A model generated the notes under the pieces. That model had not been told where the DNA came from and did not search any database. It saw only the letters and a program-made list of their open reading frames with translations. From contig JBGSRK010000013.1 of NCBI GenBank assembly GCA_041737595.1, positions 1 through 61,328 of the forward strand: DNA of 61,328 nucleotides, read 5' to 3'. The DNA is from Patescibacteria group bacterium. Its GTDB lineage: Bacteria; Patescibacteriota; CPR2; UBA1875. The translations under genes were made by a program, and so were the position numbers. Shown one piece after another: positions 1 to 61,328 of the stretch; position 1 is the first letter of the stretch; each line of letters starts with the position of its first letter.

Positions 1-1797
1 GTAAACAGTTTTTTCTTCTTCATCTGAATTACCACCAATATTTTTCCCATTGTAAGTTGTGGCGGTTATATCCCATTCTTTAGTAGTGGCATAGGTTTCC
101 CAATCAGAAAAATCAGAACCATTATTGCTGAATCTCATTTGTGATATTCCCGAACCTCCTGTGTCCGTAGCAGATAATGTTAAATTAACATTCGGATCGT
201 TAGTATTCTCCCCATCATCAATAGTAACCGTTCCTGTTGGCGGGGCTTGTTCTATCTTAAAACTATTCTGAGTACTACTCCAAGGTGAGACTCGACCAGA
301 ACCATCGGTGTATCTTACTTTCCAATAATATGTATCAGATCCTGGTGGCATACCAGAGACTGTTCCTAGGTTTGCATTGGTTATCGGTGAGCCAGAGTAT
401 GAGATATCAGATGGAGTAAAGGTAATTCCTTCTGGTGTACCAGCTGTACCAGAGAAGCTTCCAGTAGTATTCATCTCTATCTCTGGTGTTAGGGTAGATG
501 GATTAGCGGCAGCTGTAGTAACATCTGCCTTTAGAGTAGTAGTACCGTTATTCCAACCATCTGTATCTATCTCTTCTGAATCTGAATTATATTGAGTAAG
601 GTTAGTTGGGGAGTCTATGTTATCGTAATCTACTGTAATATCAGTGAGGGTTGGGTTACCTACTCCGTCCTCAGAGAAAAGCGTGACCTTCATATCTAGC
701 CATTGAGAGTTAGAGAGGGATGATAAATCTCCGCTCCCTGTTGTAGACCCATCTGCATCTTGAGTAAAGTCGGCACTCCAGGCACTCCAAGCAGAACCAT
801 CATTTGATGTTCTAACGTTGACAATTATCTCGGTGTTAGCAGGGAGTGATGCAGAGCTCCAAGAGACAGTAGACCAATTTGTTTCGGTGTTTTGAGAATT
901 GATGCGGAGAGAGGAGAGGGTACTGGGAAGTAGATAGCCCTGGACACAACGAACATACTGGTCATACAGCTTGCCAGAAGCACCCAATCTGTTATCTGGG
1001 AATTTCCAGTTCATAGCAATGGCTGGGTAATCGTAGTACTCTGTAGCAGACCAATAATAACCCCCGCCAAAATTATTTCCATAAGAAGTCTGTCCGGCAT
1101 ATATTTCTCGAATCTCATCCATATATGGAAGGCGACCACCAATGTTTTTGCAAGCATTACGAGCAGGGTAGGCAGAGAAGTTGAGAGTATTATCAGCGAC
1201 CAGGGCATGGATATCAGGATAGACAGGATCCAGGCCAGTGACACACTGAGGGCCAACACAGGATGTTTCAGAGGTTTGCCATTGGTAAGTGCCAGCAAGG
1301 TTTTGGTAGTAAACTTCCTTACCTTCCAAGACGGTACCAATACGACCAGAAAGCCAGTTGGCGGGTACATAGTTTGGATCAGGCTCAACCAATTCATCTA
1401 TTTGAAGTAATCCAACCCCCGCATCATCGGGCGCTCCAAAACCATTTATCGTTATATTCGACTGACCAGTAGCCCCTGTATAGTTCGACCCCGTAGCACC
1501 ATTGTTTGTAAAGTGATTATAGGTGTTCCAAGTAACACTGTGGTTCCCAGCCTTCACTGGACTATCTTTCCAGAGATTAAATATATTAGGGAAAACTCCT
1601 TGAGCAAAAGTAAATATCATAAAAGAAGCTAAGAATGCTACAAGAGATGCTTTATGGATTTTAGATGAATAAGGTTTATCAGTCCATTTCTTATATCTTC
1701 CACCTTTGGCGTAGGTCTTATCATGAACTAGTCTTATTTGGAGATGGGGTAGATATCTAAGTTCTAGTAACTTTAGTCTTATTGCCTTCACCCACAT
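1..1797 (-). CDS. Large surface/secreted protein, N-terminal 599 codons (rest lies left of the window); paralog of 54042-61328
   Basis: Absent from the ORF track because it runs off the edge. Triplet scan of the minus frame from ATG 1797-1795 shows no stop down to base 1. It has a basic N-terminus plus hydrophobic anchor (KASLVAFLASFMIFTFA). A Cys-framed module follows (CVGPQC...YPARNACKNIGGRLPYMDEI...YYWSAT...YVRCVQG) that recurs twice in the giant ORF at the right edge. Confidence 0.75.
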   Translation of the reverse strand, partial: MWVKAIRLKLLELRYLPHLQIRLVHDKTYAKGGRYKKWTDKPYSSKIHKASLVAFLASFMIFTFAQGVFPNIFNLWKDSPVKAGNHSVTWNTYNHFTNNGATGSNYTGATGQSNITINGFGAPDDAGVGLLQIDELVEPDPNYVPANWLSGRIGTVLEGKEVYYQNLAGTYQWQTSETSCVGPQCVTGLDPVYPDIHALVADNTLNFSAYPARNACKNIGGRLPYMDEIREIYAGQTSYGNNFGGGYYWSATEYYDYPAIAMNWKFPDNRLGASGKLYDQYVRCVQGYLLPSTLSSLRINSQNTETNWSTVSWSSASLPANTEIIVNVRTSNDGSAWSAWSADFTQDADGSTTGSGDLSSLSNSQWLDMKVTLFSEDGVGNPTLTDITVDYDNIDSPTNLTQYNSDSEEIDTDGWNNGTTTLKADVTTAAANPSTLTPEIEMNTTGSFSGTAGTPEGITFTPSDISYSGSPITNANLGTVSGMPPGSDTYYWKVRYTDGSGRVSPWSSTQNSFKIEQAPPTGTVTIDDGENTNDPNVNLTLSATDTGGSGISQMRFSNNGSDFSDWETYATTKEWDITATTYNGKNIGGNSDEEEKTVY

Positions 1798-1806
1798 TGG
1801 CACCCT

Positions 1807-1902
1807 AAAAAGGGACAGTCCCTTTTTACGTCCCTTTTTACCATTCCCAGAAAGGGTTGCACTCTTTTTAGAAAGGTCCGTCCCTCCCGAGGGTCCGTCC
1901 CT
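1807..1902. repeat. Cluster of short GC palindromes/direct repeats (AAAAAGGGACAGTCCCTTTTT; GGTCCGTCCCT x2)
   Basis: The palindrome at 1807-1827 recurs at 18322-18342. GGTCCGTCC units are related to the GGACGGACC...GGTCCGTCC family at 2103, 18246 and 50191. Confidence 0.6.
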
Positions 1903-2097
1903 TTTTACTTTGGAAGAATTAAATCTAAATAAAGCTTTTGTTATTTTACTACCAAAAGAATATAAGTTATTTGTTTGTTTACCCTTCTTTTTCAAGCACT
2001 ATCCCCCAATAATTTCTATGTATATTTTAACTCTTAATATTTATGAATGCAAATATCCTCTTATATATTTAAAATATATAAGACTCTTTTAACCTTT

Positions 2098-2169
2098 GGG
2101 AAGGACGGACCTTCCGGAAGGTCCGTCCTTTGAATTAATAGATTGCCGCGCTAACGCTCGCAAAGACAA
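2098..2169. repeat. 72-nt composite repeat, copy 1 (GGACGGACCTTCCGGAAGGTCCGTCC palindrome + TAGATTGCCGCGCTAACGCTCGCAAAGAC REP unit)
   Basis: Near-identical (3 mismatches by eye) to 18241-18312. Confidence 0.85.
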
Positions 2170-2220
2170 TATATATATAATATTAATTTTTCGTTTTGCT
2201 CAGAATGACAAAAACACAAA

Positions 2221-2250
2221 ATAAAAACCACCCAAAAATGGGTGGTTTTT
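2221..2250 (-). terminator. Intrinsic terminator after rplL (symmetric, could act in both directions)
   Basis: CCACCC-aaaaa-TGGGTGG hairpin flanked by an A5 run and a T5 run, 18 nt downstream of the rplL stop. Confidence 0.8.
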
Positions 2251-2267
2251 AAATAGTTAGAACTTAA

Positions 2268-2792
2268 TTATTGTAGTTCAACTGTTGTGCCAGCGGCTTC
2301 TAATTTTTCTTTCATTACTTTTGCATCTTCAGCAGAAACACCTTCTTTGATTGTCTTTGGTGCACTTTCTACTAAAGTTTTGGCTTCAACAAGACCTAGT
2401 TCTGGAAGAATCTCTCTTACTGCTTTGATGGCACCAATTTTGTTTGATCCACCATCTTTAAGAACTACTGTGTATGAAGATTTTTCATCCTCTTCTTCAG
2501 CACCAGCTGCAGGTGCTGCACCACCGGCCATCATAGCCATAGGGGCTGCTGCAGAAACACCAAATCTGTCTTCAAGCTCTTTTACAAGTTCAGAAAGTTC
2601 TAAAGCTGTAAGCCCTTCGATTTCTTTGATTAAATCTTTAAACTTACCACTTGGGGCAGGTTTTTCTTCAGTTTTTTCAACTTTAGTTTCTTCTACTGGT
2701 TTAGCTTCTTCTTTTTTTTCTACAACTTCTACTACTTCTTCTTTAACTTCTTCAGTAGTTTCAGTAACTTCTTGTGTTTTGTCATCAGTCAT
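2268..2792 (-). CDS. rplL: 50S ribosomal protein L7/L12 with an acidic/lysine-rich N-terminal extension of about 50 aa
   Basis: C-terminal ...[22 protein letters not shown]...[21 protein letters not shown]...[15 protein letters not shown] is classic L7/L12. Start moved to ATG 2792 (AAGGAG 8 nt upstream), because the track start at 2816 lies inside a REP unit. Confidence 0.9.
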
Positions 2793-2811
2793 TTTAATCT
2801 CCTTTTTATAT

Positions 2812-2963
2812 GTCATCCTCGCGAAGACGGGGATCTAGATTCCGGATCAAGTCCGGAATGACATTTATTTAATTTTTTATTATTTATTACCTAGTAATCC
2901 TTGTCATCCTGAGTGTAACGAAGGATCTTGATTCACTTGATTCTTCGCTCCGCTCAGAATGAC
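2812..2963. repeat. Four GTCAT...GAATC-type REP units in two head-to-head pairs between rplJ and rplL
   Basis: GTCATCCTCGCGAAGACGGGGATCTAGATTCCGGATCAAGTCCGGAATGAC (2812-2862) and GTCATCCTGAGTGTAACGAAGGATC...GATTCTTCGCTCCGCTCAGAATGAC (2903-2963). Each unit is an internal hairpin. Confidence 0.8.
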
Positions 2964-2974
2964 ATAAACATTAA

Positions 2975-3493
2975 TTACTTTTTTGTATCAGCATATTGTG
3001 AAAGAACACTTACAAGCCCACGTAAATTTCCTGAAAGAACATTTACCATACCTCGAAGAGGTGATGCGAGTGAACCAACAATTTTTGCATACATTTCTTC
3101 TCGGCTAGGCATCATCGCAAGTGTCTTAAGCTCATCCATAGAAATACTATTTCCAGAAAGAGCACCACCAAGCATTTCGAATTTATCATTCTTTTTTGTG
3201 TATTCATAAATTGCCTTGGCCGGTTCGACCTCATCCATACCAAATGCAATTGCAACAGGGTGATCTTTAATAATACTCATATCAATATTTGCGCCCGCAT
3301 TACGAGCGGCAATATCAAAAAGAGTTCTTTTCATAACTTTAAGTTCGACTCCCTTAGAACGTAAGGTACTTCGAAGCTCAGTCATCTCTTCTACTGTAAG
3401 TCCACGATAATCAGTAAAAACGATTGCCTTAGATTCTTTAATCTTTTGGGTAACGCGCTCTACTAATTCTTCTTTTTGTTTTCTTGTGATCAT
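2975..3493 (-). CDS. rplJ: 50S ribosomal protein L10
   Basis: 172 aa, immediately upstream of rplL. Motifs: ...AIVFTDYRGLTVEEMTELRSTLR...GVELKVMKRTL. Confidence 0.9.
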   Translation of the reverse strand: MITRKQKEELVERVTQKIKESKAIVFTDYRGLTVEEMTELRSTLRSKGVELKVMKRTLFDIAARNAGANIDMSIIKDHPVAIAFGMDEVEPAKAIYEYTKKNDKFEMLGGALSGNSISMDELKTLAMMPSREEMYAKIVGSLASPLRGMVNVLSGNLRGLVSVLSQYADTKK

Positions 3494-3641
3494 ATACTTC
3501 CTTTATTTATAAAAAAAACTTTGGAAACATCCAAAGTGAAGATTTTGCTCCTCGGTAGCGAATTAAGGCGAATGCCTGCTACTTTCTTTGGATATTTAAC
3601 TGTAAAGATTTTAACAAATTTAATAATAATTGTCAATTATT

Positions 3642-3669
3642 TAGATTCTTCGACTTCGCTCAGAATGAC
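3642..3669. repeat. REP unit (reverse orientation: GTCATTCTGAGCGAAGTCGAAGAATCTA)
   Basis: Same family as 2812-2963. Confidence 0.75.
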
Positions 3670-3686
3670 AAAAAGCACAAATTACT

Positions 3687-4366
3687 TGTAAAAGACGAAG
3701 GGCTCCTCGTCTTTTCTCCTGAAGGAGTCAGACGAGAAGCCCAAAAGTAAGCAGCGGGTCTATGCCACCCTGCGACGTTTGGACCGTACTTGGTAACGTG
3801 GTTTAAGCGCCACGTAGCGCGGAAAGGTGCATGGACTCAGAGCACGCAGGAGGTCATTCCCCGGGGTGTATTCCGGCTGCCCGACCATTCGGGCTGACAA
3901 AGAGGTTTCCTTCTCTCCTTAGCAGAGCAGGCAGCTGCTTAAACGTGATAAGTCCTGTTTGTTCTCCCAGGGAGGACCAAGGAGAGCAAAACACGGTGGT
4001 GTGGTGGAGTTTGTGACTCCACGAGCATTACGCACGTTGAGGGCTCGAATATTCCGTTGCCCTAAACATTTAGAAACTGCGTTAGCTCCGCCCTCGCGCA
4101 CACCACCAAAACTGTCACAGATTGCTCTGTGTTTTTCTGTGGAGTCCAGAGAGAGGAAGTCGAACCTCTCAACTTTCCCTTAACAAGGGACTGTCTTACC
4201 TTAGAATATCTGGACGTTTGGTGCGGACCCTAACTCGCTCTCGCGGTTAATAGGACTTGATGCGACTCTTGTCTCACTACCTCGGCCTGGCGCATCCAGA
4301 AGGACTTTCCAGTCATACGAGGTAGGGTCCGCGTGTCAAAGTGTTGCAAGTAATTCTTTGCGACGA
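3687..4366 (-). ncRNA. Large GC-rich structured RNA of about 680 nt, class unassigned (carries an embedded tRNA-like module)
   Basis: No credible ORF. The minus-strand promoter is at 4400-4372 and a stem-loop plus U-run terminator at 3715-3687. Many nested helices are readable by eye, e.g. GCGGACCCTA/TAGGGTCCGC (4332-4323 with 4232-4223), GGTGGTGTG/CACACCACC (4107-4099 with 4003-3995) and CTCTCCTT/AAGGAGAG. Confidence 0.6.
4140..4215 (-). tRNA. tRNA-like element, exactly 76 nt with encoded CCA; possible GUU (Asn) anticodon; non-canonical D and T arms
   Basis: Minus strand reads GTCCAGA-TA-TTCT..AAGGTA..AGAC-A-GTCCC-TTGTTAA-GGGAA-AGTT-GAGAGG-TTCGACTT-CCTCTC-TCTGGAC-T-CCA. The 7-bp acceptor is perfect and a GGTTCGA T-loop motif is present. 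U33 and A37 flank GUU. However, the T-loop is 8 nt with a 6-bp stem, and the D stem is weak. Confidence 0.35.
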
Positions 4367-4371
4367 AAGAC

Positions 4372-4400
4372 ATAATATCAAAATTATTTATTAAAGTCAA
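4372..4400 (-). promoter_or_regulatory. Sigma70-type promoter of the 3687-4366 RNA
   Basis: On the minus strand, TTGACT (4400-4395), 17-nt spacer ending TGA, then TATTAT (4377-4372). Confidence 0.55.
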
Positions 4401-4470
4401 TTGATTAAAATTATTTATATATTTATTTATTAATGCTATAGGTGTTTAGATTCAAATATCTAAAACAGAG

Positions 4471-4498
4471 CACTACACTACTACGTAGTAGTGTAGTG
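4471..4498. repeat. Perfect 28-bp palindrome CACTACACTACTACGTAGTAGTGTAGTG
   Basis: Checked base by base. It sits in the AT-rich spacer between the thyX-like terminator and the ncRNA promoter. Confidence 0.9.
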
Positions 4499-4533
4499 TT
4501 TAAAATTATATATATTTGATTATATTAAAAGTG

Positions 4534-4563
4534 AAAACCCCACCATCCTTTCGGACAATGGGG
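4534..4563 (-). terminator. Intrinsic terminator of the thyX-like/tmk unit
   Basis: Minus-strand RNA CCCCAUUGUCC-GAAA-GGAUGGUGGGG followed by UUUU. Three positions are G.U wobbles only in the minus sense. The loop is a GNRA tetraloop. Confidence 0.75.
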
Positions 4564-4593
4564 CGTATCACCTCCAATCATATTGTTGTCGCG

Positions 4594-5958
4594 TTACACG
4601 CGACGACGAGGGAAGTAGTTTTCCCCTCGATCTTGTGTTGTCATGTCTCTTCCGCAAGGATCTCCTTCGCCACAAACCTTGCAACCGTAGCAAGGAGGAA
4701 CCATTGCTCTCGGCAACATGTGTCCAGGATACAGCAGCTCGATCTGTGGTGCGATCTGGATGTCCTTGTTGAAGTGCTCTTGCTGAGCCTTCATACATGA
4801 ACGCTTCGAAAGATCGTGGATCGCTGAGGCGAAGTCTGAGCTCTTGACGTAGGTGACCATCGCACCATAAGGCGCGAGGTTTACGTGCAGTGAGGGGTCA
4901 AGAGAATCACGAAGGCCCATCCAATTTCTCTGGACCTGCACAATCCCTTTCTCCATCCCGATTGCCTGAGCAATCGGTGGCACATAGATTTCACCTGTGA
5001 ACTTCGCCTCACTCCTCTTGACGCTTCGATGGCGTTGATCTTGTCCCATCGTCATCACCGACATTGTCTCACACGTTCGGAGGTTCAATGTTCGGAGATC
5101 GAGGTATTCGGGCTTCACGGGTAGGAAGTCGATCGGATGGATATCCTCCCTTGGAGGGGGATCGCCGTAATACGGATCGACATCGAGTACCACAGATATT
5201 GGATCATGAACAGGTTTGCACGAAGTCCCGATGAACTCCGGTTCCTTGTTCAGTTCACCGATATCTCCAAACATGTACCCGATCTTGGGGTCCTCAGCCA
5301 GAACAAGTTCCACCATCTTCTGAAGGACCAGACGCATGCCTGGCTTCCAAGCCGCTCTGTACTGAGTGACCAGAGTGACGAGATCGACGGTGTAATAGAA
5401 CGCAGTTGGGAAGATCACCGGGATCGCAACCCGAAGCTGCTCTTGGGCTAGCTTCTTGGCATTATTCTCGATGAACTTCTCGGACGCTCGAGGTCGCTCT
5501 TCACGAATGAGTTGAGCCGCTTCTTGCGTTGCGATGGGCATGTTCTCGTGGAAGAGCACCATGCCTTCTTCAACGAAATCAAGAACCATCTTGCGATCGG
5601 CCGCAGATGACTCCGGATAGACGGTATCAAGAAGATCACTGATCCGGCTTATCCCACTCGCATTGAACATGTCAGAGGTGTACCTACCACTTCGCTGATC
5701 TGTGTTGTACCAGGGCGTAGTGTAGTGGAACCCGAAAGTAACATCTCCGACAGAACATCCCTCAACACTGAACGTGTAGTTCCCATGCTCAAGTGTCGTG
5801 TGGTGTCCAGAGCCAAAGAGTTGACCGCGCACAGTAGGACGTTTCTTCATCCCACGACCCGGCAACTCCGCTTCGTAGCAAGTACGAGCTGCATGTTGAG
5901 CCATGGATTCGGCTGTAAGACGTGGCGAGTTGATCAAAGTTACCCTCATAGCTTTCAC
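4594..5958 (-). CDS. ThyX-family (flavin-dependent thymidylate synthase-like) protein; atypical 454-aa tandem-domain form with a Cys-rich tail
   Basis: N-half: SGHHTTLEH ... NTDQRSGRY ... RVAIPVIFPTAFYYTV. C-half: GQDQRHRSVKRSE ... RSCMKAQQEH. These resemble the ThyX motifs (GHxSxxEH, RHRxxS...S.RY, R....AQxE) split over two repeats. The C-terminus is CYGCKVCGEGDPC. GC-rich. The ORF overlaps the tmk stop by 4 nt. Confidence 0.6.
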   Translation of the reverse strand: MKAMRVTLINSPRLTAESMAQHAARTCYEAELPGRGMKKRPTVRGQLFGSGHHTTLEHGNYTFSVEGCSVGDVTFGFHYTTPWYNTDQRSGRYTSDMFNASGISRISDLLDTVYPESSAADRKMVLDFVEEGMVLFHENMPIATQEAAQLIREERPRASEKFIENNAKKLAQEQLRVAIPVIFPTAFYYTVDLVTLVTQYRAAWKPGMRLVLQKMVELVLAEDPKIGYMFGDIGELNKEPEFIGTSCKPVHDPISVVLDVDPYYGDPPPREDIHPIDFLPVKPEYLDLRTLNLRTCETMSVMTMGQDQRHRSVKRSEAKFTGEIYVPPIAQAIGMEKGIVQVQRNWMGLRDSLDPSLHVNLAPYGAMVTYVKSSDFASAIHDLSKRSCMKAQQEHFNKDIQIAPQIELLYPGHMLPRAMVPPCYGCKVCGEGDPCGRDMTTQDRGENYFPRRRV

Positions 5959-6581
5959 CTCCCTTCGAGGCGACGTGAGAAGTCATCCCAGATGAACTTC
6001 CCAATTGTGACTTCATCAGGCAAAGCATCAACGACAACGATCCGACCAGGATTCTCCTTCGCGATTGTATCGAAGCCGTTGGAAACACGATGATGGAACG
6101 CCATTTCCTCAAGATCGAAGGTCGTGTTCTCATCTTCGCGTCCGATTGCTCTCGGAACGCCGATCTCGGGGTCGATCTTGTTGTAGTAGGTGACGTCCGG
6201 AACCAAGCCCTGAATCGCGGCATTGTTGTACTGCTTCACATAGTAGATCGGTTGACCTCGACCATACCCCTGGTATGCAAGGGTTGAGTCGATATATCGA
6301 TCACACACTACATGAATCCCGGCTTCGAGCCACTTGTAGATCTGGTTGACGTGTAGTACTCGATCTGCTTCAAACAGGAATATCTCGGCCATAGAGCTGA
6401 GCTTCCTGGTCGGGTGCAGAAGTGCTTCCCTAATCGGGAGCGTCTCAGGAATCCCTCCAGGTTCCTTTGTCCAAACGTTTCGGATGTTCAGATTGTCGAG
6501 TTGGGCTTTGAGCCTCATCGACTGAGTGGTCTTACCTGATCCTTCGCCACCTTCAAAGGTGACAAATAGTCCTCTTTCCAT
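5955..6581 (-). CDS. tmk: Thymidylate kinase
   Basis: FVTFEGGEGSGKTTQ P-loop and DRYIDSTLAYQGYGRG. Start moved to ATG 6581 (GGAAGGAGGGG SD). GC-rich. Confidence 0.9.
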   Translation of the reverse strand: MERGLFVTFEGGEGSGKTTQSMRLKAQLDNLNIRNVWTKEPGGIPETLPIREALLHPTRKLSSMAEIFLFEADRVLHVNQIYKWLEAGIHVVCDRYIDSTLAYQGYGRGQPIYYVKQYNNAAIQGLVPDVTYYNKIDPEIGVPRAIGREDENTTFDLEEMAFHHRVSNGFDTIAKENPGRIVVVDALPDEVTIGKFIWDDFSRRLEGR

Positions 6582-6737
6582 TTCCCCTCCTTCCAATATG
6601 ATTTTCGGTGGTCAAAGTGCACAAAAACGACAGAAGATAACCTAAATCTTTCAGATTTGGTGCCCTCCTGTCGTTGTAATTGTCAATTACCAAGTTATAT
6701 TTATTTATAGTTATTGTAAATAGTTTTTTAATGAAGA

Positions 6738-6759
6738 GTGCCGCCCCGAAGGGCGGCAC
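6738..6759 (-). terminator. Stem-loop after the dcd-like gene
   Basis: GTGCCGCC-ccgaag-GGCGGCAC, 22 nt downstream of the stop, followed by only a weak U-run. Confidence 0.55.
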
Positions 6760-6780
6760 ATCAACGTCATACTTGGGAGG

Positions 6781-7920
6781 CTACTTGCAGATCTCGGGCA
6801 TTGCAAAATGCTTCGAGAGTCTGGGCCCAGCCTGATTGAGGTAGTTGTTTCCCGACTGACCGTAAAGCTTTGTGGGCCTTTCGATCATCGAATACAACTC
6901 CATTGCACAGACCGGATCGCCGTGACTTAGGATGATGTCCTCGTGAGGGATCACCTCAAGCACCGCCGGTCCTCCAGAAAGCCCATTGGTGTAACCCCAA
7001 CCTGGATCAAAGAATCCCGCAAAGTGTGAGCGGTATTCTCCAATCCCAACGTTGTAGGCGACCATTTCCGAACAGTAGCCCGGCGGTACAGAGAATGCCT
7101 CACGTGTCGAAAGGATATAGAAACCATCCTTGGAAAGAACGATGTCTTTTCCTTTCGACGCATAGATCGGTTCGAAGAACCCCAGGGGGTCAATTCCACG
7201 CTTGCGAAAATCGACTGCGTTGGTTGCAGCACCGCGGAAGCGAAATGCAGCAACCTCGCCGCAAAGATTCGCCGAAAGGACAATTGAAGTCTTGATTCTC
7301 TTCATATCATCCCATGGAATCTTGTTCCCCTCGAGATCAAACAGCAGACCAGTATCTTCGTGGGTAGTTTGGAGTTCGAGGAGAGAAACCTCGCACTCTT
7401 CCATCCGACCCTGATAGAAACGGATCTGGTTCAGAGTATCCCCGACCCTAACACGAACTGGGAAACTCTTCGCTACGACGACTACGTACATCGGGCCCTT
7501 GTAACCCATCTGTACATTGTCGAACTCATGAGCGCCATTAGTGAGCAATCGAACCTGAAGATTCAGACGGCCCGAAGAACTCTTGTTGTTGGCCCTGGCG
7601 CACATATAGTCGGGAAGGGAGATGTTCTCTGCAAGAGGTAGAAGATATGGAATACCCGTTTCAAGCAGAAAACCACTCTGAGAGATTGGGATGCGGAAGA
7701 ATCCCGCATCTTGTGATCTCTTTGTCGCATCTGCCAAAATATCTCGACCTCCAGGCGACATAATCGCCGGAAGACGGATTGCCTCTCCCTCACCTATCGA
7801 AAGATCGAGTGAAGCTGGTTGAATGTTCTTTCCGGGGATCTTCACACTTGACTTGATCATCCCAGAGCCGATCATGCTCCTTATGAGCTTGTCGGGGACA
7901 ACACCAGATGCCTTGGACAT
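6781..7920 (-). CDS. dcd: Long-form 2'-deoxycytidine 5'-triphosphate deaminase-like protein (about 370-aa DCD family)
   Basis: GVVPDKLIRSMI..G.I......NIQPASLDLSIG...ETGIPYLLPL.E...LP......ANNKSSSGRLNL..R......EFD.V..GY.GP.Y......SFPV.VR.GD.LNQIRF matches my recollection of the long DCD family. GC-rich; AAGGAGG SD. Confidence 0.8.
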   Translation of the reverse strand: MSKASGVVPDKLIRSMIGSGMIKSSVKIPGKNIQPASLDLSIGEGEAIRLPAIMSPGGRDILADATKRSQDAGFFRIPISQSGFLLETGIPYLLPLAENISLPDYMCARANNKSSSGRLNLQVRLLTNGAHEFDNVQMGYKGPMYVVVVAKSFPVRVRVGDTLNQIRFYQGRMEECEVSLLELQTTHEDTGLLFDLEGNKIPWDDMKRIKTSIVLSANLCGEVAAFRFRGAATNAVDFRKRGIDPLGFFEPIYASKGKDIVLSKDGFYILSTREAFSVPPGYCSEMVAYNVGIGEYRSHFAGFFDPGWGYTNGLSGGPAVLEVIPHEDIILSHGDPVCAMELYSMIERPTKLYGQSGNNYLNQAGPRLSKHFAMPEICK

Positions 7921-8017
7921 AAGTCCTCCTTAATGACGTTGTGGAAGGTTCGCAAGAAGGGCGCCGAACGCAAAAACCCCTTTGCGCAAGCGCCCTCCTC
8001 CTGTTTTTCAGACTTAC

Positions 8018-8046
8018 TTTATAACAAATTTTTCAATATATTTAAA
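8018..8046 (-). promoter_or_regulatory. Candidate promoter for the dcd-like gene
   Basis: Minus strand TTTAAA (8046-8041), 17-nt spacer, TATAAA (8023-8018) with TGT upstream. It begins 3 nt after the dut stop. A GC-rich hairpin lies in the 5' UTR at 7953-7995. Confidence 0.4.
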
Positions 8047-8048
8047 GT

Positions 8049-8477
8049 CTATTTATTTGTACTTCCAAAACCACCACGTGATTTATTTATAACTTCTTCT
8101 ATTTCTATAAATTTTGGTTTATCAACTCTGACAAAAATCCCTTGTGCTATTTTATCGCCTTTTTTTATTTCAACGTCATTATCTGAGAAATTATAAACAA
8201 GAACTTTAACCTCATCATTCGGCCCACAATAATCATTATCAATAACTCCAATCCCATGAGGTGGTGTTAGCCCTTTTTTAGGAGCACTAGAACGAGAAGC
8301 TATCATAAGCATATAACCTTCTGGTGTCTCTATAATAATATTACCAGGAAGAAGTGCGATCTCTTTTGAGGGTACCTTCGAATCTTCACGAATTAAAATA
8401 TCAAAACCAACTGACCCTTTGGTTTCATAGATTGGGAGAGGAAGTGACTTATCAATTCTTTTAATATTTATTTTCAT
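8049..8477 (-). CDS. dut: dUTP diphosphatase
   Basis: GSVGFDI...GIGVIDNDYCG...KGDKIAQ...SRGGFGSTNK. AT-rich like the host. Confidence 0.9.
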   Translation of the reverse strand: MKINIKRIDKSLPLPIYETKGSVGFDILIREDSKVPSKEIALLPGNIIIETPEGYMLMIASRSSAPKKGLTPPHGIGVIDNDYCGPNDEVKVLVYNFSDNDVEIKKGDKIAQGIFVRVDKPKFIEIEEVINKSRGGFGSTNK

Positions 8478-10415
8478 TTATTTCCTTGTAAAATACCACT
8501 GGAGAGTATCTTTAGCAACTGGGGCCGCAAAAGTTGAACCTTCACCTGCTCCCTCAACTAATATTACCATAGCAATAGTTGGATTATCATAAGGAGCAAA
8601 AGTTTCAAACCAAGCATGCTTTTTTGAATTATTTGGGCCATATTGTGCAGTACCAGTTTTACCAGCAACAGGAACTGGGAGTGTGTTTAATGACCTACCA
8701 GAACCAGATACAATGGTTTCCCTCATCCCTCGTCTAACGATATCTAATGTTTTTTTAGAAATAAAATCTTTTTTAACAACTTCTGAAGATTTTTCAGATT
8801 TTACCTTTCCGTCTGCATCTAATATTGCCTTTGCAAAATGTAGCTTATACATTGTGCCACTATTTGCTATGACTTGAAGCGCATTAACCATTTGAAGTGG
8901 GGTTACTAGCACATCTCCCTGCCCAATAGCCATATTATATGTATTACCTAAATACCAAGGTTCATTTTGGGTTCTTTCTTTCCACTCAGGAGATGGTATA
9001 TGACCCTTGGCTTCACCTCCGATATCAATGCCAACATAATTTGAAAAACCAAATAATTCTAGATATTTTTTCATTAGATCAGGCCCCAAACCTTGTATAT
9101 TTTTATACCCGCCACCAATTGCATAAAAAAATGTATTAACTGATTCAGCGATCGCTTTTACGACATTTGTAGTCCCATGACCACCAGCTTTCCAATCGGG
9201 GAATGACCATTCACCAATACTTATACCCCCTGTAGATTGTACTGTAGTTGATTCTGTAATTTTTCCCTCTTCAAGTGAAGCAGCAGCAATAAATGGTTTT
9301 ATAATTGAACCAGAAGGGTATTCACCAGAAATTACTCTATCAAGAAGTGGACTTGAATCGTCTTTTGTAAGCTTTAAATAATCAGATTCTGATATACCTT
9401 TTGCAAAAAGATTATTGTCATAAGTCGGGAGCGATACAAAAGCTAAAACTTCACCATTTTGTGGGTTAACCGCAACAGCCGCCGCTTTACTAACCTTAGA
9501 AAGTTCCATCTGTTTTGTTAAAGATTCGGTAAGTTTTTTTTGTAGTTCAAAATCTATTGTAAGTTGCATGTTATCACCTAAAATTGGTTCTTCAGAGCCG
9601 TAGGTTCTAATAACTTTCCCCTTTGAATCAACCTCAACTCTTTCAGCCCCTGATTTCCCTCGCAAAATAGTTTCAAAAGATTTCTCTAAACCTGATTTAC
9701 CTATGAAATCTGTTAAGATATAGCCTAAATTTTTATTTTTATTATATTCATCCTCTGATACTCTTCCAACATATCCAAAAACGTGAGAAAGTAATCCATT
9801 ATCCAAATATTCACGAATTGGGTTTATTGAAACATAAAATCCGCGGAGCTCAGTTTGTCTAGATTCAAATATTAAAGAGATATCCCTCGAAACTGTCTTT
9901 GAGATTAAAATTGATTGAGAAGATGTTAACCCTTTTGATTCTGCTATCTTTTTTATTTCTGCGACTGGCATATCTATTGTTTCTGATAATCTTTGGAAAA
10001 CCTTATCTCTATCTTTATTATCTTTTGGTAAATCATTTGGGATTACTGTTATTTCATAGTTTGGAATATTTTTCACAAGAGGTGTCATAAATCTATCATA
10101 AAATAATCCGCGAGGGGCTCTTATTACTTGTGGCCTAAATCTATTTTCCTGGGCATAAGAAAGACTATTTTTACCATCAATAACCTGTAAATAAAAACTT
10201 CTTCCCATTAAAACAATAAAAAATATGGCAATTATCCAAAATAAACCATAAAATTTATTAATTGATTTTTCGTCTTCAACAGTCGGGGCTTCATTATCTG
10301 ATGATAAAATACCATAAACCCACCTCTCATTAGTTGAATGCTTAGTTGAGGTTACATGAGTATTCTTTGATTTTACTCCAGTTAATGGAGCAAATACGTT
10401 TCTTTTATTTTTCAT
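8478..10415 (-). CDS. mrdA: Penicillin-binding protein 2 (elongasome transpeptidase)
   Basis: 645 aa with an N-terminal TM segment; motifs PSGSIIKP (SxxK), SVN (SxN) and AGKTGTAQ (KTG). Positioned after mreBCD. Confidence 0.85.
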   Translation of the reverse strand: MKNKRNVFAPLTGVKSKNTHVTSTKHSTNERWVYGILSSDNEAPTVEDEKSINKFYGLFWIIAIFFIVLMGRSFYLQVIDGKNSLSYAQENRFRPQVIRAPRGLFYDRFMTPLVKNIPNYEITVIPNDLPKDNKDRDKVFQRLSETIDMPVAEIKKIAESKGLTSSQSILISKTVSRDISLIFESRQTELRGFYVSINPIREYLDNGLLSHVFGYVGRVSEDEYNKNKNLGYILTDFIGKSGLEKSFETILRGKSGAERVEVDSKGKVIRTYGSEEPILGDNMQLTIDFELQKKLTESLTKQMELSKVSKAAAVAVNPQNGEVLAFVSLPTYDNNLFAKGISESDYLKLTKDDSSPLLDRVISGEYPSGSIIKPFIAAASLEEGKITESTTVQSTGGISIGEWSFPDWKAGGHGTTNVVKAIAESVNTFFYAIGGGYKNIQGLGPDLMKKYLELFGFSNYVGIDIGGEAKGHIPSPEWKERTQNEPWYLGNTYNMAIGQGDVLVTPLQMVNALQVIANSGTMYKLHFAKAILDADGKVKSEKSSEVVKKDFISKKTLDIVRRGMRETIVSGSGRSLNTLPVPVAGKTGTAQYGPNNSKKHAWFETFAPYDNPTIAMVILVEGAGEGSTFAAPVAKDTLQWYFTRK

Positions 10416-10918
10416 CTTCTTTTTAATTTATCTTCGAGTGAGACTATTTTCTCAAAATACCATATCGAAAATACATATATGAGTATAGCATATATCATAT
10501 TTACAAGCAGAAATGAAAGTGCCGGAATAATTAATGATTTATCTATAATAACTTTATCAAAATAGATAAATAATATTTGGGTTGTAATTGTACCAACAAG
10601 AGCAATAAATGAAATAATAGAAAAGCTCTGAAACGATAATGTTTTCATCCCCTCTTGATACATATATCTAACTGCCCCAGATATTAGGAGGAAAATTACA
10701 AGATACATACCAAAAGGATAAGATGAATATATATCAAAAATTATTCCAAAAAAGGCCGCTAGTAAAATTGGTTCAAATCCTTTTCTAAAATTTGAAAGGG
10801 CAACTAAAAAAAATATTGGCAATATTGGGGCAACACCAAATATTTTAAGGTTGGGTAAAAAACTCAAACTTAAAAAACTTAAAAAAATCATCATTAAAAA
10901 ATTTAAAATATATATCAT
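10412..10918 (-). CDS. mreD: Rod shape-determining protein MreD (polytopic membrane protein)
   Basis: 168 aa, entirely hydrophobic helices, between mreC and mrdA with a 4-nt overlap. Confidence 0.65.
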   Translation of the reverse strand: MIYILNFLMMIFLSFLSLSFLPNLKIFGVAPILPIFFLVALSNFRKGFEPILLAAFFGIIFDIYSSYPFGMYLVIFLLISGAVRYMYQEGMKTLSFQSFSIISFIALVGTITTQILFIYFDKVIIDKSLIIPALSFLLVNMIYAILIYVFSIWYFEKIVSLEDKLKRR

Positions 10919-10919
10919 A

Positions 10920-11708
10920 TTACTTTTTTATTATTATAATACCGGATAGATTACTTAAACCAGTTTCTGGTTTGATTTCTGCAGTTACAAATAAAGAGTT
11001 TTCTTGTTTTGATATGGTCGTAATGGTTCCAAGTATTAACCCCTTAGGAATTTCCCCACCCAGTCCAGATGAAATAACCGTATCTCCCTTATTAACTAAT
11101 TGCCCTTGTGGTATTTTTTCCATAGAAAGACCATACCCTATTTGCCCTTTTGCAATTCCATTAGTAGTTGATTGTTGAAGTGTCACGGGGATTGCTGATG
11201 TTGGGTCTGTTACAAGTTGAACTCGTGCACTATTTTTTGAAACATCAATAAGTCTTCCAACTAAAAAACCTTCAGAAATAACAGCCATTCCATTTGAAAG
11301 ACCGTTATTGCTTCCTTTATTAATTGTAATCATACCTCTTAAATTTGATGGGTCATATGATACAACTTGGGCCGTTTCATAAATGTAATTACCACTATTT
11401 AAAAAGCCTAAATCGCTACGTAGTTTTTCGTTTTCCTTTTTGGCCTCTGTTAGTTGAGCTAATTCTGCTTGAAGTTTATTTACAGTATCTTTTAATTGGG
11501 CATTTTCAGTTTGTAATTTAGATAAATTAAATAGGCTTGTGAAAGTTCCAGATGTTTTATTTGAGGTTTGAGAAAAAACTATCAAAACTGGTGATGTAGC
11601 TTTTCGTAAATAACCGAATGTATTATCTAAAAATCCTTTACTTTCAATAAATATAAGAATAGAGGCAAAGACTATTACTAAAAATATTATCGATAATTTT
11701 TTTTGCAT
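10920..11708 (-). CDS. mreC: Rod shape-determining protein MreC
   Basis: N-terminal TM segment, coiled coil (LQTENAQLKDTVNKLQAELAQL), then beta-rich domains with G.VG.V..V......V.L..D motifs. Confidence 0.8.
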   Translation of the reverse strand: MQKKLSIIFLVIVFASILIFIESKGFLDNTFGYLRKATSPVLIVFSQTSNKTSGTFTSLFNLSKLQTENAQLKDTVNKLQAELAQLTEAKKENEKLRSDLGFLNSGNYIYETAQVVSYDPSNLRGMITINKGSNNGLSNGMAVISEGFLVGRLIDVSKNSARVQLVTDPTSAIPVTLQQSTTNGIAKGQIGYGLSMEKIPQGQLVNKGDTVISSGLGGEIPKGLILGTITTISKQENSLFVTAEIKPETGLSNLSGIIIIKK

Positions 11709-11732
11709 AATTTTCCCTCTGAAATTAAATAA

Positions 11733-12788
11733 TTAAACCCTAGGAGATTTTTCGTGCTGAGTTGTCGCAAGTACGCCTTTTAATTTATCAAGATCTTCAA
11801 GAACTAATCCTGCCCCTCGAACTACACAAGTTAAAGGATCATCTGCAATATGAACTGGCATTTTAGTATTTAAAGAAATCAATTTATCAAGACCACGTAA
11901 GAGTGCTCCACCACCAGCAATTACAACACCTTTATCCATTATATCTGCAACTAACTCAGGTGGAGTTTCTTCAATAGTCATTTTTACTGAATCAACAATT
12001 GTTTGCACAGATTTAGATAACGCCCCACGTATTTGATCAGAATCAACTTTTATGGCTTTAGGTAACCCAGTTACTAAATCTCTTCCTCTCATTATTGCTT
12101 CTAATTTTTTATCTATTTGATAGGCAGAACCAATTTTCATTTTTATATCTTCGGCCGTTCTCTCACCTAACATTAAATTAAACTCATCACGAGCAAATTG
12201 AATTATATCTTCATTTAATTCATCCCCAGCAATTCGGAGTGAGCGGGAAGCAACAATCCCACCAAGAGAAATAACTGCAACCTCAGTTGTACCACCACCA
12301 ATATCAACAATCATCGAGCCTGCAGCTTCTTGTACCGGAAGTCTAGCTCCAATTGCAGCAGCCATTGGCTCTTCTATTAAAAAGGCTTGTCTTGCTCCAG
12401 CATTGAGTGTTGCGTTTTCTACAGCTCTTTTTTCTACCTCTGTTACCCCACTTGGGATTCCAATTACAACTCTTGGACGCGGAAATATAGTAAAACTTTC
12501 TCGGTGAACTTTTTCAATAAAATATTTAAGCATATATTCTGTTACTTCAAAGTCTGAAACAACTCCATCTACAAGTGGCCTTGTCGCAACAATATTTGCA
12601 GGGGTTCTCCCCACCATTGCCTTTGCATCGTTCCCAACCGCAAGGACTTGTCTAGTTTTTTGGTTCATTGAAACAACAGAAGGTTCATTAATCACAATCC
12701 CCTTACCTTTAACATATATTAAAGTATTGGCCGTTCCCAAATCGACCCCGATATCGTGACTAAAATATCCAAATATTTTATTTAACAT
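11733..12788 (-). CDS. mreB: Rod shape-determining protein MreB (actin homolog)
   Basis: DIGVDLGTANTLIY...IVINEPS...VVIGIPSG.TEVE.RA...DIGGGTTEVAVISLGG. Confidence 0.95.
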   Translation of the reverse strand: MLNKIFGYFSHDIGVDLGTANTLIYVKGKGIVINEPSVVSMNQKTRQVLAVGNDAKAMVGRTPANIVATRPLVDGVVSDFEVTEYMLKYFIEKVHRESFTIFPRPRVVIGIPSGVTEVEKRAVENATLNAGARQAFLIEEPMAAAIGARLPVQEAAGSMIVDIGGGTTEVAVISLGGIVASRSLRIAGDELNEDIIQFARDEFNLMLGERTAEDIKMKIGSAYQIDKKLEAIMRGRDLVTGLPKAIKVDSDQIRGALSKSVQTIVDSVKMTIEETPPELVADIMDKGVVIAGGGALLRGLDKLISLNTKMPVHIADDPLTCVVRGAGLVLEDLDKLKGVLATTQHEKSPRV

Positions 12789-12791
12789 TTT

Positions 12792-14225
12792 TTAGTAAGC
12801 CTTTGCAAAATATACTTTATACTTAGCCTTATCGGAACAGTGAAAACATTTATCACTTGGACCAACCTTCATATTTTCTGGGATGACTCTTGTAGTTGCT
12901 GAAGTTTCCTCTTTTATTTTAGCTTCGCATTCTTTTCCACCACACCATGAAGCTAAATAAAAACCTTTTTTATCTAAAATATCTTTTTTAAATGATTCAT
13001 AATTATCTACTTTATGTGTATTACTATTTCTTAGATTTAGAGCATCTGTATATAGCTCTTCTTGAATTTGGTATAACTCTTTTTCGATATCTAGATTGGA
13101 TATTTTTACTACATTTTTCCCTGGTCTATTCCTTTTTACTACCATTACAGACTTTTCTGAAAGATCTTTTGGACCAATTTCAATTCTTAAAGGAACACCT
13201 TTAATCTCCCATTCTGTAGATTTCCACCCAAAACTCATATTATCTCTATCATCAATTTTAATTCTAAGTATACCTTTATATTTTTCTTTAATTTTTTCTG
13301 CTTCTGCAATAACTGCTTTTTTTTCTTTTTCGTCCTTAAAAATAGGGATTATTACAGCTTGGGTTGGAGCAACAAGTGGAGGAAGAATAAGACCTTTATC
13401 ATCACCATGAGTTAAAATTAGTGCTCCTATCATTCTTGTAGTCATCCCCCAACTTGATTGCCAACCATATTTTCTTTTTCCATCTTTATCTTCAAATTGA
13501 ATATCAAAAACTTTTGAAAAATTTTGACCAAGATTATGGGAAGTTGCAGACTGTAGTGCTTTACCATCCTTAAGTAAAGCTTCTGTAGAAAGAGTATAAA
13601 CTGCCCCAGCAAATTTTTCTGACTCAGATTTCTTCCCAACATAGAGTGGTATAGCTAAAGTATTTTCAATAAATTTTCTATATTCAACTAAACGTTCATG
13701 AGTCAGCTCATCAACTTCCTTTTCAGTGGCAAGAACACTATGGCCTTCTTGCCATAAAAATTCTGAAGTTCTAATAAATGGTTTTGTTTTCTTTTCCCAA
13801 CGAACAATATTACACCATTGGTTTATATGAAAAGGCAAATCGCGATATGAACTAATCCACCTAGAAAAAGTATCATACATAATTGTTTCTGATGTTGGTC
13901 GAATGACAATTGGTTCAGTTAGCTTTTCCCCACCTGCAATAGTCACAACCGCAAGCTCTGGTGAAAAACCCTCAACATGTTCTTTTTCTTTATTTAAAAA
14001 ACTCTCGGGTATAAATAATGGGAAATATGCATTTTCAATGCCTTTCTCTTTAATCATGCCATCAAATATCCGTTGAATATTTTCCCAAATAGCATAGCCA
14101 TAAGGCCGAATTATCATTGTTCCCTTAACTGGTCCATAATCTGCAAGCTCAGCAAGTTTTACAACATCTGTATACCAATCTGAAAAACTAACTGATTGTT
14201 TTGTAAGAATAGATTTATTTGACAT
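12792..14225 (-). CDS. proS: Prolyl-tRNA synthetase, archaeal/eukaryote-like form
   Basis: 477 aa with class II motifs and a C-terminal Cys-containing domain ending ...FAKAY. Confidence 0.9.
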   Translation of the reverse strand: MSNKSILTKQSVSFSDWYTDVVKLAELADYGPVKGTMIIRPYGYAIWENIQRIFDGMIKEKGIENAYFPLFIPESFLNKEKEHVEGFSPELAVVTIAGGEKLTEPIVIRPTSETIMYDTFSRWISSYRDLPFHINQWCNIVRWEKKTKPFIRTSEFLWQEGHSVLATEKEVDELTHERLVEYRKFIENTLAIPLYVGKKSESEKFAGAVYTLSTEALLKDGKALQSATSHNLGQNFSKVFDIQFEDKDGKRKYGWQSSWGMTTRMIGALILTHGDDKGLILPPLVAPTQAVIIPIFKDEKEKKAVIAEAEKIKEKYKGILRIKIDDRDNMSFGWKSTEWEIKGVPLRIEIGPKDLSEKSVMVVKRNRPGKNVVKISNLDIEKELYQIQEELYTDALNLRNSNTHKVDNYESFKKDILDKKGFYLASWCGGKECEAKIKEETSATTRVIPENMKVGPSDKCFHCSDKAKYKVYFAKAY

Positions 14226-15403
14226 TAAAATAATCCTTTCAAAAAGCTAAATACACCGATACGACTCAAGTCGCCAATTGTAACTACTGCCATTAATAAC
14301 AATAATAGACTAAAACCTACATAATTAACAACATTCTTATATTGAGATGAAATTTCTTTCCCTAAAATTTTTTCAATCCCAAGAAATAAAATATGCCCAC
14401 CATCAAGTGCTGGGAAAGGTAATATATTAAGAAGTGCCACTGCCACAGACAAAACTGCCATTAGTTGAATAAGTGTCATAAAACCAAGTTTTGCTGCTGC
14501 ACCTGAAATTTGAGCAATTGCAATTGGGCCACCTACATCTTTAGATATTTTAAATTCTGTGAAAATTTGTTTGAAAAAATCGAACAGACCAACTGAATTA
14601 AGTTTTATAATATTACCAGTTTGAGATGCTGCTACAATTGGGGCTGCCCACCAAGAAGATTTAATATTACCCTTTTCAACCATTGTAATCCCAACTCTTT
14701 GAACATCTGCCGTAATGCCAGATTCTGTTATGGTTTCTTTATAAGTAGTAATATTTTTTACTAATTCTTCACCATTTCTTTCAATTTTCAATTCTACTTG
14801 TTTATCACTTAAATCAGAACCTTCATTTTGAACATAAGTGAAAACACTGCTCATATCGGAAACTGTCTTACCGTCTACTGAAACAATAATATCATCTTGT
14901 CTAATGTCAGCTTTTTCTGCTGGGGTATCTTTTGTTACTTCACTTATATAAACTTTCTGATTATTTTCAATTAATTTCGAATTATACATATTAGGAAGCA
15001 ATGGAGAACCACCAAATAAATAAAATATAGTTAAAAGAAGCCAAGTAAGCAAAATATTCATTGATATACCAGCCCCAAAAATTACTGCTCTTTGCCAAGG
15101 TTTCTTATTTTGTAAATTAGCTGGATTTTTAGTTTCTTTTTTATATAAAGCAAGGACTTCTTTTGAGGTTTCTTTTGGATCAACCCCAACTTCACCTAAA
15201 AGTTTTACATAACCTCCAATTGGAATGGCATTTATGGCATATTCTGTGTCACCAACTTTTTTACCCCAAATTTTAGGGGGGAAACCAAATGCAAATTCAT
15301 CAACTCTCACTTTAAATGCTTTTGCCGCGAGATAATGTCCAAGTTCATGAACAAATACTAATATCCCAAAAACAAATATAAAAGCTAAAATTGTAATTAA
15401 CAT
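14225..15403 (-). CDS. rseP: RIP site-2 metalloprotease (M50, RseP-like) with PDZ domain
   Basis: HELGHYLAA (HExxH) in TM1, a PDZ-like middle region, and NILPFPALDGGH near the C-terminus. Confidence 0.85.
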   Translation of the reverse strand: MLITILAFIFVFGILVFVHELGHYLAAKAFKVRVDEFAFGFPPKIWGKKVGDTEYAINAIPIGGYVKLLGEVGVDPKETSKEVLALYKKETKNPANLQNKKPWQRAVIFGAGISMNILLTWLLLTIFYLFGGSPLLPNMYNSKLIENNQKVYISEVTKDTPAEKADIRQDDIIVSVDGKTVSDMSSVFTYVQNEGSDLSDKQVELKIERNGEELVKNITTYKETITESGITADVQRVGITMVEKGNIKSSWWAAPIVAASQTGNIIKLNSVGLFDFFKQIFTEFKISKDVGGPIAIAQISGAAAKLGFMTLIQLMAVLSVAVALLNILPFPALDGGHILFLGIEKILGKEISSQYKNVVNYVGFSLLLLLMAVVTIGDLSRIGVFSFLKGLF

Positions 15404-16101
15404 TTCCCAAACCTCCTATCTCTATCATTAAACTCACGAATAACATCTTCTAGCGCTGCCATATCAAAATCAGGCCAGTGGTTTTGTATGAAATATAATT
15501 CACTATAAGCCGATTGCCACATCATAAAATTCGAAAGTCTTTTTTCTCCCGATGTTCTGACAATCATGTCAGGATCAGGCTGACCAGCTTCATAAATATA
15601 TTCATTAAATTTTTTTTCATCTATTTCTTCAGGTTTTAGATTATCTTTTATAATTCTTTGAACCGCCTGTAAAATTTCGATTCGTCCACCGTAAGAAAAT
15701 GCAATATTAAAGGTTAAAGATTTATTATCTTTTGTATCATCCATAACCTTATGGATCCCTTTTTGGATGTCCTCTTCAAAATCTTCTATGCGACCTATAA
15801 TATTAACTTTAACATCTTTTTCGTGTAGTTTTTTTGCAGTCTTTTTTAACATTTCACGAAAAAGATCCATTAAATATTTAACTTCTTCTTTTGATCTACC
15901 CCAATTTTCAGTTGAAAAAGCATAAACCGTAACATACTTAATCCCTTTTTCAATACAATTATCTGCGAGTTCTGTTAAGCGGTTAAATCCCCTTCTATGA
16001 CCTTCAAGTTGTGGCAGGTTATTTGCTTTCGCCCATCTACGATTACCATCTAATATAAACCCAACGTGAGTTGGGACTTTCATTTTACTAATGTCAGACA
16101 A
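15397..16101 (-). CDS. uppS: Undecaprenyl diphosphate synthase
   Basis: HVGFILDGNRRWA...YVTVYAFSTENW.R...RTSGE.RLSNF..WQ..YSE. Confidence 0.9.
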   Translation of the reverse strand: MSDISKMKVPTHVGFILDGNRRWAKANNLPQLEGHRRGFNRLTELADNCIEKGIKYVTVYAFSTENWGRSKEEVKYLMDLFREMLKKTAKKLHEKDVKVNIIGRIEDFEEDIQKGIHKVMDDTKDNKSLTFNIAFSYGGRIEILQAVQRIIKDNLKPEEIDEKKFNEYIYEAGQPDPDMIVRTSGEKRLSNFMMWQSAYSELYFIQNHWPDFDMAALEDVIREFNDRDRRFGKC

Positions 16102-16656
16102 TTAAACCTCCCTCAGTTCTATTTCTTTTGCGTTAAAAATTTCTTCTATTTTTTTATTCATTAGATCAACATATTTATTAATCTCGTCTTCTCGGCGGTA
16201 AAGATCATCTTCAGAAATAGCCCCTTCGTTTTTAGCTTTTTTTGTTTTTTCCCAAACTTCATGTCTTGCGTTTCTTATCCCGACTTTCGCTTCTTCGGCT
16301 TTTTCTTTAGCAAGTTTTACATATTCATTTCTTCTATCTTCCGTTAAATCTGGAATGTTTACTCGAATAGCATCGCCACTGTTTACAATCCCAAAACCTA
16401 AATTAGAATCACGAAGCGCATTTTCTATTTGTACCAAATTCCCCTTATCCCATGGCTGGATTGCAATCGATCTAGAATCTGTAACTGTAATATTTGCAAC
16501 CTGTTTAACTGGTGATTTTGTACCATAAACATCAACCAAGACATCTGAAACAAGCCCTGTTGTTGCTCTACCTGTATGAATATTTGCAAGTTCTGTCTCT
16601 AAATATTCGAGTGTCTTTTCTGAGCCATCCTTTAGATCTTTCATATAATCATCCAT
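16102..16656 (-). CDS. frr: Ribosome recycling factor
   Basis: 184 aa. ...L..IHTGRAT..L...V.VD.YG...P..QVA.I...D.R...I.PWD. Confidence 0.95.
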   Translation of the reverse strand: MDDYMKDLKDGSEKTLEYLETELANIHTGRATTGLVSDVLVDVYGTKSPVKQVANITVTDSRSIAIQPWDKGNLVQIENALRDSNLGFGIVNSGDAIRVNIPDLTEDRRNEYVKLAKEKAEEAKVGIRNARHEVWEKTKKAKNEGAISEDDLYRREDEINKYVDLMNKKIEEIFNAKEIELREV

Positions 16657-16668
16657 AGTAACCTCCGT

Positions 16669-17259
16669 TTATTTACCTAGTTCGTAACGTACAAATCTTT
16701 TAATTTCGATTTTTTCACCAATAGATACTAATTTATCATTCAATAGATCGCGAATTTTAATTGATGGGTCTTTTATATAATCTTGATCTAAAAGACAATT
16801 TTGTTCATAAAATTTTTCTATTTTACCTTCTAAAATTTTTTCTATCATTTCTGCGGGTTTACCTTCATTTTTTAACTTTTCTGATTCAATCTCTTTTTCC
16901 TTATCAATTATTTCCTTTGGAATTTCTTCCCTGGAAATATATGTTGGAGAAGATGCTGCAACTTGCATTGCAATCTCTTTTGCAAAATTCTGAAAGTCTT
17001 CATTTTTTGCTACAAAATCAGTTTCTGAGTTAACTTCAACCATAGCACCAATTCGACCACCATGAGAATAGGTAATAATTATTCCCTCTTTAGCTTCTCT
17101 ATCTGCTCTTTTTGCAGCAGAAGCTGCACCTTTTTTTCTAAGATATTCAATAGCCTTATCATAATCCCCTTTTGATTCCTCAAGGGCTTTTTTACAGTCA
17201 GACATCCCAGCACCAGTAGATTCTCTTAATGCTTTTATGTCATCTAAAGAAATTCCCAT
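16669..17259 (-). CDS. tsf: Elongation factor Ts (short form)
   Basis: IKALRESTGAGMSDCKKALEE..GD.DKAIEYLRKKG. Its start overlaps the rpsB stop by 1 nt. Confidence 0.9.
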   Translation of the reverse strand: MGISLDDIKALRESTGAGMSDCKKALEESKGDYDKAIEYLRKKGAASAAKRADREAKEGIIITYSHGGRIGAMVEVNSETDFVAKNEDFQNFAKEIAMQVAASSPTYISREEIPKEIIDKEKEIESEKLKNEGKPAEMIEKILEGKIEKFYEQNCLLDQDYIKDPSIKIRDLLNDKLVSIGEKIEIKRFVRYELGK

Positions 17260-18101
17260 TATTTATCCTCCTTGACCTTTGTTTTTTTAACAACAGTTTT
17301 TTCTTCAGCCTTCATTTCAATCTTTTCAAGCTTTTCATCTGTTTTATCTTCAGTTTCTTTTTCTTCTTTATTTTCTTGTATCAATTCTGCTTCTATTTCT
17401 GCAAAAGACTTTTTATTTTCTGAAATAGATTCTGAAATTTTATCCGCAATATATTTAACCGATCTCACTGCGTCATCATTTCCAGGAATTATATATTCTA
17501 CATTTGGGTTTGAATTAGTATCAGCTATCCCAATAACAGGTATTCCTAACTTTTGAGCTTCCTTTACTGCAATTGATTCTTTTAAAAGATCTGCGACAAA
17601 AACTACGTCTGGGGCTTTTTTCATCTCTTTAACCCCTTCAAAAACACTATTTAGTTTTTCAAGTTCTCTTTTAATTGTTAATGCTTCTTTTTTAGTTAAA
17701 GTAACACCTTTAACATTTGTAGTTTCATCTCCTGAACCAAGTTTTTCCTCAGAATCTTTCATATATTTTAATCTAGAAAGAACAGTAATAAAATTAGTTA
17801 AAAGACCACCTGGCCATCTTTCAGCAATAAACGGCATCCCAGCATTTCTTGCAGCTTCTTTTATAATCTCTTTTGTTTGATTCTTTGTCCCCACAAACAA
17901 AATTGTTCCACCCTTACTTGATACATCTGAAACAAACTTAATTGCTTCTTCGAGTGCTTTTTTAGTCTTTGATAAATCAAAGATATGTACTCCATTTTTT
18001 TCGGCATAAATAAAAGGTGCCATTTTTGGGTTCCAACGGTCGCTTTTATGCCCAAAGTGTACACCTGCCTCTAACATTTCTTTTAAAGAAATTTCTGTCA
18101 T
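17259..18101 (-). CDS. rpsB: 30S ribosomal protein S2 with an E/K-rich C-terminal tail
   Basis: MLEAGVHFGH...RWNPKM..FI. Start moved to ATG 18101 (GGAGGAAAAAAAGGAG upstream). Confidence 0.9.
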   Translation of the reverse strand: MTEISLKEMLEAGVHFGHKSDRWNPKMAPFIYAEKNGVHIFDLSKTKKALEEAIKFVSDVSSKGGTILFVGTKNQTKEIIKEAARNAGMPFIAERWPGGLLTNFITVLSRLKYMKDSEEKLGSGDETTNVKGVTLTKKEALTIKRELEKLNSVFEGVKEMKKAPDVVFVADLLKESIAVKEAQKLGIPVIGIADTNSNPNVEYIIPGNDDAVRSVKYIADKISESISENKKSFAEIEAELIQENKEEKETEDKTDEKLEKIEMKAEEKTVVKKTKVKEDK

Positions 18102-18240
18102 ATTGTCTCCTTTTTTTCCTCCGTTCCTCTCATCTGCCTTAAAACCCATATTACGGGAGGAATAAAGCATCAAGAAACGTGTGATTTTTAATACGTGCAT
18201 AAATAATAGCACTTTCTAATCTATATTTCAATAATTATTT

Positions 18241-18312
18241 AGGGAGGACGGACCTTCCGGAAGGTCCGTCCTTTGAATTAATAGATTGTCGCGCTAACGC
18301 TCGCAAAGACAA
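18241..18312. repeat. 72-nt composite repeat, copy 2
   Basis: See 2098-2169. It is followed by the AAAAAGGGACTGTCCCTTTTT palindrome (18322-18342). Confidence 0.85.
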
Positions 18313-18370
18313 AAGGATGGTAAAAAGGGACTGTCCCTTTTTAAATTTTTTAATCAGGTTAAATATTTAC

Positions 18371-18399
18371 TTGAAAAAATGTTTTATTTCAGATATAAT
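18371..18399 (+). promoter_or_regulatory. rpmE promoter, near-leaderless
   Basis: TTGAAA (18371-18376), 17-nt spacer, TATAAT (18394-18399). The ATG follows 10 nt later and no SD is present. Confidence 0.6.
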
Positions 18400-18409
18400 T
18401 ATCGTTGTT

Positions 18410-18808
18410 ATGAAAAAAGAGATACATCCTAAATATGAAAATGTAACTGTCAAGTGTGCTTGCGGCAATGAAATCAAAACCAAATCAACTGTTGGTGGTG
18501 AAATCCATGTCGAGCTTTGTAGTGCTTGCCACCCTTTTTATACTGGGAAACAAAAGTTCATAGATTCAGCTGGACGAGTTGATAAATTCCGAGCAAAAAT
18601 TGAAGCTGCAAAAGAAAAATCTAAATCTAAAGGTAAGAAAAACGAAGTGAAGAATGAAGGACAAAAATCTAACGCTGAAAAACTTACTGAAATAAAAGCA
18701 ACAATTGTCCCAGAAACACCAAAAGAAAAACCAGAAATAGAAGTTGGTGAACCAACTAATTCATCTGAAGAACTTGCAGCTGCCGAAGAACTAAAAGAAA
18801 ATAACTAA
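18410..18808 (+). CDS. rpmE: 50S ribosomal protein L31 with a K/E-rich C-terminal extension of about 60 aa
   Basis: [15 protein letters not shown]......ST.......[19 protein letters not shown]. Confidence 0.9.
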
Positions 18809-18886
18809 ATACTTATAAAGTCACTTTTTTGTATATTAAGTGGCTTTTTTGATACAATGGTTTTATAAATATTACCGAGGACGACA

Positions 18887-19948
18887 ATGTTACAAAAATA
18901 TGATCATTATAAAGAAGAGTTAAATAAAATTGAGAAAGAACTTTCCACCCTCGATGTTTCTTCAAATACAAGTAAGCTTACTGAACTTTCAAAAAAACAT
19001 CGAATTGCATCTGACATTGTAAAAGAATTTGAACTTTTAAAAAAAATTCAAGAACAAATAGAAGAGACTGAAAGTATTATTAGGACTGAAGAAGGCGAAA
19101 TGGCAGCAATGATGGAAGATGAACTTGCAAGACTTCAAAAGCTTCGGGATGATCAAAAATCTCGAATAGAACTTTCCTTGGCTCCTAAGGATCCAAATGA
19201 TTCAAAAAACGCAATTATAGAGATAAGAGCTGGGGCCGGTGGTGAAGAATCGTCACTTTTCGCATCTGAACTTTATCGTATGTATCACAATTATGCTGAA
19301 AAAAACAAATGGGAAATGAATATTATGAATCTCGCAGAATCTGACAATGGTGGTTTTAAGGAAGTTATTGCTGAAATTAAAGGAAAAGATATTTATAGTA
19401 AACTCAAATATGAATCAGGTGTTCATAGAGTTCAAAGAATTCCACAAACAGAATCACAAGGACGAGTTCATACTTCAACTGTCACCGTTGCTGTTTTGCC
19501 CGAAGCAGAAGAAGTTGATATTGAAATTTTACCAAATGACCTAAGAGTTGATGTGTTCCACTCTGGTGGTGCAGGAGGACAATCAGTCAATACAACAGAT
19601 TCTGCCGTTAGATTAACACATATTCCAACTGGTGTTGTTGTGACTTGTCAAAATGAACGAAGCCAATTACAAAACAGAATAAAGGCACTTGCAGTTTTAA
19701 GAACTAGACTTTATGAAGCAAAATTAGAAGAAGAGACAAAAAAACGAGGTGATGCTAGAAAATCTCAAATTGGGACTGGTGATAGATCTGAAAAGATAAG
19801 AACATATAATTTTCCTCAAGATAGAGTTACAGATCACAGAATTGGATTTTCTGCATCAAACCTTCCTGGATTTATGGATGGTAATATCCAATCTATGATT
19901 GATGCTCTTTATCAGGCTGACAGAGAAAAAGCGCTAAAAAAGGTTTAA
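18887..19948 (+). CDS. prfA: Peptide chain release factor 1
   Basis: RIPQTESQGRVHTS (PxT-type tripeptide region) and SGGAGGQSVNTTDSAVRLTHIPTG (GGQ). Confidence 0.95.
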   Translation: MLQKYDHYKEELNKIEKELSTLDVSSNTSKLTELSKKHRIASDIVKEFELLKKIQEQIEETESIIRTEEGEMAAMMEDELARLQKLRDDQKSRIELSLAPKDPNDSKNAIIEIRAGAGGEESSLFASELYRMYHNYAEKNKWEMNIMNLAESDNGGFKEVIAEIKGKDIYSKLKYESGVHRVQRIPQTESQGRVHTSTVTVAVLPEAEEVDIEILPNDLRVDVFHSGGAGGQSVNTTDSAVRLTHIPTGVVVTCQNERSQLQNRIKALAVLRTRLYEAKLEEETKKRGDARKSQIGTGDRSEKIRTYNFPQDRVTDHRIGFSASNLPGFMDGNIQSMIDALYQADREKALKKV

Positions 19949-19954
19949 TCTAGT

Positions 19955-21454
19955 TTATTTTACAACCGGGAAAAATTCCTCATTAATTTTTTTCAAAACT
20001 ATTTCCATATCTTCGCTACTCTTTAAATCAATATGACGTGATGAAGAATATGGAAATATAAAACGATAGAGTGCTTCATTTTTAATAGTAGGGCTTATTA
20101 CACGTCGCCAAATATAATAAAGTGTTTTAATAGATTTATCATCTCCAATATTACCGAGAGTAGAAATAATCTCAAGCAACTTATTTTCATCTTCTTGAGA
20201 TAAATCTTCTAAATTTAATTTAGAAACCTCAAGATAAAGATCATTAGAAATTCTTTCTAATGCTGGAGATAATATACTGGGTAAAATCATTATCCCACCA
20301 TCTTCTGATATTTCTTCTACTATTAATCTCTTATCCCCAACCTTAATATCTGCGTTTGGGCCTAATTCTCCTTTAGTTTTTTCCTCATTCTGTTCTATCG
20401 GGATATTTGTTAAATATGGAGCTTGTTCAATAATATCTGGGCTAAAGCTTCTTTTAGCTGATAGGACATCTGCATTATACGGATCTTTACTAACTATCGC
20501 ATAATCTGTTTCAATCGGGAAACCTCTGTGTTCATGGCCAACAAGTGTAGTAAAACCATCCACAATATAGATAGTCCCTGGATGATTTTTTGTAAAGGTT
20601 TCGGAAAGTCTTATCATCCCAGGTAAATTTTTAGGACCCCAATCTTCTCCTTTTGGGTGAAAAAGAGACGCTCTTTGTTCCTTGGGCATAAGTCCCATCA
20701 CATTTTTTCGTGAACAACTAAAAGTCATCTGACCATGGGATTTTGGCTGAGAAAGAATTATAAGTTGTCCAAAACCTGATGTATCATACATTTGAAGTTC
20801 AGTTTCGTCTGGACCTTTCTCAGTTACTTGCGGTAATGTTCTAATATCTAACAAACTTATTTTTGTATCCTCTGTTTCAAGAGATGAAAAATCATAACCA
20901 AGTTCTTTCTTAAAAATATCAAGAAGTTCTGTTTCAGTTTTTTGTACCCCATCGCGACTCTCCATAAACATATTAGCCGGTAAATCACCCACCATTATTT
21001 CTGCAGGTTTATATTTTAAAAGTGATTTTATGACCTGAATAACTGCCTCTTTTGTAATACATGAATTTGGGAATTCTGGATCAACCGCATTGACTTTAAT
21101 TAAAACTTTTTGGCCTTCTATATTTGATAAAACTTCTGGGGTCTGTTGCAAAAATTCACCCAAAGATCCTTCTAAATTTTTTTCTCTCCCCTTTCCAGAT
21201 TCACAAAATATTGGGGCTTTTTCCATGTCTTTATAAACTTCAGAAAGAGTTAGTGGTATTTTTTCGGATGAAGAATCTGATGTTTCATCAATAACTTCAG
21301 GAGCTTCTGTTTCATCTGAAGCCTCTGCCGGTGGTTTATCTGGTGAATCTTCGCCAGATTTCATTTTATCTAAAAAAGCTTTAGTCCCCTTAGTTTCAAG
21401 GCCACCCTTTTTAAATTGTTCAAATAGTTCAGTAAGTATTTCATCTCTGTTCAT
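19955..21454 (-). CDS. DUF362-like protein with a long acidic N-terminal region
   Basis: KVLIKVNAV...ITKEAVIQVIKSLL...EIMVGD and IYIVDGFTTL.GHEHRG.P resemble DUF362 from memory. Function unknown. Confidence 0.5.
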   Translation of the reverse strand: MNRDEILTELFEQFKKGGLETKGTKAFLDKMKSGEDSPDKPPAEASDETEAPEVIDETSDSSSEKIPLTLSEVYKDMEKAPIFCESGKGREKNLEGSLGEFLQQTPEVLSNIEGQKVLIKVNAVDPEFPNSCITKEAVIQVIKSLLKYKPAEIMVGDLPANMFMESRDGVQKTETELLDIFKKELGYDFSSLETEDTKISLLDIRTLPQVTEKGPDETELQMYDTSGFGQLIILSQPKSHGQMTFSCSRKNVMGLMPKEQRASLFHPKGEDWGPKNLPGMIRLSETFTKNHPGTIYIVDGFTTLVGHEHRGFPIETDYAIVSKDPYNADVLSAKRSFSPDIIEQAPYLTNIPIEQNEEKTKGELGPNADIKVGDKRLIVEEISEDGGIMILPSILSPALERISNDLYLEVSKLNLEDLSQEDENKLLEIISTLGNIGDDKSIKTLYYIWRRVISPTIKNEALYRFIFPYSSSRHIDLKSSEDMEIVLKKINEEFFPVVK

Positions 21455-21473
21455 AATATTATTTTATCATTAT

Positions 21474-21845
21474 TTATTTAGACTGCCAAAGTCCATGTAT
21501 ATTACAATATGCAAGTGCTGTAACTTTTTCTGATTTTATATGAAATTCTACTTCTGGTTTATTATCTGGTTTTAAATATATTCTTTCAAACTTATCATCG
21601 AATCTTAATTCAATCCACATAATATAATGCGAATCTTCCATCGGGTGAGGCTCTGAACCAACTTTTACCAAATAACCATCTTTTGTTTTTTCAATAACTG
21701 GGACGTGTTTTTCTAAAGATGCATCAACAGTATTTGGTTCTAACTTTTCCATTGGTTGGCCACAACAAACTATAGGGCCTTGGCCATCTTCTAAAACTTC
21801 AATAATTCTTCCACAGATATTACATCGATATATTTCATTTTTCAT
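21474..21845 (-). CDS. dfx: Desulfoferrodoxin-type superoxide reductase (2Fe-SOR)
   Basis: YRCNICGRIIEVLEDG.GPIVCCGQPM..L.PNT.DAS.EKHVPV... and a C-terminal CNIHGLW. Confidence 0.85.
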   Translation of the reverse strand: MKNEIYRCNICGRIIEVLEDGQGPIVCCGQPMEKLEPNTVDASLEKHVPVIEKTKDGYLVKVGSEPHPMEDSHYIMWIELRFDDKFERIYLKPDNKPEVEFHIKSEKVTALAYCNIHGLWQSK

Positions 21846-21909
21846 AATGTCTCCTTTGCTTTATACCTTACATTATATATAATATATAACATATTAAAAA
21901 GGAGCATTT

Positions 21910-23735
21910 ATGTGTGGAATAGTTGGATACATCGGTGATAAAAATGTAAAAAATGTACTTTTAGAGGGATTAAAGAGACTTGAATATAGAGGATATGATT
22001 CTTCTGGGATTGCATCAATAACAAATGGGAAATTAGAAATCGAAAAATCTATTGGTAGAATTGTAAATCTTGAAAAAAAATAACCAATACAAATAAAGCA
22101 ACTTCAGGTATTTGTCATACTAGATGGGCAACTCATGGTGAACCTACAGAAAATAATGCACATCCACACATTAGCTGTGATAAAAAAATTGCCGTTGTTC
22201 ATAATGGGATTATTGAAAACTATCAAGAGTTAAAAACTGAGTTATTAAAAAAAGGTCATAAATTTATTTCAGATACTGACACAGAAGTCCTAACACATCT
22301 GATTGAAGAGTTCTATAAAGATGATATTTTACAGGCGATTCTAGATGCTCTTTCAAAGGTCAGGGGTACTTACGGGATTGCAGTTATTACCTCGAGAGAG
22401 CCTGAAAGAATAATTGCTGCAAGAATGGGTAGCCCACTTATCCTTGGAGTTTCAGATAAAGGCAACTTTATCGCTTCAGATGTATCAGCTTTTCTGGGTT
22501 ATACCAACCAAGTTGTATATTTAAATGATGGTGAGGTCGCAGATGTAAGAAAAGATGGATTTGAACTTTTAGATCTCCATAAAAATAAACTTACATCAAA
22601 TATTGATGAAGTTGAATGGTCTCTCGAAGAGTCTAAAAAAGGCGGTTATGAGCATTTTATGCTTAAGGAGATTATGGAGCAGCCAGAAGTGATCATAAAT
22701 TCAACCAGAGGTAGAATAAATATAGAAGAAGGACTAGTAATTTTAGGTGGACTCCGAGATGTTTCCGACAGATTAAAAACAATAGAAAGAATTATTATAG
22801 TCGCATGTGGGACTGCTAGATATGCAGCTATGATTGGTGAATATATGCTAGAAGAATATGCCGGAATTCCAGTTGAAGTTGAATACGCATCTGAATTCAG
22901 ATATAGAAATCCAATTATTAATAAAAATACCGCGGTAATTGCTGTGAGCCAATCAGGTGAAACAGTGGATACTTTGGCTGCGATTCGTGAAGCAAAACTT
23001 AAGGGGGCATTAACTCTCGGTATTGTTAACGTTGTTGGCTCAACAATTGCAAGAGAAACTGATGCTGGTGTATATAATCATGCCGGGCCAGAAATTGCAG
23101 TTGCCTCTACAAAGGCTTTCACATCACAAATTACAATACTTGCACTTCTAACAGTTCTTTTAGGAAGACAAAGAAAAATGTCCGCGTCTCAAAGTAGGGA
23201 GATATTAAATGAAATCTCGAATTTACCCGAAAAACTTAAAAAAATATTAAAAAAGTCAGATGATATAAAAAAATTAGCCAATGAATATAAAAATTATAAA
23301 CACTTTATGTATCTTGGACGCAAATATTGTTTTCCACTTGCAGAAGAAGGCGCTCTCAAACTTAAAGAAATATCATATATTCACGCAGAAGGTTATCCAT
23401 CTGGTGAAATGAAACATGGACCAATTGCGTTGATTGATAGCGAATTCCCAACTTTTGCAATAATCCCAAAGGATAGTGTTTATGAAAAAGGAGTTTCAAA
23501 CGTTGAAGAAATTAGAGCCAGAAAAGGTAAAATTATTGCACTTACTACCGAAGGACAAAAAAAGAACATCGAAAATATAGTTGATAATGTAATAGAAATT
23601 CCAGAGACAATTGAAATACTTACTCCCTTGCTTGCTATCGCCCCAATTCAACTTTTTGCTTATTATGTTTCAGTTCTAAAAGGGATAGATGTAGATAAGC
23701 CAAGAAATCTTGCCAAAAGTGTTACGGTTGAATAA
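21910..23735 (+). pseudogene. glmS: Glutamine-fructose-6-phosphate aminotransferase, interrupted by a frameshift in an A8 run (pseudogene, slippage site or sequencing error)
   Basis: MCGIVGYIG... runs 57 codons to TAA at 22081. The GlmS sequence (..ICHTRWATHGEPTENNAHPH..VVHNGIIENY...) continues in another frame into track ORF 22425-23735. One extra A in A8 (22073-22080) would restore ..[20 protein letters not shown]. Confidence 0.8.
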
Positions 23736-23736
23736 A

Positions 23737-24873
23737 TTATTTACTCTCTGTCAGAACAGCGGTAGTTTTTGATTCTTTACCGTCTCTAATATAAGTTATA
23801 TTAATCTTATTTCCTGGTTCATATTTAGAAAGAAGACTTATTAGTGATTTCCCTTGACCAAGTACATCATCATTAATTTTAATTAAAATATCTCCTTCCT
23901 TTAAACCAGCTTTTGATGCAGGAGAGTTTGGGATCACTGCAAGATCAGACCCCGAAGAATATATTAGTGCACCATTTTCGGTTGACAAGTTATTCCTTGT
24001 AGCAAATTCTTTAGTAATATTTATATACCTGACACCGAGCATTGGCCTTATTACTCTTCCCTTTTCAATTACCGATTTAAGCGCTGTTCGAGCTAAATTT
24101 ATTGGGATTGCAAAACCTATACCCTGAGCCTCTGCATCCACGGCAGTGTTTATACCTATAACTTGCCCCGCAATATTAACAAGTGGACCACCTGAATTCC
24201 CTGGATTTATTGCAGCATCAGTTTGGATCATATTTTCAAGAGTTTCTGAAGAATAACCACTTGAATCACCTGCCTCAATAGCACGACCGACTGCAGATAT
24301 AACCCCCACAGTTACGGTATTTTGATATTGGCCTAGGGCATTACCAATTGCGATTGCCTTTTGACCAACCTGAATACTATTAGAATCACCTAACTCTACT
24401 GGGGTAAGATTATCCGCCTCTATTTGTAGGAACGCTATATCAAAACTGGAGTCTATAGCTTTAACTTTTGCCTTATATTCTTTCCCATCTGAAGTAAAAA
24501 CTGAATAATCAGCAATTGCACTAGAAACAACGTGTTTATTTGTAATTATAAGACCATCTTTGGTTACAATAAAACCAGTCCCTGCACTTTGTGATTTACT
24601 CACTTGACCAAAAAAATTTAATGTAGACTGTTCAGATGTAATTGAAACAACTGAAGGACTGACTTTTTTAACAACATCTATGGTTGCTGATTGTTCTTCT
24701 ACGTTCGTAACTTTATTTTCTAAATTTTCAACCTTATCGCCTACTTTTTCTTTTAATTTGTAAATCCCAAAACCAAAAACTAAACCAAAACATAAAGATG
24801 TAATAGTAATTAACCCAATAAATATTAAGGTTTTATTCTTAATAATATTTTTTAATACAATTTTTTCAGCCAT
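23737..24873 (-). CDS. htrA: HtrA/DegP-family serine protease with PDZ domain
   Basis: N-terminal TM segment, GTGFIV...ITNKHV, DIAFL and GNSGGPLVN (catalytic triad context), with a C-terminal PDZ. Confidence 0.85.
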   Translation of the reverse strand: MAEKIVLKNIIKNKTLIFIGLITITSLCFGLVFGFGIYKLKEKVGDKVENLENKVTNVEEQSATIDVVKKVSPSVVSITSEQSTLNFFGQVSKSQSAGTGFIVTKDGLIITNKHVVSSAIADYSVFTSDGKEYKAKVKAIDSSFDIAFLQIEADNLTPVELGDSNSIQVGQKAIAIGNALGQYQNTVTVGVISAVGRAIEAGDSSGYSSETLENMIQTDAAINPGNSGGPLVNIAGQVIGINTAVDAEAQGIGFAIPINLARTALKSVIEKGRVIRPMLGVRYINITKEFATRNNLSTENGALIYSSGSDLAVIPNSPASKAGLKEGDILIKINDDVLGQGKSLISLLSKYEPGNKINITYIRDGKESKTTAVLTESK

Positions 24874-24922
24874 TTCCCCTCCTTTTATATTAATTATATT
24901 AGTTTAATAAACTTAATTTTAG

Positions 24923-25723
24923 TTAAGCCGGCATCCATTGAGCTGTTACAAAAATTATAAGTACAAATATAGTAGATATCAATAAATACTCTACTAATAT
25001 TTTTTTTGTAAGTGATTCTTCTAAGCGATGATGAGATAACCCCCAAAAAATGTAAAAATAAACAGCAGCAAAAATTGCCGGAAGTGGGACCCCTGTTTGT
25101 GTAATTCTTTCAGATTCAGGGTAAGAAATTAACCAATATGATGACAACCAAACAATTTGTGAAATAGCAAACGATACCACTAGTGAATAAATTAATGAAT
25201 CAGGAAAACCATGAAGTTCAAATAAAAATTCACTCATTACAAATATAGAGGCAAAAACAAATATGATTGATAAAATTTCAACCGACCTGAGATTATATAT
25301 AGAAACCCATCTGGTCAAATCAGATATTACAAAAAAGACACCTAAAATTGCAGATAAAGAAACAATATTTCTTATATATAAAGCGGGTTTGATATTTCTT
25401 TTCATTCTTGAGGCTGCTACATATGTAAAATATAAACTTATGCCGGTGGCTCCAAGTATTAAAGCCTGAACGATTGGATGTGGGATTAGATATGCAAATA
25501 CTCCGGATGAAAAAACTAAAAGAAAAATATATATAATAGTGAACCAATCTTCTTTTAATCTTTTCAAATTTATTTTTTCTGTAAAAACCCAAAAAATAAA
25601 AAAAGATGATAATAAGGAAACACCACCAATGATATACCAGAATAAAGAAGGGAATCTGAGCGGTATCAAAAGCCCAATAAATATCCCCACTGCTGCTATT
25701 AACGATCTTGCTTTATATTCCAT
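24923..25723 (-). CDS. Polytopic membrane protein, unknown function
   Basis: 266 aa, about 8 hydrophobic helices, no recognised motif. Confidence 0.5.
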   Translation of the reverse strand: MEYKARSLIAAVGIFIGLLIPLRFPSLFWYIIGGVSLLSSFFIFWVFTEKINLKRLKEDWFTIIYIFLLVFSSGVFAYLIPHPIVQALILGATGISLYFTYVAASRMKRNIKPALYIRNIVSLSAILGVFFVISDLTRWVSIYNLRSVEILSIIFVFASIFVMSEFLFELHGFPDSLIYSLVVSFAISQIVWLSSYWLISYPESERITQTGVPLPAIFAAVYFYIFWGLSHHRLEESLTKKILVEYLLISTIFVLIIFVTAQWMPA

Positions 25724-25751
25724 AATTAAATTATATTAAATTTATTTATTA

Positions 25752-27158
25752 TTAATATAAAAAGTCTTTACCAATTATTACTTTTATCTCATATGAATCA
25801 TTTTCTGATTCTTCTTTAATCGCTTTTACGCCAAATTTATTTTCGAGAGCTTTTATTGTATCTGGTTTTTTACCTGAAGAGTAATCTATAATTTGAGTTT
25901 TTGTATAGTTTCTGGTTGGCATATCACCAGTAAGAGTTATATCATAACCTGATTCTTTCATCTCTTTACCTGTTGAAGTTGCAAGACCTGTTGTCCATGT
26001 ACCGTTGTATATTGCAATTTTTGCCTTCTCGGCCTTTGCTGCAGCTTCAGCAAAAATATTTTTAATTACAGCTTGTATTTCTTTAAAATTACCTGTTCTT
26101 GGTTTTAAAATATATCCTGCGGTTGTTGAACTATCTGAAACTAATAGCCCTCCAGTAGAATTATCAAAATTTCTTGAAATAATTTTTGAAGTATCTATAT
26201 CCGTCGCAAGTTCAATAAGTCTTGGGATTTCAGATAATGAAAAATCGGTTTTAACATGTTTACCAAGTGCAGACATAATGTCTATAATTTTTTTAGGATT
26301 AAGAGCGGTCCCCGCTGATAATGATTTTTCTTTAATCGCGACAAGGACTTTTTGTTGTCTTTTTGAGCGAGCAAAATCAGAACCTTCTGGACCATAAGCA
26401 TGTCTTGAACGTGAATATTGGAGAGCTTTTATCCCATTCATCAATTGAGGGCCCTTTTTAAAGCAGACTGTTCTTGTATCTCCCTTTCTTTCGGTTGGAT
26501 AATTATAATCACAAAAATCTCTTTCCACATCAACAGTTACCCCACCGAGTGCGTCAACTAAATCAGAAAGTCCAGAAAAATCAACACGAGCATAATAATG
26601 TATTGTTATATCAAAAGTATTTTCAATTGTTTGTTCTGCAACAGATGGACCCGTTCCCTCTGCCTTTTGTTCACCATAAGCATGTGCGGCATTAATTTTT
26701 GTGTATCCGTTAGATGGGATTTTTACATATAAGTCTCGCGGGATAGAAAACATGGCCACTGATTTAGTTTTAGTGTCATAAGAAGCAATGATCATTGTAT
26801 CTGAAAGTGTTGAGCCTGAATGACCTTCATCCCCAATCCCTAATAAAAGTACATTTACCCTACCATCTTTTTCCCCTTTGAGTGGTTGGGTCGTATTCCC
26901 AGAAAGAAGATTTAATATACCCGTACCATCACCATTAAATATATTTTTTGCAGAATCATATATTTTAAATCCAAAAAATCCAAGAAGTATAAGTATTACA
27001 ACAGATAATAAAATAATAGTGTACTTTTTAGACCACTTTTTTTTATTTGATTTCTTTTCTCCCCTTTTTAATTTTTCAGCTCGGGAAAATTTTACAGGTG
27101 TTTTTTCACCCTTATCCTCTTCGGATTTACTATTTTTTATCTTTTTAAATAAAATCAT
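25752..27158 (-). CDS. LytR-CpsA-Psr (LCP) family cell-envelope phosphotransferase with a LytR_C-like tail
   Basis: N-terminal TM anchor. ...VNVLLLG.D.......SDTMI.AS........FSIPRDL.V...G..KIN.A...G. Confidence 0.8.
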   Translation of the reverse strand: MILFKKIKNSKSEEDKGEKTPVKFSRAEKLKRGEKKSNKKKWSKKYTIILLSVVILILLGFFGFKIYDSAKNIFNGDGTGILNLLSGNTTQPLKGEKDGRVNVLLLGIGDEGHSGSTLSDTMIIASYDTKTKSVAMFSIPRDLYVKIPSNGYTKINAAHAYGEQKAEGTGPSVAEQTIENTFDITIHYYARVDFSGLSDLVDALGGVTVDVERDFCDYNYPTERKGDTRTVCFKKGPQLMNGIKALQYSRSRHAYGPEGSDFARSKRQQKVLVAIKEKSLSAGTALNPKKIIDIMSALGKHVKTDFSLSEIPRLIELATDIDTSKIISRNFDNSTGGLLVSDSSTTAGYILKPRTGNFKEIQAVIKNIFAEAAAKAEKAKIAIYNGTWTTGLATSTGKEMKESGYDITLTGDMPTRNYTKTQIIDYSSGKKPDTIKALENKFGVKAIKEESENDSYEIKVIIGKDFLY

Positions 27159-27190
27159 AATGACCTAGAAAGTATATCTTAATTTTATAC

Positions 27191-27219
27191 TTGATTCAAA
27201 CGTTTTTTTTTGTGATAAT
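27191..27219 (+). promoter_or_regulatory. lepB promoter, apparently leaderless mRNA
   Basis: TTGATT (27191-27196), 17-nt spacer, TGTGATAAT extended -10 (27211-27219). The ATG at 27227 is 7 nt after the -10, with no SD. Confidence 0.55.
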
Positions 27220-27226
27220 TAATTCA

Positions 27227-27886
27227 ATGGCAAAACAAGTAAAAATACAAACAAGTGCAGATTTTGATCAAGATGAAGAAATGGGAAATTTCGGCTGGGA
27301 AGTCGCTAAAACAATTGGCGGTATTCTTTTATTCTTAATAATTTTTAGATTTTATATTTTTCAACCATTCTCAATTAATGGCTCTTCTATGGAACCAAAT
27401 TTCCATGATGGAGAATATTTAATAGTAAATGAGTTTACTTATCATTTTTCTAGTCCTAAAAGAGGAGACGTTGTTATATTTAAACACCCAGAACCTGCTT
27501 GTACTGATTTTGTAGAGTCAAATTATTTAAATAAGGTGTTTTTTCAAGGGCCATGTGTAAACTACATTAAACGAGTTATTGGTGTTCCAGGAGACACAAT
27601 ATCAGTAAAGGATGGTAAAGTCTCGATTGTTAATGATGAAAATCCTGATGGGATTATCTTGGAAGAGGATTATATTTTAGATAATATACCTACCTTAGGT
27701 AATCAAACCGTAACTGTTGGTGAAAAAGAATATTTTGTAATTGGCGATAATAGAAACCCAAATGCTTCTTCTGATTCTCGCGAATGGGGAATTTTACCAA
27801 AATCACATATAGTTGGTAAAGGATTAATTATACTTTTACCAGCTGATAAATTTGGTACAGTCGACTCACCAGAATATAATTTCTAA
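27227..27886 (+). CDS. lepB: Signal peptidase I
   Basis: GSSMEPNF (catalytic Ser box), RGDVVIF, YIKRVIGVPGD, GDNRNPNASSDSREWG. Start moved to ATG 27227. Confidence 0.9.
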   Translation: MAKQVKIQTSADFDQDEEMGNFGWEVAKTIGGILLFLIIFRFYIFQPFSINGSSMEPNFHDGEYLIVNEFTYHFSSPKRGDVVIFKHPEPACTDFVESNYLNKVFFQGPCVNYIKRVIGVPGDTISVKDGKVSIVNDENPDGIILEEDYILDNIPTLGNQTVTVGEKEYFVIGDNRNPNASSDSREWGILPKSHIVGKGLIILLPADKFGTVDSPEYNF

Positions 27887-28719
27887 TCTATCCCTTTAAT
27901 TTTTTGATAAATTCTTGCGAGTTCTTCCTGAGAGTAATATTCAATTTCAACTTTACCGCCTTTTGCGGTATTTTTTATTAAAACTTTAGCACCTAAATAA
28001 TTTTTTAAATCATCGGCAAGCTGTCTAGTCACTAGTTCATTTTCATTCGGAAGTGATTTTTCTTTTTTATGGTGTATGCTAGCGCTTTTTTCAACATCTC
28101 GAACATTGTATTCACCAGTAAGTATTTTTTGAAAAACTAATTCTCTTTCTTTAAGATTTTCTATAGAAAGTAATGCTTTGCCGTGACCTTCTGAAATTTT
28201 GCCATCTTTTAAGGCTTTCTTCATATCAATTGGAAGAGATAATAATCTAATTTTGTTAGAAATAGTTGTTCTTGATTTTCCTATCATTTCTGAAATCTTA
28301 TCTTGAGTATAATTAAATTCTTCCATTAATTTACGATAAGAAATAGCCTCATCAATTGGGTTAAGATCCGAACGATGAACATTCTCTATTATCGCTATTT
28401 CTAATTTTTCATGCTCTTCTGCATCTCTTACAATGACTGGCACCTTTTTGAGACCTGCAATTTTAGAGGCTCTTAATCTTCTTTCTCCTGCTATTAATTC
28501 ATAATGATCACCCTTAGGGGTTACCACTAAAGGCTGAAGAATCCCGTGTTTTTTTATTGATGATGCGAGCTCAGCTAATTCTTCTTCGCCAAAAACTGAC
28601 CTTGGTTGGTGTGGGTTTACATCAATTAGTGCTGACGGTATTTCGTTTGAATTAATATTATTATCACCGTTTTCACCCATTGGTATTAGAGCATCTAATC
28701 CTTTTCCTAATCCTGACAT
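27883..28719 (-). CDS. parB: Chromosome partitioning protein ParB/Spo0J
   Basis: NPHQPR, GILQPLVV, YELIAGERRLRASK, and a helix-turn-helix region. Confidence 0.9.
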   Translation of the reverse strand: MSGLGKGLDALIPMGENGDNNINSNEIPSALIDVNPHQPRSVFGEEELAELASSIKKHGILQPLVVTPKGDHYELIAGERRLRASKIAGLKKVPVIVRDAEEHEKLEIAIIENVHRSDLNPIDEAISYRKLMEEFNYTQDKISEMIGKSRTTISNKIRLLSLPIDMKKALKDGKISEGHGKALLSIENLKERELVFQKILTGEYNVRDVEKSASIHHKKEKSLPNENELVTRQLADDLKNYLGAKVLIKNTAKGGKVEIEYYSQEELARIYQKIKGID

Positions 28720-29474
28720 CTTTTTATTACCTCCTTAGCTAAATTTTTATAAGCTACTGCGCCTTTTGAAAACATATCATAATCGTTAATTGTTTTCCCA
28801 TGACTTGGAGCTTCGGCAAGTCTTATGCTCCTTGGGACAACTGTATCAAATACTCTTTCACCAAAATGTTTTTTCAACTCACCTTCTACTTCTCGTGAAA
28901 GTATTGTTCTCTTGTCATACATTGTAACAAGTACCCCCAAAAGGTCCAATGTTGGATTTAATGAAGAGCGAACTCTTTTTACTGTTGATAGTAGTTGACC
29001 AAGACCTTCTAGAGCGTAATATTCGGCCTGTACGGGGATTAATACTGCGTCTGCTGCCACTAACCCATTAACGGTTAAAAGCCCTAAAGAAGGCGGGTTA
29101 TCTATTAATATAAAATCATAATCAGAATCAGCTTCTAGGAGGGCAGTTTTTAATTTATGTTCACGGGCAAGTTGTGGAACAAGTTCTACTTCCGCTGCCG
29201 CAAGATTAATGCTTGCAGGGGCAAGGTGTAAACCTTTTTGTTTTGTCTCTTTTTTAACTCGATGAATTGGAGCACCATCTATTAAAACATTATAAACACA
29301 CCCCTTTATTTCTTCATGTAAAAAACCAAGACCACTTGTTGTATTCCCTTGTGGATCTAAATCTAAAATTAAAACCCGCTTACCTGATTTTGCAAGATAA
29401 GCACCAAGATTTATGGCAGTGGTTGTTTTCCCGACACCACCCTTCTGATTTATAATTGCGATTTTTTTAGCCAT
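28707..29474 (-). CDS. parA: Chromosome partitioning ATPase ParA/Soj
   Basis: IINQKGGVGKTTTAINLGAYLA deviant Walker A; LILDLDPQGN. Confidence 0.9.
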   Translation of the reverse strand: MAKKIAIINQKGGVGKTTTAINLGAYLAKSGKRVLILDLDPQGNTTSGLGFLHEEIKGCVYNVLIDGAPIHRVKKETKQKGLHLAPASINLAAAEVELVPQLAREHKLKTALLEADSDYDFILIDNPPSLGLLTVNGLVAADAVLIPVQAEYYALEGLGQLLSTVKRVRSSLNPTLDLLGVLVTMYDKRTILSREVEGELKKHFGERVFDTVVPRSIRLAEAPSHGKTINDYDMFSKGAVAYKNLAKEVIKRCQD

Positions 29475-29480
29475 GTTTAT

Positions 29481-29592
29481 GTCATTGCGAGGGCAAAGTA
29501 GCCCATGGCAATCTTTTTTGTCATTTTATCCGCCTTAGGCTGAATGATCCAGAATCTATTTTTATAGATTCCGTGTCGTAGCACGGAATGAC
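29481..29592. repeat. Three REP units (GTCATTGCGAGGGCAAAGTAGCCCATGGCAATC; GTCATTTTATCC...CCAGAATCTA; TAGATTCCGTGTCGTAGCACGGAATGAC)
   Basis: Same GTCAT...GAATC family. Each unit has an internal hairpin. Confidence 0.75.
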
Positions 29593-29670
29593 AGAACGAG
29601 TCCCCCTTTCACAATCATATTCTAACAAATATCTTACTTAACTAAAAGCTAAACATTTTAAAACATCAAA

Positions 29671-30270
29671 CTATTTATTGTGGTTTTTCGATCTTTCTTC
29701 GTTTTTACGAATATATGGATAAAAATCTTCTGGGAATGTGTTTACAACATCTTTCCAGGCAACATAAATACCTTCAAGTTTTTTCTTCTCTTCAGGGAAT
29801 AATAATAGATCTCTATAATCTCGCTCTATTTTTTCTAGGGCACTTTTTTTACCATATTTTCCAGCTGCAAGATAAAGGTAAACATCTGGTGCAGTTATAT
29901 GACTAGCTGAATCAGAAAAAGTCAAAATTTTTGCTTCAATGGTTTGAGGTTTAACATCTGAATTCCGATGAGCACGAACTGCATGAGCTACTTTATTAAT
30001 AAGTTCATCAGACTCACCTTCTTTTTTTAAAAATTTAATTGCTTCTCTTTCTGAAACTACGGCATGATCCTCACCGTTAACGTTAATAAAGTGGCCAATA
30101 TCATGAAATAATGCAGCAATAATGACGGCTTTTCTATCTGCCTCTGGATGAGTATCACAAAGCTTTTCAGCCCAGTGAGTGACTATTTCTACATGATGAG
30201 GAAATGTAGCATAAAACACATCTGATTTTTTGAATGCGTCTAAAAAATGTTTTCTATATTTTGTGTACAT
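29671..30270 (-). CDS. HD-domain phosphohydrolase
   Basis: H...HDIGH...D motif (ALFHDIGHF); 199 aa. Confidence 0.75.
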   Translation of the reverse strand: MYTKYRKHFLDAFKKSDVFYATFPHHVEIVTHWAEKLCDTHPEADRKAVIIAALFHDIGHFINVNGEDHAVVSEREAIKFLKKEGESDELINKVAHAVRAHRNSDVKPQTIEAKILTFSDSASHITAPDVYLYLAAGKYGKKSALEKIERDYRDLLLFPEEKKKLEGIYVAWKDVVNTFPEDFYPYIRKNEERSKNHNK

Positions 30271-30299
30271 ATTTAATATATTCTAACAGATAAATTTAA

Positions 30300-30330
30300 A
30301 AAGGTTAAGGGCAGCCAGTAGGCCGCCCTG
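30300..30330 (-). terminator. Terminator of the GC-rich orphan gene
   Basis: Minus RNA GGGCGGCC-uacu-GGCUGCCC followed by UUAACCUUUUU. Confidence 0.55.
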
Positions 30331-30360
30331 TTCCCCCTTACTATTCGATTGTAGCTGATT

Positions 30361-30972
30361 TCAGGCGTAATGCCCCTTCCTTGCAATCACTTCGTCTGAG
30401 AGACAATCAAGAGTCAGAGAAAGATACTTGTGACTTTCTGCGACTTTTTTCTTACTTTTCTCTGACCCCCACATCAAGTTTCGCAAATGGAAGAGAAGTC
30501 TTGCCGGAGGTGTACCAGTAAGTTCCACGAGAGTCTGGGCGCTCACCTGTCTTGTTGAGCACTCAGTGACATTTACAAGCATGACTTCACTTCTTGTTCC
30601 ACCTCGCGGGTGCTGATCATCTTTCCTGCACAGTGTCATCTCGAGAACACACCAATTTCCTGTGTCATCAAGATAACCCGCTACATGTTGTCTGGTTTCT
30701 CCGATTCTCATAGTCTCGATCATGAAGTTGGTCTGTACCTCCATGCCATTGAGCTTTGTCAGTTTGTTTTCTGAAAGCTCAGTAGGAGACCAAGAGAATT
30801 TGATGTCGCTGGGGAGAACCTTAAGTTTTCCCAAGCTTATCTCCCGTACGTTGCTCGCAACGAGCATTCGCGCTGCTTCTACGTGGGTAAATATCTCTTC
30901 TCGAGACATTGTACCCTTCTTGGCCCATGCGCGTTCTTGCTTCTTCTTGCGAATATCACTTATCCAACTCAT
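30361..30972 (-). CDS. GC-rich orphan protein (203 aa), no recognisable family
   Basis: Long ORF in a visibly GC-rich island. A GGAAGG SD lies 9 nt before ATG 30972 (the track start 30981 is too close to the SD). The unit has its own promoter and terminator. Confidence 0.6.
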   Translation of the reverse strand: MSWISDIRKKKQERAWAKKGTMSREEIFTHVEAARMLVASNVREISLGKLKVLPSDIKFSWSPTELSENKLTKLNGMEVQTNFMIETMRIGETRQHVAGYLDDTGNWCVLEMTLCRKDDQHPRGGTRSEVMLVNVTECSTRQVSAQTLVELTGTPPARLLFHLRNLMWGSEKSKKKVAESHKYLSLTLDCLSDEVIARKGHYA

Positions 30973-31037
30973 TGCTACCATCCTTCCAAGGTCCGTGGCA
31001 TTGGGGGCATACCCACCGCAGCCAACAATAGGTGGTT

Positions 31038-31066
31038 ATGTTATCATATTTTTTAAATTTAGTCAA
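31038..31066 (-). promoter_or_regulatory. Promoter of the 30361-30972 orphan
   Basis: Minus strand TTGACT (31066-31061), 17-nt spacer ending TGA, TAACAT (31043-31038). This is the same TGATAACAT -10 as the 37521 RNA promoter. Confidence 0.55.
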
Positions 31067-31080
31067 TATTTATCATATTA

Positions 31081-31105
31081 AAAAAAACCCGCTCTCTAGC
31101 GGGTT
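31081..31105 (-). terminator. rplU intrinsic terminator
   Basis: AACCCGC-tagaga-GCGGGTT followed by U8 on the minus strand, directly after the rplU stop. Confidence 0.8.
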
Positions 31106-31107
31106 CT

Positions 31108-31521
31108 TTATGCAATTTTTGTAATTTGGACCTTTGTAAGTGATTGGCGATGCCCGTAGGTTTTTTTGTATCTTTTCTTTGGTTTATATTTAAGAACGGT
31201 AACCTTTTCGTCTCTAAATTGTTCAAGAACTTTTCCGGTGACTTTAGCACCATCAACTAACGGAGTACCAACCTTAACCGTTCCACCATTTGAAACTAAA
31301 AGGACATCAAAAATTATCTCTTTTCCCTCTTCTAAATCAAGTTTTTCAAATTCATACCATTTACCCTCTTCGACGATATATTGTTTCCCACCAGTTTTGA
31401 TTACAGCAAATAAATCCGATTTTTCTGTTTTTTTAGGAACAGCTTTTACTTCGGTCTTTTTAACTTCTTTTTTTGGTGCTACTTTTTTTGTAGTAGTTTT
31501 TGTTGTTTTTTCTTCTGTCAT
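31108..31521 (-). CDS. rplU: 50S ribosomal protein L21 with a K/T/E-rich N-terminal extension of about 37 aa
   Basis: FAVIKTGGKQY.V.EG.......L ... YKPKKRYKKTYGHRQ..T.V.I..I. Confidence 0.9.
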   Translation of the reverse strand: MTEEKTTKTTTKKVAPKKEVKKTEVKAVPKKTEKSDLFAVIKTGGKQYIVEEGKWYEFEKLDLEEGKEIIFDVLLVSNGGTVKVGTPLVDGAKVTGKVLEQFRDEKVTVLKYKPKKRYKKTYGHRQSLTKVQITKIA

Positions 31522-31568
31522 AATTTCACGCTAGATAATATTAGCAGATAATCTGATACTTTTCAAGA

Positions 31569-31979
31569 TTATTTTAGATACTCAAGTTTATTTAAATCAG
31601 AATATATTTTTTTTCCAAGTCCAAGCATATTTATTTTTTGAGCTTCTTTTAAAGTAAAAAGTTTTATGCTTTTGCGAATATCGCCTTCTTCTGTTTCAGA
31701 AAATGCATCAATCCCGGGGAAACGAGATACAAAAAGATGAACAAGAAGATCTGATTTTTCTGAATAATAATCTGCGATATATTTTGAATCTTTTATCTCG
31801 AAACCGAGTTCTTCCTTAATTTCCCTTTTTAGAGCATCAAGCGGTGTTTCATTTTTTTCTACGCGACCACCAATAAGCCCCCAGTTTTCACCAAAACGAC
31901 TCTTACCATCTTTGGCCCGATTGTGTAAAAGAATCTTTTTATCGTCACTTATAAATGCAACCGCGCTTCCTTCGTACAT
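31569..31979 (-). CDS. NUDIX hydrolase
   Basis: Nudix box GGRVEKNETPLDALKREIKEELG. Confidence 0.8.
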   Translation of the reverse strand: MYEGSAVAFISDDKKILLHNRAKDGKSRFGENWGLIGGRVEKNETPLDALKREIKEELGFEIKDSKYIADYYSEKSDLLVHLFVSRFPGIDAFSETEEGDIRKSIKLFTLKEAQKINMLGLGKKIYSDLNKLEYLK

Positions 31980-31987
31980 TTTCCTCC

Positions 31988-33088
31988 TTAAAAATCTATC
32001 TTTTTATAACGCGAATATATACTTTCTAAAATTCCAATTGCAAATAGATCAACAACTATAGGTGTCCCACCATAAGACAAAAATGGGAGAGGAATGCCAG
32101 TCACAGGTAAAAGACCAAGATTCATACCAATATTAACAAAAACATGAACAAATAACATTGCAAGAATACCAATTGAAAGATAAGTACCAAAAAAATCTCG
32201 AGCAAGTACTGCAATTTTTATTCCTCTGTAAAAAAGAAGTGTAAAAAGGCCGATTACAACAGACACACCGAGAAAACCCATTTCTTCTGCCATTGCAGCA
32301 AAAATAAAATCAGTATGTTTATATGGTATAAAATTTAATTGTGATTGAGTCCCGTGCCCAAGACCTCGCCCCCAAAACTGTCCCGAACCTATCGCGATAA
32401 GAGCCTGTGAAACATTCCAACCTGCTCCCTGGGGATCGGCGGTCGGGTTAAGAAAAGTCAAAACTCTTTGTCTTTGGTAGTCATGTAAAAGAGTCCAGAT
32501 AACCGGTAGTGATGCGAGTCCTACAATTGCAACAAGTGCTAAATAAATTCTTTTTGCATTAGAAACAAGTAGCATTACTGCCCACATAAATATAAATACA
32601 ATTGCGGTCCCAAGATTTGGTTCAAAATAAACCAAAACGGCGGGGATACCTACATATATTGCAGATTTAATAATTGGCCAAGGTTTCTGCAACTCTTCAT
32701 AATTTTCAGAGAAATATTTAGCAAGTATTATCGCCATTAAAAACTGTGAAAGAAGCGACGGCTGAAATTGGAAAAATCCTAAATCAATCCATCGCTGAGC
32801 CTCATTGGCCGTTTTACCAAAAAATTGTACAGAAAGAAGCATAATAATAAGTAAAATATATAAAATACCTGTATATGATTTAAAGATACGGTAATCAACC
32901 CTTGATAAAACTAAAAGTCCTGAAAAACCGATTATCATATTAAAAACCTGTCTTGTAGCTTCAGATTTTACGTTCAAATCGTAAGTAGTTGAAAACAAGA
33001 CAGCAAGCCCAATGGCACATAAAAATATCGTTGCCGCAAGCAAGAACCAATCATAATTTTTAAAAAATCTAAATATTATATTTTTCAT
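31988..33088 (-). CDS. SEDS-family peptidoglycan polymerase (RodA/FtsW)
   Basis: 366 aa, about 10 TM helices. ...QPS...K........DFIFA...EE.GF.G...PLPF.SYGG. Confidence 0.85.
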   Translation of the reverse strand: MKNIIFRFFKNYDWFLLAATIFLCAIGLAVLFSTTYDLNVKSEATRQVFNMIIGFSGLLVLSRVDYRIFKSYTGILYILLIIMLLSVQFFGKTANEAQRWIDLGFFQFQPSLLSQFLMAIILAKYFSENYEELQKPWPIIKSAIYVGIPAVLVYFEPNLGTAIVFIFMWAVMLLVSNAKRIYLALVAIVGLASLPVIWTLLHDYQRQRVLTFLNPTADPQGAGWNVSQALIAIGSGQFWGRGLGHGTQSQLNFIPYKHTDFIFAAMAEEMGFLGVSVVIGLFTLLFYRGIKIAVLARDFFGTYLSIGILAMLFVHVFVNIGMNLGLLPVTGIPLPFLSYGGTPIVVDLFAIGILESIYSRYKKIDF

Positions 33089-33364
33089 AGTTTTATATCA
33101 GACTAATAATCAATTTTAATAAATCTAAACAAAATAATGTTAATCTTATTTATAATTTATAAAATTGTTTACTTAATAAGAATACTACATTTTTATAAAT
33201 ATTTCCCGAGTAATCTAATAAATTATTATTATTTTTTATACAAACATATTCAAAACATAAGCACATTATGTACTTCACTTTAGTGACGTGTTTATGTAGA
33301 TTAGTTTTATATAAGAAACACGGGGAAGAGATATTAAATAATAAAGAGATATAAAATAATTATG

Positions 33365-36300
33365 TTACTTTTTAACGGATATTCCGAATGTGATTTCTTT
33401 CCCGTCAAGTTTTACGGATTCATTATAAGTAGACGAAGAAACTCCGCGTTCAAATTTAACTGATAGGGTTTCATGTGCAATATATTTTGATTGAGATTCA
33501 ATCGCATGCGCAATTTCTGGGTCCACAGTTTCCCAAAATGTTTCAATCCTGTCCTCAACATTAAACTCAGCTTTTTTACGACCATCCTGAATAGAGCGGA
33601 TAAAGTCACGGGCCATACCCTCGGCCTTTAGCTCAGGTGAAATTTTTATATCAAGTAAGGTTTTAAAATCACTCCCCTTCTTAAGCTTAAGAGTTTTAAG
33701 ATTTACCTCCTCAAGTATTATATTAATTAAATCGTCTGGGAGTTTATTAATATTTGAGGTGACTTCAAGCGAGGCCAACGGCTGACGAACTTTGATCCCC
33801 TTTTCATTTCTTTCCGCAAGACCTGCCTCTACTATCTTTCTTACTAATATCATTTGTTCTTCTAACCCTGCATCAATTGCCTTTTTGTCTTCTTTTGGCC
33901 AGTTTGTAAGATGGATGGATTTAGAAGATTTTTTATCAATATCTCTAACAAGTCCTTGATACATTTCTTCTGTAACAAATGGCATATATGGCGCTAGCAA
34001 TTTTATATAAGTCGTAAGTGAAAAATATAAGGTTTCATATGCCGCAAGCTTATCATTATCATCTTCTGATTTCCAAAATCGTTTTCTTGAGCGACGAATA
34101 TACCAATTTGAAAGTTCATCTAAAAATTCTGAAAGATGTCTAGCACCAAGTGAAATATCATATTTTTCAAGCGATTCCGTAACTTCTGCGATTAATGTGT
34201 TAACTTTTGAAAGCATCCATTTGTCGAGCAAATTTTTAGAGTTCAATTTTCCGGCCCGCTTCGCCGAATCGAGGCGAGTTGGTTTAAAATCATCTAAACT
34301 TGCATACATCGTAAAAAAGCTGTAAGAATTCCAAAGTCTCAAGATTACCTTTTTTAAAACTTCGTCTACCTCCTTGTCAGAAAATTTTGTATCTTCTGCT
34401 TTTACTGCCGTTGATCCCATCATATAAAATCTCATTGCATCTGCTCCAAACCTATTCATAAGAATCATTGGATCAGTAAAATTATTTTTACTTTTAGACA
34501 TTTTATTACCATCTTCAGCAAGCACAATCCCATTTACAACCACATTATCAAACGGGGATTTATCAAAAAGAGCTGTTCCAAGAACCATAAGTGACCTAAA
34601 CCAACCTCGGGTCTGGTCAATCCCTTCTGCAATAAAATCTGCTGGAAATTCTCGAGCAAATTGTTCTTTGTTTTCAAAAGGATAGTGAAGCTTACCATAT
34701 GGCATCGAGCCAGAATCGAACCAAACATCTAAAATTTCACCAGATAATTTTGCAGTTTCTCCACATTTACATTTAATATCAATATCTTGAATTTTATGTA
34801 AATGAATATCATCGATTTTTTTGCCGGTTGCTTTTTCTAATTCAGAAATACTACCAAAAACTTTTATTTCTCCACAATCGCACTTCCAGGCAGGAATTGG
34901 GACCCCCCAAAAACGGTTTCGTGAGATATTCCAATCTGGGGCGGTTTCTACCATTTTTGCATAACGGTTTTTCCCAACAAATTCTGGGACCCAATGAACT
35001 TTTTTATTGTTCGCAAGAACCTTATCACGAATTTTATCAATATTAATAAACCAACTATCTATTGCCCTATAAATTAAAGGTGAATCACAACGCCAACAAT
35101 AAGGATATGGATGGGTATAATCTTCAACCTTAATTATTTTATCTCCTAAATCTTCAATAATTTTTTCGTTAGTTTTTGGATCAACTACACTCATACCATC
35201 ATAATCGGTTTCAGCCGTAAGATGACCAAGCTCATCAACAGGCATAAAAAAGTCGATACCAAATTTCTGTCCGACAATTGCATCGTCTTCACCAAAAGCA
35301 GGTGCAGTGTGAACAATTCCAGTCCCATCTTCGGTGGTTACAAAGTCACCAGAAATTACTTCAAAAGATTTCCCATTTGTTTTTTCCAAAAGTTGTGCTT
35401 TTTCATAATAACCAAAAAGTGGTTTGTATTTTTTACCAACCAGGTCTTTGCCCTTAAATTCAGCTATTAGCTTATAGCCAACTTGCTTTTCGGTCTCCTT
35501 ATTTGAGTCAACATAAACTGTTGGGCCTCCGAGCTCGGGTAAAATCATCAGATCTAATGTTCGACCAACACCTAGGGCATCCCTAGCTAAAATATACTTC
35601 TCGCCGCTATTAACTTCCTCTACTTTTACATAATCAATTTTCCCACCAACGGTTAACGCCAGGTTACCAGGGAGTGTCCATGGTGTTGTTGTCCAGGCAA
35701 GAAAATATGTACCCTTCTCATCCTCAAGTTCAAACTTAATTGTAACTGCTTTATCAGTTTTATCTTTATACCCACCTTCACTTACTTCAAAACTAGAAAG
35801 TCCAGTTGAACATCGTGGACAATAAGGCATAACCTTATGGCCTTCATAGACTAAATCTTTATTCCAAAGTTCTGAAAAAACCCACCAAATAGATTCCATA
35901 TAATTTTTATCCATTGTGATGTATGCATTTTCCATATCTGCCCAGCGACCCGTTCTTGCAATAACATTTTTCCAGGCTTCAACATAACCAAAAACCTTTG
36001 AGCGACACTTTTCATTAAATTTATCAACTCCGTACTCAAATATTTCGTCTCTGGATTTAAAACCGAGATCTTCTTCAACAATATTTTCAATTGGTAAACC
36101 ATGAGTGTCCCAACCCCAAATACGTTCGACTCGAAAGCCTTGCATCGTTTTATAACGAGGAATTACGTCTTTAATTAAACCAGCAAGAATATTCCCAAAA
36201 TGTGGCATATTGGTCGCATACGGCGGTCCATCATAAAAATTAAATGACTTTGATTTTGGTCTTTCTGAAATAGATTTTTCAAATATTTTATTTTTATCCC

Positions 36301-36367
36301 AAAATTCTAAAACTTTCTCTTCAAGTTCAGGAAAATTTACTCGCGATTCAGCTTTTTTAAAACTCAT
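33365..36367 (-). CDS. ileS: Isoleucyl-tRNA synthetase
   Basis: 1000 aa; PHFGNILAG (HIGH-type) and KMSKSKNN (KMSKS). Confidence 0.95.
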   Translation of the reverse strand: MSFKKAESRVNFPELEEKVLEFWDKNKIFEKSISERPKSKSFNFYDGPPYATNMPHFGNILAGLIKDVIPRYKTMQGFRVERIWGWDTHGLPIENIVEEDLGFKSRDEIFEYGVDKFNEKCRSKVFGYVEAWKNVIARTGRWADMENAYITMDKNYMESIWWVFSELWNKDLVYEGHKVMPYCPRCSTGLSSFEVSEGGYKDKTDKAVTIKFELEDEKGTYFLAWTTTPWTLPGNLALTVGGKIDYVKVEEVNSGEKYILARDALGVGRTLDLMILPELGGPTVYVDSNKETEKQVGYKLIAEFKGKDLVGKKYKPLFGYYEKAQLLEKTNGKSFEVISGDFVTTEDGTGIVHTAPAFGEDDAIVGQKFGIDFFMPVDELGHLTAETDYDGMSVVDPKTNEKIIEDLGDKIIKVEDYTHPYPYCWRCDSPLIYRAIDSWFINIDKIRDKVLANNKKVHWVPEFVGKNRYAKMVETAPDWNISRNRFWGVPIPAWKCDCGEIKVFGSISELEKATGKKIDDIHLHKIQDIDIKCKCGETAKLSGEILDVWFDSGSMPYGKLHYPFENKEQFAREFPADFIAEGIDQTRGWFRSLMVLGTALFDKSPFDNVVVNGIVLAEDGNKMSKSKNNFTDPMILMNRFGADAMRFYMMGSTAVKAEDTKFSDKEVDEVLKKVILRLWNSYSFFTMYASLDDFKPTRLDSAKRAGKLNSKNLLDKWMLSKVNTLIAEVTESLEKYDISLGARHLSEFLDELSNWYIRRSRKRFWKSEDDNDKLAAYETLYFSLTTYIKLLAPYMPFVTEEMYQGLVRDIDKKSSKSIHLTNWPKEDKKAIDAGLEEQMILVRKIVEAGLAERNEKGIKVRQPLASLEVTSNINKLPDDLINIILEEVNLKTLKLKKGSDFKTLLDIKISPELKAEGMARDFIRSIQDGRKKAEFNVEDRIETFWETVDPEIAHAIESQSKYIAHETLSVKFERGVSSSTYNESVKLDGKEITFGISVKK

Positions 36368-36711
36368 AATTTTATCTCTTTACCATATTTATCGTACCGA
36401 CCTTCAATTTTTTTAATTTTATCACTCAATGCCTTCTGAGGGTCAACCCCAACTAGTTCTGAAAGAATTAAGGTTGTTATAAGGACATCTGCAACTTCAC
36501 TTTCTATTTCTTCATGTTTATTGTTTTTTAATTTTTCTGATCGTTGTTTACCACATTTTTTTAAAACCTGTGAACATAATTCTCCGACTTCTTCAACCAA
36601 CTTAACTGTTGCAGAGAATTTAAGTTTATCCTCATCATAATCACTATAGTAATTAGAGATGAGGCGTTCGTTTTCGTTTTTAATAAATTTTAGTAAATCG
36701 TTAAATTCCAT
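36364..36711 (-). CDS. MazG-like NTP pyrophosphohydrolase (small all-alpha type)
   Basis: KLVEEVGEL......E.ESEVADVLITTLILSELVGVD; AAGGAG SD before ATG 36711. The stop overlaps the ileS start (ATGA). Confidence 0.65.
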   Translation of the reverse strand: MEFNDLLKFIKNENERLISNYYSDYDEDKLKFSATVKLVEEVGELCSQVLKKCGKQRSEKLKNNKHEEIESEVADVLITTLILSELVGVDPQKALSDKIKKIEGRYDKYGKEIKL

Positions 36712-36722
36712 ATACTCCTTAT

Positions 36723-36777
36723 AAAAAAACCACTTCTTGAGATCCGCCTGTTGGCGAAGGTACCATCTCAATAGTGG
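36723..36777 (-). terminator. Long hairpin + U7 immediately upstream of the mazG-like/ileS SD (attenuator-type leader terminator)
   Basis: Minus RNA CCACUAUUGAGAUGGUACCUUCGCC-aaca-GGCGGAUCUCAAGAAGUGG-UUUUUUU, then AUAAGGAGUAUAUG. There is no room for a promoter between the terminator and the SD. Confidence 0.6.
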
Positions 36778-36948
36778 AACTTAATTTTGACTTTTACGTT
36801 AGTCTTACGCTGAGTTCTAATTTAACGTCATTGCGAGAAGCTTGCGACGAAGCAATCTAGATCGCCACACTTTGTTCGCGATGACAGGTTATTTCTTCTC
36901 AGAGCTTGTGATTGATAGTCACTCAAATGCTTTAAATGTATTTTACAA

Positions 36949-37170
36949 CTAAATTCCCTTTATTCCAACTACTTTTTCTTTTGACGTTTTACCAATAATT
37001 ATTTCAATATTAGATTTCGGGACTTTAAAGAATCCCGAAAGCATTTCAACCACTTTTATATTTGCTCGACCGCCACTAGGAGAAACGTTAAAATAGCAAT
37101 TATAAATACCTTCGTATTCAATAACTTTTTCAAATTTTGATTTTGGATGTGCCTTAACAGTTATTTTCAT
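36949..37170 (-). CDS. DUF167/YggU-family small protein
   Basis: 73 aa: ...V.V.P.....GRANIKVVEMLSGFFKV.KSNIEII.GKTSKEKVV.I. Confidence 0.7.
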   Translation of the reverse strand: MKITVKAHPKSKFEKVIEYEGIYNCYFNVSPSGGRANIKVVEMLSGFFKVPKSNIEIIIGKTSKEKVVGIKGI

Positions 37171-37188
37171 ATAATCATTTTGAGAATA

Positions 37189-37446
37189 TTATTGATTTAA
37201 AAAATTCTTTATATCACCTGCTATTGGAATAACACCCCGCCATCTTTCAACTTCTGATCCATCATCTCTTACAATAATGAAAGTTGGGAATGAATATACA
37301 TCATAAAGTTCAATCTGTGATGATGTTTTTTCCTCTTCAATATCTAGATATTCAACTGAATATCCGTCTGTTTCTAATTTAGAACCAAACTCTTTTGCTT
37401 CTCGCATTTCTGGACCATTTTCTTTTGTAAATACTTTGACTATCAT
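37189..37446 (-). CDS. Thioredoxin-fold (glutaredoxin/NrdH-like) protein lacking the CxxC cysteines
   Basis: 85 aa with a beta-alpha-beta start (IVKVFTKENGPEMREAK, where CxxC normally sits), then ..YSFPTFII. Confidence 0.45.
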   Translation of the reverse strand: MIVKVFTKENGPEMREAKEFGSKLETDGYSVEYLDIEEEKTSSQIELYDVYSFPTFIIVRDDGSEVERWRGVIPIAGDIKNFLNQ

Positions 37447-37485
37447 TATAAATATTTTACACCTTCTAAATATAAATTAAACCCA

Positions 37486-37514
37486 TTGACAATAACTACA
37501 TTTTGTGATAACAT
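37486..37514 (+). promoter_or_regulatory. Promoter of the 37521-38327 RNA
   Basis: TTGACA (37486-37491), 17-nt spacer, TGATAACAT (37506-37514). Confidence 0.6.
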
Positions 37515-37520
37515 ATCTGC

Positions 37521-38327
37521 CAAGGTGAGACTACACCGGCAGGTAACCGTAAAGGGTCTTTAAACTCAGTGGCTTCGAGCCACAACGTGACCCACCTCGT
37601 TTGAGTAGTCATGTACCTTCCTCAGGAAACTGAGGAAAAACTAAAAAGGTATGGGGCAATGCTGTCGACCCCGAAAAAAAAGAAAATAAATATAATATCG
37701 ACAGCGCAATAAAAAAAGAATAAGTGGCGATAGGCCACTAAAGTGTTCGCCTTCGGGCGGCAACCCTCCCCTTGAATGCGACATTAGGGTGTCGTGGGAG
37801 CGGAATCATAGTTCTAGAGTGCAGGTCACACTCTTGGACAAAACAGACGGTTGGACTGATTGTAGCATGGCAAGACCCGAGAAAAAGCTCATCCCGAAGC
37901 CCATTGCACGAAATGACCAGGGAGAGAGTCGAGCCCTAAATCGACTTTCTCCGCTAGAAACTCCACGGCACTAGCTGCCGTTCCCCTGGAAATTACCGAG
38001 GAGGATAGTGTAATGAACCCGGAAGTGAAGCAAGCCGAGCCAGGGCGGTGAGCTGTCACTTCCAAGCACCTTAGAATCGATACGAGCAGGGAGTAAACCC
38101 ACCAAAAATCCTCTTTGGTACACGCTTTTTCAAGGGTGTGCTACTTGAGAAGTTACGCTCGTTCGAGAATGTCCCGGCGACACATACGGCACAGCCGTCG
38201 CAGTCGCTATTGACCCTTGCGCCAAAGTGCGCACGTAAATCCCGGGTCAGCATTTCACCGCCGCAAGGTGTGTAGAATTGTGGGGCAAGGGTGGCCCGGC
38301 GGTTATTCCGTCGGGCCTCTTTTTTTT
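37521..38327 (+). ncRNA. Large GC-rich structured RNA of about 800 nt, class unassigned
   Basis: No credible ORF. It runs on the strand opposite to both neighbours and has a strong promoter and terminator. Many tetraloop-capped hairpins are visible: CCUCAG-GAAA-CUGAGG, CGCC-UUCG-GGCG, GUGGC-uucga-GCCAC, GUGGC-gaua-GGCCAC, GGAAGUGA...UCACUUCC, CACC-gccgcaa-GGUG. An AT-rich loop is closed by UGCUGUCGA/UCGACAGCG. Confidence 0.6.
38293..38327 (+). terminator. Intrinsic terminator of the large RNA
   Basis: GGCCCGGCGG-uuauu-CCGUCGGGCC, then CU followed by U8. Confidence 0.8.
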
Positions 38328-38348
38328 AAAAAAAATAATTCAAATATT

Positions 38349-39083
38349 TTAAAAATTTTCTCTAATATTTACTTCTGTGACATATTTTTTCATAGTATCT
38401 GCAATTTCTTCTAAATCTTCTTTCTTAAATTTATCAGTCCCAAGTAAAGTTTTATCAAAAGTAACTTCATCTCGAAACCCTTGGATTGTGTATCTTTGGG
38501 CACCTTTTATTAATTCCCCCATTTCCATAAAATCAGAAATTTCATGAAAGGCAGGTAAAACTGTTGTTCGAAATTCGTGAGGTAACCCAGATTTTATAAT
38601 AATATCGATACTCTCTTTAATTTTTCCAACATCATCAAATCGTGATATCTGAGAATATTTCTTTAAAGGACCTTTTATATCCATCGCCACAAAATCTATC
38701 ATTTCAGAATCAATTAATCTTTTAAGTACAACTGGGTTTCCCCCATTAGTATCAAGTTTTACAGAAAAACCATGATCTTTTATTCTTGCAATAAAATTTT
38801 CCAAATCAATTTGGATAGTCGGCTCACCACCAGTAATAACAACTCCATCTAATTTTCCCTTTCGACTCTCAAGAAATTCAAAGAATTCAATTTCTGAGAG
38901 GTTTCCTTTATCAGGGTCGGACCCTGCAAACACAGGGTCCGACCCTGTGGCAGAGTAAGAAGGGATTAAATCTGGATTATGGCAAAAACCACATCTAAAA
39001 TTACAGCCCTGTGTAAAAACAACACAAGAAACTCGAGATGGATAATCTATAAGAGATGATTTAACAAGGCCACCTAATCGCAC
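38349..39083 (-). CDS. nrdG: Anaerobic ribonucleotide reductase activating protein (radical SAM) with an in-frame repeat-derived insertion
   Basis: SLIDYP......VFTQGCNFRCGFCHNP ... LDGVVITGGEPT. Likely GTG start at 39083 (GAGG 8 nt upstream). Confidence 0.85.
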   Translation of the reverse strand: MRLGGLVKSSLIDYPSRVSCVVFTQGCNFRCGFCHNPDLIPSYSATGSDPVFAGSDPDKGNLSEIEFFEFLESRKGKLDGVVITGGEPTIQIDLENFIARIKDHGFSVKLDTNGGNPVVLKRLIDSEMIDFVAMDIKGPLKKYSQISRFDDVGKIKESIDIIIKSGLPHEFRTTVLPAFHEISDFMEMGELIKGAQRYTIQGFRDEVTFDKTLLGTDKFKKEDLEEIADTMKKYVTEVNIRENF

Positions 39084-39094
39084 AGCTATACCTC

Positions 39095-39162
39095 GTCATT
39101 CCGGACTTGATCCGGAATCTATATTAATAAAACAGTGGATCCTGAATCAAGTTCAGGATGAC
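39095..39162. repeat. Two REP units (GTCATTCCGGACTTGATCCGGAATCTA; GGATCCTGAATCAAGTTCAGGATGAC)
   Basis: Same family, located between nrdG and the small nrdD fragment. Confidence 0.8.
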
Positions 39163-39169
39163 AAAACCT

Positions 39170-39328
39170 CTATTCGCAATCGCAAACACTGAATTCTGTT
39201 CTGTCGGCAAATTCTGCTTGCTTACCTTCATTCCATTGTTGTACTGGTCTGATATAACCAACAACTCTTGAATAGACCTCACAAGGCGTTCTTTGCGCTT
39301 CTAGCGCGTTTAATTCTTGGTTTGTCAT
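39170..39328 (-). CDS. Stand-alone glycyl-radical domain of class III RNR (52 aa)
   Basis: ...TPCEVYSRVVGYIRPVQQWNEGKQAEFADR matches the NrdD C-terminal glycyl-radical motif (R..GY...WN.GK..E...R). It has its own GGAGG SD 8 nt before ATG 39328. The longer track ORF N-terminus (to 39397) is REP-encoded. Confidence 0.7.
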   Translation of the reverse strand: MTNQELNALEAQRTPCEVYSRVVGYIRPVQQWNEGKQAEFADRTEFSVCDCE

Positions 39329-39347
39329 CTTAGGCTCCTCCCTTTTT

Positions 39348-39395
39348 ATTCCGGTTTTATTCCGGAATCTAGATTCCCGCTTTCGCGGGAATGAC
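39348..39395. repeat. REP units separating the two nrdD pieces
   Basis: ATTCCGGTTTTATTCCGGAATCTAGATTCCCGCTTTCGCGGGAATGAC, beginning 3 nt after the stop of the large nrdD ORF. Confidence 0.8.
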
Positions 39396-39398
39396 ACA

Positions 39399-41534
39399 TT
39401 AACTTTTAATTTTTACTTTTTTCTTTTTATTACTTAATAAATCTAATTGTTCGTTCCATCCAATTTCTTGATCACAAATCGGACAAAATTTATGTTCTCC
39501 TGCAAGATAACCATGAGTTGGGCAAACAGAAAATGTTGGAGAAATAGTAAAGTAAGGCAAGTGATAATTTTCAGCAATTTTTCGAATAAGATTTTTTACT
39601 GCTTCTACATCATCAAGTTTTTCACCAATAAATCCGTGTAAAACCGTACCACCTGTGTATAATGTTTGGAGCCCATCCTGGAGATCAAGTGCCTCAAAAA
39701 TATCATCAGTAAAACCAACAGGAAGAGCAGTTGAGTTAGTGTAATAAGGTTTTGCGTTTAGGGTTCGATATGCCTCATCGTTCGCAACCAAAATATCTTT
39801 ATACTGTTCTGTGTCTCTTTTAGCAAATCTATAAGTTGTGCCTTCCCCAGGTGTGGCCTCAAGATTATAAATATTCCCAGTCTCTTCTTGATAACCGGCG
39901 ATTCTATCTCGCATAAAATTCATCACTTTAATAGAGAATGCATGTCCTTTTTTTGTAGTAATATCTTCTTTTTTACCTAAAAAGTTTGTAATTGATTCAT
40001 TCATTCCTAAAAGCCCAATTGTTGAAAAGTGGTTTGCCCAATATCTTCCAAATCTCTTTTTTATATCAACTAAATAATAACGTGCAAATGGGTAAAGACC
40101 ACCCTCCATATATCTTTCAAGAATTTTTCTCTTAATCTCAAGTGATTCTTTTGATATGTCCATTAAATATGTGAGTCTTTCAAAATAATCTTTTTCATTT
40201 TTTGCTAAATATCCAAGCCGAGGCATATTTATAGTAACAACCCCAACAGAGCCAGTTAGTGGGTTTGAACCAAATAAACCACCACCACGTTTTCTTAATT
40301 CTCGGTTATCAAGTCTTAATCTACAACACATTGAACGTGCATCATCTGGTGACATGTCAGAATTAATAAAATTAGAAAAATATGGAATTCCATATTTTGC
40401 CGTCATTTCCCAAACAGATTTTAAAACTGGATTATTCCAATTAAAATCTTTGGTAATGTTGTAAGTTGGGATTGGGAATGAAAAAATTCTACCTTGCGCA
40501 TCCCCTTCAAGCATAACCTCTGCAAAAGCCTCGTTAATCATGTCCATCTCTTTTTGAAAATCTTTATATTTTTCAGGTTTAACTTCCCCACCAACTACAA
40601 CATTTTCATTAGCAAGTTCCCCTACTGGGGTCAAATCCATTGTGATATTAGTAAAAGGAGTTTGGAAACCAACCCGGGTTGGAATATTCATACCATAAAC
40701 GAATTCCTGCATTGCCTGTTTTACTTGTTTATAATCAAGGTTGTCATATCTTACAAAAGGAGCAACTAAAGTATCAAAGCTAGAAACCGCTTGTGCCCCA
40801 GCGGATTCTCCTTGCATTGTGTACATAAAGTTTACTAATTGGTTAAGCATCGCCTTTATATGTTTTGGAGGTCTTGATGTAATTTTCCCCGGTACTCCAC
40901 CAAACCCACGAATAATTAGTTCTTTAAGATCCCAACCACAACAATAGGTTGATAGATAACCTAAATCATGGATATGTAAATCTGCATTAAGATGTCCTTC
41001 TTTGATATTTTTTGGATAAAGTTTATCGAGCCAATATTTTTCTGTAATTTGTGCAGAAACATAATTATTAAGTCCCTGGAGAGAGTAAGTCATATTTGAG
41101 TTTTCTTTGACTTTCCAATCTCCCTGAGAAAGGTAATCTTCCATTAAAACCGCTGAATCTAAAAGATTTGCCTTCCTTAAATTTTCATGTTGTCTTCGGT
41201 AAACAATATATGATTTTGCAGTTTCTTCAAAAACAGAATCCATTAGGATGTGTTCAACAACATCCTGTACTTTTTCAACCGTTGGAAGGTTGTGGGCATC
41301 AAACTGACGATGAAGATGAGCAGAAACTTGTTCTGATAATTTCCCAGCAATTTTTTGATTAAATTCACCCGTCGCCTCACCGGCTTTAGTAAGGGCAAGT
41401 GTAATTTTTTCTAACTCAAATTTTGCAATTTTACCATCGCGTTTAATTATCTTATCAAAAGGCTTTCTCTCGGTATATTTTTTTCCGATTGCAAGCGTTT
41501 CTTGTTTTTCTTGATTTTCAGTTTTTTTGGCCAC
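39399..41534 (-). CDS. nrdD: Anaerobic (class III) ribonucleoside-triphosphate reductase, large piece lacking the glycyl-radical tail
   Basis: N-terminal ATP-cone (IIKRDGKIAKFELEKI), a long catalytic core, and a C-terminal Cys/His cluster (CPTHGY...FCPICD). It ends in a K-rich tail with no RxxGY motif. Confidence 0.9.
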   Translation of the reverse strand: MAKKTENQEKQETLAIGKKYTERKPFDKIIKRDGKIAKFELEKITLALTKAGEATGEFNQKIAGKLSEQVSAHLHRQFDAHNLPTVEKVQDVVEHILMDSVFEETAKSYIVYRRQHENLRKANLLDSAVLMEDYLSQGDWKVKENSNMTYSLQGLNNYVSAQITEKYWLDKLYPKNIKEGHLNADLHIHDLGYLSTYCCGWDLKELIIRGFGGVPGKITSRPPKHIKAMLNQLVNFMYTMQGESAGAQAVSSFDTLVAPFVRYDNLDYKQVKQAMQEFVYGMNIPTRVGFQTPFTNITMDLTPVGELANENVVVGGEVKPEKYKDFQKEMDMINEAFAEVMLEGDAQGRIFSFPIPTYNITKDFNWNNPVLKSVWEMTAKYGIPYFSNFINSDMSPDDARSMCCRLRLDNRELRKRGGGLFGSNPLTGSVGVVTINMPRLGYLAKNEKDYFERLTYLMDISKESLEIKRKILERYMEGGLYPFARYYLVDIKKRFGRYWANHFSTIGLLGMNESITNFLGKKEDITTKKGHAFSIKVMNFMRDRIAGYQEETGNIYNLEATPGEGTTYRFAKRDTEQYKDILVANDEAYRTLNAKPYYTNSTALPVGFTDDIFEALDLQDGLQTLYTGGTVLHGFIGEKLDDVEAVKNLIRKIAENYHLPYFTISPTFSVCPTHGYLAGEHKFCPICDQEIGWNEQLDLLSNKKKKVKIKS

Positions 41535-41617
41535 TTCTCTTCCCCCTAATTTTTATTGTCTACTTTTGTTTATTCCTGAACCTAGATTCTAGAAATTATT
41601 AAGTATGACTTTTAATA

Positions 41618-42091
41618 TTATTTAGTTATTGTGCACTTTATATTATCAGATATTTTTTCAGCTTCACGTGTAAAGGCTTCTACATCCTGAAATGCCTTAT
41701 AAACACTCGCGAATCTCAGATAAGCCACCGGATCAACCTCTTTTAAGCGGTTCATTACTATATCCCCAACTTCTGTACTCTTTATTTCTCCACCAGATTT
41801 TTCTCGAATTTCATGATCAATTGAATCAACTAATTCTTCTAACTTATCAGGATCAATTGGGCGTTTTTTAAGTGCCTTATGAATTCCTGAAGACATTTTA
41901 TCTTTATTATAAAGTTCCAAAGAACCATCTTTTTTTACTACATTTATGAGAGATGCTTCTATCCTTTCATATGTAGTGAACCTGTGCCCACACTTATTAC
42001 ACTCCCGGCGCCTTCTTATGGCTGCATCTACTGGGAGGTCTCGCTTCTCATTTACTTTTAGTTCTTCCGAACTACATTTTGGACATTTCAT
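41618..42091 (-). CDS. nrdR: Transcriptional repressor NrdR
   Basis: MKCPKCSS....V...R...........RRRECNKCGHRFTTYE zinc ribbon plus ATP-cone. Confidence 0.9.
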   Translation of the reverse strand: MKCPKCSSEELKVNEKRDLPVDAAIRRRRECNKCGHRFTTYERIEASLINVVKKDGSLELYNKDKMSSGIHKALKKRPIDPDKLEELVDSIDHEIREKSGGEIKSTEVGDIVMNRLKEVDPVAYLRFASVYKAFQDVEAFTREAEKISDNIKCTITK

Positions 42092-42157
42092 TTTGTTCCT
42101 TTTTGCTCTTTAGGGTCTCCCCAAGATAGGTGAGACCCATTTAAGAGGTTATAAGCA

Positions 42158-42210
42158 CCCCCATATATAGTGCTCAATCATTATATACCTACACCATATA
42201 TAGCGTGTCA
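42158..42210 (-). promoter_or_regulatory. nrdR-nrdD-nrdG promoter with two NrdR boxes
   Basis: CCCCCATATATAGTGC (42158-42173) and ACACCATATATAGCGT (42191-42206) resemble the ACACnATATATnGTGT consensus, with centres 33 bp apart. On the minus strand, TTGACA (42210-42205) and TATATAAT (42187-42180) bracket box 2. Confidence 0.65.
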
Positions 42211-42368
42211 AGCTCTTTCTTTTCCACACGTATACAAAAATATTTTTAACCGAAATAGAGCCAAAAAATCGATTGTTGATAACTATTTATACAACCATTG
42301 TGGATAAAATCACTCCATTATTTTAAGAATTAAATTATAAAATTGTAATATAATAATTATTTTATATC

Positions 42369-42719
42369 GTGTATACTGAGTATATGAATTTAGGTCATCA
42401 TCATTACACTCATCACTATATAAAAAACCAGAAAAAATTTGATCTTCTGCATTCTAAAAAATCTGTAAAAAGATTAGATAGAATGGTCTTAGTTATTGGT
42501 ATATTAAGTCCACTATTTACCCTCCCTCAGGTTTGGCAAATTTGGACTACTCATGATGTAGAAGGAATAAATCTAATTACTTGGATAGCTTGGGCCACTT
42601 TCAATGGTTTTTGGTTCGTTTATAGTGTTGCTCACAAAGAATTACCTTTAATTGTGAACTGTACTATTTGGATATTTATATATATTTCAGTAATTACAGG
42701 CATAATAATATTTAGATAA
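42369..42719 (+). CDS. Small 3-TM PQ-loop/SemiSWEET-like membrane protein (start uncertain)
   Basis: His-rich N-terminus, then three TM helices with LPQVWQIW after TM1. Confidence 0.45.
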   Translation: MYTEYMNLGHHHYTHHYIKNQKKFDLLHSKKSVKRLDRMVLVIGILSPLFTLPQVWQIWTTHDVEGINLITWIAWATFNGFWFVYSVAHKELPLIVNCTIWIFIYISVITGIIIFR

Positions 42720-42733
42720 TTAAATATACTTTT

Positions 42734-42766
42734 AAAAAAACAGACGTTCATTACGTCTGTTTTTTT
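42734..42766. terminator. Bidirectional terminator between the SemiSWEET-like gene and ftsZ
   Basis: A7-CAGACG-ttcatta-CGTCTG-T7. Confidence 0.8.
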
Positions 42767-42825
42767 AATATTTATTTTTGATTTTAGAATTTAAAATTTG
42801 AAAATTAGAATTAAAGCAAGGTACC

Positions 42826-43944
42826 TTATTCCATTCTTTTTCGAATAAAGGCTGGGATTTCTAAATCATCAAATGCATCATCTTTTTTATCTTCGACGGG
42901 TGTTGTTGTTCCACCTCCAAAGAAATCATTATCATCTTCATCCGCATCAAGACCAGTTGTTACTGAATTTGAAGGAACAGATGTTTTTTCAATACCAGCA
43001 AAACCGGTTGCAATAACAGTAATTCTAATTTCGTTAGATATTTCAGGGTCAATTACAGAACCAAAAATGATATTTGCTTGAGGATCAGCTGCTTGAGTAA
43101 TTACCTTAGCTGCTTCATCGATTTCAAACATTCCAAGATCTGCACCCCCTGTAACATTAAATAGAACACCTTTAGCCCCATTTATTGATAGTTCAAGCAA
43201 TGGAGAGTTTATAGCTTGTTTTGCGGCGTCAACTGCTCTATTATCTCCTGAACCACGTCCAATTCCCATTAACGCACTACCTGCATTTGACATAATAGTT
43301 TTTACGTCAGCAAAGTCGACATTAATTAGACCGTTTACAGTGATTAAGTCAGAAATAGACTGGATACCTTGTCTTAGAACATCATCTACAATACCAAACG
43401 CTTCTAAAAGTGATGTTTTTCGATCAATTATCTGCAACAGGCGATCATTTGGAATAGTAATAAGTGTGTCAACCTTATCATGTAAAAGATCAATTCCTTC
43501 TTCAGAAACTCTTTTACGTCTTTCACCCTCAAAAGAGAAAGGCTTTGTAATAACTCCAACTGTTAGAGCACCTATTTCTTTAGCTAAAGAAGCTACAACA
43601 GAAGAAGCTTTTGTCCCTGTTCCACCACCCATACCACAAGTGACAAAGACCATATCTGCGCCTTTAAGCACTTCTTTAATAAGTTCAGCATCTTCCTCAG
43701 CAGCTTTAAGACCAACTTCAGGATCAGCACCAGCACCAAGGCCACGAGTTAAGTTTTTACCTATATGAACCTTTTTTCGAGCCTTTGAATGATGTAATGA
43801 TTGCGCATCTGTGTTAATTGCAACAAATTCTACACCACGAACACCCGCGTCAATCATACGATTAACTGCGTTTACACCGGAACCACCAATACCCACCACT
43901 TTAATGCGGGCAAATGTTTCCATTTCTGGTTTGATTTCTGCCAT
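42826..43944 (-). CDS. ftsZ: Cell division protein FtsZ
   Basis: [36 protein letters not shown]. Start moved to ATG 43944 (GGAG SD). Confidence 0.95.
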
Positions 43945-44193
43945 TTGATCTCCTAAATCCTGTACTACTATATAGTACAAACCCCTGAGTTAAAGTTTGT
44001 TTATACTAGACTTAGTGTATTGAATTTGTACTCATTTGTAAACCCTTTTTATCTTTGAACAATTCTATTGTACAAGATATGAATAAATTTCTTAAAAACT
44101 ACAGAGTTATCCACAATCAATCTTAGAGCTTTATTTATTTTATAGATAAAATATTAATAAATGTGTCAAATACAGAGTACTAAAGTTATACAA

Positions 44194-45435
44194 TTATGGT
44201 AAAAATATTTTAAATATCTTTTTTAGAAAAGAGATTATATTATTAAAAATATTATCTCCTACGGGACCTCGTCTACCACTATTATTAGATTCTTCAAAGT
44301 TATAGAGTACAAGACCAGTTGCAACACTCATTATAGGGTCATAAACTTTATCAGTAATACCAAACAAATTATGAGGTTTCCCTATCTCGACAGGTAATTT
44401 AAGTACTTGTTTAGCCTTTTCTTCTAGGCCAGGTAAATTTGTTGTCCCCCCAGTTAAGATAACCCCAGCAGGGAGTAAAGATTCGTGTCCAATTTTTTTA
44501 AATTCTTCTCGAACCATTTTAAGGATTTCTTCAATTCTTGCTTCAATAATTTCCGAAATGTGACGCCTTGAAACAATTCCTTCTTCTTTTATATCTATTG
44601 CCGAAAGATCTACTTTATCTTTTTCTGAAACATCTTTATGGAATGAGTGACCAAACCGAACTTTTACTTTCTCTGCAATATCTATAGAGGTTCTAAGCCC
44701 AATTGCAACATCATTTGTTATATGGAGACCTCCGATAGGTAAAACAGTCGTATAAAGCAGTTCACCGTCTTCATAAACACATATTCCAGTTGTTGCAGAA
44801 CCAATATCAACTACTGCACAACCCAAATCTATCTGTCTTTTTTTAGCGATTGCTTTTGATGCAGCTATAGGAGTAGCGATCATATCCTGAACCTTAACAC
44901 CAGCCTGTGAAAGACATTTATCAAGATTTCTAACTGCCTGAGAAGAAACTGCAACAATATGTGTTTCTACTTCAAGACGTATTCCTGTCATCCCAACTGG
45001 GTCTTTAATCCCTTCTTGGTCATCGACTTTATAGGTTCTTGGGAAAACGTGTAATATCTCCTTGTTTGGTGATATTTGGACCGCTTGGGCAGCATCCTGA
45101 GCTCTTGCGGCATCTTCTGATGTAATTTGTTGGTCAGCTCGTCCAACGCCAACAATACCATTTGAATTTATAGAAGAAATCCCAGCGCCATTAATATTTA
45201 CTGAAGCGCTATCAATTTCAACTCCAGCCATTCTTTCGGCGATTTCGATAGATTCAGATATCCCAGAAACGGTTTCTTCTATTTCTGTGACCACCCCTTT
45301 TTTAAGGCCAGTCATCGAAGATTTTCCAACTCCAATAATAGAAAGGTGTTCATCCCCCTCTCTTTTTGCAATTACAGTGGATATTTTTGATGATCCAATA
45401 TCAATACCGACAAAGATTTCTTCTTTTTGAGTCAT
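44194..45435 (-). CDS. ftsA: Cell division protein FtsA
   Basis: GIDIGSSKI..VIA... and VVDIGSATT actin-fold phosphate motifs. Located upstream of ftsZ. Confidence 0.9.
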   Translation of the reverse strand: MTQKEEIFVGIDIGSSKISTVIAKREGDEHLSIIGVGKSSMTGLKKGVVTEIEETVSGISESIEIAERMAGVEIDSASVNINGAGISSINSNGIVGVGRADQQITSEDAARAQDAAQAVQISPNKEILHVFPRTYKVDDQEGIKDPVGMTGIRLEVETHIVAVSSQAVRNLDKCLSQAGVKVQDMIATPIAASKAIAKKRQIDLGCAVVDIGSATTGICVYEDGELLYTTVLPIGGLHITNDVAIGLRTSIDIAEKVKVRFGHSFHKDVSEKDKVDLSAIDIKEEGIVSRRHISEIIEARIEEILKMVREEFKKIGHESLLPAGVILTGGTTNLPGLEEKAKQVLKLPVEIGKPHNLFGITDKVYDPIMSVATGLVLYNFEESNNSGRRGPVGDNIFNNIISFLKKIFKIFLP

Positions 45436-45513
45436 AAGCTAAGTAGATTATATACATTTGGTATACAAATTAAAAGTAGTTTATTTTATTTGTTATTCTC
45501 TTTTCCCCCAAAT

Positions 45514-45594
45514 GTCATTCTGAGCGGAGCGAAGAATCTAATAATAGATCCTTCATATTCATTCAGGATGACAGCCCGATAGATTCAATATGAC
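45514..45594. repeat. REP units (GTCATTCTGAGCGGAGCGAAGAATCTA; GATCCTTCATATTCATTCAGGATGAC; AGATTCAATATGAC)
   Basis: Same family, at the left border of the GC-rich array. Confidence 0.75.
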
Positions 45595-45675
45595 AAATAT
45601 AAATGAAAATGGCGGACTAAAGTTCGGGTTTCCCCGTTCCTTAGCCCGCCGTGTCTAACAGATCGTGTTGTTGGT

Positions 45676-46422
45676 CTACTTGTCGCCGGCCACAGTCGTG
45701 TACTCCTTCGGCTTCTGCGGAAGCTTGTGCAAGCTCCAGCCTGCCTCCTTCAGCAGAACCTTGAAACTCTCGAGGTTACCATGGTAGATGGCATCCTTGA
45801 GAGCCACGATCCAAGGATAGAGCTTGTGCTGAGAGGCGATAACCATCACCTCTGCACCTTGAACCTTGAAGTAATCCTCAAGGGAGAAAGGATAGCCATC
45901 GCGGCAAACATCGGTAATGGCCTGAAGGGCCATTGCCTTGTCGGACCCCGCCATGACAACTTGGGCAGCGACGCCGTACTCGACCTCGAGAAGCCTCTCC
46001 AAGCCCATGTAGCCGTCCTCATCGTTGATCATCCCGAGAACTTTCGTAACGATCGCACTTCGAGATGTCAACTGAGAGAGAATGACTTGCTCGATGCCCC
46101 TCAAGCTGGCAACCTTCGATGTAGCCTCGAACAACTCTTCGATACTATCCGGAGGGGTGTCCACAAGCTTCTTGACCTCCTCGACCATCTCGACGAAACA
46201 GCCGCAAACATCTTCGCAGTCACTCTGTTCATGACTTGCGATGTACATCTCGAGCTCTTTGATCGTCTCTCGATTGAGCTCAAGTGAAACACCTGCCTCC
46301 TTCGCCAACTCGGCGAGGGTGACAACCGTTTCAAGGCGGTTGTTAGTCGTGTTCACTCTCTTCAAGAGTGATGAGGTAACTCCTGCTCTTGCCATTTCTC
46401 TCCAATCATCGTATTTGTACAC
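45676..46422 (-). CDS. GC-rich orphan protein, array module I (248 aa; start GTG 46422 or ATG 46395)
   Basis: Long ORF in a GC-rich block with no recognisable motif. A 3' hairpin lies at 45611-45650. Confidence 0.6.
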   Translation of the reverse strand: MYKYDDWREMARAGVTSSLLKRVNTTNNRLETVVTLAELAKEAGVSLELNRETIKELEMYIASHEQSDCEDVCGCFVEMVEEVKKLVDTPPDSIEELFEATSKVASLRGIEQVILSQLTSRSAIVTKVLGMINDEDGYMGLERLLEVEYGVAAQVVMAGSDKAMALQAITDVCRDGYPFSLEDYFKVQGAEVMVIASQHKLYPWIVALKDAIYHGNLESFKVLLKEAGWSLHKLPQKPKEYTTVAGDK

Positions 46423-46480
46423 TTCACACAGAAGTATTCTCCCCTCCCAGGTTTCTTCTGTGTTTTTTGATCTGTTTTTA

Positions 46481-46608
46481 CAAGTTGCACTGCAGTAACT
46501 AATCTGCAGATTTTATCTATTGTCATTCTGAACTTGATTCAGAATCTAGTATAAATATTATCTGAAGATTAGGTAAAGCTGGTGCCACTCTGTGAACAGA
46601 GCGACACC
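46481..46608 (-). repeat. Inter-module structured repeat, copy 1
   Basis: CAAGTTGCACTGCAGTAA-CTAATCTGCAGAT (46499-46511) ... REP unit ... ATCTGAAGATTAG (46560-46572), then a GC hairpin. Confidence 0.8.
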
Positions 46609-46633
46609 ATAGTGCGATTCAACAAGAACACCT

Positions 46634-46915
46634 TCAGTTAGCATCTTGCGAGTACACCGAGTTAAGCCTTGCAACGACTTCTTTGACTGAGCCGTCGACA
46701 CGTACCTTCAGTTCTGGACCCTTTGGAATGGGGATGCCCTTGAGAATGAGATAGCTACTCTCGTTTGGCATGTCGAGCCCATTGTAGTAAAAGGTTCCTG
46801 CATCAATCACTTGCCCCACTTCTTCGGGATCAACACTGTAATCCTCAGTTCTGCTGAAAATGTTGTCTTGCCCATCCTCTTCTACAACTACTCTCTCAAG
46901 CAGTACCTTCTTCAT
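46634..46915 (-). CDS. GC-rich orphan protein, module II second gene (93 aa)
   Basis: The start lies 8 nt after the stop of 46924-47307, with a GAGG SD in the gap. A 3' hairpin lies at 46581-46608. Confidence 0.6.
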   Translation of the reverse strand: MKKVLLERVVVEEDGQDNIFSRTEDYSVDPEEVGQVIDAGTFYYNGLDMPNESSYLILKGIPIPKGPELKVRVDGSVKEVVARLNSVYSQDAN

Positions 46916-46923
46916 GATATACC

Positions 46924-47307
46924 TCAGTTATCTTCGTTTATAGGGGATCTTGCCACTCGCATCAACACATAGTTCTCAACAGTTGCACTCGCAGCCTTAA
47001 GAGAAACTATGAATGGTTCTTCCGAACCACCCATAATATCATAAACCGCGAGTTTGTAGTAACGAGAGAAAAGCTCCTCGTACGATTCGTCCCATGCCGA
47101 AATCTCATCCATACCATCCTGACATTTCTGTTTCGCTCTCATTAAGAGAGTTTGCAGAAAATCTGTCTCAAAGATGATCTGTTTTACGAGTTCCCGACGA
47201 GATAGTTCGTAATCTATGATTAGCCCTCCAGTTATCACTATAAAAAGAGTGACTAATACGAGAAAGAAAATCCCCAGTATTACAAATGCCGATATTATGG
47301 CGTCCAT
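46924..47307 (-). CDS. GC-rich orphan membrane-anchored protein, module II first gene (127 aa)
   Basis: Start moved to ATG 47307 (GGGAG 8 nt upstream). N-terminal TM helix AIISAFVILGIFFLVLVTLFIVITGGLII. Confidence 0.6.
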   Translation of the reverse strand: MDAIISAFVILGIFFLVLVTLFIVITGGLIIDYELSRRELVKQIIFETDFLQTLLMRAKQKCQDGMDEISAWDESYEELFSRYYKLAVYDIMGGSEEPFIVSLKAASATVENYVLMRVARSPINEDN

Positions 47308-47350
47308 ACTAATCACTCCCGTCTGGGTATCGATGTATGTCGACTTATTC

Positions 47351-47491
47351 AAGTTGCACTGCAGTAATTAACCTGCAGATAGTTCATTTTGTTTATAGAT
47401 TCTGAATCAAGTTCAGAATGACAAAAGGATTTTATCTGAAGATTAGTGATTGTGGTGGGTGAGGTTCGGATTGCTCCGTTCCCCACCCACC
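47351..47491 (-). repeat. Inter-module structured repeat, copy 2
   Basis: AAGTTGCACTGCAGTAAT-TAACCTGCAGAT (47368-47380) ... inverted REP unit ... ATCTGAAGATTAG (47434-47446), then a GC hairpin nearly identical to that of copy 4. Confidence 0.8.
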
Positions 47492-47514
47492 GTACTCAAC
47501 TGATCGTCTTGTGG

Positions 47515-47883
47515 TTAGCCTGTATAAGGCATAACCTTAGTTGAGTTGTGATTCGGCGAGCGCATGAGCTCACCGTTCGACTCCCGGATCTTCCCCAAGA
47601 GAAATTTCTGATCCCTGACCCGCTTAAGGAGCGAGTCAGGGGGCAGTGAATCATCCTTCGCGGCGTCCACAAGTTCGTGGATAACCTCGAAGAAGACCCT
47701 TGGGGATTTCTTCTTCACCACGACGATCTCGTGGCGTCGTTCTATCTCATTGATCACGGGCCCAGAAAAGGCACCCGAATAACCTGCCTCCTCAAGCATG
47801 TGACAGGACGTGAAAATCAGTGTCCTTGTGTCCAAACGGTTGAACCCTAGAAGCCCAAGCTCGCGTGCACTTTCATCGTTCAT
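47515..47883 (-). CDS. GC-rich orphan protein, module III (122 aa)
   Basis: GGGAGGG SD 4 nt before ATG 47883. A 3' hairpin lies at 47452-47490. Confidence 0.6.
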   Translation of the reverse strand: MNDESARELGLLGFNRLDTRTLIFTSCHMLEEAGYSGAFSGPVINEIERRHEIVVVKKKSPRVFFEVIHELVDAAKDDSLPPDSLLKRVRDQKFLLGKIRESNGELMRSPNHNSTKVMPYTG

Positions 47884-47929
47884 AATGCCCTCCCTGAGTT
47901 GATCCCTTCCGGGACATTTTCTGAGTAAA

Positions 47930-48049
47930 GCTACTTGCAGCTTAGAATTAGCTCAAAGGCTATTAGTCTAATCTGCAAATCTTTGTACAATTTTATTGTT
48001 CAATTTGATTTGAAGATTAGGTGATGTGCGCGGAACGAGGTCCGCGCAC
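47930..48049 (-). repeat. Inter-module structured repeat, copy 3 (divergent, no REP core)
   Basis: CTAATCTGCAAAT (47968-47980) ... ATTTGAAGATTAG (48008-48020), then a GC hairpin. Confidence 0.7.
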
Positions 48050-48069
48050 GTTTTCACCCGAGAGATGGT

Positions 48070-48546
48070 TCAGTCGAACATGTGGCAAGCTGAGCACGAC
48101 TTAGGGTTTGGGTTCCTGCAGTCGGTGCAGTCTGCCGCATATCGCGGCTCTAGACCAGGGGCCATTGAGTAGGCCTCGTCGTAATCGTACTCGTCCGGAT
48201 AAGAATCTCCGAACATTACGTCGGGATCACGGCTCATCTGCTGCCAAACAAGGTCCATAATCTCGATACTTGCTCGCTCTTCGAGCTTGCGCTCTGCATA
48301 GCTAATCGCGCAGTTCCGGACCCTGTGAATGATCTCCGTCTGCAACTCCATGGAGGTGCAGTTGTAGTCATCAAGCGAGTCCCAATATGCACTATCTTCG
48401 CCGTCTCTTTCCAGAAGACTTTTATACGTCCTCATGGAACGATCATAGGCGCCTTTGTGAATTAGTTCTTTAACCTCTGGCATTGCCAGAAGATCAGCCT
48501 GAGTCATACCAGGCTCTACCATGATGCCACAAGGCAGACGCAGCAT
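48070..48546 (-). CDS. GC-rich orphan protein, module IV second gene (158 aa), C-terminal CxxC-x7-CxxC
   Basis: The ATG lies 1 nt after the stop of 48548-48730 (TGAaATG). It ends ...CTDCRNPNPKSCSACHMFD. A 3' hairpin lies at 48026-48049. Confidence 0.6.
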   Translation of the reverse strand: MLRLPCGIMVEPGMTQADLLAMPEVKELIHKGAYDRSMRTYKSLLERDGEDSAYWDSLDDYNCTSMELQTEIIHRVRNCAISYAERKLEERASIEIMDLVWQQMSRDPDVMFGDSYPDEYDYDEAYSMAPGLEPRYAADCTDCRNPNPKSCSACHMFD

Positions 48547-48547
48547 T

Positions 48548-48730
48548 TCAGTTCACCTTCCTGTCGAGGTAGATTCCCAGTAGAACTGCGCCCGTTAGAA
48601 CATCGTGCACCCTGTCTGACATCTGTATAAATATCAGAGCTACGATGATAGAGATGATGAATATGTTATAGACAGCTTCGACTGCGGCTGTTAAAGCCGC
48701 AGCCCTTCTTTCTGACATTCTTGAGCTCAT
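48548..48730 (-). CDS. GC-rich small membrane protein, module IV first gene (60 aa)
   Basis: Start moved to ATG 48730 (GGGGGG SD). Hydrophobic core VYNIFIISIIVALIFI. Confidence 0.5.
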   Translation of the reverse strand: MSSRMSERRAAALTAAVEAVYNIFIISIIVALIFIQMSDRVHDVLTGAVLLGIYLDRKVN

Positions 48731-48760
48731 TTTCCCCCCCATTTTTCTCGGGTGTATATT

Positions 48761-48921
48761 CAAGTTACACTGCAGTAACTAACCTGCAGATTTTATTCAT
48801 TGTCATTCTGAATTTGGCTGGCCCGAGGCGGACTCGCCCAGGGATTCAGAATCTATAAATATTATCTGAAGATTAGTGATTGTGGTGGGTGAGGTTTGGA
48901 TTGCTCCTTCCCCCACCCACC
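48761..48921 (-). repeat. Inter-module structured repeat, copy 4
   Basis: CAAGTTACACTGCAGTAA-CTAACCTGCAGAT (48779-48791) ... REP unit with a nested GC insertion ... ATCTGAAGATTAG (48864-48876), then a GC hairpin. Confidence 0.8.
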
Positions 48922-48948
48922 AAATTCGAAACCCAAAACGCATTGAGG

Positions 48949-49305
48949 TTACTTCTTGCGCCGAAACTCAGCTATCTTGGGCACACCATTTTTATCCGTG
49001 AAGACAAAAACGGTGTCACCGACCTCTATTCCAAGGTCAGTTGGGGGAAGAGCCACCGGCACTTCCTCAAATTCTGCCACGACGACTTCTTCGTAAATGG
49101 CAGTGACGGTACCTCCTTGGTGATAGCCAGACCAGAGTAGAGGCGTAAGGAAGAATGCGATAAGAGCTACAACCACAGCAGCTGTTATCAGAAACCCCTT
49201 TGCAGTTCCTTTCGAATACGTCATTAGTGCCATCAGCGCCACAATGATAAGGGCAATGATAGCCAAGACAAGCGGTCCCGTTAGCCAAGCTTCCCAGATA
49301 ATCAT
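48949..49305 (-). CDS. GC-rich orphan 2-TM protein, module V (118 aa)
   Basis: Start moved to ATG 49305 (AAGGGAGG SD). TM helices PLVLAIIALIIVALMALM and FLITAAVVVALIAFFLTPLL. A 3' hairpin lies at 48885-48920. Confidence 0.6.
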   Translation of the reverse strand: MIIWEAWLTGPLVLAIIALIIVALMALMTYSKGTAKGFLITAAVVVALIAFFLTPLLWSGYHQGGTVTAIYEEVVVAEFEEVPVALPPTDLGIEVGDTVFVFTDKNGVPKIAEFRRKK

Positions 49306-49383
49306 TATTCCTCCCTTGAACGTATTGGATATTGATCGCGTTGGTTTCGAATTCAAGTTACTTGTCCACAAAGTGAACTAAGT

Positions 49384-49412
49384 AATTTAACATATATTTA
49401 TATAAAAGTCAA
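49384..49412 (-). promoter_or_regulatory. Promoter upstream of the GC-rich array
   Basis: Minus strand TTGACT (49412-49407), 17-nt spacer ending TGT, TAAATT (49389-49384). It starts 3 nt after the map stop. Confidence 0.55.
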
Positions 49413-49414
49413 TA

Positions 49415-50173
49415 CTATTTGAGTTCTGTCAAAATTTCATAACCGTCATCGGTTACAAGCACAGTATGTTCATAATGGGAAGCTAATGAGTTATCATCTG
49501 TAAAATATGTCCACTTATCTTCTGAAAGAGCAACATCAATACAGCCACTCATAGTAAGCATTGGTTCTATTGCGATAGTCATTCCTGTTTTTAATATTGG
49601 ACCAGTCCCTTTTTCACCATAATTTGGAACATGTGGGTCTTCATGAACTTCTTTGCCAATACCGTGTCCAACTAACATTCTTATAACTCCATAACCTTCT
49701 TTTTCTGCAGTTTCTTGTATTTTAGCTGAGATATCGCCTAATCTAACCCCATCCTTAATAAGAGACGCTCCGGCATAAAATGATCTTTCGGTTGTTCTTA
49801 TAAGCTTATTTTGTTCCTTGGCCCCTTCACTCCCACATACAAAACTGAGAGCAGAATCAGTATGGAAGTCTGCATATAAAACACCCATATCAAGTGAAAC
49901 TAAATCACCTACCTGGATCACTTCATCGGTTGGTATACCGTGAACAACTTCAGTGTTCAAAGAAACACAAAGAGCCGCAGGATACCCTCCATAATTAAAA
50001 AAAGATGGCTTCACATGATATTTGAGACAAAGCCTTTTTGCAAGTTCGTCTAACTCTTTTCTTTTGACTCCAGGAACACATTTATTTTTTAATTCTATAA
50101 GAATACGTGCAAGTATTTGACCACCTTGGCGCATTGCTTCTTGTTCTTGTTTAGATTTAATATTTATAGTCAT
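49415..50173 (-). CDS. map: Methionine aminopeptidase type I
   Basis: 252 aa. ...VVHGIP......GD.VSLD......D....F..G......L......AL ... GHGIG...HE.P.V. Confidence 0.9.
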   Translation of the reverse strand: MTINIKSKQEQEAMRQGGQILARILIELKNKCVPGVKRKELDELAKRLCLKYHVKPSFFNYGGYPAALCVSLNTEVVHGIPTDEVIQVGDLVSLDMGVLYADFHTDSALSFVCGSEGAKEQNKLIRTTERSFYAGASLIKDGVRLGDISAKIQETAEKEGYGVIRMLVGHGIGKEVHEDPHVPNYGEKGTGPILKTGMTIAIEPMLTMSGCIDVALSEDKWTYFTDDNSLASHYEHTVLVTDDGYEILTELK

Positions 50174-50184
50174 ATTTGTCTTTT

Positions 50185-50222
50185 AAGGAAGGACGGACCT
50201 TCAGGAAGGTCCGTCCTTCCTT
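50185..50222. repeat. GGACGGACC...GGTCCGTCC palindrome, third copy; probable adk terminator
   Basis: AAGGAAGGACGGACCTTCAGGAAGGTCCGTCCTTCCTT between the adk stop and the map start. Confidence 0.75.
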
Positions 50223-50235
50223 GATTATATTAGAT

Positions 50236-50886
50236 TTAGAGAACCTTTCGTATTTCTTCCCTTATTTCTTCTGGGCTTGGGGTACCGTCAACCCGAGAAA
50301 GTACACTCATTTCTTCATAAAAATCAACAATTGGTTCATTATTTTCTTTAAAGATTTTAAATCTTCTTTTAACTGACTTGGGTTTGTCATCTTCACGTAC
50401 TGTTAATTTGCCACCACAATTTGGGCATGTTTTGTTTTTATTACTAGTGAATGAACCACATGCTTCACAAACGCGCCTTTTACTTATTCTACTAATTGCA
50501 TCTTTTTCTGAAAGCTCTATGTATATTACTTTATCAAGCATTCGGTTGTTTTCTTTAAGAATATCAATAAGTTTTTTCGCTTGTTCTAAACTTCTTGGAT
50601 ATCCGTCAATAATAACAGGTTGACCGTCTGGGAGTAAAACAAATGCTGAAATAAGCTCATCTTCTACGATTGAATCAGGTATAAGCTCACCTTTTTTCAA
50701 TTTTTCATGGATTTCTTCATTATGACCCGCAACTATTCGCATCAGTTCACCAGTTGAAATTATTTGATATCCAAGTGTTTCTGATAAAAATTCCGCTTGA
50801 GTATCTTTCCCAGAACCAGGAGCTCCAAGAATAATTATTGTTTCTGGTGCTGTTCTTTCTTCTATTGTAATTTCATTTTCGCTCAT
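50236..50886 (-). CDS. adk: Adenylate kinase with zinc-finger lid
   Basis: ILGAPGSGKDTQA P-loop; lid CEACGSF....NKTCPNCGG. Confidence 0.9.
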   Translation of the reverse strand: MSENEITIEERTAPETIIILGAPGSGKDTQAEFLSETLGYQIISTGELMRIVAGHNEEIHEKLKKGELIPDSIVEDELISAFVLLPDGQPVIIDGYPRSLEQAKKLIDILKENNRMLDKVIYIELSEKDAISRISKRRVCEACGSFTSNKNKTCPNCGGKLTVREDDKPKSVKRRFKIFKENNEPIVDFYEEMSVLSRVDGTPSPEEIREEIRKVL

Positions 50887-50903
50887 ATTTTTCCCTTTCG
50901 TTT

Positions 50904-50960
50904 GTCATCTTGAGCGAAGTCGAAAGATCTATTAGATTTCTCCACTTCGGTCGAAATGAC
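50904..50960. repeat. Head-to-head REP pair
   Basis: GTCATCTTGAGCGAAGTCGAAAGATCTATTAGATTTCTCCACTTCGGTCGAAATGAC. Confidence 0.8.
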
Positions 50961-50961
50961 A

Positions 50962-51375
50962 TTACCTACAAATATCTACTCTAAGTTTAGATAATATTAA
51001 TTGTTCTGTGTCTTCCATTTTATCACGATCTGCATCTTTTATATGATCAAAACCTGCTAGATGTAATATCCCATGAATAAAATATAAAATGACTAAATCT
51101 GCCGCATCATAATTAAGCTCATTTGCTTCTTTTTCTACTACAGATTCACATATAACAATATCTCCGTTTTTAGAGTCTTCATCAGTATTAAAAGAAAGTA
51201 CATTAGTTGGTTCGTCTTTACCTCTATATTCCTTATTCAAACCTCTTATACAATTTTCACAAGCAAATTTAACCCCAATATCAAAAGATTCATTTAAATA
51301 TTCAAAAATTACCTCGGTCACTTTCTCGAGTTCTTCTTTTTTAATGTACTTTGATGATTTTTCAATTTTTAACAT
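50962..51375 (-). CDS. ybeY: rRNA maturation endoribonuclease YbeY
   Basis: HGILHLAGFDH metal-binding motif; 137 aa. Confidence 0.9.
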   Translation of the reverse strand: MLKIEKSSKYIKKEELEKVTEVIFEYLNESFDIGVKFACENCIRGLNKEYRGKDEPTNVLSFNTDEDSKNGDIVICESVVEKEANELNYDAADLVILYFIHGILHLAGFDHIKDADRDKMEDTEQLILSKLRVDICR

Positions 51376-51624
51376 TAAATTATCTTTCTGCTCGACTATT
51401 AGTTTGAAAAGCGAATGAAAAGTGAGTAAATTTTTGAAAAATTACTTCCCGAAGGGCGCTTGCGTTGTAATTTTTTAAATTTGAGCGAATGCATGAATGA
51501 CACTTTGAAAACTTTTTTGTCGACAGTTTTGCATTACTTTTGCTGCCAAAAGTAATAAAAGAATAAAATAGATTCCCGATCAACTTATTATTTTTTTTGG
51601 TTAGTCGGGAATGACAAAAAATGA

Positions 51625-52062
51625 TTATACTCCCATAACCTCACGTACGATTTTTTGGACCAAAGCTCCATCGGCCTTACCTTTAAGTTCACCCATACAG
51701 GCACCCATGACACGACCGAAATCTTGACCTTCAAGTTCTTTGACTTTTATTTGAACAATTTTTTTTATATCTTCTTCATTCATTTTTTCTGGTAGATATT
51801 CTTCAATAATTTTTAATTCTGATTTTTCGTTTTCAGCGAGATCAGCTCTACCGCCTGCTTCAAATTGTGTTATTGAATCTTTTCTTTGTTTAGCTTCCTT
51901 TTCTAAAACTGAAAGTATTTCATCATCTTCAAGTTCATGGCCTTTTGCAATTTCTGAATTTTTAATCGAACTTTTTATCATACGTAAAAGACTAACAATC
52001 TGATCGTCATGTGCAATCATTGCATTTTTTAACCTCAAATCAAGATCTGACTTTAAACTCAT
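51625..52062 (-). CDS. GatB/YqeY-domain protein
   Basis: 145 aa. L...MK..D...V..LR.....I...E......L.D.E...VL.KE.KQR..S... Confidence 0.75.
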   Translation of the reverse strand: MSLKSDLDLRLKNAMIAHDDQIVSLLRMIKSSIKNSEIAKGHELEDDEILSVLEKEAKQRKDSITQFEAGGRADLAENEKSELKIIEEYLPEKMNEEDIKKIVQIKVKELEGQDFGRVMGACMGELKGKADGALVQKIVREVMGV

Positions 52063-52074
52063 CTTAACTCCTTT

Positions 52075-52287
52075 TTAATAACCCTTAAGTAGCATTGATT
52101 TAGTTTTTTGTGCCTTACGAGATGCTTTTCTTATAGCAGTTTCTCTTAGTTCTTTTTTAGATGGTCCTTTTTCAAAATGTTGTCGTTTTTTGATATCTGA
52201 AAGAACACCGCTTTGCTGAACTTTTCTGTTAAAGCGACGTAATAGGTTTTCAAAAGATTCACTTGGTTTTCTTGATACATGTTGCAA
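52075..52287 (-). CDS. rpsU: 30S ribosomal protein S21
   Basis: ..ESFENLLRRFNRKVQQSG...........EKPS.K.... Start moved to TTG 52287, 8 nt after AAGGAGG. Confidence 0.8.
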   Translation of the reverse strand: MQHVSRKPSESFENLLRRFNRKVQQSGVLSDIKKRQHFEKGPSKKELRETAIRKASRKAQKTKSMLLKGY

Positions 52288-52417
52288 ACGTATCACCTCC
52301 TTAAAAATAGAATATTGGTTTATTATTAAATGTAAAACCAAATATAATAATAGCAGATTTTTTACTTATCGTAAAGCCAAATTGTTAATATTAATTTTAA
52401 AACCATTTTAAATATTA

Positions 52418-52446
52418 TTGACAATATATTGATTATATGATATTAT
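52418..52446 (+). promoter_or_regulatory. Promoter of the 52559-52975 orphan
   Basis: TTGACA (52418-52423), 17-nt spacer ending TGA, TATTAT (52441-52446). Confidence 0.6.
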
Positions 52447-52558
52447 CTTTTTTGCTAATCGTACCTTATATATCGACTGGTAGTAAATTAAATACATATA
52501 AATTGCTTTTAATTTACTGCCAGTCGGCAGTAGCAGTCTAGACACTGGAGGTGTCAAG

Positions 52559-52975
52559 ATGGACCAGTCTCCGACATGTACTACCCCTGTAGCCATGGAC
52601 ATTTTTGTTCAGGCGCAGCGGGCCGCGGCAGCGGGTCTCATTCGAGTCAATGGATTGCCTCTTTGGCAATTCGGCGACTTCGGACGTGAAGTAATGCACG
52701 TCATCGACCCGCCCGTTTCAGAGGTGGGGTTCCATAGTTCCAACAACTCCCGCTTCGCACTTGTGACGCGTGAGGGGAACATGTACTGGGGTCACTCGAG
52801 CGGTTCAATGACGGTTATTGAGCTTCGCTATGACTTCATGGCAGAGTTCAGTATCGAACCCGGTTTCATCTGGGTGCCTGCATCAAATGGAGAGGAGTTC
52901 CTCCCACATCATTTGATGCAACGGCTTGCAGATCCGTTCTGCCAGCCGGCAAGAGGTCATACAAGTCGATTCTAG
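52559..52975 (+). CDS. GC-rich orphan protein (138 aa), no recognisable family
   Basis: GGAGG SD 7 nt before the ATG. The block is GC-rich and has its own promoter, a 17-bp 5' UTR hairpin (52474-52490 with 52510-52526) and a terminator. Confidence 0.6.
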   Translation: MDQSPTCTTPVAMDIFVQAQRAAAAGLIRVNGLPLWQFGDFGREVMHVIDPPVSEVGFHSSNNSRFALVTREGNMYWGHSSGSMTVIELRYDFMAEFSIEPGFIWVPASNGEEFLPHHLMQRLADPFCQPARGHTSRF

Positions 52976-53000
52976 AAGTCGACTGGACTACTGCAACATT

Positions 53001-53030
53001 GGGGCGGCCGCAAGGCCGCCCTTTCACTTT
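53001..53030 (+). terminator. Terminator of the orphan gene
   Basis: GGGGCGGCC-gcaa-GGCCGCCC followed by TTTCACTTT; GNRA loop. Confidence 0.65.
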
Positions 53031-53061
53031 CTAAATATTTAAGATATATATTAAAAAACAC

Positions 53062-53090
53062 TTGACATCTTGTGTCAAGCGTGATATACT
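53062..53090 (+). promoter_or_regulatory. Promoter of the transglycosylase gene with an overlapping inverted repeat
   Basis: TTGACA (53062-53067), 17-nt spacer ending TGA, TATACT (53085-53090). The CTTGACA-tcttg-TGTCAAG dyad (53061-53079) covers the -35 and spacer. Confidence 0.55.
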
Positions 53091-53209
53091 TCTCCGCGTC
53101 ATAGAAAAAGTAGGATTTTTCTGGGCTTTTGTCTCCGGGTCAGATGTCAAACTAAAACGGCCCACGACAAAATATCACCGTAAGGTGGAAAGGTAGGTGC
53201 ATCTAACTG

Positions 53210-53872
53210 ATGCGTAACAAAATTATTGCTATTGTGATGCTTGCATCAACTCTAGCAAGTCCGGTTACAGCAGTAGCTGAACCGACTATCGAGAACGGAA
53301 CTGATGCTACGAAAGTCATCACTAACGTTCACAAGGCGATAGAAATCGAGAAAACTCTTACAAAAGAGCAGATCGCCCAAAAACAAATAGAAGAGAACCT
53401 TAAGAAAATAGAAGAAGAAAAAAGATTAATTGCTGAAGAAGCTGCACGTGTTGCTGAAGCTGCTAGAATCGCAGCTACGCGTAAAGTAACTATTGTTACC
53501 CCTAAAGGTGACTTTACTGCTCTTTACGCTGCTGCTGGTAGCCGTTTCGGTGTTTCACCCGCTATTTTAGCCGCTGTCCATTATGTGGAGACCGGTCAAC
53601 GTGGTGATACCACAGTTGCTTCTTATGCAGGTGCTCAAGGTCCTATGCAGTTTATGCCTGCGACCTTTAGAGCTTATGCCGTTGATGGTGATGGTGATGG
53701 TGTTGCAAGAATTAATGACGTCCATGACGCTGTTTTTACTGCCGCTCGTTACCTTGCTGCAAACGGTGCTGCATCTGGTAATGTTACCGGTGCACTATAT
53801 CGTTACAACCACTCAAACGCTTACGTAAACAAAGTTTTAGGTATAGCTCGAGGGTTTGGTTATAACGGGTAA
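53210..53872 (+). CDS. Secreted lytic transglycosylase (SLT/MltB-like domain)
   Basis: Signal peptide (IIAIVMLASTLASPVTAVA), a coiled-coil linker, then GAQGPMQFMPATFRAYAVDGDGDG....D..DAVFTAARYLAANG. Confidence 0.75.
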   Translation: MRNKIIAIVMLASTLASPVTAVAEPTIENGTDATKVITNVHKAIEIEKTLTKEQIAQKQIEENLKKIEEEKRLIAEEAARVAEAARIAATRKVTIVTPKGDFTALYAAAGSRFGVSPAILAAVHYVETGQRGDTTVASYAGAQGPMQFMPATFRAYAVDGDGDGVARINDVHDAVFTAARYLAANGAASGNVTGALYRYNHSNAYVNKVLGIARGFGYNG

Positions 53873-53897
53873 TCTAAAATAAAAAACAAACAATTCA

Positions 53898-53922
53898 AAA
53901 GCCGCCCTCCGAGGCGGTTTTT
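53898..53922 (+). terminator. Intrinsic terminator
   Basis: GCCGCC-ctccga-GGCGG followed by TTTTT. Confidence 0.75.
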
Positions 53923-54041
53923 GAATATCTTAAACATTATATTTTTATCTATATTTATTGTAACCGTTTTTTGCGATCGGACATTTTGGTTACAAAATTA
54001 CCAATATAATTAATATATCTATAATTAAGACAGATTAAAAA

Positions 54042-57000
54042 TTATTGGGTTTTTTTGCCTAAATTACTAAAGAATGAACCAACATTACGTGTCCAACTAA
54101 ATGTTTCTTCTAGACTTTTTAATATTAATTGAAGAATAGATTTTTCCTTGGAAGGTGTAACAAAAGTATAATCACTAGATTTTGTTTGATTTAATCTCTT
54201 ATCCTTTGAAACAATTCTAAAATGGTAGGTAGAAGCAGGGTTTAGGTCTTTAATAATAACTGTATGGGAGTTATTAAGCGATTCGTCTTCAATAGAAGCT
54301 TTGCCATATTTACCGCCGATTACACCCTCGTCATATTCAATTTTTGTTGTGGCTGGCTTATTTGTTGACCAAGAAATTATAGCTTGTGCATATTCATCAG
54401 ACTCACCTAGTGGGAGAATATCTATCTTAACTTTATCTATTTCTGGGCCTGTTTTATCTATTGGAGTCTCAAAAGAAAGATTTGACGACTTTGAAGAATT
54501 ACCTATCTTATCTTTTACTTCAACATAATATGCATATGTTGTGCCGTCTGTTAGATTTTTTAACTCTATTTGATGTATTTTAGAATATTGAGCAACCCCC
54601 GCCTTTTGATCAAATTTACCCTTTTCACCATAAGATACCGACGATTCGGTTTCAACATTTGTGGTAAATGTAACTACAGCCAGATATGGATCTTCTAAAT
54701 TAATTTTAAGATTTTGGATTTCAGGTTTAAGAACGGCAGTGAATTTATATTCTTTTGATGTATATTCTACATCATTAATATCAAGACCTCGAACTTTATA
54801 AAAATAAGTCGTCCCAGGAGTTAAATTTTTAAGCTCAACAACATGAACTGTATTATATTCATTACTACCTGCAGACTGCCCATATTCTTCAGATTTAGTT
54901 CCGAAATCGACCCAAGTAGTTGTTGCAATCAAAGTGTTCCAAACAATTTTTGCACTAGTTGCGGTAATATTTTCTTCTGCAATATTTGAGGCATCTGGCT
55001 GAATTACAAATTGAGAAGAATCAAATGGCTTTGTACTAAATGTCGCAAATTGGGTATTAGCAATATATTTATCTTCAGTCACAGAACGTATTTTATATGT
55101 ATAAGTAGTCGCCGGTTTAAGAGATTTTATTACAACCTCATGTGATCTGAGTAAAGCTGGATCGCCTGCTGTTTGTGAATCTTCGGACGACGATTCTCTT
55201 TTATATTCAACCGATGAATCAGCATTAATATTTGTTGTCCATTTAACTTTAGCAGTTGTTGTAGTTGGTTCTACTGTTATTCCTGAAATTGAGAAATCTT
55301 GGGTTTTAAATTCTTTCCAAGTGTTAGCTGCAGTTGTATCAATATTCCCTAGAGAATTTCTAGAAACAATTCTATATTCATAAGTTTTGCCCTTTTCTAA
55401 TCCAAGTAAATTTATTGTATGTGATGTAACTGGGGTAGTTCTATCTTTACCAGCGGCAATTACTATATTTGTATCTTTAATTCTATATTCAACAAGTGAA
55501 TCTGCCTGTTGATCTGTGGACCAGGTTATTGTAGCAGAAGAAACACCTACCCCAGTGTAATTAATATTAGAAACAATCGGTATAGCTGACCCAGGGTTAA
55601 TCGAAACCGGTGATTGATAAGTACTTCTATTGGAAATATTATTAATAACTGTTTCATCTGCATATTTATAATCTGTACCAGCATCATCAACGGAGATAAC
55701 ATAATATGAGTATTCTTTATCCTTTTCAGCAATAGAAATACCGTCAACATGATAGTTATCACCAATATCTGTTTTTTCTGTAATTTTCGTGGCACTTGCA
55801 ATACCTAAGGTTGATTCAAAGCGCCAAACTTCATATTTTGAAAAATCACTTTGACTGTTTCTTTGAGGATCTGATATCATCTGCCAAGTAACAATATTTC
55901 GGACCATTGAGTCGTTAGCATGGATATTTTTAACAGTTACCTCTTGAGGTTGATCTGGCGCGGTTATATCTGGGACAGTATCCCAACCGCTATTATGAGT
56001 TCCGAGGCCAATAGACGAAAGACCAGACTTAACTATCTGCTCATTTTCAGGTGTACCTGGGTCATTTTCAATCGAAACATTTAAACCATATGCAATAATT
56101 TTATAATAATAAGTTGTTGCATCGTCTTCAACTGTATCAGTATAACTTCTTTCAATATCCTGGATCTCTCCCGCAATAGAAAGATTATTTATTTCATGTA
56201 TTGGGGTAAGAGCTTCCCACTCGCCATCATTTTCATAGTTAATTGTAGAACGATATATTTTATAATCAGTGATCGAATTTTCAATTACTTTTATTTTTGA
56301 TCCTAAAAATGTTATGTTAATTTTATTACCAACGTTTGAGTCAGTATTTGGGTCCCCTTTTACAGCTTGAACAGTTACGTTTGAAGGGGAGGTTGGAACC
56401 TGAGAATTTTTTGTTCTAACGCTCTTATAAGTACTTAAAACACTAGTTAAATCTGCATTATCAGTTGATGAAACTCGATAATAAAAATATGTATCTTCGG
56501 TTAGACCATTATCAGAATAACTCACTCCAGTACCAGTATAGATTAATTGTTCTCCGGCTCCTTGATCTGACGTCGCACGATAAAGCTTATAATTTTTTAT
56601 TCCCGAACCGTTTCCCGTTGGTATTCTATCTATTGTTCTTGTATCTGTTGAAGCAGACCAGGTTATATTTGTTCCTTGAGTTTCGCCTGTATTATCTACC
56701 CCAATTGCAGAAGCAGAGAGGCCAGTTGGAGTTGATGGAGGTGTTTTATCTGTAGTTTTGGCTGTCCCTGAGTTATATGCCATATTAAGCGGATACCCAG
56801 GTTCTGAAGCAATAACATCAGTCTCATTTAGATTATCATCTACAGCTGTTACACGATAAAAATAATCAACATAATCATTAAGTCTAGTTGTTGCTTGAGA
56901 TTTTATTGAACCGATTGTTACATCAGTGAATGTAGCGTCATTATTTGTATCATTATCATAATAGGTAGTAATTGGATTTTCTGGTGCAACAACTTGGTTT

Positions 57001-60000
57001 TTTGGTGGGTTAATGTCTATATAACCAACTATTACATAATCACTTGCTTCAGATGAGTAGGTCCCTGTTTTACGATAGATTTTATAGCCTGTTACCCCAG
57101 AACCAGCATCTGTTGTGGCATTCCAAGTAAGTTTTATTTCGTAACCCTTATTTGCAATATTTGAACATTTTTGTGATGTACCATCACATGCAACTGCCGT
57201 AACACCACCAAAAGCAACAGGATCAACCCCATCTACAGTTAATCCCCTTGTAACTGAAACTGGCCAGACTCCCCAATCTGCTGGATGGGCCAAGTCTTTT
57301 GCACGAATTCGATAATAATATGAAACAGATTGTTCAATCGCGCTACCAGTCGTGAGCGTACAACCAGCCGTAGACACACCAGTTATGGTTTCAGTGAGTG
57401 AAGTGTTTATGGCACAATCGACTAACGCATATGTTTGAGAGTTGCTCCAAGTACCTGTTGGGGTTAAGACATCTTGTTCATATATAGTTTTTTTAACTCT
57501 TTCTATTTGATGGTTAGAAATGGCAGATCCGGCAGCATTGTAACTCCAAGAAAGATTAATATTATTTGTATCATTTTGAGATACTGAGAATGTTTGAGGA
57601 GTAGTCGGAACAGCTGTATCAAGGATTATTGTGTCTAAAATAGTATTAAAATTTGGGTTTACTGTTCTAACACAAATTATTTTTTTAGACATTGTTTTTG
57701 TTCCAGATCCGCTTCCACTTGGATATGGATAAGGTATATATCTTGCTGAACTTTCACTTGATTCTGTAGCAATCCAAATATCTTCTGTAAAATCTAAATC
57801 GAAGGTCACATTATGATTCAAAATATAACTTAACTCACTATAATATGGTAGTCTACCGCCAACAAGTTGACATGCATTTTGAGCTGGATATGCAGAAAAA
57901 TCGACACTTGAACTTTCAACTAATGAGTAATTAGTTGGGTATTTTGCATCTAAACCAACCTCACACTGAGGACTCGTGCAAGAAGTTACTGTCGATTTCC
58001 ATTGATAATTTGTTGGAAGATATTGATGATAGACTTGTTTATCATCTAGAACTGTACCAGAGGGCCCATCAATATAATCATCTGCAAATAAATCTGGTTC
58101 TCCCGCTACATTCCCAGCCTCATCTTTTACTCGTATATAAATTTCTTTAGCACCATCAGAACCTTCTAAATACCAAGCATCTGTAATAGTTTGAACATTG
58201 ATTTCATGAGGATTAATTGTTTCATAATACGTCCAATCGGTTGATTTGTTATTTGTGGTTCCACTGCCAGAATAAGTCCCCCAATTTGTCCCATCTTGTG
58301 AAAATTGAACTTTTAAATCTTTATTATTACCATTGTCATAATAAACACCTTTTGTTGTAACTAAACGATTTGCTTCGGTTATATATTCTGTACTTCCACC
58401 TGAAGATTCAACATAAAATCCAGAAAGGGTCGGAGTACTTAAATCTAAAATAATAGAGTCAGAGACATTCACCGAATCAAACTGAATATCATAAAAAGTT
58501 GGTGTATTATTACCATCACCTGTTAGAGTGGCTTTGTATTGAAGGTATTGATGATTATCAAGCTCACTTGGAGCGTCTTCGCCAGAGGTAAGAGTATAGT
58601 AGCCTGTCCAGGTACCGTCTGGTATAGCGGTATTGCCAGCTCTGGCCTTGATAGAAATGGCAGTATTTGCAGGAGTAGTGTCGACATTGAAAATGACTAC
58701 ACCAAAATCAGTTACCTCTTGGCCAGAATCAAAGACTTCTGAATTAAGTAATCCTAAATAATTAAGGGTGTTTGTGGGGATATCCCTAACACAACGAACA
58801 TAATAATTGGTAGTTTTGTCGCTTAATCCTAAGCCTCCATTAGAAAAAGTAACAAAAATGGCCTGGCTGTCACTAGTTTGAGTAGCACTCCAAAAAAAGC
58901 CTGTACCAAAATTATTTCCATAAGAAGCACTATCCACATAAAGATCATGCAACTCATTGTAATATGGGAGTCTTCCACCCAACACACTACATGCATTCCG
59001 AGCAGGATAATCAGAATAATCCACAGCATTAGAGGCATTTAGGGCCATCTTTGCCGTAAAAGCAGGATCAATGCCTAGAGAACACTGTGGCTCACTACAG
59101 TTTGTACTATACAACCCCCAACCATACCTCTCTGAGAGATTTTGAGAGTACACCTGCTTGCCCTCTAGATAAGACTCGGCCAAACCATCGTAAATCCATC
59201 CTGAATTATTTACTGGTGATAAAGTAACATTGCCGTTTTCGGCGCTTAGACCTTGCAAAGTATCCCCCGCAAAGTCATCATCACTGGTCTGTAACCATGT
59301 TCCGCTCACATTCCCAGCATTATCCCGATATTGAGCATAAACTGTTTTTTCACCTTCTCCAGAAGTTAGGTTCCAGGATTTTGAGGCAGCATATGCCTCC
59401 CACTCCTCTGTATCGAAAACCCCATCATTACTAAACCTCATCTGCCCAAGATTAGACCCACCTATATCAACCGCTGAAGATGTATCAAGGGTTACATTTT
59501 GAGAATTAGCATAGGCACCACCGTTAATAACTACATTACCAGTCGGAACAGACTGGTCAATAGTGATATCTGCTGACGTTTCTTCATTAGCACCATAAGC
59601 TGTCCAGCCAGAAACCCTGCCCTGATCATCTATGGCTCTTACTTGGAGGTGATATTCTGAGCCATTCGTAAGGCTTGTGATATCAACATAATTATTTCCA
59701 GCCTCAGCGGTGTATATATTATCAGAAGAATCGAAGGCGGTACCAATTTCTTCAATCTCTACTTCTGGGCGAATATTTTCAGGTGTGACACAACCCGTAC
59801 AAGTTAGATTATTAGCCGTAACTCTTAGAGTTGATTCGTTAGACCAAGCATCTGGCACTCCGCCGCTGACAGTAGTTCCAGACGAGTTTTTTAGACTTGT
59901 GGCGTCTGTTTTTGTAAGCACGATATTGGCGTTTGTAGGAGCCTCGAGGGTGTCATAGGTAATAGTGAAATCATTAAGAATTGGGGTACTAATTCCGTCA

Positions 60001-61328
60001 ATTGATTCTAATGTGAGTTCTACTTCCAGCCATTGTGACGGGGCTGAAGTGATTATACTGCCCGAGACTTCATAATAACCTGACCATTCAGCTGTAGTAA
60101 GTTCTAATTCTGTATTAGCACCTCGAGTTCGAAATTTTATATTAGTATTTACTGGTTCTGTGCCATTCCATGATATGGTCGACCAAGAAACAATAGAACC
60201 ACCATTAATTTTTAATCCACCTAAAACACCCTGGGTATAGTAATTATCTTGGCTTTTTATACCTATAAAATTAGATATACTTGATGTGTAACCTACTTTA
60301 AAAATATTTCCAGAATTATCTAACCCCATCATACAATCTCTTGAAGCTGATATATATTCTATACCTGTCCAATTTTGTGCAGGAGTATAATCCCACGCAT
60401 ATTGGGAAAGAGAAGGAGACACTAATAATTCTCCATTTTGAGTTAACGCAAATGTGTTATATCTTCCAACCGTGATTTGTTTTACGCCACTCCAACTTCC
60501 AACATCAATTCCCCCATAATATGGATTGCTTGGGTATTCTGCAACAACAGTACCATCATTTTTAAGACCAATTACGTGGCTATCACCAGCTTTGATAGAA
60601 ATAATATCGCTCCACAGGGTTGTAATTGAAAGATCTGAGCCATTATAATGAAGTTTACCTAACACATTGCCTGATTCATTTAAACCAACTGTTTTATCAC
60701 CCCCAGTTGATATAATTTTAACATTTGTCCACTGTGACAAATTTGATGCTGCAATACTATCCCCTCCTACATAAACGACAGTGCCTGTTTCGGTTATTGC
60801 AACTGTATGATCTAAATATGCAGAAACTGATTTAAGGTTAGGCCATGAACCAAAATTCAATTGACCATATAAATTACTACCACTACCAACTATTGTTCCA
60901 TCTGATTTTAACCCCACAATATGATTTCTACCTGCACTTACTTCAATTAGATTATTCCAAGTAGTTGATAAACAACTTACTCCAGCACCACTACAAACAG
61001 CCGTACCATCAGATTTAATAGCAACTGCGACATTATCAGACCCAATAAATGTATTATGATTACTTTCAGAATCAATAATTACTCTATCACTTAAATCTGT
61101 CACTACATTATTAGATATTGTAGGAGAACCAGTACTAGTTTCGTTATTGCTAAAATCACCTTTTGTTGTCCAAGTAACTGAGTTAGCAGCCGATTTAACC
61201 TCACGCGGTTTCCAGAGATTCAAATATGGGAATAATTGTTGAGCTCCTTGAAAAATTACAAATGAAAGTATAAAAGAAACAAAAACGGTTTTATGAATAG
61301 GAGAAGTATATTTTTTATCTGAATATTT
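54042..61328 (-). CDS. Giant surface protein (over 2,428 aa; the 5' end lies just beyond the right edge): anchor, RCC1-like propeller repeats, two Cys-framed lectin-like (DUF1566-like) modules, many FN3/Ig-like repeats
   Basis: The track ORF 54042-61223 is open upstream to 61328 in my reading (..KYSDKKYTSPIHKTVFVSFILSFVIFQGAQQLFPY-LNLWKP..). Repeats of the type H.VGLK.DGT.V..G.N..GQ near the N-terminus. Modules YPARNACSVLGGRLPYYNEL...FFWSAT...YYVRCVRD and YPAQNACQLVGGRLPYYSEL...ICVRT. About six C-terminal repeats of the type A.I.W.T....DS.VEY......Y.Y.V.S. Confidence 0.85.
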   Translation of the reverse strand, partial: KYSDKKYTSPIHKTVFVSFILSFVIFQGAQQLFPYLNLWKPREVKSAANSVTWTTKGDFSNNETSTGSPTISNNVVTDLSDRVIIDSESNHNTFIGSDNVAVAIKSDGTAVCSGAGVSCLSTTWNNLIEVSAGRNHIVGLKSDGTIVGSGSNLYGQLNFGSWPNLKSVSAYLDHTVAITETGTVVYVGGDSIAASNLSQWTNVKIISTGGDKTVGLNESGNVLGKLHYNGSDLSITTLWSDIISIKAGDSHVIGLKNDGTVVAEYPSNPYYGGIDVGSWSGVKQITVGRYNTFALTQNGELLVSPSLSQYAWDYTPAQNWTGIEYISASRDCMMGLDNSGNIFKVGYTSSISNFIGIKSQDNYYTQGVLGGLKINGGSIVSWSTISWNGTEPVNTNIKFRTRGANTELELTTAEWSGYYEVSGSIITSAPSQWLEVELTLESIDGISTPILNDFTITYDTLEAPTNANIVLTKTDATSLKNSSGTTVSGGVPDAWSNESTLRVTANNLTCTGCVTPENIRPEVEIEEIGTAFDSSDNIYTAEAGNNYVDITSLTNGSEYHLQVRAIDDQGRVSGWTAYGANEETSADITIDQSVPTGNVVINGGAYANSQNVTLDTSSAVDIGGSNLGQMRFSNDGVFDTEEWEAYAASKSWNLTSGEGEKTVYAQYRDNAGNVSGTWLQTSDDDFAGDTLQGLSAENGNVTLSPVNNSGWIYDGLAESYLEGKQVYSQNLSERYGWGLYSTNCSEPQCSLGIDPAFTAKMALNASNAVDYSDYPARNACSVLGGRLPYYNELHDLYVDSASYGNNFGTGFFWSATQTSDSQAIFVTFSNGGLGLSDKTTNYYVRCVRDIPTNTLNYLGLLNSEVFDSGQEVTDFGVVIFNVDTTPANTAISIKARAGNTAIPDGTWTGYYTLTSGEDAPSELDNHQYLQYKATLTGDGNNTPTFYDIQFDSVNVSDSIILDLSTPTLSGFYVESSGGSTEYITEANRLVTTKGVYYDNGNNKDLKVQFSQDGTNWGTYSGSGTTNNKSTDWTYYETINPHEINVQTITDAWYLEGSDGAKEIYIRVKDEAGNVAGEPDLFADDYIDGPSGTVLDDKQVYHQYLPTNYQWKSTVTSCTSPQCEVGLDAKYPTNYSLVESSSVDFSAYPAQNACQLVGGRLPYYSELSYILNHNVTFDLDFTEDIWIATESSESSARYIPYPYPSGSGSGTKTMSKKIICVRTVNPNFNTILDTIILDTAVPTTPQTFSVSQNDTNNINLSWSYNAAGSAISNHQIERVKKTIYEQDVLTPTGTWSNSQTYALVDCAINTSLTETITGVSTAGCTLTTGSAIEQSVSYYYRIRAKDLAHPADWGVWPVSVTRGLTVDGVDPVAFGGVTAVACDGTSQKCSNIANKGYEIKLTWNATTDAGSGVTGYKIYRKTGTYSSEASDYVIVGYIDINPPKNQVVAPENPITTYYDNDTNNDATFTDVTIGSIKSQATTRLNDYVDYFYRVTAVDDNLNETDVIASEPGYPLNMAYNSGTAKTTDKTPPSTPTGLSASAIGVDNTGETQGTNITWSASTDTRTIDRIPTGNGSGIKNYKLYRATSDQGAGEQLIYTGTGVSYSDNGLTEDTYFYYRVSSTDNADLTSVLSTYKSVRTKNSQVPTSPSNVTVQAVKGDPNTDSNVGNKINITFLGSKIKVIENSITDYKIYRSTINYENDGEWEALTPIHEINNLSIAGEIQDIERSYTDTVEDDATTYYYKIIAYGLNVSIENDPGTPENEQIVKSGLSSIGLGTHNSGWDTVPDITAPDQPQEVTVKNIHANDSMVRNIVTWQMISDPQRNSQSDFSKYEVWRFESTLGIASATKITEKTDIGDNYHVDGISIAEKDKEYSYYVISVDDAGTDYKYADETVINNISNRSTYQSPVSINPGSAIPIVSNINYTGVGVSSATITWSTDQQADSLVEYRIKDTNIVIAAGKDRTTPVTSHTINLLGLEKGKTYEYRIVSRNSLGNIDTTAANTWKEFKTQDFSISGITVEPTTTTAKVKWTTNINADSSVEYKRESSSEDSQTAGDPALLRSHEVVIKSLKPATTYTYKIRSVTEDKYIANTQFATFSTKPFDSSQFVIQPDASNIAEENITATSAKIVWNTLIATTTWVDFGTKSEEYGQSAGSNEYNTVHVVELKNLTPGTTYFYKVRGLDINDVEYTSKEYKFTAVLKPEIQNLKINLEDPYLAVVTFTTNVETESSVSYGEKGKFDQKAGVAQYSKIHQIELKNLTDGTTYAYYVEVKDKIGNSSKSSNLSFETPIDKTGPEIDKVKIDILPLGESDEYAQAIISWSTNKPATTKIEYDEGVIGGKYGKASIEDESLNNSHTVIIKDLNPASTYHFRIVSKDKRLNQTKSSDYTFVTPSKEKSILQLILKSLEETFSWTRNVGSFFSNLGKKTQ

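Follow-up and report, generated by a model that had tools for sequence, protein, structure and literature searches.

A strand-specific stem-loop element between orphan gene cassettes at the map-ftsA locus of a Patescibacteria genome: a candidate RNA punctuation signal

The ERIC/IRU elements of enterobacteria are short intergenic sequences with terminal inverted repeats that are co-transcribed as long hairpins and can be bound or cleaved by RNase III. REP and BIME sequences are extragenic palindromes in operon spacers that stabilize the upstream mRNA. Between the early genes of phage T7, RNase III cuts polycistronic RNA into stable units with protective hairpins at the new ends; its sites are hairpins between cistrons in which an internal mismatch or loop is conserved. 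The PATEs of the IS200/IS605 family are strand-specific hairpins with a conserved mismatch, which excise precisely and whose insertion, always beside a fixed tetranucleotide, leaves the target unduplicated. Correia repeats (NEMIS) of Neisseria are co-transcribed and form long hairpins, and their binding or cleavage by RNase III can alter the expression of flanking genes (PMC2649163). Among integron attC sites, the pairing of AAC (in RYYYAAC) with GTT (in GTTRRRY) at the hairpin base is the one triplet pair conserved in all sites (PMC5027507).

The element described here lies in an AT-rich Patescibacteria chromosome, within a stretch of 61,328 nucleotides (assembly GCA_041737595.1, contig JBGSRK010000013.1, positions 1 to 61,328) that was analyzed as a whole and is called the window below. 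Between map and ftsA, the window carries five promoterless, GC-rich orphan modules, all on the minus strand and separated by copies of the element (44-49% GC in the array vs ∼33% in its flanks, which carry ftsA, ftsZ, and adk). In each copy, two 13-nt arms enclose a variable core. The features are as follows, with arms named in the mRNA sense.

45611..49412, minus strand: whole GC-rich module array, from the conserved promoter after map to the probable terminator ahead of the ftsA promoter
49384..49412, minus strand: sigma-70-type promoter TTGACT-17-TAAATT with upstream TG, directly after map (promoter scan)
49351..49381, minus strand: primary leader of the array (sense sequence TTAGTTCACTTTGTGGACAAGTAACTTGAAT), with a stem-loop near the 5' end and then AACTTGAAT
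48949-49305, minus strand: module A, orphan ORF
48761..48921, minus strand: copy 4, with GC hairpin 48884-48921, left arm 48864-48876, core 48792-48863 (host REP with a GC-rich insert in its loop), right arm 48779-48791, and leader-like segment 48761-48778 (downstream partner CTGCAG, then TGTAACTTG)
48548-48730 and 48070-48546, minus strand: module B, orphan ORFs
47930..48049, minus strand: copy 3 (A-type), with GC hairpin 48026-48049, left arm 48008-48020, core 47981-48007 (small hairpin, no REP), right arm 47968-47980, 27-nt insert 47941-47967, and downstream partner CTGCAA (plus-strand TTGCAG, 47935-47940)
47515-47883, minus strand: module C, orphan ORF
47350..47491, minus strand: copy 2, with GC hairpin 47454-47491, left arm 47434-47446, core 47381-47433 (host REP in the opposite orientation to that of copies 1 and 4), right arm 47368-47380, and leader-like segment 47350-47367
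46924-47307 and 46634-46915, minus strand: module D, orphan ORFs
46481..46608, minus strand: copy 1, at a junction between modules, with GC hairpin 46581-46608 (two G.U pairs in sense), left arm 46560-46572, core 46512-46559 (host REP), right arm 46499-46511, and leader-like segment 46481-46498
45676-46395, minus strand: module E, orphan ORF
45611..45650, minus strand: terminal GC hairpin beyond module E, with ATTTTCATTT next in sense (read from sequence)
45514..45572, no strand assigned: two host REP units, inverted relative to each other, at the array's downstream border

Searches of the array ORFs against Pfam, PHROG, and NCBIfam gave no matches, and homologues of module E were sought and none found. 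The promoter after map was the only good promoter upstream of the array in the promoter scan, and it occupies the same place at eight related loci (L053, L055, L057, L062, L063, L071, L073, and L076). A U-rich tail is found on no other hairpin of the array, so the hairpin after module E is likely the true terminator; it has no arm element behind it. Neither the internal GC hairpins nor the arm helix has a T-run in sense, the mark of an intrinsic (Rho-independent) terminator. All element copies lie within one transcription unit predicted from sequence, with one good promoter and one U-tailed terminator. The equivalent locus varies among relatives and is empty in L064, and cassette content differs among L062, L071, L073, and L076, although their FtsA proteins cluster together at 90% identity. 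The same promoter also serves arrays that lack the element altogether (L053, L055, L057, L063, and L076); thus, the element is not required for the operon. Array content varies just as much at these element-free loci.

All four copies named in the original prediction were located at the stated coordinates. The 18-mer beside the right arm in the plus-strand layout it assigned to them is present in copies 1, 2, and 4 only, where CAAGTTRCACTGCAGTAA gives three exact matches vs 0.07 expected by chance; in copy 3 its place is taken by a diverged form, AAGCTACTTGCAG, with the 27-nt insert between it and the arm. The 13-mers CTAAYCTGCARAT and ATYTGAAGATTAG occur in the window solely at the four copies, and the right-arm pattern has three exact matches (∼0.002 expected for an exact 13-mer). 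In copy 2, the left arm begins TTAAC on the plus strand instead of CTAAC. For copies 1, 2, and 4, the prediction correctly identified the core as a host REP unit, GTCATYCTGA-loop-TCAGRATC, which copies 1 and 4 carry in one orientation and copy 2 in the opposite one; this unit recurs at seven further intergenic sites in the window (10 in all). A different small hairpin replaces it in copy 3, and in other genomes the apex sequence differs from the REP of the window. Across seven copies, counting three from relatives, the cores measure 18, 27, 40, 42, 48, 53, and 72 nt; their sequences are unrelated, and each lengthens the helix.

A GC hairpin follows every copy on the plus strand, as had been predicted. 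Over 63 nt, the hairpins of copies 2 and 4 show 94% identity, within a total of ∼140 nt that these copies have in common, and copies 1 and 4 share the same core. The same GC hairpin is found after unrelated ORFs, and the junctions are mosaic, which points to probable DNA-level recombination at junctions. The position of the element is fixed: it follows the stop-proximal hairpin, precedes the next ribosome-binding site, and lies in coding orientation.

The three further copies were found in three related genomes at the same locus, giving seven copies in four genomes, all in one map-ftsA cassette array. A covariance model retrieved just these seven in 154 kb (the window plus flanking sequence of the relatives), so the check for further copies that accompanied the original prediction returned additions to the same array and none scattered over the sequence searched. 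The other 57 kb of the window contained no copy. A search of JGI metagenomes gave one match, located at this locus, and the remaining contigs of that sample were scanned too; IMG/VR contained no copies, and GTDB representatives had no match to a window-specific 19-mer probe. Nothing in Rfam 15 reached the gathering threshold, and the only match with an E value of ≤1, mir-766, was spurious (28 bits vs a gathering score of 110). Presence among relatives is patchy: the element occurs in two lineages whose FtsA proteins are 73% identical and is absent from lineages between them. At junction 1 of L073, the GC hairpin and spacer are as in junction 1 of L071, the element is precisely missing, and TTAG remains, so that the element-free junction reads GACC directly followed by TTAG. 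This looks like an insertion or an excision. No recombinase or transposase domain was found in the 53 scanned of the window's 62 ORFs of at least 110 amino acids (the scan left out a 2393-aa ORF, and four scanned ORFs had no match), and the called genes of L062, L071, and L073 likewise contained none.

The two arms pair with each other (helix H1). Twelve of 13 positions pair, in the form of 7 bp, a 1x1 mismatch, and 5 bp without bulge in 7/7 copies, and the mismatch that had been claimed as conserved is G.A on the plus strand and U.C in the mRNA sense. With the three additional copies aligned, 98.8% of 84 H1 cells were paired, compared to 21-44% when the partner was slid by 1 to 3 columns. The proposed compensatory double change in copy 3 (CAGAT/ATCTG to CAAAT/ATTTG) is present. 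Nucleotide 3 of the right arm (C/U) covaries with its partner in H1 (G/A) and with that in an alternative helix, H2 (G/A), the one position to do so in the covariation check. The observed covariation was reached by 13 to 14 of 500 shuffles in either helix and concerns one two-state column, split largely by lineage; because the G-type is limited to three recent paralogues in the window, there may be just one evolutionary event behind it.

The pairing also shows a strand preference. Under RNA parameters, the arm helix is 4 to 5 kcal/mol more stable in sense than in antisense in five of the seven copies and equal in two, while the adjacent GC hairpins are 3 to 9 kcal/mol more stable in sense at four of seven junctions and about equal at the others. 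Single-sided changes inside the helices are all G.U in sense and A.C in antisense, in agreement with the earlier claim that the C/T difference gives a wobble on the minus strand alone. These changes are the right-arm A/G at pair 5:28, a left-arm C to U in L071, and, in H2, CUGCAA to CUGUAA in L071 and L061; the terminal pair of copy 2 is the sole exception. By GC skew, the mRNA-sense strand is also the lagging-strand template, and the asymmetry is thus compatible with folded single-stranded DNA. The arms are identical at 24 to 26 of 26 positions between the lineages with 73% FtsA identity, whereas the homologous cassette proteins that they flank are only 37% identical. This conservation exceeds what a plain hairpin would need. 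It implies a partner that recognizes the sequence itself, and an enzyme acting on DNA would fit that description equally well.

Helix H2 pairs the right arm with the downstream CTGCAR and is mutually exclusive with H1. It had been foreseen as a CTGCAG-N8-CTGCAG hairpin, which does form on folding. Across the seven copies, 97.6% of 42 H2 cells were paired (12-53% when slid), and H2 or an equivalent downstream pairing forms in 7/7 copies once the left arm is removed; in copy 3, an 8-bp alternative helix closes the 27-nt insert. The primary leader is homologous to the segment after each element, and the window's post-element segment repeats the window's own leader (TTAGTT...GTAACTTGAAT), with the 11-nt GTAACTTGAAT and TTAGTT common to the primary leader and copy 4. 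The window's leader folds into a 5' stem-loop, and a 5'-proximal stem-loop was present in 9/9 primary leaders of this operon examined in relatives. The 18-mer lies outside the hairpin element proper and is a copy of the operon's 5' leader, consisting of the H2 downstream partner followed by AACTTGAAT.

Taken together, these data support a structured, strand-specific, single-stranded nucleic acid element tied to GC-rich cassettes rather than a scattered MITE. This much of the functional RNA or single-stranded DNA element originally proposed to punctuate the cassettes stands, with a processing site, a stability or translation switch, and a recombination site as candidate roles. The reading we favor, at a probability of roughly 40%, is that of an intercistronic RNA stem-loop that would punctuate the operon transcript and refold into a leader-like 5' hairpin. 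In sense, each junction runs 5' to 3' from the upstream stop codon through a GC hairpin without U-tail, the left arm CUAAUCUUCARAU, a variable apical hairpin (18 to 72 nt tolerated, host REP insertions included), the right arm AUYUGCAGRUUAG, an 8- to 9-nt loop, the partner CUGCAR, and the leader-like AACUUGAAU to the next module's ribosome-binding site. The element would act in cis as a stem-loop in the mRNA-sense (window minus) strand, most likely in the polycistronic transcript from the promoter after map. We infer that transcription passes through the elements, with read-through of the internal GC hairpins assumed, and that cleavage and refolding follow, with effects on stability or expression. 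The long imperfect helix H1, made of both arms and the core, would form first and serve as the recognition or cleavage site of an endoribonuclease, either RNase III-like or sequence specific. Cleavage there would split the modules apart, and the GC hairpin retained by the upstream piece would protect its 3' end. Once freed, the right arm could re-pair with CUGCAR to form H2, giving the downstream piece a 5'-terminal stem-loop that resembles the start of the primary transcript. The T7 sites, in contrast, have neither arm sequence conservation nor an alternative 3' helix, and cleavage of the present element is a proposal.

The presence/absence difference between L071 and L073 and the mosaic junctions may also fit a mobile or recombination role at the DNA level. 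One such reading, which we consider unlikely, is an attC-like site: a folded hairpin cut by a recombinase encoded elsewhere, with crossover at or beside the invariant TTAG, which would stack promoterless modules behind the resident promoter in an integron-like platform without linked integrase. The general plan is that of integron attC arrays, especially the homogeneous, species-specific arrays of sedentary chromosomal integrons: promoterless cassettes behind one resident promoter, an imperfect palindrome at each junction that is conserved at its base and variable in its terminal part (here 18 to 72 nt), strand-biased folding, and cassettes that are hypervariable between close relatives, here within the 90%-identity FtsA cluster. 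L064 has an empty site. The outer 5 bp, CTAAT/GTTAG (outer pairs CTAA...TTAG), resemble the attC R box CTAAC/GTTAG, and GTTAGAT in L071 is an exact fit to GTTRRRY. Every module and the primary leader start at TTAG, as does the sequence after GACC at the element-free junction of L073; the mosaic pattern implies crossovers within junctions; and the better-folding strand is the lagging-strand template.

The details are less accommodating. The AAC/GTT pair is not formed, as the partner of GTT is always AAT (G.U or A-U), and ATT replaces GTT in two of seven copies (window copies 1 and 3). The helix lacks extrahelical bases, and a 1x1 mismatch takes the place of the unpaired, multinucleotide central spacer. 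The favored strand is the coding (top) strand, whereas IntI recombines the folded bottom strand. Every integron cassette, the last included, ends with its own attC, whereas the last module lacks an element in the window, L062, and L071, and only L061/L073 has one there. A promoter is present, but no intI or attI was recognized, and no integrase was found in the scanned ORFs of the 61-kb window or at related loci. The covarying alternative helix with downstream sequence would have no role in such a site, and arrays are equally variable without any element. The element fails as a strict attC site. We regard as rather doubtful the broader proposal that the map-ftsA locus is an integron-like but noncanonical gene-capture platform, with a coding-strand (lagging-template) hairpin, TTAG crossover, and an unlinked tyrosine, HUH, or other recombinase.

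Likewise unlikely as the source of the pattern is a small nonautonomous mobile element, palindromic and of a MITE-like or PATE-like kind, whose insertions would fall within leader-like sequence on the 5' side of TTAG. RNA folding would then be a by-product, with expression effects incidental, as with Correia, ERIC, or REP elements, and the Correia repeats, bound or cut by RNase III after co-transcription, offer a precedent (PMC2649163). The 13-nt terminal inverted repeats (12/13 complementary), the precise presence and absence at an otherwise homologous junction in L071 and L073, the invariant TTAG flank (TTAA in one copy), the patchy distribution, and an apex that takes nested REP insertions in either orientation are all in its favor. 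However, the ends have neither target-site duplication nor microhomology, and no direct repeat is common to the flanks of all seven copies, where the sole constant is the 3' TTAG that belongs to the arm. Correia and ERIC elements are also short and intergenic with terminal inverted repeats, but theirs are tens to hundreds of dispersed copies in either orientation with TA target duplications, whereas here there are 13-nt arms only, no duplication, fixed orientation relative to the genes, and one array at one locus in four genomes. No dispersed copies occur in the 154 kb, JGI metagenomes gave a single match, and no transposase is nearby among the scanned ORFs. PATEs resemble the element in the fixed flank (CTAA on the antisense strand) and in precise presence/absence, but they are dispersed, depend on TnpA, and have separate left- and right-end hairpins, whereas both ends pair together here; no tnpA was seen in the scanned window ORFs. 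The apex in copies 1, 2, and 4 is built from genuine host REP units, a feature in common with REP/BIME, but the conserved arms are neither host REP nor dispersed, and the apex differs in other genomes. The covariation and the sense-only wobbles indicate selection on pairing after insertion.

We find it improbable that the junctions (GC hairpin, arms, and leader copy, ∼100 to 190 bp) are simply portable homology, repeats for RecA-dependent recombination by which modules would be shuffled, duplicated, or deleted after DNA uptake from relatives. Crossovers inside junctions would fit the mosaic pattern, the ∼140 nt common to copies 2 and 4 (GC hairpin included), and the core shared by copies 1 and 4; these repeats are also where Logan assemblies from the same population break. 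However, only 13 + 13 nt are conserved between lineages, which is too short for homologous recombination and yet the best-conserved part, and the conserved mismatch, the sense-specific wobbles, and the alternative helix are left unexplained. The seven copies already suggest that the arms are conserved independently of the repeated DNA around them. An internal promoter, or an invertible promoter switch between the inverted arms, is highly improbable: -10-like hexamers (TAAAAT) adjoin the right arm in copies 1 and 4, and the copy 2 core is inverted relative to theirs, but none of the copies had an acceptable -35 box or an extended -10 and the promoter scan gave nothing consistent, the -10-like box is absent as a conserved feature from the other five copies, such hexamers are expected by chance in an AT-rich region, and site-specific inversion would need a longer core than 18 to 72 bp.

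The genomes of Patescibacteria are tiny, and few routes of gene gain are known for them, yet the content of this locus shifts between genomes with FtsA more than 90% identical, and all genes carried there are GC-rich orphans. The element is the only conserved noncoding feature tied to the stacked form of the array. It most likely folds in messenger RNA and could serve RNA processing or cassette stacking in a fast-changing array. As an RNA punctuation signal, it would be a compact, bistable processing site with a sequence-specific partner; as a recombination site, it would extend cassette capture beyond the integron paradigm, and a true gene-capture platform would mean that cassette capture at hairpin sites was invented twice, the second time independently and in episymbionts whose genomes are minimal. 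In either case, the two 13-mers and their pairing rules provide a short, specific probe for such arrays in metagenomes and a guide for work on transcript ends or circle junctions.

The window lies on a bacterial chromosome that is AT-rich (~33% GC) with housekeeping genes throughout, and the relatives of its FtsA are labelled Patescibacteria. The genome is represented in runs SRR28170473 and SRR28170474 of the source community. Between map and ftsA, a block at 45.6-49.35 kb rises to 44-49% GC and contains the elements together with orphan ORFs grouped in five modules, every one of them in sense (the window minus strand). The features referred to below are as follows.

49412-49384, sense strand: promoter TTGACT-17-TAAATT, directly after map; the only good promoter found
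48761-48921: element copy 4
47930-48049: element copy 3
47350-47491: element copy 2
46481-46608: element copy 1
45611-45650: hairpin with a U-rich tail after the last module; the only such hairpin in the block
2200, 2903/2954, 3660, 39153, and 45514/45563: units of the host REP family (GTCATYCTGA-loop-TCAGRATC) outside the copies

No cassette protein family was matched in Pfam, PHROGs, or NCBIfam, and a homology search with the 239-aa cassette protein returned itself alone. Recombinase and transposase domains were not found in the 53 ORFs scanned among the 62 window ORFs of at least 110 aa (four scanned ORFs gave no hit). The nine ORFs outside the domain scan are mostly alternative-frame overlaps of scanned genes, the main exception being a 2393-aa ORF (54042-61223, minus strand) at whose place the related genomes have proteins of 1600-1800 aa with Kelch/RCC1-type repeats.

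Other features of unusual composition occur in the window. A further GC-richer orphan gene (30361-30981; 206 aa, no Pfam match) has its own terminator (~30300-30330) and its own promoter, TTGACT-17-TATGAT (~31035-31066), of the same type as the array promoter. The genes of a second GC-rich island (4594-7920, ~50% GC) specify a thymidylate kinase, a dCTP deaminase with two domains, and a long ThyX-like protein of 454 aa; the island adjoins a host-like dUTPase and is a nucleotide-metabolism block whose composition is apparently foreign. With the thyX-like gene on one side and the L10 leader on the other, ~650 nt of non-coding sequence (3680-4330) reach ~55% GC in a 33% GC genome and may form a large structured RNA. 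The only Rfam signal there is a sub-threshold tRNA-like match (4145-4213, minus strand; 26.3 bits versus a gathering score of 29), and ARAGORN found nothing. A perfect 28-nt palindrome (CACTACACTACTAC followed by GTAGTAGTGTAGTG, 4471-4498) lies within an AT-rich spacer that follows the thyX-like gene.

Reading of 45800-49600 bore out the positions of the four copies in the original prediction, and the pattern of ATCTGAAGATTAG with its partner arm occurs within the window only at these copies. The 18-mer CAAGTTRCACTGCAGTAA, claimed for all four, is exact in copies 1, 2, and 4 (three matches versus 0.07 expected by chance) and is not intact in copy 3, where AAGCTACTTGCAG stands in its place and a 27-nt insert separates it from the arm. 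The remaining anatomy was as described: the inverted 13-mers pair at 12/13 positions around one invariant mismatch, both arms changed together in copy 3, the change in copies 2 and 4 gives a wobble in sense only, and copies 1, 2, and 4 have a bona fide host REP unit as their core. The feature is real, and its structural reading holds. The nested REP units belong to a family in which inverted pairs are frequent and the loop takes at least two forms (GCGGAGCG and ACTTGAT). The entire core is inverted in copy 2, and the REP loop of copy 4 carries an additional GC-rich insert. A GC hairpin adjoins every window copy; copies 2 and 4 have different ORFs before them, yet their hairpins share 94% identity across 63 nt.

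Two mutually exclusive helices can be drawn in sense: H1 pairs the left arm (L) with the right arm (R), and H2 pairs nucleotides 3-8 of R with a downstream partner, CTGCAR (L'). Seven copies were aligned (the four in the window and one each in the related genomes L062, L071, and L061/L073, the last pair being one case), with cores trimmed to six nucleotides and the 27-nt insert of copy 3 removed. Of the alignment cells, 98.8% were paired in H1, compared with 21-44% when the partner was slid, and 97.6% in H2. In H1, one pair has changed on both sides, being G-C in copies 1, 2, and 4 of the window and A-U in the four remaining copies; wobble accounts for the variation at two pairs, and copy 2 has lost one terminal pair. 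The same covarying position of R also covaries with its partner in L', and one H2 pair varies by wobble. The observed covariation was reached by 13-14 of 500 shuffles for both helices, which is slim support given that a single two-state column carries it. In the L071 element (1789-1851), C-to-T changes at 1797 (left arm CTTTAAAT) and 1844 (downstream CTGTAAG) hit both partners of R-G5, giving G.U in both alternative helices, so that the same G is weakened twice.

Strand preference was tested on arms and GC hairpins only. With RNA parameters, the arms of five copies folded better in sense by 4-5 kcal/mol and those of two showed no difference, while the GC hairpins were 3-9 kcal/mol better in sense at four junctions and about equal at three. 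Whole-hairpin energies had no value for this test, since each core is an insertion of its own that may lie either way round (the L062 core folds better in antisense). When L was omitted from the fold, R paired with downstream sequence in all seven copies.

In window copies 1, 2, and 4, the segment 3' of R (TTAGTTACTGCAGTGYAACTTGAAT) is a repeat of the primary leader of the window (TTAGTTCACTTTGTGGACAAGTAACTTGAAT), which starts at approximately the transcription start expected from the conserved promoter. A 5'-proximal stem-loop is predicted in all nine primary leaders; thus, each internal module starts with leader-like sequence. H2 is the stem-loop of this leader-like sequence, with its 5' half borrowed from the right arm.

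The map-ftsA interval was compared in nine other genomes or populations, with FtsA as anchor. The post-map promoter is conserved in 8/9, the exception being L064. Intervals in six of these relatives are listed by handle.

L064, 1578-1647: empty site, 68 bp from map to ftsA
L053, 8910-10001: compact operon
L055, 2009-2592: compact operon
L057, 9203-10001: compact operon
L063, 1772-2813: compact operon
L076, 800-1450: compact operon

Throughout the clade, the interval behaves as a hot spot, with an empty site in L064. The compact operons hold one to three small ORFs without spacers, always behind the same promoter and far GC-richer than the host genome. Some are homologous to window modules: the window 122-aa protein shares 27-38% identity with proteins of L053 and L055, and the Cys-rich end of the 158-aa protein shares 43% with a protein of L053. 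The arm element is found in three genomes of another lineage, with FtsA 73% identical to that of the window. It lies between modules 1 and 2 in L062 and in L071 and after the last module in L061/L073. FtsA of these genomes and of L076 forms one 90%-identity cluster, and cassette content differs in all of these close relatives. L062 also carries a host-like, AT-rich PhD/ParE toxin-antitoxin pair between array and ftsA (2112-2623), an insertion that includes a duplicated ftsA-type promoter.

L062 and L071 came from protein look-ups and so were not selected on element sequence; L061 was the sole match, a real one, of a both-arm scan of JGI metagenomes. A covariance model of the arms run over 154 kb of the window and relatives retrieved only the seven known copies. 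In IMG/VR, scanned for the 18-mer, the G-type arm, the two arms together, and the junction of arm and leader, every match was a chance one within coding sequence; among GTDB representatives, a window-specific 19-mer produced two chance matches and no true copy. Weak arm-like matches in the ftsA-ftsZ spacers of L061 and L062 were AT-rich low-complexity sequence on inspection. Because these searches yielded no copies beyond the seven, we conclude that the element is rare, limited to few lineages, and tied to the map-ftsA array.

Two readings place its role in DNA. An attC-like recombination site is unlikely. Variable terminal structure and a promoter-first array are shared with attC (features from PMC5027507), but the element has no AAC/GTT pair, no extrahelical bases, and no central spacer, its folding bias is not toward the bottom strand, not every cassette ends in a copy, and no linked integrase was found among the scanned ORFs; it should not be classified with the attC sites. 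We consider a locus-restricted palindromic insertion element just as doubtful. MITEs such as Correia elements (PMC2649163) share inverted ends and likely co-transcription, whereas the element shows neither target duplication nor, over the sequence searched, dispersal. Both readings stay alive because of five points. The arms are 24-26/26 identical across lineages, versus 37% for homologous neighboring proteins. Junction 1 of L073 (1540-1590) and junction 1 of L071 (1750-1850) share a GC hairpin and spacer (GGCGGGCC...GGCCCGCC CGCACGACC), but the element is precisely missing from L073 (GACC joined to TTAG, versus GACC[CTAATC...GCAGG]TTAG in L071). Junctions are mosaic, with the same GC hairpin after unrelated ORFs, as in this pair of close relatives. 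Cassette turnover is fast, and GC skew makes the sense strand the lagging-strand template as well.

Homology-driven shuffling of modules is less probable still. An internal or invertible promoter is very improbable, as no consistent -35 or extended -10 is present and the cores are too short; the rest of the probability goes to no particular reading. Internal terminators were rejected (internal hairpins lack U-tails), as was a dif/Xer-like core site (no similarity by eye; inverted half-sites match at 5-7/8, with a 32-nt spacer in copy 3). Judged by sequence alone, DGR, retron, and CRISPR-like systems were also dismissed, with no reverse transcriptase, template/variable repeat pair, or regular spacing.

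The best-fitting reading (probability roughly 0.4) is an intercistronic RNA element with a putative cut-and-refold function: wobbles are confined to sense, the two helices covary and exclude each other, position and orientation within one transcription unit do not vary, and the leader is mimicked. H1 would form before H2 and be recognized or cut; the GC hairpin would stay as the 3' end of the upstream RNA, and the downstream RNA would refold to H2, a leader-like 5' stem-loop. Transcription across the junctions, cleavage, and refolding are all steps that we infer.

In function, its nearest counterparts are presumably hairpins for processing or stability between cistrons, such as the RNase III sites of T7 and REP elements. 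Rfam offers no match, whether at its gathering threshold or at E<=1, and the element is a new variant among known intergenic palindromic elements. It is notable for covariation that supports a bistable fold and for its exclusive tie to a Patescibacteria array that is hypervariable and built of stacked, GC-rich orphan modules.
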